Source of the DNA: Nageia nagi
Lineage: Eukaryota > Plantae > Pinophyta
Assembly (NCBI GenBank): GCA_050084985.1
Contig: JBITNC010000001.1
Span: 170,376,001-170,440,000 of the forward strand
Reading direction: 5' to 3'
Length of the DNA: 64,000 nt
Below are positions 1 to 64,000 of this stretch, in pieces. The notes below the pieces were generated by a model. It had not been told where the DNA came from. It did not search any database and worked only from the letters and a program-made list of their open reading frames with translations. The translations under genes and the position numbers were made by a program. Every line of letters begins with the position of its first letter. Position 1 is the first letter of the stretch.

Positions 1-428
1 AAAGACTAAGGGCATTGATGAAAGATAGAGGAATCAAGTTGAAAAATCAGTACATGCTTTTCTTGTAGGAGACAGATCACCAAACACGAGATCTATGAAA
101 AATTGGACAAATTGTAGAGTGAGATGAACTCATGGGCGTATATTTCAAATAAAATACCTATGTTGTGTGATGTGGAAGCTGACGATAGAGAACAGTTATT
201 CGAATTGTGAAGAGCCTTTTAATTATGCATGACTACCGCAACCAAGTTTTTCTCCCTGATAAACACGTATACAAAAATGTGTGAGCATAGAGAAGGCATG
301 CAAATTACTTGACATAACGCCTCATCAAGATGCAGTTAAATGGACTGCAATGATGACTGAATATGCAAGGAATGGTTGTAGCAAGAAACATTCAAACTGC
401 TTGAACAAATGGAATATGTGGGGCATTT
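1..428 (+). pseudogene. Condensed PLS-E-DYW PPR pseudogene, copy A (3' part; continues left of the window)
   Basis: Reads RLRALMKDRGIK / VEKSVHAFLVGDRS / EIYEKLDKL*SEM / MLCDVEADDREQL / RIVKSL / ATKFFS, then jumps back to a PPR S-P pair (SIEKACKLLDITPHQDAVKWTAMMTEYARNG, ORF 281-517). The PG-box and the HSE catalytic segment are deleted; frameshifts and stops are present. Confidence 0.85.
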
Positions 429-727
429 GCATTAAGAACATTTTTATTTTGCATAATGAGGCTTGTACACATAGTATCCTTCTTACTGTTGCTTGTATGC
501 TTATTTACTTTACGTAACTTAAATGTGTTCTGAGTTGTCTTGAATGCTGTGAAGTGTTGTGTGCCTACGTAGGCATTAATAAGTTGTATTAAGAATTTTA
601 TGAGGGAACAAAATAATCTATTTCATCTCATGAGTGAAAAAAATAATAAGTTTCCAGCTGTATGAATAAAGAATATCGTTGCTAGAGCAAAATGATTAAA
701 GTTTCCTAGCTGCAAGCTTGTTTGCAT

Positions 728-1390
728 AGCCTTAATCATCATTGCAAGTATTTACATCATGGTAATTGAAGCATAAAAGTGTTAAGTTCCTTGGAAGTCA
801 TGTACACTGTTCCATTTCATGGCCTGAGTTGTTTGGATCTCAACACATATAACTTATGATTTCTTACAATAAATCCCAGCAGCTTCTCCATCTTAGCTTA
901 ATGACTACATTTTACAATCTCATTACTGCTTTCTGGCTATATCTTTCTCAGTTACAATCAAGGAAAAGGAAAAATTACAGTATGTAATGCAGCTATGCTT
1001 TTCTATAAGATTCTGGTTAAAATCCTTACTCTTGACATCTATTGAGAAAACTCTTTGCTATTTTCTGTCAAACGCCAAAGACTCAGGCTATTAGACATAT
1101 GGCAACTACCAAAGCAGAAGCTCAAGATCTGTGTCACCTATTAGCATTGGTGTAATGAGAAAATTATGCAGTTACCTTTGAACAGAGGAAATGTAAAGAC
1201 AAATACAGATACGGTGAGAAGATAGCACCATGCGCTTGTATTAGAGGTTCATTTACCATACTGTCTCATGATTAGAGAATGTGGAGGAAATACTGCACTC
1301 AAACCACATTGATAATTTGTTATTGAAACATTGGATGAAAACTCCCCTAATATCCAGTCCTCCCACACAAGAATGATTAATTCTGCTTGA
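728..1390. repeat. Duplicated non-coding module, copy A (near-identical to 16398-17057)
   Basis: Long stretches are identical to 16398-17057. Homology also covers 1-128 vs 16270-16397, so copy B lacks roughly 129-727 of copy A. Confidence 0.92.
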
Positions 1391-2580
1391 TAAACCACAT
1401 ACTTAAACAACAGATGAAGGTGGAAATCAGTAAAAAAGAATCGAATCTAAACAACAAACATCTGCCAAAGGGAGGACGTTTTGAAGCTAGAAAATGCCAA
1501 CATGGAAAGCATAATCCTACAGGGTGAAAAAATCAATTTTAAAAAAGCTAAGATCTGCCAACATGGAGAGCGTCACTTCATGGGTTAAATTTTAAATACT
1601 TTTTTGCTAGAAATAACAGCAGGTAGGACACCCTATGTCAGGAGTATAATCACAAGTTTTGAGGCTGACACTACTATGCAAGAAGATAACATGCTGCATG
1701 ATAGAATTTCACAAATTTGAAGGCCGAGATTGTTGGGTAAGAAGATGTCATGCTTCATGGGAAAGTTTACAAGTTTAAACAGGCCCAAACTGCCAGAAGA
1801 ATAGACGTCACACTACAAGTGAAATACTGTAAATTTGAAAGCCATAAATTGCTAAATATGAGACGTCACGTTGCAGGTGAAGTATTGCAATTTTTAAGCT
1901 CATATTGCGAAGCTAGAAAATAGGTATGTAGAAAATGAAAGCGTAGAGAAGGCTCCCCTCTCAGGTAGCATTATGATCAACAAAGGAGACGCGAATAACC
2001 ACAACATCCTTCATTCATGAAAAGCTTTATTATTTGAGACTGTTATATAAAAATAAGATGTTATAGAATTTATTTTCACAGATACAACTCAAGCATTCAT
2101 TCTTTACATATGGTCATTCAAGCTTCTCTTCAATGTTTAACGATCACGCGAGATAGAAAATGACCTCAAGACTATAAATAGCAGTCCAAGCATTAATTTA
2201 GCTAATACCTATTTCTCTTTTGAACTATGTAAAAACCTGGTCAATCAGGCATAAGATATCAAACATATTTCCTCATAGAAAAGTATTCAAATAACTATAC
2301 TAAGAGAGGAACCTGGTTTGAAGAAGAGGCGAACTTGAATTTTTATGAATACCACTCCCAACACCACTACCTACGGACACCAGCAATCTTACCAGAACGA
2401 TAGCGATCTGTCTGCGATTCAGAACTGAAAACAATAAAACAGAAACCAGTCAATTAATTAAATATACCACAAGATGCCTGTAAAACAAACTGAAACATTA
2501 TTGAAAAAATAATCAGAGATTAACAAATCCTTCAATTCGTTCAAGGGACTCGCAGACAGACAAATTCGATTAAGACAAAT
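760..2580 (-). ncRNA. Putative spliced antisense lncRNA A (convergent on mini-PPR copy A)
   Basis: Minus-strand U-rich acceptors (ttttacag ~2478, ttttcag ~2425, aaaccag ~2313) and a GTAAG donor (~2392); CpG-retaining 5' region; no long ORF. Inferred from splice signals only. Confidence 0.3.
1460..1915. repeat. Highly degenerate ~57-61-bp tandem array (~8 units)
   Basis: Unit anchors (gcta/gctg/gcc) at about 1486, 1547, 1606, 1664, 1723, 1783, 1841 and 1898. Rough consensus tttgaagGCTgaaactGCCAxxxgaaGACGTCAcgctgCAtggtgaaatttacaa. Confidence 0.7.
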
Positions 2581-2830
2581 GAATGTTCTATTACATTTTT
2601 GTGTGACCTTAATAGGATCATTACAATATTTGAATTTCTAAATTCAAGATGCCCCTGCAGGGCTTTTTACAAATGTTTTTTTGCTCTGTCTGTGAGAGAT
2701 TTGTTCTTCTGCGTCCAATCCACGATCGTGAGCGCTCAATTTGGGATCAGCAGTGCTCAATCTGGGATCGCCAGCGACTGTCTAATCTCCGATGACTCTG
2801 GTATCTATCTTTTGTTCCAGTAATCTGCCC
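2370..2830. promoter_or_regulatory. CpG-retaining island, candidate bidirectional promoter / 5' exons
   Basis: Dense CpGs (cgatagcgatc, tcgcagac, ccacgatcgtgagcg, gatcgccagcgac) compared with CpG-depleted TE flanks. Minus-strand splice signals lie to the left, plus-strand donor-like sites (2801, 3175) to the right. Confidence 0.4.
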
Positions 2831-3358
2831 CGATTTTCAATCTTTTTTGCAAGTCTTCATGTACACTATTATACAAAACAATCCTACACACATGCTCACC
2901 CGACAAAGTTAGTGCATACTTGCATATGAGATATCAAAATACATCATAAAATCTAACATTCACAAGTAAGATAACAATGCCAATACTGTACTATAAATCA
3001 GCCTTCTCAGGAATATTTTTAACATAGTATTCTCCTCTTCTCTAGAATGTGAAGGTAGAGGAGCCAGGGGTTGTGATGTACGTGCAATGCATATAAATAA
3101 TTGTGCAAATTTGTTATGCTTTAATTATTCTAGCCTAAATTAGGAGTTGTGTTTACCCCGAGATCCGGATTCAGGTTATGGTTTGTAACAAATTTTGTTT
3201 CTAGGCAATGACTCACCATTCCAAGCCAAATTTAGTTTAAATTTGTTGTGTCGCCATTTAATGGGATCGCCAGCATCAGACAGAAAGTCGCCAATAATTA
3301 GTGTGAATAGTCGAATCGTCGGCATCCAATACAAATCAACAATGATCCTATTTAATCA

Positions 3359-3457
3359 AGGGAAAAAATTCAAAATACCCCTATAATTTCTAGTAAGATC
3401 GAAAATACTCCTGTATTTTTAGAAATATCGAAAATACCTTTCTGTTAATTTACCCCC
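3359..3457. mobile_element. Possible Mutator-like MITE remnant
   Basis: Starts gggaaaaaattcaaaatacccct and ends taatttaccccc, with internal gaaaatac repeats, resembling MULE TIR ends. No TSD found. Confidence 0.25.
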
Positions 3458-3493
3458 AAATGATATTAATATCATTTACTGAACTTTGTTCAG

Positions 3494-3834
3494 GTTGACC
3501 ATTGAGGATGCAATTCTGACTTGAACTCCTACAGTCCTGCGTCGCAGACAATGTCCTTCAAGATCCTTCATTCACTGGTCAATAGTATCAACTTAAATTT
3601 GGCATTATATGCACAGAGCAGATACGTTGAGAGGGCCTGCGAATTGGTTGATATTTGCCTTACGAATCCAATGAGCTCTCTCCCAGGCCTCCCGTATGTC
3701 CCATAAAATGAGGATTACAAAGAAAAATGTGTCGACAAACATGAGGTAGTCCATCCAGAGTGTATGCCATTCCTCACAAACAAAAGCACAACAGAGAGTT
3801 GATTTCAGCACTACAGCTCTATGGCTAAGAGATG
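3494..3834 (+). pseudogene. Highly diverged N-terminal PPR remnant with exon-like borders
   Basis: KILHSLVNSINL resembles QLLRSLINRIGL at 15396; YAQSRYVERACELVD resembles MYAKCGSIEKAxELFD; the 14-mer gtagtccatccaga is identical at 3746-3759 and 15609-15622. Flanked by ttgttcag| and |gtagga. Confidence 0.55.
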
Positions 3835-6386
3835 GTAGGATGTTTTACAATTTGCCCCTAAATTCTTAGAACGGAAATGATAAAGAATCCCGACTGTGAC
3901 AAGTATTAAATAAAGCAAGGCACCAGCATCTGAAATAATACATGGATCCTCCATCGACCTCCACACAATTTTCAGAAAGGCATGCTCCTTTATACTGGCC
4001 GCCCATATATTTTGACCTGTCAGACTTAAACATTGTCGCCTTGTATCTTTTGATATTGGCTTATTTGTATTGGCATTGGAATTTTATATTTTAAACGGTA
4101 TGATATATTTATATCTTTTATATAAATGTTCCCATAAAATAGTAATATTTATATCTTTTATCCTTCCAACAATCATTGAATGAACACAATGAACAATATA
4201 ATTAGCTTTTACCATGATTGATGATCCAATCTTCTTATCATTACATTATTCACTATTCAATAATATAGGATCTTTGGAAATTGGTCTTGAATCAACAGCG
4301 ATTGTTTCGCAGTTTTATAAGCATTATTAAAATGGTCATCAATTGATCAATTTTCAACCAAAAAGGGTCGTGTGATCACTCGTTTTCAATCTACTCAATA
4401 AGAGCTATCTAATGGTGTGGTTTTTAGATCTATATGACACTTCCACTAGAAGTTATGGTTATTTTAATATGACACAAGTAAAAAAAAGTTCATTTTGAGT
4501 GTCTATATTTTGCCCCTTTTTTAACTATCTTCTAATTTGTTGGAATTAAAGCTCAATCAAAGACCATTCGAGTTGAAGACCAAACCAGTTGAAGATAAAC
4601 TAGACTTGCAAAATAGATCAATAAACTTTGCAAAGACATAACATTTTGTAGAGAAATCCGATTGAGTTGATTCTTTTTTAATTGGATAGTGCTCGAAGAT
4701 ACCTTTCCAATGAGTATACGCATGCCTACCTTTGTTGAAGGTTTGACCATCATATTGGATGTTTTCTGAAAAACTATCCAATGCACTACGTTTTCAGCCT
4801 TCTACTCCAAGACGCAATACACCTCATTCCAAGCATAGTGTGCTCCAATACCAAGCATAGGGCGCTACAAACAGAGCCTACAATCCTATTTTAAGCATGT
4901 GCAGGATGTTATTTTTCGTCTTCAAGTTTAGGATCAAATGTTTCTATTTTGAGTATTAGCTTCTCCCACTTGTTGTTTAGCATGATAGGATATAATTAGA
5001 ACTTCTAGCTTGCTTTATGAATTGATTTGTAACAAGTTGTGATCATCCAACTTGAGTTTATATTTAGCACAGTCTATTTTTGGGTTTGTCCAAAACCTAT
5101 ATATGTAATGATTTTGTTTTTCAAATTAATGAAAGTAGAATGCTTCTCATAAGGGAGATAGGAGGTAGTTAAAAAATAATTGGGATAATTTGATATATAA
5201 TGCACAAGTATTTTAACTCGCAGCATTGACGCTTAGTGACAAATACAAGTGGTTTGCTTTTGAGTCATGGGCAATCATAGTTACCCCAATCATGACCAAG
5301 TATGACTCTTTGACTTTGCAATTGATGTGTTTTGAAAACACTTACGTTGTACACCAAATTGGTACTTAGGCTTGTCTCCATATGCCGTTAGCATGTAACA
5401 TGAAGTCCTCTCTATGTGTACAAGTTTGATTTTGGATTATCATGCTCTTACCCCAACAGGGTGGGTTTCATGATGATCCTTTGCAAAAATCATTAAAATC
5501 ATGCTTTTCCATGACTTTTAGGCGATAAGAGAAACGCAAGGTGAGTGTGGAAAAGATTAAAATATGGATGATTTTGACAAACGTTAAGTATATACAAGTA
5601 TCTAATACTCATGACCTTATTGATTGATGTTGAAAACAAATATCTTGTTTTAGGTCATGGAAAACCACAGTTGCCCCAATCACGACTAGACATATATAGC
5701 TTTTAATTTTGCAATTGACAACATTTCGCACTTGGTGTACATCTTAAGAGAGTTGTAACCATTTTCTTCTTGTTTGATCATGGTCTTACTTTGAGCATGA
5801 TGTCAGACTTAGCATTATGGCTCCCCTTTAGATGGACAAGGATTTGGTTGTTGATTTTTTATTGTTGATGAGTCTTTTGCTAAGATCGTTGGAAAAATGC
5901 ATGTGCAAGATAAAAAATTATTAGGCTGAACAAGGCCTAAATAACAAGTCAAATGTATTCCCCCTCAATCATTGAGGCAATGAGAAAAATATCAAGGCTT
6001 TTACAAAGACGATGAAAATAATTGACACAACGATGGATGACAAGAACACATATCATGTGGTTTGCTGCTCATTCTTAGGAGGCTTCAAACCATGATATCT
6101 TTTGTGTGCCACATAGTAATGTTATGGTGCCTCTCAAGATTGGATGATTGTTTTGATTTTTTTTGGAACATGATGTGATGAAACACAACAAAAGATAAGT
6201 CATAACTAGTAAAAACAATGACATATAGAAGATAAAATTATATAGTGTAAGAAACTATTTGGATTGTCTTGTTAGATAGGATTGGTATATTATTGATTTT
6301 TTTTTGTCAAACACCAATTTTGATTGTTTCAAATATATTTTAGATTCTTATGGATTTTAGATTTTAAATATTTGATATTAATGATG

Positions 6387-6613
6387 CCTCATCAAGGACT
6401 CATGATGAGGGAAAGGATGATGATTGCCCCATCAAGGATTCATGATGGGATTGCTTGTAATGCCACCTCATCAAGGATTCATAATGAGAGACAAGAAGAT
6501 GATGATTGTCCCATCTAGGATTCATGATGGGATTGTTTGTGATATTGCCTCATCAAGGATTCATGATGAGAGACAGGAAGATGATGATTGTCCCATCAAG
6601 GATCCATGATGGG
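6387..6613. repeat. ~80-82-bp tandem repeat x3, each unit made of two short palindromic hairpins
   Basis: Stems cctcatca/tgatgagg and cccatca/tgatggg enclose the same loop agga(t/c)tca; unit starts at ~6388, 6467 and 6549. Confidence 0.85.
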
Positions 6614-6882
6614 ATTATTTGGAGGATGTAGTTGTTAGAGACCCTTGAGTAAGAAGCCATGTTAGGGTAGAGGAATATTTGTAATAGATATATTGCAATG
6701 TTTATGATCTTATATATTCTAAGTATATTTATATTTGGATATTATGTATTGTATAGATGTGTAAGGGGTATGGAATAAGGTATAACATATAGGAAAAAAT
6801 GGGAAATGGATAATGTATGGTAATGAAAATGGAGGAAGAACATCGACTTCCAATTCTAAGGGAAGAACAATTCCTCGCTCTT

Positions 6883-8825
6883 GATCCCAAAGAATGATGA
6901 AAGCTATTAAATTTAACAATGTTCTAAGGATGTGAAATGAATGGAATATGGTAGGGAAAGAACATTGATTTCCAATTCAATGGGAAGAACAATTTCTTAT
7001 TCTCAATCCTAAATAATGATGGAAGCTATAAAATTTAACAATGTTCTAGGGTTGACTTCTATCAATCTACTATGAGCAATTTCTTGCTTAAATTTGTAAA
7101 TAAGAGTAGAAGCAAGAAGTTTTAGCAACAATAATGTTGACTTCCACATGGATGGGGAGAGTAATTACTCACTTTTTTTCCCAAAAATATGGAAGCACCT
7201 CGGATTTAACAACCTGTAAAGATGGATGTAGGAAATATGTGGATGTTGGGTAATGAAATGTGAAAGTTGTTGATCCCAAAGAATGATGAAAGCTATAAAA
7301 GTTAACAATGTTCTAAGGGTGTAAAATGAATGGAATATGGTAGGAAAAGAACACTGACTTCCAATTCAATAGGAAGAACAATATCTTATTCTCGATCCCA
7401 AAGAATGATGGAAGCTATAAAATTTAACAATGTTCTAGGGTTGACTTCTATCAATCTACTATGAGCAATTTCTTGCTTAAATTTGTAAATAAGAGTAGAA
7501 GCAAAAAGTTTTAGCAACAATAATGTTGACTTCCATATGGGTGGGGAGAGTAATTACTCACTCTTTTTCCCAAAAATATGGAAGCACCTCGGATTTAACA
7601 ACCTGTAAAGATGGATGTAGGAAATATGTGGATGTTGGGTAATGAAATGTGAAAGTTGTTGATCCCAAAGAATGATGAAAGCTATAAAATTTAATAATGT
7701 TCTAAGGGTGTAAAATGAATGGAATATGGTAGGAAAAGAACATTGACTTCCAATTCAATAGGAAGGATAATTTCTTATTCTCGATCCCAAAGAATGATGG
7801 AAGCTACAAAATTTAACAATGTTCTAGGGTTGACTTCTATCAATCTACTAGGAGCAATTTCTTGCTTAAATTTGTAAATAAGAGTAGAAGCAAAAGGTTT
7901 TAACAACAATAATGTTGACTTCCATATGGATGGGGACAGTAATTACTCACTCTTTTTCCCAAAAATGTGGAAGCACCTCAGATTTGACAACCTGTAAAGA
8001 TGGATGTAGGAAATATGTGGATGTTGGGTAATGAAATGTGAAAGTTGTTGATCCCAAAGAATGATGAAAGCTATAAAATTTAACAATGTTCTAAGGGTGT
8101 AAAATGAATGGAATATGGTAGGAAAAGAACACTGACTTCCAATTCAATGGGAAGAACAATTTCTTATTCTCAATCCCAAAGAATGATGGAAGATATAAAA
8201 TTTAACAATGTTCTAGGGTTGACTTCTATCAATCTACTAGGAGGAATTTCTTGCTCATATTTGTAAATAAGAGTAGAAGCAAGAGGTTTTAACAACAATA
8301 ATGTTGACTTCCATTTGGATGGGGAGAGTAATTACTCACTCTTTTTCCCAAAAATGTGGAAGCACCTCAGATTTAACAACCCGTAAAGATGGATGTAGGA
8401 CATATGTGGATGTTGGGTAATGAAATGTGAAAGTTGTTGATCCCAAAGAATGATGAAAGCTATAAAATTTAACAATGTTCTAAGGGTGAAATGAATAGAA
8501 TATGATAGGGAAAGAACATTAACTTCCAATTCAATGGGAAGAACAATTTCTTATTCTCAATCCCAAAGAATGATGGAAGATATAAAATTTAACAATGTTC
8601 TAGGGTTGACTTCTATCAACCTACTAGGAGGAATTTCTTGCTTAGATTTGTAAATAAGAGTAGAAGCAAGAGGTTTTAACAACAATAATGTTGACTTCCA
8701 TATGGATGGGGAGAGTAATTACTCACTCTTTTTCTCAAAAATGTGGAAGCACCTCAGATTTAACAACCCGTAAAGATGGATGTAGGAAATATGTGGATGT
8801 TGGGTAATGAAATGTGAAAGTTGTT
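6883..8825. repeat. 389-bp tandem repeat x5 with internal ~122-bp subrepeat
   Basis: gatcccaaagaatgatgaaagctat recurs at ~6883, 7272, 7661, 8050 and 8439; units are highly similar. Confidence 0.95.
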
Positions 8826-10214
8826 ATGGTATAATGTATGTGGGGGGATGGTGGAAAGTGATATGAACATGGTATAAACAAATGGATGGGCATAGTAAAT
8901 ATGCGTATGTAGGGGACTGGTATGTATACTCAGGATGTATTAAGCGTTTGAAAGATAAACTAATCAACTCACCAAGGCATTAATAACATATATATTATGT
9001 AAGTAATGTATTATATACAATACAGTAATAGGTGGTGTGTGAAATGGTAAAGGAAATGTAATGACCAGAAGATTCAAGTTGATTCTCTCATCTTGTGACG
9101 ATATAAAACAAGGTCATAACAGATCCAAATTATCATCGACTATCTTTTTACAATTGTAAACTTGATGTCATAAGAGCATGAAATATATAAGTCAATTCAT
9201 CCATATGAAATGTACAGATGTTTGTAGGAAAGAAGGTCACTAATCAAAATAGACATGTCGCCACTCGTAAGGTATGCCTCACTACCTAACAAGCGTCCAT
9301 AGCCTCGATGAGGATTAACCTTTCAATCTTGCTACAACCTTTCTCTACTACCAGTCAAGCATCCATAGCCGTGATAGAGAATATTGTAATCACCCAGAAA
9401 TCATTGATGTAATGTATGATTTTTTTAATGATTTTTTCTCTTCTCTCTTGTTTTTTTTTTGGAAAATTTTTTAATGTATTCTAAATGATTCTTAGGTTGG
9501 GGATGAAGCAAATAATAGGATGAGCATGTAAAATCGCTCAAAATCATGCTCAAATAACACCTCATTCATGACTGCTCCAAGATTATTAATTCTGACAATG
9601 TATCATAGTTATGTTTGTTTATCATCCAAGTTTCAAAAATTTCAAGTGGAAAGATTAATAAACCAATAAGCATATCAAGCTCATAAACTATTTCTTTGAT
9701 AATAGTGATAAATATTAAATATATTTTTATGAATGTACGAAAGTAAACATGAGTAATGTATGTATGCCTTTAGGAGTTGTCAGAATACAATCTGACACTC
9801 AATTGTAATGGAACGAATGGAAAACACAAAGTGAAGTGTATGGAAGACATATTGGGTAAGCAAATATCTTGTTGATTCTAGATGGAGTGATATGAAAATG
9901 GTCCTAATGTGGTATATGAAGTAGATAAGGGATATGAAAAGAAATGTATTTCGGGATTAATACATCAAGACCCGCTAAATTGACAATTCGATCAAGTGCA
10001 TAAACCAATATGTACCATAAAGCATTCATGAAAATTATATAATATTTCAAAACCAAGCAAGGATAGTCTAGAACATGCAATTTCAATAAATATATGAAGA
10101 TTCATTCTTCTAAGTATCATGAGGATTGTGGATTTATTGATATAACATTTGACAATTTTGAATATAATATTTTTTATATAGATGTAAGTATAACTTTTGA
10201 CGTTATAAGTATAC

Positions 10215-10812
10215 TCGTGATGAGATTGCCGTTGTGGTTGTAGGCATAACCATGATGAGACTACCTTTGTCGCTATAGTCATAACCATGATGGGACTGCC
10301 TTTGTGGTTGTAGGCATAACCATGATGGAATTGCCTTTAAAAATTGTAAGCATAATTTTGATGAAGATTGCTTTTTGTGGTTGTAAGCATAACCATGATG
10401 ATGATTGCTTTTTGTGGTTGTAAGCATAACCGTGATGAAAATTGCTTTTTGTGGTTATAAGCATAACTGTGATGAAAATTGCTTTTTGTGGTTGTAAGCA
10501 TAAACGTGATGAACATTACTTTTTGTGGTTGTAAGTATAACCGTGATGAACATTGTTTTTTGTGGTTGTAAGCATAATCGTGATGAAGATTACTTTTTGT
10601 GGTTGTAAGTATAACCGTGATGATGATTGCTTTTTGTGGTTGTAAGTATAATCGTGATGAAGATTGTTTTTTGAGGTTGTAAGCATAATCGTGATGACAA
10701 TTGCTTTTTGTGGTTGTTAGCATAACCTTAATGACAATTGCTTTTTTGTGTTTGTAAGAATAACCATGATGACGAATGCTTTTTATGGTTGTAAGCATAA
10801 CCATGATGAAGA
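10215..10812. repeat. 37-bp minisatellite, ~16 copies
   Basis: Unit cgtgatgaagattgctttttgtggttgtaagcataac; period of 37 checked at 10377/10414. Confidence 0.95.
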
Positions 10813-13800
10813 TGTGTGCATGTTGATATTTGTTGAATATATTTTGATTTTTTTTCTTGGACATAGTATGTACAAAGATGACATAAGTTTGAGCGGTGTT
10901 AGGACCACAAGGAGGTGGACGACTCTCCCAATGTGATGTGAAGGGGGTCAAATGCCTAAATGTGAATAACATGGTTTATCATCATTTGATTGTGTAGAAT
11001 GTGTGGATATGCTTAATGCATGGGACAGTGATGGATGAGGTATATATCCAACTCAAATCGTCCATCATCTATGAAATCTTGAAAGACATGCTTTAATTGA
11101 TGGCATTGATCAGTATCATGCCCTAGTTGATGATAAACACAATATTCATGCTCATTGTACTTTCTTGACTCAGCATGAGATTGCTTTCTCTCAAGTAACG
11201 TGATCCACTATTTATCATATAACTGTTGAAAAATTTATGATATGGGAACTAGCAATGGTGTAAATTGTATATTCTCATCATTTTGTTTTTGTTCTAAAGC
11301 ATGGGTGCTTTGGTTCCCCAAGATTGATAGGATGTGACATTAGAGATCCTCCCTTAAGTGTTGGACATAGAAGCCTAGTGTTAGAGACGAGCAAGCATTG
11401 AGGACTCCATAGAGGCTTAGGTGGAAAATGTACTAGTGTGCACATAGATCTCTTTTTCTTGTTCTCTATATTGTGACAATGACCAAAGACAAACCAATCA
11501 CTAAAGTTATAAATGAACTTGCTTATAGAGAGCTTATTTGTGAGGCATTGAATTGTTCCATGTTCCATTTTATTAATGGAAAGAGTAAAACCATGAAGAC
11601 TGAGTGTGATTTCATTCATGAATGTGAAATCTTGCAGTATGTGTGGCACATGGAAAGGCCATGAAAGATAGATCATATTGACCCACTCAGGCTTTACGTT
11701 TTCTTTCATCATATAATTGACCCTCATCTTAATAAGATATCATTCCCCTGTAGTTTTATATCCAAAGCACATATATGACATTGGGAAACATATCTTTCAG
11801 TGATCATATTCTGAATCTCAACTACCATACCAGAGAGACATCTTATTGCCATTGATTTGCATTAGAGAAAAAGATGGTCCCCCAAATATCGAGGGTGATA
11901 GGAGGAAAAGCAAAGTTTGTTCAATTGAATTTGAATAGACCCCCTTGTAAACCATTCTTTCTCAGTCTGTATCAGGGATATGTTAAACAAACAAGTAGAA
12001 ACTAAAATGTTAGACTCAACCATCTTAGGTTGTTCTAATGATTGCATCTTCCAATTTCATAACTTCACAATGATGCCCCTATCAAACATGACCTTCATAA
12101 CCCAAACATGTATTATCCTTAGGCATTTGATAATAACGGCTTGTGTTGGGTGGCCAACGTGGTAATAATGGTATGCACAACAAGCTAGAATGAGGAGTAA
12201 CTAGCATAGATAACTAGTGAGACCAAGGGGGTACGCTCTCCAATAAAATGACATGAAACCAACATGATTTGAGATGGTCCCTCGAAGAAGATGGATGGTG
12301 ATTTCCCTTTTGGCTTTGGCACAACTCCCTAGTACTGACGACCATTAATGGATTGGTTGATTTTGATTGCAACCCATAAGGATGGGTGATTTATTAGCCT
12401 TAAGTGATGTTGATGATATCCTAGCAACGATTGATAATAATGTAAACCAAGGTTCCACAAGGCATTGGGAACGAGGGAATGGGGAATTTATCTAATTTCA
12501 TTGGGAAACAAGGGAATGTGGGAACGTGTTCCCAAGTACAAAGAATGCCTCCTCCAAGGGCGGGGGGGGGAACACGTTCTTGTGGAACCCTAATGTAAAC
12601 CCATAAGATTTACACACTAAGATTAGGTCACAAGAAAGACTCATCATCAAGATTGAACTTTGCAAAAATGTGATCATGTAACCAGATGCAAGGGGTTTCA
12701 TTTAGATAAGGACATTCATTTGAAAATGATGATTTACCTTCAACTAATTCACATGTGGGTTGCTTTGCATCAGAGTTGCATTCACATGGTCAAAATTGAT
12801 AACTTCCATATCAGACAATGTTGAATATGAATGCTCAATATTCTTCTTTCTTTCATCTTGTTGTTTATGAGGCAAAAAGATGTCTAAGTTTGGTTGATGT
12901 GTTGGGTCACAGATAGGGGGAACATTAGAGATAATATCAGTCGCTTCAAACTCCCTCAATCTTAAACTAGTCGAATGGACTTGCATACGTAAATTGCTAA
13001 AAGGATCATCGACATTATGGACATATGGATAAGATGACTGAGAAGTTGTAGGTTGATATAGGATGGTTAAACATGCAATTTCTGCTCTATAAGATCATCA
13101 AATAGGATATTAGAGTTTTTAGAGGTATTTACCTCTTCTTTCAAAAAGGTATCAACTTGAACAAGAAGCGATGGATTGTCACCCAATAATTGAGACTCCT
13201 CATGATTGATAGGCAACATAAGAGATGTTGAGAGGGTAACATTGGGATTGATGATGATTTTGGTATTGTGGGTCTCCTAGCACGAATATCCAATAACATG
13301 GTTGTAGATATAACTTCATACATGACATGCGAACTTTCATACTTAATGGGTGATGAAGTAGGATCCCCAATGGATGAAGGCAATTAATATGTAGCAAGAG
13401 ATTGTTCTACTTCATATGGTGTAATCTTTGTGTCAATACCTTGAGTTCTTGTGATTTTATATAAATTTGATTTCTTGGCAAAGACACGAGAGCTTTGTTC
13501 TTTGACAATCTTTATGATTGAAGTTTGTTGGGGAGACTCTCGCATGAGAGTTAATCCATCATCATGAGTAATGCGATGAGAAGCATCTAGCCTATTAGTC
13601 GCATGTGTATCAGGTGTCATAGATTGAGAAGATTTCTCAATTTGATCCGTGTGATAAGATTTCTCACAAGATATAAGGGCTGATCGATATTCACAAGGAG
13701 ACATAGAATGCCTCGCGTACTTTGAATTACGATGACTATCATGATCATGAGTAATTTGTGGAACAATAGGACTAGGCTTACCATGATCCATGATTGCTGG

Positions 13801-15344
13801 TTGCGAGGTATGGTTAGATGAATCTCGGGATTTTTCATCTCGTTGTTGATAGCTCTTCGAAGATGTAGATTTTCTATAATATAGCTCTTGTTTAGAGGAA
13901 TATTCTTGATATCTCTCCTTTTGTGACTCATAATTTCTCTTATCATACTTTATATCATCTTTTTTATCATCTTGTCGCTCAAGATTAGAAGAAGAATGGT
14001 TTTGGTCATATCTAGAAGAAGTATGTCCATAAGACCTATAATATCATTCATGATAAGGATAACTCTCATATCTATTATCTAGTCATTCACGTAAATGAGA
14101 GTCAAGAAGATAAAATTGATGATTCTTGGGGGAAGGAGATTCATATCTTTTATGATTTTATTGATCCTGAAATTGTTCGTAGCGTGGAGTACTTTGTCTA
14201 GAAGATTGGTTATGATGTGGGAACACATAACATTCTTCATCATACTAGCAATGAGAACGGCTAGACTGTAGTAAAGTAGGACTCAACTAATGAACCCTTT
14301 GACTACAAGTTTGAACAATGTTAACCCAAGGATCAAGATCCATGGTTAACAAGAATAAACAATTGTTTCAAAGGTTTAAGAGTACTTTTTTGACTACACA
14401 ACCTTTACATTAAGATTGCTAATAGGTGAATCATGTAAACAAATATGCTTGGTTGATTTGCTCAATTGGCATTTATCCCTAATGTAAACAAATTTATCCT
14501 AGCAATTTTTTATTAATACTAACCACATGAAATGCATGCTTTCAATACTAAAGGTATGCTCTTTTTTATTTTAAATCATGCCTATTATGAACCTACTTCG
14601 ATATCCAAGCTTTTGTTGATATTTTTTTGTTGTTTGTCTTCTTTTTTCATGATCAAATTTTGCTTCCCTTATGGTTTTGCTTGCAACACATGAAAATTGA
14701 CAAAGACCAGCAATATGCAATCTTAATTACAAAAATGACATAGCTTGAAAAATAAGCCAAAAATAAAATCAAGCCCAAGACATAAAACAAATAATATATG
14801 AGTAACCAATTTCAAGAAGCCAACAGTTCAAACAGTTCATAAAACGGAGCCTCAGAACTCAAGTTATGCAATTAATTATATTAATTAAAATGATTAATAC
14901 AATTAAAATTAAAATTGCAGCTTGAAAAACTAGCTTTTGTATGAAGTTCAAAGACCCAAAGTATGTCGTTCAAACACTCCTTTCGAAGGTCCTAGAATTA
15001 GGATCACAATGGAACAGACAAAATAAAAAAGGGAGGTCAAGTTTTAAAGTAATGGATGAAACTGTTCCGGAGACCTCAAATTGCCAATTTAATTGTTTTT
15101 TTCAAAAAACGACCTGGACTGGCTGACAGATTTCAAAATTGAAATTGGTAGGTTAAACACAAGATGAGGGTATCATCTAACCACTCGTTTCGACCGACAC
15201 GAAACAACGATTGTAGTGGATCTGACGGATTGAAAATCAGATGCAAAAGTTATCGCAAAAAGGACTGTCTTCTGAGGGGCTGTAAAATATGATGAAAATC
15301 CAATCTTGCTAAGAGGTTATGATCATCCGTTGATTATGTTTTTA

Positions 15345-15350
15345 CACGTG
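15345..15350. promoter_or_regulatory. G-box (CACGTG, in ACACGTGGC context) just upstream of mini-PPR copy B
   Basis: Exact motif ~35 bp before the PPR-homologous sequence starts, in a CpG-retaining stretch. A single short motif, so weak evidence. Confidence 0.25.
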
Positions 15351-15381
15351 GCTCAACTCCTCCTGATTTGTATCCCAGCAA

Positions 15382-16400
15382 TGTTCATCAATGGGCCAGC
15401 TCCTTCGCTCACTCATTAATCGCATTGGACTTAAAATTGACATGTACAGTAACAAAGTTTTGCAAAACAGATTTATTCATATGTATCTTTTCCAACTGTA
15501 TGACTGAACAAGATGTTCTCTCAGATTATAACAATTTGAGGTTACCAAAGACATGGTTGTCAACAACAGATATTAACACTGATTCACCAAATCTAAGGAA
15601 TAGCAGCAGTAGTCCATCCAGATCAATTTGTGTTTCTCAGTGTCCTCAAAGCACGCATAAAACTGGGAGATTTGCAACAGGGTTTTTGCATACATCAAAG
15701 ACTCTTTAAAAGCGGATTTCTGTAAAATATTGAAGTTGTGAGTGCCCTGGTAGACATGTACGCAAAGTCTGGAAGCATAGAGAAGGCGTGAAAATAATTT
15801 AACATAATACCTTGTGAATATGCAGCTTCATGGATTGCAATGATTGCAGGATATGCACAAAATGGATTTCCTGAAAAGGCCCTAGAGACTTTAAAGCATA
15901 TGCAATTGTTAGACGTAAGCCAAATTCTATAAACTTTGCCAGTATACTTCCAGCATGTGCCACAATGAGAGCGTTAACAGAAGGTAGGGATAGCCATAAA
16001 AGATTAGTTAAAAATGGTTTTGCATCAAATGTTGCGGTTGTGAAGGCTGTAAATACTTTAATAGCACGAGTGACTCTTATTGTATTATTCCTGGGATGAA
16101 TCATTCATTATACGTGCAACGTTGACCTTCATGGAAGTACAGGCTATCTTGAGGAAGCTCTGAACTACATTGCCAAGATGCACATAAAACCTAAACTGCG
16201 TGTGTGGGTGTGTCTTCTTGGTGCTTCTAGATCATATTTAAGCTAAAGTGGTCAGCTGAAATGATGTTCAAAGACTAAGGGCATTGATGAAAGATATAAG
16301 AATCAAGTTGACAAATGGGTACATGCTTTTCTTGTAGGAGACACATCACCAAACACGAGATCTATGAAAAATTGGACAAATTGTCGAGTGAGATGAAGCA
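15382..16400 (+). pseudogene. Condensed mini-PPR (PLS-E/E+) pseudogene, copy B
   Basis: Collinear motifs VLQNRFIHMY, VHPDQFVFLSVLKA, VVSALVDMYAKSGSIEKA, SWIAMIAGYAQNGFPEKALET, KPNSINFASILPACATMRAL, EGCKYFNSTSDSY, GYLEEALNYIAKMHIKP, VWVCLLGA, VHAFLVGD. At least three internal deletions (~16042, ~16235, ~16307), plus stops and frameshifts. Confidence 0.9.
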
Positions 16401-17057
16401 TTAATCAATGCAAGTGTTTCCATATTGGTAATTGAAGCATAAGAGTGTTAAGTTCCTTGAAATTCATGTACACTGTTCCATTTCATGGCCTGAGTTGTTT
16501 GGATCTCAACACGTATAACTTATGATTTCTTACAATAAATCCCAGCAGCTTCTCCATCTTAGCTTAATGACTACATTTTACAATCTCATTACTGCTTTCT
16601 GGCTATATCATTCCAGTGTTAACAAAGGAAAAGGGAAAATTACAGTATGTAATGCAGCTATGTTTTTCTATAAGATTCTGGTTAAAATCCTTACTCTTGA
16701 CATCTAGTGAGATAACTCTGCTATTTTCTGTCAAACGCCAAAGACTCAGGCTATTAGACATATGGCAACTAACAAAGCAGGAGCTCAAGATCTGTGTCAC
16801 CTACTAGCATTGGTGTAATGAGAAAATTATGCAGTTACCTTTGAACAGAGGAAATGTAAAGACAAATACAGATACGGTGAGAAGATAGCACCATGCGCTT
16901 GTATTAGAGGTTCATTTACCATACTGTCCCATGATTAGAGAATGTGGAGGCTAGTTACCATACTGCACTCAAACCACATTAATAATTTGTTATTGAAACA
17001 TTGGATGAACTCCCTAATATCCAGTCCTCCCACACAGAAATGATTAATTCTGCTTGA
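16398..17057. repeat. Duplicated non-coding module, copy B
   Basis: Near-identical to 728-1390. Confidence 0.92.
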
Positions 17058-19500
17058 GATCAAGTTCAATTCTGAAAAGACAGGGGGTTTCATTGCTATC
17101 TTCCTTTTGAAAGATTGAAGAGGGTTAGTCATTTCTCGAAGCTAGATAAACATGTCTATGACTTTAAGAAAAAATTTCCACACAAGACTTGTAATATTGA
17201 CATTCAAAAAGGTTTTCCCGTTTTCTATAGACACTTTTTAAGGCATTTGTGATTGTTGAGCCAAGGACTTTGCCTAACAAGTGTGACATTCATTGCAGCA
17301 AAATATGGTGTTGAGAGGTATTTCACATCATAATTTGCAACAGACTTAAGCTTTTTGATGGTGCCACTTTATTATCAAACTTGAGAGTATATGTTATTAT
17401 TTGATTTATAGGATTTTCCAGTTAATTTACAAGAAGCAAGCTGTTTTCATGCTGATTCTTTAACAAACAACTGTTGTATTGGAAATATCCTTCCTTAAAT
17501 ACTTACTTTGGATTGAACTTCTTGTGAAAGGTAAACTATGGTAAGCTGTTCTCCAATCAAAACAATTGAAACCATGTCATTGCAAGCTAGCCAACATAGG
17601 ATAATAAGAGTATAATTTCAATTATTAGGATTTGGTGTATGTTGAAATTGTTCTTTGGTAGTCTTTTTCTCATTTCTAAGCAAAGTCATACACTATCAAA
17701 TTGTTCCCTATTTCATGTATGCTTCTACCTATATTAGACTAGCCAAAGAACAGAATGCCCATAGTACTAGAGCAACAAGAATTCATGTCCAACAATACAG
17801 AGCAGGTAGAACAATTATAAATACAGTGGAAAATCATACAACCTTCTCTGTCTCATTTCTTTAACATATTTATATTGTTATAGATTTATTACATCATTGT
17901 AAAATAATAAAATCAATATTAGGTGAGTGGTTAGAACCACTCAAGTAGGTAGGAATTGTGTGAGTTGTTTGTATTTATTTGTAGGTGTATTGTGAAGTGT
18001 TAGCATGGAGCTAGAAGACAAACCGTGTTGTTTGTGCTCAACAAACTATTTTTCGTATAAATATGCATGTATAGCATAATGAATATATTGCATTATAAAT
18101 TCTTACAGATGCACTTTTCAGTTATACATTTGTTCTTCCTAGCTATTTCAAAGCCTTTTGGAAGGACGTCTGTGGGGATTATGGTTGTGTTTTCACTTTC
18201 AAAGCCTTCCTACGTCTCTTCACTAGATTACAAACCAGTCAGATGTTTATTCCAAAAAGATGATTTCCCATCCATAACTGCAACAAAAGATTTTACATTA
18301 CCTTTCCCTAAGAGGGGTGTTGTTATCACATATTGGCACTCTTGCATCTGGATCTTGAGGTCATAGTTGTGCACCATGTGTTTGAAGTTTCTTACATCAA
18401 ACATAAGCTAGATAAAGAGGTTAGGTACAATGTCTACATATTCTCAATCTAAATAGGCTATCATGTAAGCTGATGGGTGCTGAGTTGGTTAGAAGAGATT
18501 ATAAGTTAACATTTTCGTGTTCAAAACTATGACGTGGTTTTCTCTTTTGAACCATAATGAAATGACGACCAATACACAACAAAGAAGTTCTTTAATTCTC
18601 AGATGTTAATTTTTATATTAATGGAAAAATTTACTTTGAAGCATGATACCAAAAGGTTCCCAAGAAGGAAGAGATTTATTAGATAGATACACCCCATTTC
18701 ACATGAAAAATTGCCTTGTAATAGTTTGTGCAAATGCTCGAACTTCCTTTTTAAGTGTCTGAACAACTTGAAAGAATACATTCAAATCAACAATACCAAC
18801 AATAGGAATCCACTTTAACATTCAAATCAACAATACCAACAATAGGATTCCATCCTAGCAATCTTAGTATTTGACAAATAATGAAATATTATACATCTGA
18901 AGCAATTCATACGTACTAGGCAATCCCTTTCCACACAAAAACAGCTATACATCTCATACCAGTAAAAATAGTATTAAGGCCGGACATCCACCATCATCAA
19001 CATCATGTTCCCATCTATACCTGTGTTGATCAAAAAAATGGATACAGAAATATCAATTAATGACAATAACAAAGGAAAGTGAAACATATATATACAGAGA
19101 GACATGCCTCATCATACCATTATCCACACGATAGTGATGACTGATAGGGACAAGAATTTCCCTGATGCAACGAATAAGCTTCATGATAGTGAAAAATGTT
19201 GGCCGTGGCTTCTACACTCTACACAAAACTGCATTCGGCTCTCAAAACCTTCATATTTCCCTCAAATCTCCCAGATTTCATGTGGCCCAGAACAGGGTAT
19301 CCACCAAAGCCCTAAACGAATGCAAATACGCTGTGAGGAAATGTATAAATAGAGAAAATGTATATAAGCTGATTATGAAATACCAATACTTACAGCAACG
19401 GCTACAAGGGTTCGGGGAGAGCCATTGAAGATGCTCCCAAACGGTAACCTGATGTCGGTCACCTCTGCCCATCAACGGCTAGAAAAGCGAAGATCATGCC
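16420..19500 (-). ncRNA. Putative multi-exon antisense lncRNA B (convergent on mini-PPR copy B)
   Basis: Consistent minus-strand GT-AG introns: 19393-19331 (GTAAGT..cacag), 19117-19021 (GTATGA..U-rich..acacag), 18959-18278 (GTATGA..ttttgttgcag), 18106-17072 (GTAAGA..cttttcag), 16958 or 16919 to 16839. CpG-rich first exon; only short ORFs. Confidence 0.5.
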
Positions 19501-19504
19501 TAAA

Positions 19505-22500
19505 GACATACAACCCCATTCTCTGTTTTAGAGGGACATGTTATTTATTTTAGAAGGACATGCTGTTGTAGTATAATATCCCCTACTCAAACTACGGTAA
19601 TCATTCAAATAAGGGATATTTTTGGAATGATCTATTTTCCAATGAGATAAAATAGAGGAAGTGACTTCCCAAATCCATGGAGTCCTCCATACAGCGAAGG
19701 GGTCTTTATTGTATATTATACTGCCTTTATTTAATATTTAATTGGTTAAATAATTAGTTACTTTTTTTTTCCACAAATATATGAAAATAAGTAATTTTCA
19801 TATTAATTATAAAAAAGAAAAGTAAAATTAACATTTAACATCTTTTAAATTTATTCATGGTTTCAAGGATTTATCAAGAGTGTTTAAATATTATTAATAT
19901 TAGGAGGTGGAAATTGAACTTAGGACTTTCAATGTGGATACTTTCACACCTTACTTATCTTCAAACTCTCCTAATAAGAAGTGATAGATAATATTTGCAA
20001 GGATTCTCTTCATATTTCAAGCTTAAGGAGAGCAATGAGGAAATCCAGTAACCATTGAATTACAAATGTGATTTTTATATCATTACAATCCTAAGATACG
20101 ACATGTGAAGAATCTTGGGAGAACCTATGTAGTTTATGTTGCAATCTAATATTAGAGTACCATTTAATAATATCCTCTTTCTTTTTTTATGTTGCCCTTG
20201 TTCATAAAAAATAATAATAATAATTAAAAAATTTAAGGACATAACTTTTGAGTCTAGTTTGTAGAACGGTCGATTCCCTCAACTTCTATGTAATTATTTT
20301 CACAACTTCTTCAACAATTAAGAACCCCTGCCAAGTTATAAAAGGGAGTATATATTTCAATTTATTAATGATTATTCTACTCAAACAACCTTCAAACTTC
20401 CCAAATGATTTCAGAAAGAACTCCAAAAACTTTATCTTATTAAATGTAACTATGCAACTCTTTGCCTACCATACGATGGCATACAATTTATGCTTATGTA
20501 CATGAATGCAAAAGTCTAGGTCAAACTATTGGGTTGTTAGGTCACCTTCTAGGTCTTCATTCAATTTATTCTCTATATAGTGGTTTACTACATAATTTTT
20601 GCTACACTAGTGTATTGTATAATTTTGGTATGCTAGCATACAATATTTAAGGATAAATTACTTTAAATATCACTCAAACATAAGAATCCTCAAAATCTTC
20701 ACTCCAATGATACCTAATATATATTATCTAGTCCATTTTAGATCTCACCTCCCTAATGAGGAGGCATTTGATCTTCAAATAATTGGAGAAAATAATATTA
20801 ATATATTAAAATAATGGCCCCCTAAGTATCTCCATACCATCCCTCTCCCTATAGTTGATATACTAAAACAATCCATAAATTCCATGGTACAAATCCTCAA
20901 CAAGGTATGCATGGTAAATAGTATCCTCCATAACCTTGTACTCTCGTTTTGTTTTCTGCCTTCTTCTTCTTCTTGTGATGAAAAGCTTTCTTCACCTTAA
21001 ACTTCTTCACCAAATTTTGATCACATTATTTCTGAATTGGTGACTTCTTACCCTCTTGGTTCTTTACTATGTAAATGTTAGCTTTCTAGAAGCATAATCA
21101 ATCTTTTCATTTATCTCTCTTTGGTAACATGATTTCCACTTTTTCTCACATGAGACCTTACGATGAATTATCTACCATTCTTAATAAGGTGGTACTTATT
21201 CTCCTTTATATAATAAAAACCATCCTTAAAAATATATAAGGACTTCTTACTAGTATTCTAGCAACATCAAGAGCTACAACATCTATTTCGGCCTCATCAA
21301 TGAAATCAAGATTAATGTAAAACCTCATACTACATTGGTATGTGACTTGCATCTTATCTTACTATTCATCCTTGTAAATGGATAAGGATGTAAATAAGGA
21401 TGAGTCAACGATCCAAATTTTTGCATCGAGTCCTTTGAAATCACATTCACTTGAGAATCAAGATAAATAATAATAACATCAATCTTGGTATTTTTTACTT
21501 GGAATTTGATGTACAATAGCTGAACCTTTTTCTTCTCCTAGTCACCCTCTACAAATGAGCATCTCATGGCCATATAATTGAGCCTCTCTTAAACATTCAA
21601 GTTTTTATCAATTTCCTCCTAAATATCTCTTTTCCCATACATTCATGCATTATGAAGACTTGGCACACTATTTTTATTCTCATCCTCTCCTTGAAAATTC
21701 TCTACTTTTTTCTTAAACCAATATTATATGACAAAGATAATTATGCAAATCTCTAACACACTTCAATAAAGTTGAAGGATTAAAAATCAATATTATATGA
21801 CAAAGATAATCATGCAAACCTCTAGTATACTTCAATAAAGTTTCTTGGGTTTTGTTGACACTTGATTTAAACCACCCTAGTATCTTTAATTAAGTATTTC
21901 ATTATGATGTTTTCCTTATATTAGACTACTTGAGCACTTTCTCATATAATATTGTCTATTATTATGCAAGATACGTTAGTGTCGATGCTAGCTTGTAGGC
22001 ATGCATTATGGGGGTTCTCTTGCATATATAAATATGAGCATGTTACATGGGAAAGCTATACATGGGAAAGCTAATGAATATTTTATCTCAATAGTTAGTA
22101 CCACCTATGATGTAGATATTTCCTAAGACCTACCACCTTTTGAGATTGGGATCTTGTTATCACTCAAATATTTTTTGCTCCATCTTTCGTAATTATATGT
22201 TGTATTAGGCTTATCACCATAGAATGCTATTAGATCTTTGACTTGCATATGAGTTTGTAACAACCCTAGTGTGGATGCTCTTCTGGGTGCAAATATGGAG
22301 GTTATCATGGACATTATCGCTAGTGGTAATGATAAGCTTTGATCTTAATTGAACTCTAAATGATGTATCTTAAGATCTCTCTTCTATCAATAAGTCCCTA
22401 TCTTCATATACATTTGGTCATCCAAATAACGTGATAGGTATTTATCTTTCTTGATCCCTTTCTCAATAGTGCATTACTCAACCTTAATATTGATATTCTA

Positions 22501-24000
22501 CACATCATTGCTTATTCTTTATATACTATTATGCATAAAGATATTTTTTGTATTATCATTCTATATTCTTTGTCATATTTCATATATTGGAATCCACCTT
22601 TGTTGTACTTTCATTTTTTTAAATAAGATTTAGATAGAAAGTGTTTGCCAAAGTCACATAATTTCTCACAATGTCAAATGTTTTAAACATACTTTTTCAA
22701 TAATATGCTATGAGTTCTTTTTATGTACACAATAATAAAAAATGTAGTGGTATCATATGAGCATACTAACACTTAATGCAACAATATTACACCAACAAAA
22801 AGGGATATAAAAATACCACCATAGGTGATGAATGAAGGGAAAGTGAAAGGATCAAACAAATACATCAAAAAGCAAAATCCAATGATCTTAGAATTATAGA
22901 AGAATATACTCAAGTATACATAAAGGATGTTCCATTTGATGAAGAAAGTTCTATAACAAGTTCTTCAAGCTTAACAAAATAAATGGTTAGCAAAGAAGTG
23001 CAAACTAATGATAAAACTTAAGAAGATGGATTCAAAACTTTGATAAATTCTAATATAGATCAGAATGAGGATTTCTTCTAGAAAATTATTGGCATACTAA
23101 ATTCAGATTTATAAATTTTTTTAAAGGAAACACCACTATAAGAAAGGGCTTATATGGTACAAGCTTTTAAAGAGGGTGTATAAGTTATGAAATAAAGGCA
23201 ATTATGATATGACCAAAAACTTCTTCAGAGAAGAAAACTCTTAAATGCATACTAACACCATGAAAAATAGGATTTTTGTTTCTCTTCACCAAAATCAATC
23301 TTTCCACACCAAGTGAAAATGGCACAAGTAAAAGACCTCAACATCACCAATGTCAAAAGTTTTAATGATGAAACTAGCATTAACATTGTTATTTTTTAGG
23401 TTGATCTAGGATATAATCTAGTTTTTGGTGTTCCTAAGGAAACTATTACCACTTGTGACAATCAACATAATAATTTCACTATAGAATTTAATGATAAAAT
23501 CATAAATTGAATAACAATAGGAGATATTCTTCATGAAAATACTATAAAAGGAATGAAAATATAAGAAATAGATCTATCTTCTTTAGACAATTCATAAGAA
23601 ATACCATAAATTTCAAATGTAAAGGGCAACAATTATTCTCTTAAGCAAGATAAAAGCTTCATTCATGAGAAAAGCTAATGCAAAATGAAGAAATCCTTAA
23701 TGAAGAAGAAGATGATGATGAAGAAGATGTTGCTTTAGAAGATGAAATAGAACTCTAAGAAGAACTTGACCAAGAAGAGAAGCTTCAAAAATAACTTCAA
23801 AACTTTATAAATGAATTACTACAACCATACTCATATTGGTCACTAGTAGATAATCTTATTAAGTTCAATTACTTCCAACTCAAGGATCACTCATATTTGA
23901 ACACTTTATCAATAAAAGGCAAAATCACTCTCTACAACATATGAATCATCTAATTCAAGGAACATCATGCTAAAAGTATGGGGATATTTTCTCTCAAGGG
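19505..24000 (-). mobile_element. Internally deleted chromovirus-like Ty3/gypsy remnant plus flank, copy 1 of a ~4.5-kb duplication
   Basis: Protease-like IKFQVKNTKIDVIIIYLDSQVNVISKDSMQKFG..HPYLHPYP (21325-21516), gag-like 22123-22314, and vestiges of RNase H (KLYAIV) and integrase near 20.4-20.5 kb. Collinear with 34272-39015. Confidence 0.75.
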
Positions 24001-24329
24001 AAAAACACACATAACAATAATTCTTTAATATATAGTGCATATAAAAAATGATAGAGAAAAGAGAAGAAAAGAATTTCATGCATTGATAGAAAAAGCAATG
24101 ACTACACTTATTAGACGGATTAATGAAGGAAATATTATCAAATGTAGAAAACCACTACTATAATAAAAGGATTTAGCATCAAGGCGAGCATCGTTTTCCC
24201 ATTTTTATTTTTAGTTTCTCATAAGATAATGTTATCGTTGATGCTAAACAACATGTTAAATATAGTGTTGAAGTGCACATCACTCTTCAATTCACCAATG
24301 GTATCATTTTGCATCAAGAATAGAGGTAT

Positions 24330-25000
24330 TTTGTATCATGTTTCAGGTTATTTTTTGTATCATATATTGCATTTCTGATAGCATCATAATTGCATCATAT
24401 ATTATTGTACTAGTAGAGTTGTAATTGTGTTGTATATTGCAATGCTGGTAGAGTCGTAATTGCATCATATATTATGTTTCTATTAGCATCATAATTACAT
24501 TTCTAGTAGATTTGTAATTATGTTGTATATTACATTGCTAATAGCATTGCAATTGCATCATATATTATGATGTTGATAGAGTTGTAATTGCATTGCATAT
24601 TACATTGTTGAAACAGTCGTAATGCATTGTATATTGCATTATTGATAGAGTCATAATTACATCGTATATTACATTGTTGATAAATTCATAATTACATCAC
24701 ATATTGCTTTTTTGATAGAGTCATAATTGCATCATATATTAGATTACTGATAGAGTTGTAATTCTATTGTATATTGCATTAGTGATAGTCATAATTGCAT
24801 TGTATATTACATTGCTAGTAGATTCATAATTGCATCATATATTGTGTTGCTAATAACATCATAATTGCCTCATATATTGCATTGCTAATAAAGTCATAAT
24901 TACATTGTATATTATCTTACTTATAGATTTGTAATTGTGTTATATATTATGTTGTTGATAGCATCATAATGGAGTTGTATATTGCATTTTTAATAGCATC
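24330..25000. repeat. 35-bp degenerate minisatellite, ~19 copies
   Basis: Unit ~gcattgctgatagagtcataattgcatcatatatt; period of 35 at 24385/24420/24455; truncated by the copia LTR at 25001. Confidence 0.9.
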
Positions 25001-28000
25001 CGAAGTTATTAAGCATAAATAAATAAGTGAATTTCTCAAATAAATTAATGGCAATATTGTTCTACATCTCAAATGAAATAATGCAATCAACAATGGAAGT
25101 TCACATATTTACACAACACCTATAACCTTACATAGTATATTAATATCATACTTCAATAGTCTTTACAACTTGAAATGAGGAATAAATACATCCAACAAGT
25201 CATAGTTGACCTTAGATATTCAATTCACATTCTTCTTAAAAAGCAAAAAATGAAAGGATAGACTTTAAAAAATATATAATACTCAATACCAACTAGTAGG
25301 TCAATTAGTTAACCATTAGGTCAGTCCGATAACTAGTTGGTCGATCTCATAGCTGGTCTACGAGTAACCAATTCTCAAACTATACATGAAAGATGAAACT
25401 AGTGAGCTTCAATTTAGGAGTTTTGAGTGTAATTAAGGTTTTGTTACGCCTTGGTAGTCTTTATACTCCCCTTTTCTAATAAGAGGACCAATAATTAGGT
25501 CTCTTAGAAGCATAAATTAGGGTTTAAACATTGCTTTGGTAAAGATATCCACCACTTGATCTTGAGTTGGATAATACCTGAATATCACTAATCCTTTCTC
25601 CATGAAATCTTGAATGAAATGAGTTTTCAAATCAAAGTGCTTTGTTCTAGAATGATGGATATGATTTTTTACTAACTTAATGGCACCTTGGTTATCACCA
25701 AAACTCAAAGTTTCTAATTTTTTCTCCTCTCCAATCTCCTTCAATACCTTCCTCAACCATAATATTACTTGTGTTGATGCACTTGCCATTGCAATATATT
25801 GAACTTCAATACTTGAAAGAGCTATAATGGATTATTTTCTTGAGATCCATGACACCAAAATAGACCCAAGAGAGAAGTAATTCCCACTTGTGCTCTTTTT
25901 ACCATCTAAATTGCTTCACTAATCACTATCATTAAAACCTATGAGCTTGAACTTGGAATTACATGAGTAATAGATTCTAAATTTGATTGTCCCCTTCACA
26001 TACTTGAGTATTCTCTTTGCTTCCTTGAGATGGATAATGGATGGATCACTCATATATCTTGTAAATAATTAAATACTAAATTACAAATCTAATTTTATAT
26101 TTGTTAGAAACATAAGACTTCTAATAATACTTATGTACTCCTTCTTGTTCACTTTAGGTGCTCCATCTTCTCTATAAAGGTGTTCTCCATGGGTTGTAGG
26201 TGTTGGAATAGGAGTGCAATTACCCATTCCAAAATTATTCAACGTATCATGTGCATATTTTAATTAGAACATGAAAATCTCTTCTTTTATTTGATGCACC
26301 TCAAATACAAGGAAGTAGCTCATTAAACCAAGATATTTCATTTTAAACTTAGCCATTATTTGAGTTTTGAATGTTTCATTCATCTTTCTATTGCTTCCCA
26401 TGAAGATAAAGTCCTCTACATACAAACAAAAAACTAAAATATCATATCCATCTTTCTTAAAATACAAAGTAGGCTCACTTACACTTCTTTGAAATCCCAC
26501 ACTTTTGAAGTATCCATCTATTCTTATGTACCAAGCTCTTGGAGCTTGCTTAAGCCCATATAATACCTTCTTGAGCTTGTACACTTGGTTTTATTTTCCT
26601 TGAACCTAAAAACCTTGAGGTTTATCTACATACACCTCTTCATAGATGTACCCATTAAAAATACACTCTTTACATCCATGTGTTGAACTGTCCAATTCTT
26701 TCTTGTACCCAAAGAGAGCACTAATCTTATTGTTTCTTGTCTTGATATAGGTGCAAATGTCTCCTCAAAATCCACATCATACTATTATGTGAATTGTTTT
26801 TCCACTAACCTTTATTTATTTCTTTCAATGATACCATCAATCTTGCATTTTATCTTATACACCCACTTGTAACCGACAACTTTTTTACCCTTGGGTAACT
26901 TATAAAGTTCCCAAGTATGATTTCTTTCAATTGTATCAATATCCTCTTTCATAGCTTGCATCTAAACAATATTAGAACAAGCTTCATCATAAATAAGATG
27001 GCTAAAAAATAATTGCTTCTTTTGAAATAAAATTGTAATTTGAACTAGAAGATTAAAGTGCATAGTTTACCACTTCACCTTTTGGTTCTTCACTATCTTT
27101 GAGCATCTCAATAAAATTGAATATTTTCTAGCCTTGTGACTGGATTTTGTATTTCTTATGTTTGGATCCTTGTGATTCTTCTTATGGTGTTACCATATAT
27201 AATTTGATTTGTTGGGTGATCCTTCAACCATATCCTACCTTGGTTCATCATTTTTACATTGGGTGAGCTTGAGGCACTCACACTTATTGGTGTTGTAAAG
27301 GAGCTAGAGGTTCTTTGTGAGCTTAGAGTGCTCACACTTGATGGCTAAACTTTATTTTTATGATGCGTAACATGTCTGAGCTAAGCATTTTATGATATCT
27401 TATCCTCTAAACTCTCTTTTACAAACACTTTTTGTTGTAATTTTTCATTACCATACTCTCCCTATTCATAAAAAATAGCATCTCTTAAGATAATGGTATT
27501 ATGAGTCTTGGGATTAAAGAATTTATAAGCTTTGGAATGCTCACAATATCCTATAAATACACAAGCTTCAAATTTTGCATCCAAATTTCTCCTCTTTTCA
27601 TCATTAACATGAACATATGCAAGACAACCAAACACCTTCAAGTGTTGTAAATTTGGTTTTCTCTCAAACCAAACTTCATATGGAGTAATTTTATGAAAAT
27701 TTCTTGTAGGAGACTTGTTCAAAATATACACAACTATTGTCACTACTTTAGCCCAATAAAAATTGGATAATTTCTTTCTTTGCATCATGCTTCTTGCCAT
27801 TTTAAGCAAGGTCATATTTTTCCTTTTCACTATACCATTTTATTATGTGTGTAAGGAGAGGTGAGGTGTCTTCTAATGCCATTGTATTTGCAATACTAAA
27901 AGAATTAATTAATACAATACTCTCCCCCTCTATTACTTCTCAAACACTTCATATGATAGCCACTTTTCTTCTCAATAAAACTTCTCCATGCTTTAAAATA

Positions 28001-30236
28001 GTCAAATGCCTCATCTTTGCTTTTAATGAAGTAAGCACAACACATTCTATTGAAATTATAAATGAAAGTGATAAAGTAAGAAGATTTACTAAAAGCATGA
28101 GTTTGCATAGGCCCAAAAATATTGGTATGGACCAATTAGAGAGGGCATTTGGCTATCCATGCTTCTTCCTTTGGAAACTTGCTCGTTTCTTGCTTTCCAA
28201 GTACACATCCCTCACACACTTCTTTGCAATCTTCTACTTGTGGTAGCCCTCTCACCATTTATGAAAGAGTCTTTAAACTTTGAAAATTCAAGTTCACAAG
28301 CCTCATGTGCTAAAGTGTATTTTTATCTTCATTTACCATAAAAATAAAGCCTTAATCCTTATTAAGAAAATTCACTAAAAAGATTCTATTGACAATCATG
28401 TGAACAATAGTAAAAATCCTCCCACCATAGTTTTTATCATATATTTTACACATCCTATCTTCAAACACCAATTTGAAGTTCTTCTCAAGCATTTGACCAA
28501 TACTCAATAAGTTTCATTTCAAATCTGGAACATACTAAATATCTTTTGCCTTCATGGTTCCCTTCTTGGTTGGTACTTGCATCTCTCCTTTACCAACAAT
28601 CCCCAAGCTCTTCTCATCTTCTAACATCACACTTGATTTATAAGAGTAATCAAGTGTAGAAAGTAAGGATAGTTCACTGATCATGTGGTTTAAGCAACCA
28701 TTATCCAAGAGTCATGTCTCATTTTCAAGCTTTTGACGGCTTGCAATTGAAAGAAATAATTATTCTTCTCCATATCCTTGCTCTTCTTATATATTGTGGG
28801 TAGATTTACCTTCATTTTCTTGCTCCAATATATACTCGTGTTCAAAATGACCAAATTTGTTACAATAATAACATTACAAATTTCTCTTAACTTTACCTCT
28901 TTTAAAGAAACTCCCCTTCAATGCATATGTTGGTTCATTTTTAGAACTTTGTTCTATTTCTCTACCTCTTCCAAAAGAGCCTCTTCTTCCACCTCTTATA
29001 GATCTACCTCTTCCTCTTGTTGTCCTTAATTTTATTTGATGGAAAATGCTTGCTAATTACTATTGCTTATTACTATTTTTACTCTTTTCAAAACTCTCTC
29101 TTCATGAGATGTAAGAGAGCCAATTAAATGATCAATTTTCATGGTTGAGAGGACCTTTTTCTCCTCAATTATGATTGTAGAAGAATCATAGTTCTTTGTT
29201 AAATTCTTTAAGACTTTCTTGATGAAAACCTCCTTCTCAATCTTCTCTCCTAGAGTGGTTATTTTATTTAATATGGCTTTCACTCTCACACAATAATATA
29301 TAGCACTCTCCTTATCTACTTGCTTCTAATTTTTGAATTCCCTTCTAAATGTTTGGAGCTTAACCTCTTTTACCTTCAATCTCCCTTGTTAGAATTCTCT
29401 TAATATTGACCATGCTTCTTGGGTTGAAACACATGTTGCAATTTTAGGAAAAGTGCTCTTATCTAGAGCTACTTGGATGAAGGAAAGAGCCATGGATTTC
29501 TTCTTCTTCTTCTTCTCCTTTGTCTCCTCCTTTTCATCTACCTAAAGGCACTCCAATATGTGGGATCACTGTAGCCAACTTATACAATATCCCAATAGCC
29601 TCTTCCCTTCAAGAGAGACTTCATTTGAACACTCCAATACTCGTAGTCACTCCCATCAAAATCTGGAATAGGAATTGTATTTGAGTTTCTTGCCATGTCT
29701 TCTTCTTCTCACTGGACAACTTCTTGAACCTAAACTGATCCAATGAAGGTTTCATACCAAATAAAGTTATTAAATATAAACAAATAAGTGAATTACTCAA
29801 GTAAATCAATAACAATATTATTATACAACTCAAAGGCAATAATGTAATCAATAATGGAAGTTCACATATTTACACAACACCCATAAACTTGCATAGTATA
29901 TTGATATCACACTCCAACAATATTTACAACTTGAAATGAGGAATGGATACATCCAACATGTCATAGGCGACCTTGGCTGTTTAGTTCACATTCTTCTTAC
30001 AATGCAAAAAATAAAGCAAAAAAAAAAGGATGGACTTTAAAAAAAAATGTAATATTTAGTACCAACCAGTAGGTTAGTTAGTTAACCGATAGCTCAATCC
30101 TCTGATCGATTGGCAAGTCTCATAGTCAGTCTGCAAGTAACAAATTCTTAGACTATACATGAAAGATGAAACCGATGAGCTTCAATTTAGGAGTTTTGAG
30201 TGCAATTAAGGTTTTTTAATACCTTGGTAGTCTTCA
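25001..30236 (-). mobile_element. Full-length but degenerate Ty1/copia LTR retrotransposon
   Basis: LTR pair 25001-25463 and 29762-30236 with tgaag...cttca-type ends; degenerate tRNA-Met PBS (tcatacca ~29752-29759); PPT (ctccccttttct at 25466). Domains: gag (29053-29289), integrase (27462-28135), RT (YKLKKVLYGLKQAPRAWY, LYVED; 26264-26584), RNase H (HSRTKHFD; 25517-25789). Possible decayed TSD gcatc/tcatt. Confidence 0.93.
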
Positions 30237-30497
30237 TCATTATTATTTCATTTTGAGACCTTGTTGAGGTGCTTCATTACTAGGTTTTGCATTGGAATTA
30301 GGGTCAGATTTAGGGTCAACAATAGCATTGAGATTAGCATCGAACTTTTTTGTTAAAAATAAATAAATAATTTTATTTATTAATTATTTATTTATTATTA
30401 TTATTTTATTATTTATTTTTTATATGATTTGTGTAATTATTAATTAACTTATTTATTATTAAATTATTAATTAATTAATTAATGTTATTATATGTTT

Positions 30498-31590
30498 TAG
30501 GTGTAAAACCAAACTTTGCAACCTTTGCCAGCATTATTCCATAATGTGCCACCATGGGAACTCTAGAAGAAGGTGTGGACATCCACCAAAGAGTAATTGA
30601 AAATGGTTTTGCATTGAATGTTGTGGTTGTGAGTACCCTAATAGACATGTAAGCAAAATGTGGAAGAATACATAAGGCCAACAAATTATTTGACAAGATG
30701 CATGATGCAAACATAGTTTCATGGATTGCAATGATTGAAGGACATGTAATTCATGGCTACAATAAGGATGACCTTAAACTATTTGATCTGATGAAGCACT
30801 TGGGAACCAACCTTAACAACATAATATTTATATGAGAGTTGTAAATACTTTAATAACATGAGTGACTCTTATTATATTATTCATGGAATGACTCATTATA
30901 CATGCATTGTTGACCTTCTTAATCACATAGGTTAGCTTGAGGAAGCTTTGAACTTCATTATAAAGATGCCCATAAAACCTAAATTGGGTGTGTGAATGTG
31001 TTTGCTTGGTGCTTGTAGACCATGTAAGAATGTAGGAATTGGGGAATTTGTGATAAAATTTTCTTTTTGTTGGAGCCTAAATATGCTCCATTCTATGTTC
31101 TTTCAAATATTTATGCAGAACTGGGTAGCTGGGATGATGATCAAAGAGTAAGGATATTGATGAAAGATAAAGGAATCAAGAAGACATCTAGAAGTAGTTC
31201 GTCTAAAGTTGATAAAAGGGAACATGCTTTTCTTGTACAAATCACAACCACAAACATAGAAGATATATGGAAAATTGGAGAAATTATCGAGTGAGATGAA
31301 GGCATCAGAGTATATTCTAAATACAATACATGTGTTGCATGATGTGGAGGTGGATGATAAATATTTGCTTCTCTGCTAGCATATCAAAAAATTTGGTAGT
31401 TATATTTGGGTTGTTGAAGATTCCTCTTGGAATCGTTATTAGAATTGTGAAGAACCTTCGAATATGCAATGACTACCATACTATAACCAAGTTTATCTCC
31501 AAGATTGTTGCAAGGGAGATTGTTGTGAGGGATGTGAATCAATTTCATCATTTCAAACATGGAGAATGATCTTATAAAGATTATTAGTGA
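30498..31590 (+). pseudogene. PLS-E-DYW PPR pseudogene (C-terminal half)
   Basis: GVKPNFATFASII, LIDM*AKCGRIHKANKLFDKMHDANIVSWIAMI, LEEALNFIIKMPIKP, YVLSNIYAELGSWDD, IRIVKNLRICNDYHTITKFISKIVAREIVVRDVNQFHHFKHGE, ending gat tat tag tga (DY*). Confidence 0.92.
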
Positions 31591-31721
31591 TGCAAAGTAA
31601 TACAATATCTAAAGATTCTTGCATAAATAGACAATGTTGTTGATTTTTGGCATCATATTATCAATTGAATGCAACTACTTATGTATATTGATACCTTAAT
31701 TTTTGATAAGAAAATTATACC

Positions 31722-32760
31722 TCATTTTCATGGGCTGCAATGATCGCATGATATGCATAAAATGGGTTTCTTAAAAAGGCCCTAGAGTCTTTTAAGCAAA
31801 AGCAATTATCAGATGTAAAGCCAAACTTTGTAATCTTTGCCTACTTATTTCTATTATGTACCACCATTAGAGTTCTAGATGAAGGTATGGAGATCCATCA
31901 AAAGTTAGTTTAAAATGGTTTTATATCAAATGTTATGGTTGTGAGTGCCTTGATAGACATGTATGAAAAATGTGAAAGAATACACAAGGCCCAAGAATTG
32001 GTTGACAATATGCATGATGTAAACATAGTTTCATGGACTATAATGAGTGAAGGACACATAATTCATGGCTATAATAAGGACACTCTTAAACTCTTTGATT
32101 TGATGAATCACTTTGAGAACCAACCTTAATAGCATAAGTTTTTTATGTTGTCCTCCATGAGGCTTTGCAGGTCTAGTGGATGAGGGTTGTAAATACTTTA
32201 ATAGCATGAGTGATTCTTATTGAATTATTCTTGAGATGAATCATTATAAATGCATTGTTTACCTTCTTAACCATGCAGGTTATCTTGAGGAAGCTCTGAA
32301 CTTCATTATCAATATACCCATAAAACATGAATTAGGTGTGTGAATGTGTTTGCTTGGTGCATGAAGATCATGTAAGAATGTAGGAATATAGGATTTTTTG
32401 GTAATAATTTTTTTGTTGGAGATTAATATGCTCCATATTATGTTATTCTTTCAAATATTTATGCTGAAGTGTGTAGTTGGGATGATGCATAAAGAGTAAG
32501 AATGTTGATGAAATAATCAAGAAGAGACCTGGATGTGGTTTTATTAAACTTGACAAAAGGGTATATGATTTTCTTGTAGGAGAAGGATCACATCCATAAA
32601 CTTGGGAGATATATGAAAAATTGGAGAAATTATCGAGTTATATGAAGATAATAAGGTATAATACAAGTATAATAGCTATTTTGTGTGATGTGGAGGCTAA
32701 TGATAAAGAATTGCTTCTCTATCAAGATAGTGAAAATTTGGTGATTGGATCTAAGTTGTT
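31722..32760 (+). pseudogene. PPR pseudogene (P-L-S-P2-L2-S2-E-E+, truncated in DYW)
   Basis: VVSALIDMYEKCERIHKAQELVDNMHDVNIVSWTIM (ORF 31935-32129), AGLVDEGCKYFNSMSDSY, LCDVEANDKELLLYQDSENL; many TGG>TGA-type stops. Confidence 0.9.
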
Positions 32761-33447
32761 CAAGGCTCTCGACTTTGATCAAATGAAGTACTTGGAACCA
32801 ACTCTAACAACATGACCTTTGTATGTGTTCTACTTACACGCAACCATGCAAGTCTTATGTATGAGGGTTGTAAATCCTTTAATAGTAAGAGTTACTCTTA
32901 TTGCATTATTCTTGAGATGAATCATTATACATGCGTTATTGACCTTCTTGGTTAAATTGTAGGATATCTTGAAGGAGCTTTGAACTTAATTGTCAAGATT
33001 CCCATAAGAACTAAGTTGGAATTATGTATGTGTCTGCTTGGTTCTTGTCAATCATATAAAAACATAGGAATAGGGGAATTCATGGCAACAAGTATTTTTT
33101 TGTTGGAGCCTAAATATGATCCATCTTATGTTCTTCTTTCAAATATTTATGTTGAAGCAGGCAATTGGGATGATGTTAAAAGAGTAAGGACATTTATGCA
33201 AGATAAAAGAATCAAGAATATACCTGGATGTAGTTGAGCTGAAGTTGACAAAAGGGTACATGATTTTCTTATAAGAGATAAATCATAACTAAAAATATAG
33301 AGTTGTGAAGAACTTTTGAGTATGCAAATACCACCATATTGCAACCAATTTTATCTCTAATATTGTTGCAAGGGGCATGGTTGTGAGGGATGCGAACAAA
33401 TTTCATATGTCAAACATGGAGAATGTTCTTATGGAGATTATTGGTGA
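32761..33447 (+). pseudogene. PPR-DYW pseudogene with internal E+/DYW deletion
   Basis: LNLIVKIPIRTKLELCMCLLGSCQSYKNIGIGE..YVLLSNIYVEAGNWDDVKRVR..IPGCS (ORF 32980-33237), a jump to RVVKN, and an intact GDYW-stop at 33433-33447. Confidence 0.9.
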
Positions 33448-33458
33448 TGCAAAGTAAT

Positions 33459-33720
33459 GCACAAGATGAGTTTTTGGAAAATTCCTCAAAGACTTTTAAG
33501 AAGATGCAATTATCAAGTGTAAAACTCGACTCTACAACCTTTTCCAACATTCTTTTAGCATGTGCCACCATGGGAGCTCTAAAAGAATGTATAGACATCA
33601 ATCAAAGAGTATTTGAAAATGGTTTTCCATTGAATAATGTTATTTTGAATGCCCTGATATACGTGTATGAAAAATATGGAAGCATAAATAAGGCACATGA
33701 ATTATTTCATAATACTAAAT
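33459..33720 (+). pseudogene. PPR fragment (P-L-S) fused directly after a DYW stop
   Basis: KTFKKMQLSSVKLDSTTFSNILLACATMGALKECIDINQRVFENGF..LNALIYVYEKYGSINKAHELF. Confidence 0.85.
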
Positions 33721-34271
33721 TTTGAACACTCAAACACATTCAACATATTAAAAATAATAAACATAAGTGCATCAAACACTAAATAAGTGCACCAAGAGTC
33801 ATTTCTCATAAGTGCATCAAATACTCAAAAACCAAATATCATAAAAAAGTGCATCAAGAGTCATTTCTCTCTACATCCTCAATCCCCATCTTGAGAAGAT
33901 TCACCCTAATTATACTCACTATCATCATCATTATCATTAGCAACATCGTCATGGGCAACATCATTAGAAGCACCATCATTGGCACCATCAACACCAATAC
34001 CATCGCATATCATCACTTATGATATTGAATTAGATTCCTACAAATAATCAAATAAAATTTTTAGTAAAAATAAAATAAAAAACTATAAATCTTATTCATA
34101 CTTATAATTGAATCACTATAGGGAAATTAAAATAGTACTAATTACTTACTCCATTATCCAATAAACTTTGCAACTTCTCCCACCCATTCTGGACACTAAT
34201 TGCAATTTTGCATCTATTAGAGGATGGTTATATCTTTCCACCGACAAAAACTAATTAAATGTAGCCCAAAT

Positions 34272-37200
34272 ACATACAACCTGTCTGAGGCAAAAGGGCA
34301 TAGCCCCCTTTTTTATTTCAGTTATTTATCTATTTTAGAGGGATATGTTGTTATTTGTTGTAGAGGGACATGTTGTTTTAGTATAATACCCTACTAACAT
34401 TAATCATCCAAATGAGGGATTTTGTTGGAATGATCTATTTTCCATTAACTTGTATAATGAGATAAGATAGAGGAAATAAATTCTCAAATCCATGGAGTCT
34501 TTTGTATAGCAAGGGGATCTTTATTATATATCATACTATTTTTATTCAATGTTTAATTGGCCAAATAATTAGCTACTTTTCTTTTCCATAGGAATATATT
34601 AAAATAAGAAACTCTCATATTGATTATAAAAAAAAAAAAGTAAAAGTAAAGCCAACATTTAATATTCTTCAAATTTATTGGTTTCCAAGACTTATCAAGA
34701 TTTTTTAAATATTACCAATGTTGGAGGTGGAAATTGAACTAGATACCTTCATTGTGGATACCTTCACACCTCACCTATATCCCAACTCTCCTAATAAGAA
34801 GTGATGGTAATAGATAATATTTGCAAGGATTCTCTTCATATTTCAAGCTTAAGGAAGGGAATGAGGAAAATCCTCCAACCATTGGATTAAAAGTTGTGAT
34901 TCCTATATTATTATAATCTTAGAGGACCTAAAATAATATTTGTGAATATACTTGGTTATTAGAAAACTATGCCCCTATTAAAAGAGCTTTTTAAAATAGG
35001 GTCCCAAATATTGAATTACAAATTATTAAGCAATTATTTTAAATACAACCTAAGATACAACATTTAAAGAAGCTAGAAAGAACCTTTATAGTATTTGTTG
35101 CAATCTAATATTAGAGTACCATTGAATAATTTCCTCTTTCTTTTTTTATATTGTCTTTGCTCACAAAAAAAATTAAGGAAATAACTTTTGAGTCTAGTTT
35201 GTAGGATGAGTGGTTCCCTCAACTTCTCTGTAATTATTTTCATAACTTTTCCAATAACCAAGCATCCCCCAACAAGTTACACAAGGGAGTATATATTTCA
35301 ATTTAACAATGTTTGTTCTACTAAAATAACCTTATAAATTTCCAAATGATTTTAATAATAACTCTAACAACTTTATCTTATTCAATTTAACTATGCAACT
35401 CTTTGCCTACCATACAATGATATACAAGTTCTACTTTTGTACATGAGTGGAGAAGTCTAGGTAAAACTATTGGCTTTTTAATTCACCTTCTAAGTCTTCA
35501 TTCAATTTATTCTTTATATGTTACCTTACTACACAATTTTCAATACATTGGTGTATTGTACAATTTTGGTATGTTGTCATACAATATTTAAGGAGTAATT
35601 ACTTTAAATATCACTCAAACATAAGAATCCTCAAAATATTCACTCTAATGATACCTAATATATATTATCTATTCCATTTCATATCACACCTCCCTAATGA
35701 TGAGGCATTTGGTCTCTAAATACTTAGAGAAAATAAGGTTGTTATATTTAAATAATGGTCCCCAAAGTAGCTCCATACCATTCCTCTCCCTATAGTTTAT
35801 ATACTGCAATAATCCATAGATTCCATGGTATAAATCCTCAACAAGGTACGAATGGTGAATAACATCCTCCATGACCTTGTACTCCTTTTCTTTTTACCTT
35901 CTTATTCTACTTATAATAAAAAGCTTTCTTCACCTTGGAATTCTTCATAAATTTTGATCACATTGTTTCTGAATTGATGATTTTTTATCCTCTTGGTTCT
36001 TTATTGTGTAAATATTAGATTTTTGAAGCATTAATCAATCTTTTCATTTACACCATTATGATAGTATGATTTCCACTTTTTCTCATATGATACCTTACAA
36101 TAAATTATCTACCATCCTTAATAACATGGTACTTTATCCTTTCTATAATAAATAATATTCTTATATAAAAATAAGGAACTCTTACTAATATTCTAGCAAC
36201 ATCAAGAGCTATAACATCTAGTTCAACCTCACCAATGAAATCAACATTAATGAAAAATCTTAGTCTACATTATATGTGACTTGCATCTTGGTCTTACTAT
36301 TTATGCCCTTCCAAGTATATGTAAATAAGGATGAGTCACCAATCCAAATTTCTACACCAATTCCTCTAAAATCATATTCATTTGAGAACCAAGATAAAAA
36401 AATAATATCAATCTTTATCATTTTTACTTGGAATTTGATGTACAATAGTTGAACCTTTTTCTTCTTCTATTCACCCTCTATAAATTAACATCTTATGGCC
36501 ATATAATTGAGACTATCTTAAACATTTGAGGTACTATAAATTTCCTCATAAATATCTCTTTTCCCATATATTCATGCATTATGAAGCCTTGACACACTAT
36601 TTTTCTTCTCATCCTCTCCCTGAAACTTTTTAATTTCTTCTTAAACCATTTTGGTCTAAGTTATAGATGTAGATACCAACACTTATCATCATTGTGTACC
36701 TCTTTATTACAATTTGAGAACAAGATTTGTTACTCTTCTTTATATGTTGTGGCATTGACTTTGTCCTTCTCTTATAAATTCTTCTTGGGATTTTTATCCT
36801 CATTTTTGGACTTCTCATGAGCCTTAAAACAAATTTGATCCAAAGTTGAAGGATTACAAATCAATATTATATGATAGAGACAAAAGTTTTTTTGGTTTTT
36901 GTTGACACTTAATTTAGACCCCCCTAGCATCTTTAATTAACTATTTTGTAATGATGTTTTCCTTATATTGTCCCACTTGAGCACTTTCTCATATAATATT
37001 ATATATTATTATGCAAGGTATACTAGCATCAACACTAGCTTGCAGGCATGCATTATGGTGGTTCTCTTGCATATATAAACATGAGCATGTTAAATGAGAA
37101 AGCTAATGAATATTTCATCTCGATAGTTTGTACCACCTATGAATTAGATATTTCTTAACACCCACCACCTTTTGAGATTGGGACCTTGTTATCACTCAAA

Positions 37201-39015
37201 TATTTTTCACTCCATCTTTCATAATTATATGTTATACTAGGCTTATCACCATATCATACTATTATTAGATCTTTGATATGCATATAAGTCAATAATAACC
37301 TTACTGTGGATGCTCTTGTGAGTGCTAACATTGAGGTTATCATAGATGTTTTCCCTAGCAATAACAATAATATTTGATTGTAATTAAATTCTAAATTATG
37401 CATCTCAAGATGTCTCTTCTATTGATAAGTCCCTATTTTAATATACACTTGGTTGTCTAGATAAGGTAACATTTATTTATCTTTCTTGATCCCTTTCTCA
37501 ATAGTGCATTAGTTAATCTTAATATTGGTACTCTAGAGATCATTGTTTATTATTCATATATTATTATGCATAAAGATATTTTTTGTAGTATCATTTTTAT
37601 TCTTTATCATATTTCACATATTGGAACCCACCTTTGTTTTGTTGTATTTTCATTTCTTAAATAAGATTTGGCTAGAAAGTTCTTTCCAAACTCACATAAT
37701 TTCTCACAATATCAAATCTTTTAAAGATACATTTTCAATATTATGCTATGAATTCTTTTTATGTACATAATAATAAAAATAAAATGGTATCTTATGAACA
37801 TAGTAACATTGAATGCAACAATATTACACCAACAAAAAAGACATATAAAAAGACCACCAAAGCTGATGAATGAAGAAAAAGTGAAAGGATCAGAAAAATA
37901 TATCAAAAAGCAAAATCTAATGGTATTATAACTATAGAACAATATAATCAAGTAGAATAAAGGATGTTCCATCTGATGATGAAAGTTTTATAGAAAGTTC
38001 CTCAAGCTCAACAAAAATATGGTTAGCAAAGAAGTTCAAATTTGTGATGAAATTAAAGAAGATGGGTTGAAAAATCTAACAAATACTAATGTAGATAAGA
38101 ACAAGGATGTATTACTTAAAATTATTAGCATAATTGAAAATAAATTTAGATATATGAATTTTTAAAAAGAATCACATCTAGAAGATAGGGATTATATGAT
38201 ACAAGCTTTTAAAGAGGGTGTAGAAGTTATGAAACAAAGGAAATTATATCATGACAAAAAAAAAATTCAAAGAAGAAAAAGATTAAATACACATTAAAAC
38301 CATGTAAATAAGATTTGTATTTCTTTATACTAAAATCAATCTTTCCACACCAAGTGAAACTTGCAAAAGTAGAACTAGACCTTAACATCACCCATGTCAA
38401 AAGTGTTAGTGATAAAACTAGCATTAACATTGTTATTTTCTAGGATGATTATGAGATATTCTAATCCTTGGTGTTCCTAAGTAAATTATTACCACTCTTG
38501 AGAATCAACATATCAATTCCATTTTATAATTTAATGACAACACTAGAAATGAGATAATAGTAAGAGATATTCTTCAAGAAAATTCTATAAAAGGCATCAT
38601 AAATTAATAAGCTTTATCATCTCCAAATAATTCACAAGAAATACCACAAATATCAAATGAAAAGAAAAACACAAATGCACTTAAGCAAGATCAAAGGCTT
38701 GAGTCACAAGAATAGCTAATGCAGATTGAAGAAACCCATAATGAAGAAGGAGATGATGATGATGAAGATGTTACTTTTGAAAATGAAGCAGAACTCGAAG
38801 AACATGACCACTTGAAGAGAAGCTTCAATAATAACTTCATGACTTGATAAATTCAATGTTACAACCATACTCATATTGGTAACTAGAGGATAGTATTATC
38901 AAGTTCAACTACTTCTAGCTCAATGATCACTTATATTTAAATACTTGATCAATAAAAGGAAAATTCATTCTATACTATATATGTATAACCCAATTAAAGG
39001 AATATCATGCTAAGA
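34272..39015 (-). mobile_element. Copy 2 of the duplicated chromovirus-like gypsy remnant and flank
   Basis: Collinear with 19505-24000 from the acatacaacc anchor to catcatgctaa; protease-like ORF 36260-36445. Confidence 0.8.
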
Positions 39016-39036
39016 AGGTAATTTTTTTATTTGAAA

Positions 39037-39372
39037 TGATGCATGATAGAAAAATAATTTCATGGAATGTAATGATTTTAGGATATGAAAGGAATGATTG
39101 TAGCAAGGAATCCATCAAACTATTTAAACAAATAGAATATGTATGCACTAATCTAGATAATATTATATTTGTTAGTATGTGATCTCCATCTAGCCATACA
39201 GGTCTAGTGAAATAAGGCTATCAATACTTTAAATTCATAAATGATTATTATCATATTATAACCATAATGAAATACTATACATGTATGATTAACCTCCTTG
39301 GTTTTGTTAGGCATGTAGATGAAGCCAAAAGACTTAAAAATTAACATACCAATTAAATCTAATGTAATTATG
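39037..39372 (+). pseudogene. PPR fragment of a second subfamily (S-P2-L2-S2)
   Basis: MHDRKIISWNVMILGYERNDCSKESIKLFKQ..SHTGLVK*GYQYF..YTCMINLLG..GHVDEA. Confidence 0.8.
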
Positions 39373-39824
39373 ATAACAAAAAAGAATCAAACTTATTTTT
39401 TAAGTTTGCAACTCAAAATCTTCTTTCTCATTATCATCTTTCTTCTTTCTAAGCTTTCACTAACATGATTCTATATAAACAAAGTGCTTCAAAGTTATAT
39501 GACTCATAATAAACTAAAATATATTAAGCTAAGTAACAGTCACAAATAAAGGACCATGGGGAAGGGATACCTCATTTTCCTTGTTTTTAGCATTTGGAGC
39601 CATGTGATATATTTTATCACTTTGTCCCAAAATACTTACATAAAGTTTTTGTATAATGTTGGCTAAAAATACTTTAAGCATGGGATGCATTGCCTAGATA
39701 GCATCTATAGCTTGCTTGGTTGCATACTAACTTTATTCTAGAATCCATGAAAAATTAATTAAATAATGTAGAATCCAAAAAACTTATTATTTTTTCTCCA
39801 TATAAGCTAAAAACTAAAGTGAAC

Positions 39825-39946
39825 AATTTCATGGATTTCAATGATTGCATGGTATGTAAGGAATGGTTTTACAAGAAATTATTGTAAGGGATGCCAATCA
39901 TTTTCTCCACTTCAGGGATGTATAATATTCATGTGGTGACTAGGTG
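39825..39946 (+). pseudogene. Micro PPR-DYW fusion fragment
   Basis: ISWISMIAWYVRNGF is joined directly to EIIVRDANHFLHFRD..SCGD, the DYW C-terminus. Confidence 0.7.
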
Positions 39947-40420
39947 ATTGACTAAAGGATGTTTATTATGAAAATGCAGTGAAGCTTTATCTAGCCAATG
40001 ATTTATTTTAGAAATTAAGTAATTAAAAAGTGCATAATTCAAAAAACTTATGTTTTTTTCCTATATAAGCTAAAAGTTAAAGTGAACAATATGACATGTA
40101 ATTTAGTGTTGCAAGATCTCCAATTTCTAGCATTTATTGTGAGATTTGTTAGATTTAATGCAATCTCCATGGAGCTATTCTTTATGTAAATTAAGATGAA
40201 GGCACCTTCAACTATTTCATAAATAAAATTCTTCATAAATTTTGTACTATGCATATGTTACCTCAAAAGTATATAGAAAATGCAAAAGAAGGACCCAATA
40301 CACAAAAATGAAATTGTCTAGTTTCATACCAAGTACAAAAACCTTTTCAAGTATTCTTCATGTATATCTAACTTTTACAACTTTTAAATAGGGTATGAAC
40401 ACTCATTGGCAAATAACTAG

Positions 40421-41036
40421 ATGTGGGTTTATTTCATATGCAATCATGATAACAACCCTGATAGACATATGTTAAAAATGTGGGAGCATTAAGAAGGTAA
40501 GTGTTTTATTTCACGATATGTGCAATACATAAATAATTTCATAGAGTGCAATGATTGTAAGAAATCCATTGAACTATTTGAACAAATGAAATTTATGTTC
40601 ATTAATCTAGACAATATTTCATTTATTACTATATTATCTTCATGAAACTATGTAAGTCTAGTGAAATAGGGCTATTAATACTTCTAATTCCTGTTTGACT
40701 ATTATCACATTTCACACATAATGAATGCACAACACATTTTTCTTAGTCACGTTGGAAATTTAGATGAAGCAAAATACTTTATAAATAACATACAAATAAA
40801 ACCCAATGTTATAGTATGGACTTGTTTGCTTGGTGCCTGTATACTTCATAATAAAATGTGGCATGGATATTCATGGAGAAATAACAAAATTTGATTTTTT
40901 TTTGCATGCAACATTTGTGATAAAAAAACTTTTAAAATATCAAAGCATTAATATGGTAATGGTTTGTTTAACAAGATGTGTTATGTATAAATAATTCCAT
41001 GGAATGCCATAATTGTAGGATATGCAAGAATGGTAT
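40421..41036 (+). pseudogene. PPR pseudogene fragment, second subfamily
   Basis: TLID..KCGSIKK, SIELFEQM, VGNLDEAKYFINNIQIKPNVIVWTCLLGAC, then WNAIIVGYAR. Confidence 0.8.
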
Positions 41037-41589
41037 TTTTATGTTTTAGAACAAGAGTTCATGTATTATTGAAATTTATGGAGTATTTGAAACTTCAAAA
41101 GTTTCAATTGTAAATAGTACTACATAAATAAACATAAATGAAAAAAATAAAAATTGTTATATGTTCCATGAGATTTAAAAACGGATGAATCAGATATACC
41201 TTTTTTATAGACTACACTTTAGCATAAACATAAAATTATGCAACGAAAAAATCACAAATGTTACTTATCTTACAATTTGTATTACAATAAAATTTACCAT
41301 GAACATTATAATTTGTATCATATTACATTACAATTAATGGTGTCAAACTACAACTCCTTTAGATTTTTTAGTTAAACCTTATCTCATATGATAATTTGTA
41401 TGGCACAATCTCATCATGGTTCCAAAGAAAACCATGTACCATCACATTCATAATATAGGTATTTAATGTTATCATCATTTTCATTTTCTTATTATGCAAT
41501 TATAGTTTCAACAAAATCTATTATTACAAAGTCATTGATATATTTTACCTTGTATGCTTCAATTTCCTTGATCCCTCTTAGAGGAGATG

Positions 41590-42060
41590 TGATAACTACA
41601 TACCAATTGTCTTCAATTAGATATTATACATAAAATACTTATTTGGATTGTGACACTAGAATAGTTGGATTATCTTATACTCTATCTTGGCTTTGTAATT
41701 TGTTCATGTTGACCAATGTGAAGTGAAGCTTATTCATCTATTTTGTATCCATTCTTCTTATCAAAAATATTTATCCAATCACATTTAAAGACAAGGTATT
41801 GAAATTTATAGTAATATAACAAAATTATTTTCATAATAACATCATAATATTTGAGTTTTTGAAGTATCAGGTTCATGTCTTTTGTACTTTCTTTACATAA
41901 AATAGTATCATCAACATACGCATTGGTGATTTGATTTTCTCTTTGGTTGTATTTATCTTTAGAATAAATTTATAACCATTAATTATATTGCCCAAATGTT
42001 TGGTTGGAACTCTCCTTATACCATGTTCCAACCACTTTACAAGGTCAAAAGTCATTGTTT
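41590..42060 (-). mobile_element. CACTA (En/Spm) transposase C-terminal fragment (DUF4216-like)
   Basis: KWLEHG..GNIINGYKF, YYDVMKIILLYY..LVFKCDW, FTLVNM, PTILVSQSK*VFYV..DNWYV match the TnpD C-terminal pattern YYG..FKCDW..EPFILASQA.QVFYV..W. Confidence 0.75.
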
Positions 42061-42483
42061 TTTATGTTGCATTCCATCTTCGTTAAACTAAAAAAAGATA
42101 TTTACGATGATTCTAGAACATTAGAAGATGATCAATATAAATTTTTAAGATTGTGTTCAAGATATTAGATAATAAATTGATCTCATATCTAAGTGATGAA
42201 TGTTTATCAATGTTATTTTTGCAACTCTACTTCATATTTCACTTGACTAAAAAAAGCCTTTGGTGGTGGCCAATTTGAGGCAACTTTGACTAGACGATCA
42301 AAAATTGCTACTATATGTCATTTTGATGGTAGTTTTAAGACTCCACCATAGATCACAATATGGAAGTAAAAAGTTTCCCCTCCATCTCACTAAGATAAAA
42401 AATAAAAAAATATCTCGTGCAAGAGCTTATTTGGACTATTTCATTTTTGATGGGGTAGGCCTAATTGTAACAACATATGATTA

Positions 42484-42615
42484 AGGAGAGGAGAGGAGAG
42501 GAGAGGAGAGAAGGAGAGGAGAGGAGAGAAAAGGGATAATATGAAGGAGGAGATGGAGAATATAGAGGAGGAGAGGGAGAAGAGGGAGGAGAGGAGAGGA
42601 GGTGAAGTAGGAGAG
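42484..42615. repeat. (GAGAG)n / purine-rich low-complexity tract
   Basis: Directly visible. Confidence 0.9.
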
Positions 42616-44554
42616 GCTTGGTAGTTGTAACACTACTCCAATTTTCACCAACTAAAACCTCTAAATTTAAGATATTTTTATTTTTATTTTTATTCAATAG
42701 CTTCTTAAGGTTTAATATTTACAACATATATCCTACATGGTTTACATTTTGATATATTATTGACTTTATTTAGACTTCATCATTTCTTTCTAAGTACAAG
42801 GGTTCGTTCACCAGGTATTCCTATCCTTGCTTGCAAGTGGATACTCCTGATGATTGTACCTTTGTTTTATTTGAACTTATTTACCATATCCTTAATCTTA
42901 ATAAGGTGTACTTGTTATTTTGTAAAAGGTTTAATAATGCTAGTTTAAGTGCAAATCAATGTTCAAGATAACTTATAATTTAGATCCCATAACAATCTCA
43001 AGCATCCTGCATTATTTCTTAGAGTATTTATCCCATTGTACTCCTAAGGGTCCCTAAAGTTTTCCAAACGATCCTAAATTTAGGTCCTCAAGACTAATAT
43101 GGAATCCTTTTCTAAAATGTTGGAATGATAGTTGATTTATTTAGGGTTCTTATTTATTAATGATCTTTAAGATCGTTGTACAAGCAATTGAGACACATTC
43201 ATTTGATCCTTATAAATTTAATTAATCAATTTCTATAACTTGCAAATAAATAAAATCCATAACCCAATTTGGTTTCATATGTGAGTTCATGTACTTAGGT
43301 TGCATTTTTTTGACCCTATTTCCCCACTTTATTTATTAATATACTATGTAACCCATAAACTCATTAAATCTCAAAGTTAACAATTCATTCACTAAGAAGG
43401 TAGTTTCTAATTCTAAGTCTAATTAGGTTTTACCCTTTAAAATTTTATCATTAATATCTCAACCTTATTATCTAAAAACTTTGTATTTATCAATCCCATT
43501 TATTCCCATTGGGTTCCATTTGTACCCATTTTGATCCCAACTTAAAATTTCCCAAATGATCACAAATTGTTGTTTGGAACCTTTGTAGTTCAAATTTAGG
43601 ATTATTTCTAAGTTGTTAGGATATTTTTGGATTTTATTGGAATTAATAACCTAAACAATATACTTCTTTATAACTCTTAGTAAAATCATTTTCTTAAATC
43701 GATTTATACTATCCACTACTGATCATGAAATAACAACTATTAATTCCTACTCCTATTCATGTAATCATAGCATCAAACCATCATAATATTATTCTTAATA
43801 AAAAGAAAACTTATTAATGATTTATATAGTAAAACCAATTCAATGAAATACAACTCATATACTTTCCATTTACCATATTATCATGACATAAATACAAATC
43901 AAACTTTAATGAATTAATATAATACAACCCATTTAATCATTAATGGGATCTTTTTGACAAATCATACTATGTCATATCCAATGAGTTTGAAATTCAAATT
44001 TGTTCATGTCATATGGTTTTTGACCATTGTATCGATTGTCAAACATCTCGATCGATCTTCATGCAATGAGCATCGAACATCTCCTTGGAACTTGATGGGT
44101 GGATCAAGTACTAGGAGGGAGGAGGATCATGACAACCCTTTTTAAACTAGACCATTATGCAAATGAATTTAAATATAGACCTTAAGAAAAATTATCTCCT
44201 TTCTTTGGTCAATGTACATTAATCTATTATTTATTTACCCTATAATTAATCCATCTTAATTAATTAAATCATTCATAATAAGGTCTTGGATACCTTAATA
44301 ATTAATTAATGAAATTGGTACTATTTGAATTATTTTACTAAATATTATACCAATATCATAATCTCAAAACCATAGTTTATTTACTACAAGATTTTAAAGA
44401 GTTCTTGAATTACTTATTAAAAATATTAAACATACTTATCACCTCATTAGATACTAATTAGTTTATTTAACAAACTTAGATAATAATAAGAAAACATATT
44501 TTTATTACTTCATCTTTCTTCACTTTCACATGAATTTAACAATATTTTTTTACT

Positions 44555-45450
44555 AAACATCATATTAGAACTTTAATAAAATTCATGTCAAAATAAATTC
44601 ATTAATCTCTAAATATAGGCATAAGGAGAAATATTTGACCAATCTCCTTAAAATATCATAAAATACATAATACAATTTGTACGTGAAATTTTTTACCCCT
44701 ACATCTAAATAAAAACAAAAGAACATCCCACTTCTTTACTTTTTAAAGAAAAATACATGGTATCAACCTTTGAATACATAACCGCTATGTCTCTTCAAAG
44801 GGTACAACACTTCAATCAACAATTAATGAAACTTTATCATTATAATAAACATCATATTAGGAATTTAATAAAATTTATGTCATTTATTAAAACTTTAGAT
44901 AAAGGCATAAGGAGAAATATTTGACTAGTCTCTTTAAAATATCATAATATAATTTTTACGTGAAATTTTTCACCCCTACATCTAAATAAAAAGAGAATAA
45001 CAAAAAAAAAAATTCCACTCCTTTACTTTTTAAAGAAAATGACATGGTACCAAATTTTAAATGAAATGACCATTATGTTTCTTCAAATGCTACAACACTT
45101 CAATCAATAATTAATTGTATGAAATATTATAATAAACATCATATTAGGAATTTAATAAAATTTATATCAAAATAAATTCATTAAATTATAGCTAAAGGCA
45201 TAAGGGAGAATATTTGACTAGTCTCTTTAAAATATCATAATACAATTTGTACATAAAATTTTTCACCCTTATATCTAAATAAAAAAAAATGATTAACAAA
45301 AGAAAATCCCACTCTTTTATTTTTTAAAGAAAATGACATGGTAATAATCTATAAATAAAAGAACCACTATGTCTCTGCAAATGGTTCAACACTTCTAACA
45401 ACCATTAATTCTATAAAGCTTTACCAAACATTATAATAAACATCATATTA
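44555..45450. repeat. ~290-bp AT-rich tandem repeat x3, probably inside a large gypsy-type LTR whose 5' end (TGTAATGACCC, minus) is at 46441
   Basis: aaacatcatatt at ~44555, 44847, 45134 and 45438; gggtcattaca at 46431-46441. Confidence 0.8.
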
Positions 45451-46449
45451 AATATCTCAAAATAGGACTACCTTAAAAAAATGTAAAAGAATGCGCCTGG
45501 ACTTGAAAAGGAAAGAGAGACTTCTTTTCTTCACGTAACTCTGCACCAAGCTTGAGAATAACCAAAATAAAATGAAAATAGCAAGAGATAGATAGGTAGT
45601 TATTGTTGCTATTTTTTCAATGCTCTAATCCTTTATTTATAGCTAAAGGGGCTCAAATGTGTCCAAATGGATGTCTCTTCACACCTTCAATAATTTTGGG
45701 TTAGGTTTGCTTAAACTTGGAGATGATGGTAATGGCATTTAATACTTTAAAATCTTTTTCACTAATTGACAATTTAGTGCCAACTCTTATCCACACCTAA
45801 CATAAAAATACAAAATTAAGTAGGGTCATTACTCTATTATTTTTCTAGCTATTAAATATCATGTCATACCACAAGGAGACTTTAGTCTTTATCTAATAGT
45901 GTTTTTACTATTAGCCCTATGTGGTAATTTTTCTAACCTTATAATAATTTTTAAATTTAACTAAAGGTATATCCCCTTTTTCCCTCCATTTTAAAATTTA
46001 AATTTCAAAAATACTAAATAAGGGAAAACACATCTTTACCTATGACAGTCACCTCGTACTGCAAAGTAAGGTTAATCCACACATTTTTGTAAACATATTT
46101 TCATCAAGAACTTAACAATTATAATAATTATTCTACATGCATCTACATGATTTATGATGGTCATAAAGTGTGTCAATGATTCAACACCAATCATTTCCTT
46201 CTCTTACCCTTTCGTTCCCATCACCAATTCACCTTTGGTTCATTAGGTCTTTAATTTCTCCTTTCATTTTGTAGTAATATGTTACCTACATCATAAAATC
46301 TCAAATACAGCATCAACTTGATACAAATAATACATATTTCCAATTACAATTGATCATCACATAGCAATAATTTAAACATAGTTTTATTCACATCCTTAAT
46401 GGTGTTTAAAGTCAACTAGTGCCATTGGGTGGGTCATTACAGTAGTAGA

Positions 46450-47105
46450 GACAAGTCGGGTATATTCTTCCATATTTTGCATACATCTCTTAAGGATTTT
46501 TTTAAAAAATCATTTTATATGCAAGTTGGGATCATTGTAGACCATGAAATTAAATTTGCATCATGAATCATGTCAAGCAATCCCTAGGCTAGTGTATCCT
46601 TCCACATTTTGTGTACATGTCTTAGGGATTTTTTTCTTAAAAGTAGCTTCCATCTTATTAAACATTTCCTAGGCCTTATGTATTCTTCCACATTTTGTGT
46701 ACATGTTTATCAGGGAATTCAAATCCTAGACATTCAAATTACATTCACACACCCAATTCAAATTTTATGAGTATTTTGATAGTGAAGTTCAATGGTACCT
46801 TGATAGTCTTAGGGCTTTTATTAAAACCCCACTTTGTGCAATCATTACAGACCATGAAATTTTATTTTGCATCATGCATCTTGTCAAATAATTCCCACAC
46901 CTTGTGTATTCTTCTATTTTTTTTGTACATATCTATCAGGACATTCAAAACCTAAACATTCGAATTACAAGCACCATATAAATACTTCCATACACCCAAT
47001 TTAGGTTTTATAAGTATTTTGACAGTGAAGTTCCGTGGGCCATCAATAGTCTTAGGGATTTTCTCTGAAAAATCATTTTGTGCATATTATGCAATCATTG
47101 CAAAC
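46450..47105 (-). pseudogene. Motif-shuffled, internally repeated PPR mosaic
   Basis: The minus strand repeats the blocks AMIA.YAQN.F.EK..KT / NFT.KILIKPKLGVW / LIDMY.KCGRIHKA.ELFDKMHDA..ISW with the same non-native junctions; four MY.K.GRI copies. Confidence 0.85.
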
Positions 47106-48989
47106 TATTATTAGAATATTTAGTGCATTATTGTAAAAATTATTCTTTAGAAGATATCTAAAGAATAATACCTATTTTATTTATGTAAATCACTTAATAC
47201 TTAAAAGAATATCCTTTAAGTATTTAAGTGGAAAATTTATCCTACACTCAAGCTCATGAGCATACCCCTTGGGTAAAAGAGTGGAAAAACTCATGATCTT
47301 ACCTCTTGGGTAAATGGGTGAGTTAAAGGGGGATTTCTTCCTATAAATAGAGGGCATCCCATTTATAATTGTAAACATAAGTGTAGAAAGCATTTTTATG
47401 CTAATAGTTGTAGGAGAGTTCATGAGAAGCGTTGTAAGAGTGTTCTTGAGGTAATAAAATTGAGATCGTTCAAGTGGATGCACTCTCATATAGAGAGGAA
47501 CTACTATTCATGTTTGTGTTATCTTAGTGTGATTATGCCTTTGAGTTGTTAGATTAGAGAAAACTCCTTCAAGTTGATCTTGGGCTATGAGTGAGGCATT
47601 CTTGTCTTCTCTCAATTGGCAGTAGAGCCTCCTTGAATATCTTCCCTTCTCTTAGTAAAATCCATTCAAGGTATAATTTTCTCACTTTTTTTTCTTATTT
47701 TTTAAACTATTTTTGCATTTTTGTTAGCTCTCTTTTGGTATTTTGGTAAAAGTTGCAAATTTATTTACCTTTTACAAAATAAATTATTCTTCATTAAAGT
47801 TATTGCATATATAACAATATGTTGTTATGCAATTTATTTTATGAAAGTTTGTAATTTTTTACAAATTATTTAAAATTCATGCAAATAATTTTATATTTAA
47901 TATGCAAAATCATGTAAAAAATATTATTGTTATTTTTTGTATTTTTTTTAAAAAGAGCATTTCCAATATATTTGTACATTTTTTTAGTGAAAAAGATACT
48001 AAAGTATATATATGGTTGGGCATGGTAAAGAAGTCATCGAGGTTGATTGTTGGGTTTGAAGGGGTAGTTAGGCTATGGAGGAGGTCAAGGTCATGGTGGG
48101 GAGGGTATGGGCTCGTTAGACCTAAAAAACTTGCAATATATATACCTAATGGCTTCTCTACCATGCTCAACTAGATACATTATAAGTTTTTTTAGGCTTG
48201 GTGGCCTTAACACTCTCCCTACCAAAACCTTTACCTCCTCTATGAATCGACCATCCCTCCATACTTGATGACCAAACCTTGATGGATCCCTTTGCCTTCC
48301 TTGTTGGCCACCTCATGTCCTACCATTATCAATTGGCCACCCTCGACCATGGCCACCTCCTAGCCTTCCACCACTAGTTGAGAACCCTCAACCATAACCA
48401 CCTCCTACCCTACCACCCTCAGCCATGACCTCCCCTTTCCTCCCCTCATGTGGCCCTATGGTCCCTTCCCTACCTGCTCCTAGAGTCCCTCGAAGGCCAA
48501 ATTCCACCCACCACTCCCAGCTCTCCAACCCCCTTATGTGTCACCCTTTGGGTTCTTTCCTCTCATCATATAGGCCTTTGGGCCCTTCCCTCCCTTTAGG
48601 CCATTCTTTTCTAGTAAATTATGTGTCCTTATGAGTGCTTGGAGGCGGAACATTTAAGTCCAAAATGATTGATGCATGGATGGAGAAGCTTTACCTTTGA
48701 AAGGGCATGGTTGGTGATGTAGGTTTGATCATGTCTATGGGAGTTGATCCTAATTGGATAGCATAAAGAGGTGGTGTGTACTTGTATTTGAGTAAGCAAA
48801 ATGTACATTGTGTGCTTCAACCATCCTTCTCAATAGACTTATGTAGAATGTAGAATGAAGACACAAGCAGTAGAAGATAGTAACCTACCCTCTATCTGAA
48901 AAAATATGTATAGGGGAAAAATTTAATACTGATGCAACTGATGAGTGCAAAGTCCTTGACAACTTTAATGGTCATGGGTTTGCAAGATA

Positions 48990-49060
48990 AAGGTTGTCAA
49001 TACTTTAATAACATAGTTGAATCTTATTACATTATTCATGGGATGAATAAATTAGCATGT
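48990..49060 (+). pseudogene. Isolated PPR L2/S2 snippet
   Basis: KGCQYFNNIVESYYIIHGMN resembles EGCKYFNSMSDSYCIIPGMNH. Confidence 0.65.
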
Positions 49061-51596
49061 AATTATTTTTTAATAATAATAAATCAATGATTATTGTTAA
49101 TTTACTAATATTATTAAAAAAAATAAATACTATTAAAAATTAGGGGGGTAGGTTGTTAATTTTTTAAAAGGGAGGAGGTTAATCTTCGAAGGGGAGTTCT
49201 TTTGGAGATAATTTTTTAAGAGAAGGAATTTCTTTTGAAGGTAAGGGTAGATTTTTTTTAAGGGAATATTTTTTTATCTTAAAAGGGGGAATTATTCTTA
49301 AAATTGGAGTTACTTTGTTTGCTTTTTTTTTTAAAAAAAGGAGTTTTTTTTTTAACTTTTTTTTTTTAAAAGGAGTTTTTTTTAATCGTTTTTAAAGAAT
49401 TGTTCCTTTTAAAAAAAGGAGGGGGGGAATAAATTGGTCCTTTTTAATATGTTTGCAATATTTTGGCAAAACTCCTTTTTTAGCAAAAGAAAATAATAAA
49501 ATGCAAAAAGGATGAATTTTTTGAAAGTTTTAAGAGATTTTTTTGGAAAGGTACTTAATATATTCAAAGTTTTCTTTAAAGCTTGAATCATATTAAGTAA
49601 CCATAGATGTTATTGAGATAAGTTAATTATGCCTTTAAAATCTTTTTTTTTTTTTGCTAAATCTTAGTTTCTTCTTAAATTTAGCCTTGTCTTCAAAGGA
49701 AAATAGGATATGTCTAATGTCCTTTTGCAATATTGAAGGTTTTGAAAAGAGAAGAATCAAGATGGAAAAAGTGCAATAATGAGCAAAATATAAAGATGCA
49801 CTAACCTACAATTACTAACCAAAAAAGTAATAAAAGTGCACTAACCTACAATTACTAACCAACAAATGTAGTTTAAATTTCTCTAAAATTTTATTTAAAA
49901 TTGCTAAGCAATGGAAGAATAAGATGCACTAAGATTATAATCCATAACTTACAAACCTATTGATTTGTAACTTACAAATATGACTTATAATTTGCACAAG
50001 TGGTTTACAATTGCAAAATTATTTTGTAACTTGCAAAATTGATGTTTAAAAAATTGTAATTGGACAATTGATCTTTTGTTTTTTGCAATTTTAACCTTAT
50101 TAAGATGGCTTTTGAAAAAAAAATGAATCTTGCAAGTTTAAACTTATTACTATGAATCTTGCAAACATTTGGACAAACAATATTATGCCAATATTTTGTG
50201 CAAATAATGGTGAATTTTTTAATGCAAATTTATGACTTTCTCTAAAGCTCAAATATGTGAAGTTTAGATGTATGCATAGGAATTTTTAGTTAATGACAAC
50301 CTTACTCCCAAATGTTTAAGCTGCATTTGTTGATATAATGGGATTGTGATGTAGATGTACACATTAGTTGAAGTGGATATCATTTTATAATTATTGGTTG
50401 TGCACTTGTTGATATTTCTTTGTTGTGTACACTTCATATATCCTTAAAAGAAAGTAAAAAATTAGGATACCTTATCCATATTTGAATTATTGTGCATATT
50501 TTTGATATCATTGTTTGGATTGAGAAGTTCTGTAAACCTCCTTCTACTTTTTAATGCATAGGTAGATATTTTGTTTATTACCCTTGGTATGCATAGGTTA
50601 ATATTATATCACCATTTTTGTAATGAGCTTTAAGCTTAGTAATATGCTATAATTGTTAATTATGTTACCCTTAAGGGGGGAGTTATTAACTTCATAAAAA
50701 AGCATTTTTTTATTCCTTTTTGATGGATGTATTCTTGGAAGATTGAGTCTTGGGGTTAAAATACAAAGAACTTAAAATAAATATTTATAGTCATAAATAA
50801 GGCTAAAAAATATGAATTAAAAAATCCTTATTGGAAATATGTCAACAATAAGTACCTTGTGCTTTACTCAAAATTAAGGCTTGCATGTTGAATCCTACAA
50901 CCTATAGGATTGCCAATATCGAGAAAATTGTCTTAGAAATCCTTTTATAGCCTTGAGAAGGCTCCTTGAGTTTAGTAAAATCTAAAGGTATTTTTTAAAT
51001 CGTTAATTACTTTTCAAAGTTAAGATCTTTTTTTTTCACTTAAGAAACCTAAAGACTTGGTCTTGCTTCTTTCAACTTGATATTGTATCAATATTAAGGG
51101 ATATATGCCTCAATTTTGTATGATTTACCAAACATTCATGGTTATTAGTTTTGGATAAAATAAGGCATGTGTTGTCATGTGATGGTCTATGGTGGCCTAT
51201 GGTGGCATATGATGAATTGTGATCTCACCTTGAGAATGAGAATAACATGATATTCTTGTCTCATGCACTCCTTGTTGATAATTTCTTTTTCTAAATTTAG
51301 CTAAAATTTCTTCCTAAAAAAGGTTGTAGATAAGTAATTAATTTGGAGAAAAGAAACTTGGGACTTAGTTCCATATCCAATTAAGATTAATATAATTGAA
51401 AATAAATGGAATGGTGAAGTTAAGAAACTTAAGGAAAGGTTGGTGGGTAAGTTTGAATTTCAAGGATACCTTTACAAGATGTTTACAGTTAGACTAATAG
51501 TTGCACTTTCAATAATCCAAGGTTGGAAGGTACTCAATATTAATGAGAAAAGTCTCTTTTGGTGACTTGTTTTACTTGGTCTTAACCCTACTTTTT

Positions 51597-52250
51597 ATGT
51601 ATGGATGCCACATTGTTTGCTTACATGTTTATGGAGAATATCTATGTTTATGGATGGGTGCCATTTTTTTGGTTCCATGTTGATGGAAGGATATCCATAT
51701 TTATGGATGGATGCCACTTTATTTGCTTCCATATTGATGGAATAATATCCATTTTTATGGATGTATGTCACATTATTTGCTTCCATGTTGATGGTAGAGT
51801 ATCCATATTTATGGATGGATGCCACTTTGTTTGCTTCCATGTTGATGGGAGAATATCCATGTTTATGGATAGATGTCATATTATTTTTCTTCCATATTGA
51901 TGGAAGAATATCCATATTTTTGGATGGATTCCACTTTATTTTCTTTCATGTTGATGGAAGGATATCCATGTTTATGGATAGATGCCATTTTGTTTGCTTC
52001 CATGTTGATGGAAGAATATCCATGTTTATGGATGGATGTCACATTGTTTGCTTCCATGTTGATGGGAGAATATCCATGTTTATGGATGGATGATACTTTG
52101 TTTACTTCCATGTTGATGGACTAATATCCATGTTTATGGATACATTCCACATTACTTTTTCTTTCATGTTGATTGAGGAATATCCATGTTTATGGATAGA
52201 TACCACATGTTTACTTCTATATTAAGAAAGTTGTATCTATATTAATGGAT
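51597..52250. repeat. 54-bp minisatellite, ~12 copies, two mini-palindromes per unit
   Basis: ccat(g/a)ttgatgg at 51675, 51729, 51783 and 51837; each unit has ttccat-gttg-atggaa and atccat-gttt-atggat. Confidence 0.95.
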
Positions 52251-52394
52251 TATTTACCACTTTGTTACTTTCAAGTTGGAAGATTGTATCTATATTGACA
52301 TGTTCGTTAATGGATACCTTTCTTATCTATGCTACGATGTTTTTTTTTGGAGACCATAAACCTCCAAATCAACATGTTTGTAAATGGATAATGA

Positions 52395-53205
52395 CTTATG
52401 CATATTGACTAGTGGCATGTTAAAGTTGGCATTTTTTGGCTTATGGATATGCATCTTGAATAATGGCATGGTCAAGTTGGCATTTCATGGCTTATGGATA
52501 TGCATCTTGACTGATGGCATGGTCAAATTGGCCTTTTATGGCTTGTTCTTCATCTATGCTACAATATTATTGTTGAATACCTTAAACCTTAAAATCAACA
52601 TGTTTGTCAATGGATAAGAACTTATGAAAAACTTGAATTGTGGCATAATCAAGTTGGCATTCAATGGATTTCGGTTTGGTTAAAATAATATGTGTATTAC
52701 CATATATAATAGTTAATGGTCAATTCAATCATTTTGCTTCATTTGTCTATGAAGTAAGCCTTTTTTTTATGAAGTTTCCCTTAAGGGGGAGAATTATTAT
52801 GATATAATATCAAATTCATTATTTTAATATGATGTCAACTTCATTGTAAAAGCATATTTGATATCAACTTGCATACATAAAGGTTGAAAAAAGTTTTATT
52901 AAAAAAAAGAACACAACATAAATCATATCATCTCTTAAGATGATAAAGTTATCCTTAAGGGGGAAGAATAAATTCTTGGGAATTCTTAAATTAAATGCTT
53001 CAAATTTAGGAGGATTTTTTGTTATATAGTTGTGCATTTTTAGCAATGTTCTGTTATCCATGTGTGATCTAGTATGTGGAGCACTATTTAGTTATCCATG
53101 TGTGATGAACTATTATATGTAATATTATTTAGTTATCCATGTGTGATGAACTAGTATGTGCAACATTGTTTAGTTATCCATATATGAGGAACTATTATGT
53201 GCATA
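52395..53205. repeat. Two small tandem arrays: 51 bp x3 (52395-52545) and ~38-41 bp x4 (53045-53205)
   Basis: tggcatg at 52413/52464/52515; gttatccat at 53053/53091/53132/53173. Confidence 0.85.
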
Positions 53206-53287
53206 TTTTAAATATAAGTTATCATTTGTTTTACTTTTTAATGCTGATAAACACATGTTTTCCTATATGAAGGTGACTATCTACAAT

Positions 53288-53450
53288 CCCAAACCCTAAT
53301 TGCTTCACCCTTAACCTCAAACCAAATCCTAACCCCTTAACACCTAACCCCTTTACCCTTAACCTCAAACCCTAACCCCTTCATTCTTAATCCCAAATGC
53401 TAACCCCTTTATTCTAAACCCCAAATTCTAACCCCTTCATGCTTAACCCC
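53288..53450. repeat. Degenerate telomere-like (ccctaa/taacccc) tract
   Basis: aaaccctaa and ctaacccc variants; not a perfect TTTAGGG array. Confidence 0.6.
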
Positions 53451-54614
53451 TATTAGTATGTAAATTAATCAAATATAATATTAGTAATTAATAAACTAAA
53501 CTAAGTTATATGTATCAGTTCGAAGACTACATCGTATCGATTTGAAGATTGAATCATATCAGTTTGGTTATCATATTATATCAATTTAAAGGAAAAGTTA
53601 AGCTAACTAATCAAGATTAAGAAAAGTGAAACAAATATAAGTAAATTATGCACCAATTTGGAAGAGATACGAGAGAGATATAAATGCACATTTAAGGGAT
53701 TACAAGAGAAGAATCGCTCACATTTCATTGATACATCCTTCAAGTTCCCCTTGGCAAGTATCAGGGCATGTCGACTACTAAGTGTTGAATAATGACAATG
53801 AATATAAAATGTCATGTTGAATAATGTACTAATTATGGAAGAGTACATATATTATAGAGAAAAGGCATGATCGAATACAAACACATGGATGCACAAGCAA
53901 AAGAAAGTATATGTCGAGACACCAAGAGTTTGTCGATAACTATAGATTGGTGACTCCTATTTGGCTTTGAATAATATTTTATTACTTGATATTATTAATA
54001 AAATCACATTTTTAAATAATGAATTACTTTTATTACTATTTTACAAGGTTTGATATATCTTCAATTTGTCAGGGCAAATTATTCATCGATCTGGTTTCTT
54101 TCATCTTTGTATGTTTCCCTTCTTGAAATTATAGCTTATCCTCTACTCATGTATTCCTTTTATAAGTCCCCCTATCAATTATCATGTCTCCCTCATTATC
54201 CATTTCCATTGTACCCTTTTATGATGTTAGAATGGAAATCAATCAAATATAATATTATCAATTGATCGACTAAACAACAATATATGTATCAATTTAGAGA
54301 TTGAACCATATCAATTTGGTGATTGAATTGTATCAGTTTGATGATCAAATCATACCAATTTGAAGGATGATTTAAACTAACTAATCAAGATTAAGCGAAG
54401 TGACATGAAGATAACTAAATGATGAAGCAATTCAAAATAGATACAAGAGATATATAAATGCATATTTAAGGGATTACGAGATAAGCATCACTCACACTTC
54501 ATTTATACATCCTTTTAGTGCTCCTTGGCATACCCCGAGTCAAGATGACTACCAAGCACCAAATAATTACTACCAAATGCCTAATGCCATGATGAATAAT
54601 GTACTCTCTATGGA

Positions 54615-54687
<73 letters not shown>

Positions 54688-56203
54688 TGTATTATAGATA
54701 AAATGCATGATCGACTACAAACATGTGGACATACATGTAAAAGAAAGCATATATTGTGATGCCAAAATTTTGATGATAACTAATGATTGGTGACTCCTTT
54801 TCAGCTTCAAACAATATTGTATAACTTTATATTATTAATAAAATCACCTTTTTAAAGCATGAATTACTTACAAGTGAATACCTTTTCGTACCTCATAAAA
54901 ATCATTGCAAGATTGGTTTTCGATGAAATTGAAAATTTTTAGGAAGTGGATTACTTGATGAACTGGATATAATAAAGAAAAAGTAATAGACTTAATTCAC
55001 AAAGAGAAAAGCTATGAAGTCTTTTTATATGAATTCATTGTTGTATTTCTAAAGTGGATAAATAAACAACAAGAATTTCAAACACACATTCTTATCCCAA
55101 AAATTAAGTGGGATAAAGAGAATTTAATACAATTAAAAAAATCAATGCAATATTGGATGCAAAAAATCGATGAGTGGGTACATAATACCTTGAATACCTA
55201 CACCATCGAGTTTGCACTCCAAGACTAGGTATCATGGGAAGTAGGAGGGGAGAGATTCTTTAAGGGATCCCATAAAATGTTTCTATAAAATCTTTCATAA
55301 ATTTGCAAACAATATTTGATTGAGTGAGGGGTTTCCCTAAACACTCTCTCCTATTTAATGGAGGGAGGCGCTCGAGGGGGGTAGGGAGGAAATATGGTGA
55401 GAATAAGGATCAATTAAAAATTGTAATGGGGAGAAAAGGGTATAATTAAAAGGGATGATGGGGGGAGACATGATGATTGATAGGGGGACTTATAAAAGGA
55501 GGACATTACCAAAGGGTAAGTTACAAATTCAAGAAGGGATATATACAAAGAAAAAAGAAGAAAGAAACTTAATCGATGAATATTTTACCTCGATAGATTG
55601 AAGATATATCAAAACTCATAAAATAGGAATAAAAGTAATTCATGCTTTAAAATGTGATTTTAATAATAATATCAAGCAATACAATATTGTTCAAAGCTAA
55701 ATAAGAGTCACCAATTGGTAGTTGTTGGAAAACTCCTAGTGTCATGATATATACTTTTTTTCCATGTGCATCCACATGTTTGTAGTTGGTCACACCTTTT
55801 GTTTATAATATATATACTCTTCCATAGTTAGTACATTATTTAGCATGGCATTCAAGATTCGATAGTCATTATTCAATACTTAGTAGTCAATCTGTCCAAA
55901 GTTATGCCAAGGGGCACTTGAAGGATGTATCAATAAAGTATGAGTGATTCTTCTCTGGTAATCCCTTAAATATGCATTTATATCTCTCTCATATCTCTTC
56001 CAAAGTGGGGAATCATTTAGTTATATTCATGTCACTTTGCTTAAGCTTGATTAGTTACCTTAACTCATTCTTTAAATTGATATAGTTTGATTGCTAAACT
56101 GATACGATTCAAATTGATATGGTTTGATCTCTAAACTGATACATATAGCTTAATTTAGTTGATTAATTACTAATATTATATTTGATCGATTTCCATGCTA
56201 AAA
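53451..56203. repeat. Three related ~650-770-bp LTR-like units: 53451-54220 (+), 54225-54872 (+), 55437-56203 (-)
   Basis: All start t(g/a)ttag.atg.aaat..atcaaatataatatt and share gatataaatgca.atttaagggattac and aaatcac.tttt. The third copy is inverted. Confidence 0.85.
54618..54690. repeat. (GT)n microsatellite, ~36 units
   Basis: Directly visible; the other two copies have only a short (TA) run at this position. Confidence 0.98.
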
Positions 56204-56229
56204 ATGATATGATAGGGTTAGATCCATCC

Positions 56230-58920
56230 TTTATGACTCATAATTTAGTGGTATAGAAAGATGCTAAACCTATATAGTAGAAGAGAAGACCAATGCACCC
56301 AATGCATTCTTTGCTATTTAAGAGGGAAATTGATAAGTATCACAAGGCAAGATTCATTGAACCTATTTATTACTCACCTTGGTTGAATAACATTGTTACA
56401 AATTTGAAACCAAATGGAGAAATTAGGTGTTGAATAGATTTTAGATACTTAAACGAGGCTTTCCCAAAGGACAATTTTCCTTTTCCACACATTGACACAA
56501 TTATGGATTCAACTACAGTACATGAGTTATTCTATTCTATGGATGGTTTCTCAAGATACAATCATATTAGAATAAATAAAGAAGATCAACATAAGATAAC
56601 ATGCACCACACCTTGGGGAACATTTTATTTGGTAGTCATGCTCTTTGGCCTCAAAAATGCAAGGGAAACATACCAAAGAGCTATGGTAACTATATTTCAT
56701 GATCTCATTCATAAATTCATTGAAGTACATATTGATGATATTCTTTCAAATTTAATTAAGAAGGAAAATCATTTAGAGGACTTAAGATTCATTTTTGAAA
56801 GGATGAGACAATTCAACCTGAAGTTAAATACTAAGAAGTGTGTTTTTGGGGTATCTAGTGGCAAGTTGCTTGGTTACATTGTATCTAAAAGAGGAATAGG
56901 GATTTATCCTAAAAAGGTGAAAGATATAATGGATATTCCTCCATAAATAAATATTAGACAACTCAAAATTCTACAAGGGAAGTTACAAGCAATCAAAAGA
57001 TTCATGGCTCAGTTAGCATATAGAACATCTCCCTTCTCTTACTTACTCAGGAAAGGAACCAAGTTCATATGGAATAACAAGTGTAAAAGAGAATTTGAGG
57101 ACATCAAAAGCTACTTGCTTAATCCTCTTATTTTGTAACTAATTGATCATACCAAACCTTTATATTTTTATGTATCAACTGCAAGAAATGCTATTGGAAT
57201 AGTCCTTATGCAACTTGATAAAGAAAATAAGAAGAGGGTTGTATATTATTTATATAAGATACTACAAAATGTATAAGTATATTACACACCTATTGAGAAG
57301 TTGTGTTATGCCATAGTTTATATCATATATAAATTGAGGCACTATATAATCACCAACACCACTTTCATTGTAGCCCAAGCTAATCCATTATGATACTTGT
57401 TATCAAAGACACAATTGCAATGAAGACCAACCAAATAGATAATGGATTTACAAGAGTTTGATCTTCTATATATAAGTAAAAAAGTAGTTAAAGGATAGGT
57501 TATAGCTGATATGCTTACAACAACACCAAGTGATAAAGATGGTAACAAAACATGAACACTATTCTTTGATGGCTCCAAATGTTTGCAAGGGGTTAGGGTG
57601 GGGATATTATTAGTATCTCTTAAAGATGGTATGATTCCTATGTCTTACAAGTTAAATTTTGAATGCACGAACAATATGGCTAAGTATGAAGCTTTGGTCT
57701 TGGGACTAAAGAAAGCAATTAATATTGGAATTAGTCAATTGAAAGTTTATGGTTACTCATAACTTGTCATTTATCAAATCAATGATGTTTACAATACAAA
57801 GGATGAGAAATTGTAGCCATATAAGGAATTAGTTGCTTTGATGGTTCAAGGAGGCTTTAAATAGATTTAGTTTGAAAATATTTTAAGAAATAATAAAAGA
57901 TTTGCAGACACTATGGCTAATGCGGCTTTAATAACACCTATCTCAATTGAATATGAGGAAACTATTATCAAAATCAATAGCCTTAGACATTGTTGTTTCA
58001 TGGATGACAATGAATACTAAGGGTTCTTCAAGAAAGAGCCACTCATATGTGTTATTCTTCCATTACACAAATTGTATACTGACATCTACAACTACCTAAA
58101 GCAAGGAAAGATTCTGAATTTATGTTAACCCAATTTCCTCAAATGAAGATTGACATGCATGGCTACAAGGTATTGTCATATTCTTTACAAAAGATCATTT
58201 TATGGTACATTGCTTAGATGTTTAAATGAAATTAAAGAAAATAAATCTATGGAACCAATACATGATAGAATAAATTGAGGAAATTTCAATGTTAAAGCTA
58301 TCTTTCATAAGCTCAAAAAGCTAGGATATTATTTTCCATATATGGAAAAGGATTGTATTTTACATGTCAAGAAATGTGGAAAATGTCAAAAGCATGCTAA
58401 CTTGAAATGGACTCCTTCAAGTAAATTAGCCACAGTGGTATCTCCTTAGGCTTTTGCAATTTGGGCTTCGGATTCAATAGGAGTTATCAACCCCAAATCT
58501 AGCGAGAGACATAAATTCATTTTAGTTGCTACTAAATACTTTACAAAATGGGAAGAATTTATACCATTATGATCATCTAAAGGTCCTCAAATTATGAAAT
58601 TCATGACTAAAAATATTATAGCAAGATTTAGTGTTCCATATCATGTAATCATTGGCAATGGAAAGAATTTCATAAGAAAACAAGTAAGAGATTTTTGCAA
58701 GAACTTCAAAATCAATAAAAAGTTTTCATTAATCTAATATTTTCAAGGCAATTGATAAGCAAAGGTAACTAACAAAACTATTATCAATAGTTTGTACAAA
58801 ATAGTCAAGTAAACTCATAAAGATTAGCAATCATAGCTCATATATACAATTTGGGCATATGAAATAAGTATTAGGTCAACTACATGTTGTACATCATCTT
58901 CATTACTCTATGGAGATGAG
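56230..58920 (+). mobile_element. Ty3/gypsy Tat/Ogre-type pol remnant (RT-RNase H-additional RNase H-integrase)
   Basis: RT: MDGFSRYNHIRI..TPWGTF..FGLKNARETYQRAM..HIDDIL (ORF 56503-56946). Extra RNase H: TLFFDGSKC..FECTNNMAKYEALVLGL (~57550-57950). Integrase: KCQKHA, YFTKWEE, IARFSVPYHVIIGNG. Confidence 0.92.
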
Positions 58921-59979
58921 TGTGATGAGAAGTTCTAGGGCTCACTTCTCAAACATGCCCTAGGAGAGGTATGTTTGATTTCAAGCTTCCAAACTGGTCC
59001 ACATAAGCTCAAAAATGCATCAATATTCCAATGACTATTTAGAATTGATAGATTTAACAATAATAATTCAAAAAGCTCATACAAACCCAACATCTAGCTA
59101 GGAATACCAAACACAAATTTGAACATGGAAAATACCTCTAGTTGTCTAACATTGCAAATTAGGAGCAAAAATAGGATTCAAACAATGTCATAACTACTCT
59201 AAAACTCAACATCCAAGCATAATTATATGAATAGCAAATTGACATAAAAAATATGTAATTGTATTGATATAATAATGGTAAAACACAAGGATGAGGTTAG
59301 GTACTAGAAATGTGGTTTGTGAGTTTTCTAGCTAAATTTATTCAATTTTTTAATGTTTGATAATTGATTTATCTTCTATATAAAATGAGAAATACCCAAT
59401 GCTATGCAAAGGTGTTCCTTGTTGGCACATGAGTTTTAATTATAAAATTTAGCCACTTAAAAGGTGGATGTCATTTCAAATTCTAAATCTTTGATTCAAT
59501 CCATGAGTTAATCCTAACACTCTCATTTCTCATTAGCTCTGTTAGAGGCAAACGTACCATATCATATGCCAATAGTTAGTATCGCCCTATTTTGAGGGGT
59601 GAAGGTGGTGGTAGTATGGTTCTAATTTGATAGTCATCTTATATGGTAATTATACCAAAGCATTAAGGGATAGAGAGCATCAAATTTAGCTACCATAGCC
59701 TAAGGTTTTGTGTTCTACATTGCCTTTTATGGATTGGATAGTTATCATTTGAGGTAGGAACCTTTTAATTCTTGGAGCCAACAAAGTTTTTATACAATGT
59801 AATGATAATGGGGGGTGATATAGTCAGAGTGGAGCTAGCATCATCAAAGAAAACCATGAGAAATGCAAAGATGTGGAATATTTTATTCCATGGCAAACTA
59901 GACAAGTTTATCCTTGCATGCATTGAACATGACATATAACTTTTCATGGAAGTGGCAAATTCATTGAAGAATGGAAAAT

Positions 59980-60430
59980 GCAAGTTCAATGGAAGATATT
60001 TTCTCATCAATATTGAAATAATTATGTAGGAAATTAGAATGCAAAACAAAGGTCTTAAAGTAAAGCAGGAAGGCAAAATTAACAAGCTAGATGCCAAAAA
60101 TAAATTCCTAAAGGAGGCAATGAAGATAAGGAATTTTATTAAGTACCAAAGATGGGAGATTAAGAAATTGATCCCCGGGCCTTGCATTGAAGTTGTTGTG
60201 GTATTGATCAAATGTGCAACTCTAGAAGGGTATTACAAAGTGTTGTTGGCATCTCAATTATTCCCACTTAAATCCTTTATCTTCTTAGATATAAAAAAGG
60301 TAAACTTTCCATTTTTCATCTTAAATTCCCTAGTTTTATCTATTAACAAGGTAAAGAGGAACAAAGCTTTAGTTCCATTTCATGCATATATTATCAAATT
60401 GGTATTTGAGAGAGCAATTGTCTCCTAACC
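59980..60430 (+). mobile_element. Degenerate retroelement accessory ORF of unknown function
   Basis: ORF 60039-60428 contains TLEGYYKVL..KVNFPFFILNSL..HAYIIKLVF, resembling accessory ORFs I recall from conifer LTR elements (recalled, not searched). Confidence 0.4.
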
Positions 60431-60949
60431 CAAGAAATTTTTGAGGGTTAAAGTCATAGGGGGAATTTTTGAACCCACTCAAAGAAAAGTGTTGAATTAG
60501 GTGAGTCCTTAAACTCCTCTAAGAAAATAGTTGATAAAGGGAATGGAAAGTCTCTAAACACTAAGGGAGAACCATAGGGAGTTGCACCAAAAACATATCA
60601 GATTAGACAAAAAATTAGAGAAGATTTATCAGTATCCCTCCATAATTGGGACAATGAGAACCCTGCTCTTTCTGCACCTATTAAAGAAAAGGGAAGATGT
60701 AATAAGGAGAATCCCTTGGTAAATGAAAGGGAATTTAAATTAGAAGATATTCTCTTAAGTTTCAGTACAAAATGGGTCTCAAAAGGAGGAAGAAGTAATA
60801 AAAAATTGCAAAGAAGGAGGGAGAATGTGATGAATTCAAGAGAATTCAAATAAATAAAAAATGGAGCTAAGATGTAATAATAGTAAATGGAAATTGCAGG
60901 AAATTGAAAATTAAAATAATACAATACTAGCATAATCAAAACTAAGCTA

Positions 60950-63900
60950 TGTTACAAGTATTCTAACTTAGTAACTAAACCCAATAGCTTTTACACATGT
61001 TGAATGCTATAGGATGAGCTAGAAGAAAGAATCAAAATGCATAAAAATATCAAAAAATACCTTAGGAATGATAAGTTATGAGACACTTTTAATTTGGGAC
61101 TAATGAGTAGGTTGCATAATGGTTGGATAGGTCTACCCAATTGGATGAAAAATGGTTGGCACATTTGGGGGCCAATTGGAAGGACAATTGGCTAGCTGGT
61201 TTATAGGGTACCTACTGGATAGTAAACTCAAAAAATATGAATTTTATCTTGAGATAAGTGCTAAGTTTCTAACATTATCCCTCTTTATGCAAAGAGGACT
61301 CACCATAATGTCTCTAAGCATCATATACTGAGCCTTGATAACACCTTTTATGAAGATATCAACCAAATATATCTTAGTATTACAATATTAAAGCTCAATT
61401 TATTTCTTATCCACTATGTCATGGATGAAATGGTACTTCAATTTAAAGTGCTTTGACCTAATATAGTGGATGGGATTGTGTGCCAACTAAATGGTGCCCT
61501 AATTGTCATAGTAAAGAGTAGTTGGTCCATGTTGTTTCTCACCAATCTCTTCAAGCAACTTCCTTAACCATAATGCTTGAGTGCTAGCAGCTATGAGAGC
61601 AATATACTCTACTTCATAAGAGGAAAGTGCTACTGTAGATTATTTCTTGAAGCTCCATATAATTAGACTTGAACCAAGTGAGAAATATTATCCAAAAGTG
61701 GACTTCCTATCATTAAGATTTTTGCCCCATTCACTATCACTAAAGCCTACAAGTTCCATCTTCTTCACATGAGAATAATGGAGACTAAAATTAATGGTGC
61801 CTTTAACATATCACAAAATTCGCTTTACAACCTTAAAATGCAAAATGAAAGGATCATTCATATAGTTAGACTCCATTGAGACAACAAATTGAATATCAAG
61901 CCTAGTATTGAAAAGAAACATGAGACTACCTACAATGCTCCTAAATTTAGTTACATTTGCTTTTGGAGAACCATCTTCTTTGCAAAGTAACTCTCCATGA
62001 GTTATAGGATTTAAAATAGTAGTGCAATTGTCCATGCCATATTTTGTGAGTATGTCTCTTGCACACTTGCTTTGGCAAATAAATATCTAATCTTGATATT
62101 GGTGGACCTCCATGCCAAGAAAGTACCTCATAAGACCTAGATCCTTCATATCAAACTCATGCATCAAATCAATTTTGAACTTTTCATTCATGATGGAATC
62201 ACTTCCCATATAAACTAAATCATCAACATAAAGATAAATAAGTAAAATATGATTACCTTCTCTCTTGATGTAGAGTGTTGGCTTATTTTTGCTCCTAATG
62301 AGCCTAAAACTTTGGAAGTATTCATCAATCTGGGTACACCAAGCTCTTGGAGCTTGCTTAAGGCCATATAAAGCATTCTTAAGCTTGTGCACATGCTTAT
62401 CTTTACCTTGAACTTGAAATCCTTGATGTTGTTGCACATAAACCTCCTCATCAAAGTAGCCATTCAAGAATGCACTCTTTACATCCATGTGATGTATATT
62501 ATAATGCTTTTGGGCAATTAATAAAAGAAGAATTCTTACTATTTCTTAAGTTGCAACTGGTGCAAAAGTATCCTCATAATCCATACCATATCTATGTGTA
62601 AACCCTTTGGAAACAAATCTTACTTTATGTATTTCAATTATTCCATCACTATTGTATTTAGTTTTGTAGACCCACTTGGAGCCTACACATCTCTTACCTT
62701 TAGGAAACTCATAAAGTTCCCAAGTATCATTCTTTTCAATTGATTGAAGCTTTTCTTGCATGGCCTTCAACCACACATTTTAGGTGCAAGCTTCCTCATA
62801 ACAAGATGGATTAAAATTAGAAAAATAACATTTTGGGCTACACACAATGCATAATTAACCATCTCCCCATTTGGGTCTTCATTTATTTCCATATCACTAA
62901 ATTGCTTTACAAACTTTTCCATTTCATGTAATTGAATTTTAGTAAACCTTTGATGAAAGTTTGGATCTAAAACTTGAGAAGGAGGATGGTTTTGAAAATT
63001 CTTTTTACTTGTTTTTTCCTTCATCACTTCTTGAATCACATTGGGAGAACCTCCACTTGAAGGAGAAATAGGAGTGGATTTGGAGCTATTGGAGAGACTT
63101 TATGGAGGACTTAGAGGCAACCACAAGGTGCCACTTGAATATTTGGAAGAGAATTTGATCTCTTGGGAATTTTGAATTATTTTCATGGCTGAGCACTTCT
63201 CTTCCAATATCCATAATGCATTTTTTATATTGTGCATAGACTTTCCCCTCCTCAAAAATGACATCCCTCGACATAACTATTTTTTGGTTTTGGGATTGTA
63301 AAGCCTATATGCTTTACTCTCTTTACTATACCTAGTGAACACACATGGTTCACTCTTTGCATCCACTTTTTTTCTATTCTTTTTTGGCACATAAGCATAT
63401 GCCAAACAACTAAAAAATCTAAAATGTTGGATGGTTGGCTTCTTGTCATACTAAGCTTCAAAAGAGGCCTTTCCTTCAATTGTACTTGAGCATTAAAATA
63501 TAATTGGATGTTCTCACTACTTCAGCCCAATATATGTTATGCAATTTTTTTTGGATTACAACAAGCATCTTGCCATATACATGAGAGTTCTATTTTTTCT
63601 CTTAACCACTCCATTTGTAGTATATTGGCTCTTAATACCATGCTCTTTACAAAAATTAACAAATTCATTAGAGGCATACTCTCCCCCTATATCACTTCTT
63701 ACACATTTAAATTTATGCTCACTCTCATTCTCAACAAACTCCTTGAATTTCTTAAAACACCCAAATGCTTCATCTTTATGTTTGAGAAAATAAACCCAAC
63801 ATATTCTACTAAAATCATCAATAAAAGTGAGGAAATAGGAATTCATACCAAGACTCTTGGATTGCATTGGTCCAAATAAATTAGTATGCACCAACTGTAG

Positions 63901-64000
63901 TGTGAATGAGGCCCTTCGTGCTTTCCCATTATCAATTTTTTATCTTGCTTGCTTTCCCAAAACATAAGCTTCACAAATAAATTTTGTATCTTATAAGAGG
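60950..64000 (-). mobile_element. Ty1/copia retrotransposon (integrase-RT-RNase H, 3' LTR), truncated by the window end
   Basis: Integrase 63556-63894 (YFLTFIDDFSRICWVYFLK); RT 62087-62776 (MDVKSAFLNG, LYGLKQAPRAW, LYVDDL); RNase H ~61290-61700; PPT then candidate LTR 60950-61274 (tgtta...ctaaca). Confidence 0.93.

What the first reader, a model, noticed from the sequence alone, without database searches (positions are those of the whole stretch)
15340..19500. Candidate PPR-silencing module: condensed mini-PPR facing a spliced antisense lncRNA
Seen: a ~1-kb non-coding digest of a PLS-E PPR gene on the + strand runs straight into a unique segment. That segment carries the last predicted exons of a minus-strand transcript with five consistent GT-AG introns and a CpG-rich first exon. 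The same arrangement recurs at 1-2.6 kb. Known: PPR families are major phasiRNA targets, and non-coding TAS1/2 and TAS-like loci that regulate PPRs are described in eudicots. Inference: convergent transcription could give PPR-homologous dsRNA (nat-siRNA or phasiRNA) that tunes the expanded DYW-PPR family in trans. I am not aware of this architecture being described in gymnosperms.
Basis: partly seen in the sequence, partly recalled or inferred. Interest (0 to 1): 0.78.

Follow-up and report, generated by a model that had tools for sequence, protein, structure and literature searches.

The report
Live PPR pseudogene beside borrowed exons
A broken copy of a conifer RNA-editing (PPR) gene faces the first exons of an unrelated spliced RNA in a DNA patch that has kept cytosine motifs lost all around it; it is likely a still-transcribed by-product of local duplication, and the proposed gene-silencing role remains untested.

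Summary
The PPR remnant is real (15382-16398, +; about 50% amino-acid identity to Cryptomeria DYW-PPRs, 4 stops, about 11 frameshifts, three internal deletions). It is one of at least nine broken PPR stretches in the window. A minus-strand spliced 5' module is also real: one public run shows the 82-nt intron 19312-19393 spliced out. The rest of the five-intron model is not shown. The best-covered related contig leaves at the exon-3 donor for sequence absent from the window, and a near-identical contig reads through the predicted donor at 18301. The 'recurrence' at 1-2.6 kb is a 94% duplicate of 128 + 653 bp; its upstream part is unrelated. New here: 15.0-19.7 kb and 1-4 kb are sharp islands that keep CWG motifs (26 per kb against 4 elsewhere), unlike the six remnants farther along, and a 92% relative sharing the remnant's lesions appears in the run. 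Best reading: an unsilenced, likely transcribed chimeric pseudogene/lncRNA locus made by duplication and deletion. Convergent overlap, dsRNA, small RNAs and trans-silencing are untested; no trigger site was found for six spruce miRNAs. Silencing module about 12%.

The parts
15000..19750 (.). CWG-retaining, gene-like island (CG-rich at both ends, CG-poor at 16.4-17.9 kb); edges approximate
   Evidence: 1-kb tiles CWG o/e 0.74-1.62 here; 55 tiles outside the two islands 0.0-0.68
15000..15381 (+). CG-rich upstream region, possible promoter of the remnant (inferred)
   Evidence: 8 CG in 15101-15300; an X1 contig matches 15124-15406 with 23 differences and 10 gap letters
15382..16398 (+). Broken PLS-E/E+ PPR remnant, no DYW domain; deletions near 15487, 16043-16048, 16234 and 16303
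   Evidence: 92% collinear relative over 15412-15775 in X1
16404..17057 (.). Segment duplicated at 738-1390 (93.8%); holds predicted minus-strand acceptors 16963 and 16792 and donor 16838
   Evidence: X1 contigs over about 16425-16793 carry 1-kb-copy letters at 4 of 8 listed differences
17875..18100 (.). Short dispersed repeat (TG...CA ends), also inside unrelated X1 contigs; no CWG
   Evidence: about 10 contigs at 80-90%, one 3725 nt long, loose ends at both edges
18302..18404 (-). Predicted exon 4 (donor 18301); 5' edge uncertain; not shown spliced
   Evidence: X1 contig 18267-18385 (1 difference, depth 4.9) runs through the donor
18960..19020 (-). Exon 3 of the minus-strand 5' module
   Evidence: X1 783-nt contig matches 19013-18957, then continues 255 nt or more into sequence unlike the stretch; not found in the window
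19118..19311 (-). Exon 2 (3' edge predicted); non-coding, since 9-nt and 14-nt indels separate it from the X1 relative
19312..19393 (-). Intron 1, 82 nt, GT-AG; shown spliced in a related copy
   Evidence: joint 19310/19393 CT..AC in one X1 contig, depth 117.8, shorter side 29 nt
19394..19490 (-). Exon 1, GC 54%, CpG o/e 0.76; 5' edge approximate
1..1390 (.). Sister copy: PPR E+/DYW-start remnant (1-about 200), PPR fragment (254-about 500) and the shared segment 738-1390, inside a second CWG island (1-about 4000)

Best explanation
This is a broken PPR gene copy joined by duplication and deletion to pieces of other sequence, including the first three exons of an unrelated minus-strand spliced RNA, and the whole patch is likely an unsilenced, weakly transcribed non-coding locus with no dedicated silencing function. 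Shown: the remnant is frameshifted and deleted; it and the next 650 bp have a 94% sister copy 15.7 kb away; intron 1 is spliced in a related copy; the patch keeps CWG and end-CG motifs that the six remnants at 30-47 kb have lost. Inferred: (1) a PPR gene of the expanded Cupressaceae-type PLS-DYW clade lost function but kept an open promoter, so it escaped CHG methylation and collected lesions while transcribed; (2) this broken unit was duplicated, and the 16-kb copy lost 609 bp and gained 17058-19518, which carries a copy of the 5' exons of another RNA whose main copy splices to an exon elsewhere; (3) both ends may fire at low level and could overlap, giving at most incidental dsRNA.
For: Remnant broken, one of at least nine PPR stretches (1-500, 15.4, 30.5, 31.7, 32.8, 33.4, 39.0, 40.3, 46.5 kb); closest proteins are Cryptomeria PLS-class PPRs (7 of 8 clusters looked up). 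Duplicate and deletion junction. 16404-19518 has no counterpart before the older duplicate block 19519-23973 / 34326-39013. X1 783-nt contig leaves at donor 18959 for foreign sequence (best window match of its 30-nt end 20 of 30). Donor 18301 read through. X1 contig 15412-15775 is 92% identical with only 2 gap letters, so it shares the deletion at 15487. CWG 26.0 against 4.0 per kb (limits drawn after seeing the tiles); remnant CWG/GWC 30/21 against 28/54 in six others, Fisher p 0.007; CG/GC p 0.019. No coding signal in the added segment (Pfam, 0 of 97 frames above a curated cut-off). In Platycladus, 26% of TE-linked pseudogenes are transcribed and captured fragments favour first and second exons (PMC13477047, sections 11-12 read).
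Against: All transcript evidence is from contigs of one run whose RNA status is the tool's guess, and the deeper contigs are 85-96% relatives, not this locus; the near-identical ones (17949-18242, 18267-18385) have depth 3-5 and could be DNA or pre-mRNA. CWG retention can also mean a young copy of genic DNA. One X1 contig's match ends at 16793, two bases past the predicted last acceptor (bin arithmetic), and one weak joint links 16203 to 16659 (depth 3.7, side 24 nt): both hint that the downstream segment is part of real transcripts near a PPR. Lesions shared at 8% divergence with no CWG loss mean the locus stayed open for a long time, which selection could explain. No transposon ends were found around 16404-19518.
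Confidence: 0.58

Rival explanations
1. Silent young duplicate: gene-derived pieces were copied here recently enough to keep gene-like composition, and this locus itself is not transcribed; all RNA signal comes from paralogues.
For: Deeper X1 contigs differ from the window by substitutions and indels; those over 16.4-16.8 kb resemble the 1-kb copy; homology with the X1 exon-1 contig stops at 19481, 38 bases from the older block, so the parent promoter may be missing.
Against: 4-8% divergence from relatives without excess C-to-T or G-to-A on the window side (A>G plus T>C 44, G>A plus C>T 50) and transition/transversion 0.84 between the sister copies against 1.32 in eroded blocks (small counts); near-identical X1 contigs exist.
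Confidence: 0.2
2. First reader's module: the minus-strand RNA runs through 16404 into the remnant, pairs with the plus-strand pseudogene RNA, and Dicer products silence intact PLS-DYW PPR mRNAs in trans (cis-NAT type).
For: Island spans exactly both units with CG-rich ends; intron 1 real; contig edge at the last acceptor; no AATAAA-like motif on the minus strand in 16400-16840; the 15828-15865 motif matches 22-28 contigs in X1 and up to 33 in X2 at 85% or more; 316 of 997 remnant 21-mers have at most 3 mismatches to another in-window remnant. Rice pseudogenes give antisense siRNAs (PMC2708354, abstract).
Against: Best-covered 5' module goes elsewhere after exon 3; donor 18301 read through; second copy is a duplicate with unrelated upstream DNA; deletions look like those of neighbouring dead remnants; splice motifs not above chance. 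Any PPR pseudogene has target-like 21-mers. Only 84 of 1,439 Arabidopsis cis-NAT pairs give 10 or more siRNAs per million from the overlap (PMC3439971, abstract).
Confidence: 0.12
3. TAS-like locus independent of the antisense RNA: the plus-strand pseudogene RNA is cut by a lineage-specific 22-nt miRNA and made into phasiRNAs by RDR6/DCL4.
For: Open, lesion-sharing relative in X1; spruce has PPR PHAS loci and 606 non-coding PHAS loci (PMC4651229 section 6); a Chinese fir unigene called PPR was cut 21 nt from a predicted miRNA site, though the same paper elsewhere calls that unigene a NAC factor (PMC3462689 passages).
Against: Best target penalty 8.0 for 6 of the spruce triggers tested on both strands, against 9.5-15 in shuffles; real sites score about 4 or less (recalled).
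Confidence: 0.1

Closest known systems
Transcribed duplicated pseudogenes and captured gene fragments of Cupressaceae genomes (Platycladus, PMC13477047; abstract and sections 11-12 read)
   Same: Broken duplicate of an expanded family; likely transcribed; neighbouring copy of first exons of another RNA.
   Different: No host transposon was identified here, and captured fragments there are not less methylated than other TEs, whereas this patch has gene-like CWG content.
Pseudogene-derived antisense siRNA loci of rice (PMC2708354, abstract only)
   Same: Pseudogene of a large family with possible antisense RNA and adjacent paralogous pseudogenes.
   Different: Those are defined by mapped small RNAs, mostly 24 nt; none could be mapped here, and CWG retention argues against long-term 24-nt silencing (inference).
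TAS1/TAS2 (miR173) and TASL1/2 (miR7122) PPR-regulating loci of eudicots (passages of PMC5902766, PMC9157080; the primary paper was not held)
   Same: Non-coding locus able in principle to yield PPR-matching 21-mers.
   Different: They need a 22-nt miRNA trigger and RDR6, not convergent transcription; this locus is a recognisable collinear pseudogene.
cis-NAT / nat-siRNA pairs (PMC3439971, abstract only)
   Same: Two units pointing at each other.
   Different: Overlap of the two RNAs is not shown.
Spruce PPR and non-coding PHAS loci (PMC4651229, passages and section 6)
   Same: Gymnosperm precedent for PPR phasiRNAs.
   Different: No PPR trigger is listed in its Table 1; 'antisense' does not occur in its main text.

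Membership tests
PLS-class PPR pseudogene | Homology to PLS-class PPR genes with E/E+ region | tested here: met
PLS-class PPR pseudogene | Disabling stops, frameshifts or deletions | tested here: met
   4 stops, about 11 frameshifts, no DYW; longest PPR-frame stretch 74 codons
Transcribed pseudogene | RNA from this copy | tested here: inconclusive
   X1 contigs over the remnant are about 92% relatives; strand unknown
Spliced lncRNA | Canonical introns removed in RNA | tested here: inconclusive
   1 of 5 rebuilt introns shown, in a related copy
Spliced lncRNA | No protein-coding capacity | tested here: met
   Longest ATG frame 90 codons, in the last predicted exon; no Pfam family above cut-off; frameshifting indel in exon 2 against the relative. 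The parent RNA elsewhere may code.
cis-NAT / nat-siRNA pair | Overlapping opposite-strand transcripts | tested here: inconclusive
   Contigs carry no strand; best-covered 5' module leaves at 18959
cis-NAT / nat-siRNA pair | siRNAs enriched in the overlap | not testable with these tools
   no small-RNA run available
TAS/TASL/PHAS locus | 22-nt miRNA trigger site | tested here: inconclusive
   none for 6 spruce triggers of 41 families; eudicot PPR triggers and Cupressaceae miRNAs not tested
TAS/TASL/PHAS locus | Phased 21-nt siRNAs and cleavage of PPR targets in trans | not testable with these tools
   needs small-RNA and degradome data
MIRNA or other structured RNA gene | Rfam match or miRNA-like hairpin | tested here: not met
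   0 Rfam matches; best fold 17600-17800 minus, z -2.8, irregular stem
Pack-MULE or other transposon capture | Terminal inverted repeats or LTRs around the captured exons | tested here: not met
   no long inverted or direct repeat flanking 16404-19518; Helitron ends not tested

The most novel reading that the evidence does not exclude
A small family of condensed PPR pseudogenes in a Cupressaceae-type conifer has been kept unmethylated and transcribed while its neighbours were silenced, each copy facing an independently recruited antisense lncRNA; convergent transcription yields PPR-matching 21/22-nt siRNAs that tune the expanded RNA-editing PLS-DYW family without a miRNA trigger.
Probability: 0.12. 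Interest if true: 0.72.

Novelty: new member of a known kind. Interest (0 to 1): 0.3.

Why it matters
As read here it is an ordinary product of PPR birth-and-death, but a clear example that some conifer pseudogenes stay in open chromatin for a long time; CWG retention picks such loci out from sequence alone. If the silencing reading held, it would be a trigger-free route for controlling the lineage-specific expansion of RNA-editing PPR genes in conifers (PMC9545813 passages), and would speak to the open question of why plants silence PPR genes with secondary siRNAs (PMC5902766 passage). I found no paper on this arrangement: (five terms, 0 papers) and listings; subscription papers are mostly not searched.

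Tried and rejected
No genome held, so no synteny or copy count. Run search: no RNA holder listed on record; 3 runs of one study, only X1 holds part (share 0.13); X2 and X3 matched only short PPR motifs. Parts without cover in X1 (about 16794-17870, including predicted exon 16839-16962) and the lack of any contig over the 16398/16404 junction (0 of 52 records ran over the end at 16400) are holes in contig data and are not used as evidence. The 16203-16659 joint is under the tool's 30-nt side limit. Word search with a 74-aa piece found nothing. Atlas search of the 66-aa frame 19281-19478 gave no usable hit. The metagenome pattern hit L001 is a chance 23-nt match in 60% GC DNA. Rfam nothing. Automatic segmentation merged the two CWG islands into one segment 48-19723; the two-island picture rests on the tile profiles. 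One search timed out. Xia et al. 2013 not held. Earlier-findings look-ups returned nothing. Supplementary PHAS tables of PMC4651229 were not opened and may list PPR-like non-coding loci. Searches gave nothing used.
Full report
Setting. The window is 32% GC plant DNA. A HMMER search with a PPR frame from 33.4 kb returned PPR proteins; 7 of 8 clusters looked up are Cryptomeria japonica, one is Ginkgo. The organism is therefore likely a Cupressaceae-type conifer (inference). No genome is held.

The PPR remnant. 15382-16398 (+) aligns to an intact DYW-type protein over 339 codons at 50% identity, with 4 stops and about 11 frameshifts by my own aligner. It has an N-terminal piece, a few PLS repeats, E1, parts of E2 and E+, and no DYW. 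Against in-window relatives (79-81% DNA identity) it lacks about 240 nt at 16043-16048, 85 nt at 16234 and 21-28 nt at 16303. At least nine broken PPR stretches lie in the window, several with deletions, the one at 46.5-47.1 kb with 8 gaps. 'Condensed' is thus the local mode of decay, not by itself a design.

The recurrence. 16270-16397 matches 1-128 (94.5%) and 16404-17057 matches 738-1390 (93.8%). The 16-kb copy lacks 129-737, which is why the remnant abuts the next segment. Beyond 17057/1390 the two are unrelated. So there is one duplicated unit with different upstream additions. Downstream, 19519-23973 is an older duplicate of 34326-39013 (about 80%), which follows the 30.5-33.7 kb remnants without any counterpart of 16404-19518.

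The minus-strand RNA. I rebuilt the exons from splice motifs; such motifs are no more frequent on this strand than elsewhere. One public run, X1, holds part of the stretch. Its RNA status is the tool's guess; I take it as likely RNA because it shows a clean CT..AC joint and totals only 64 million letters. It is one run, contigs only, so strand, ends and level cannot be read. Intron 19312-19393 is spliced. A 783-nt contig matches exon 2 (6 differences, 9- and 14-nt indels) and exon 3, then continues at the donor 18959 into at least 255 nt unlike the stretch, not found elsewhere in the window. So the well-covered form is a related RNA whose body lies elsewhere. A contig with 1 difference in 119 nt reads through donor 18301. 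Contigs over 16.4-16.8 kb carry the 1-kb copy's letters at 4 of 8 listed differences, restore its length at two more and match neither copy at two (table cut). This is a weak hint. No coding signal was found.

The remnant in X1. A 362-nt contig is collinear with 15412-15775 at 92% with two gap letters, so it shares the deletion near 15487 seen; further pieces of similar depth cover 15851-15984 and 16085-16232. A broken relative is therefore likely transcribed, strand unknown.

Composition. CWG motifs run at 26.0 per kb in 1-4100 plus 15001-19600 and 4.0 per kb elsewhere (limits chosen after viewing). All 9 tiles inside have o/e 0.74-1.74, all 55 outside 0.0-0.68. The remnant keeps CWG (o/e 1.34) where six remnants at 30-47 kb have 0.21-0.47 (p 0.007). 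CG is low in the middle of the island and high at both ends. By established knowledge of methylcytosine deamination this is the mark of DNA that has long lacked CHG methylation; in Platycladus non-syntenic free genes have median CHG 0.52% against 78% for donor genes. A young copy would look alike; symmetric changes against X1 and low transition bias between the sister copies weigh mildly against that.

Silencing tests. Six spruce triggers from Table 1 of PMC4651229 have no site (best penalty 8.0). No Rfam family or miRNA-like hairpin. Target potential exists: 316 of 997 21-mers are within 3 mismatches of another remnant and one 38-nt motif matches 22-33 contigs per run, as for any PPR pseudogene.

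Literature seen. PMC4651229 passages and section 6; PMC5846777 passages (no PPR phasiRNA statement); PMC5902766 passages; PMC9157080 one passage; PMC9545813 passages; PMC3462689 passages; PMC2708354 and PMC3439971 abstracts; PMC13477047 abstract and sections 11-12. Xia et al. 2013 was not held. No paper held all five terms.

Verdict. An unsilenced, likely transcribed chimeric PPR pseudogene/lncRNA locus (0.58); silent young duplicate (0.20); cis-NAT silencing module (0.12); miRNA-triggered TAS-like locus (0.10). New member of a known kind; interest 0.3.

Noticed in passing
window 1-4000: Second CWG-retaining island, longer than the duplicated part; strong minus-strand acceptor 2424 and donor 2392, CG-rich 2250-2950 and 3250-3750.
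   Followed up: partly
window 3560-3770 (+): Possible very degenerate PPR-like piece (blastx E 0.4-0.5, not significant; 14-nt exact match to 15609-15622).
   Followed up: partly
window 30488-33707, 39.0-39.9 kb, 40.3-40.9 kb (+), 46.5-47.1 kb (-), 48990-49048: Further broken PLS-DYW PPR remnants, CG- and CWG-eroded; 30488-31584 still spans to the DYW end; 46.5-47.1 kb is inverted and heavily deleted.
   Followed up: yes
window 19519-23973 and 34326-39013: Older segmental duplicate, about 80% identical, each next to PPR remnants.
   Followed up: partly
window 17875-18100: About 225-bp dispersed repeat with short inverted ends, found inside many unrelated X1 contigs; MITE or small solo LTR (label inferred).
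   Followed up: partly
window 25.5-28.2 kb and 61.4-63.9 kb (-); 56434-56946 (+): Decayed copia-like pol frames (67% alike) and a gypsy-like reverse transcriptase frame; labels from recalled motifs, not from a family search.
   Followed up: no
window 6881-8825, 10195-10813, 24355-24996, 44554-45414, 51594-52206: Tandem arrays with periods 389 (5 copies, 96%), 37, 35, 294 and 54 nt.
   Followed up: no
window 53280-53451 and 53453-56201: Degenerate telomere-like CCCTAA-rich array directly followed by a 770-bp inverted duplication (53453-54220 / 55434-56201, 81%).
   Followed up: no
window 3360-3440: 29-nt tandem motif resembling a Mutator-type terminus (recalled); no partner found in the window.
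   Followed up: partly
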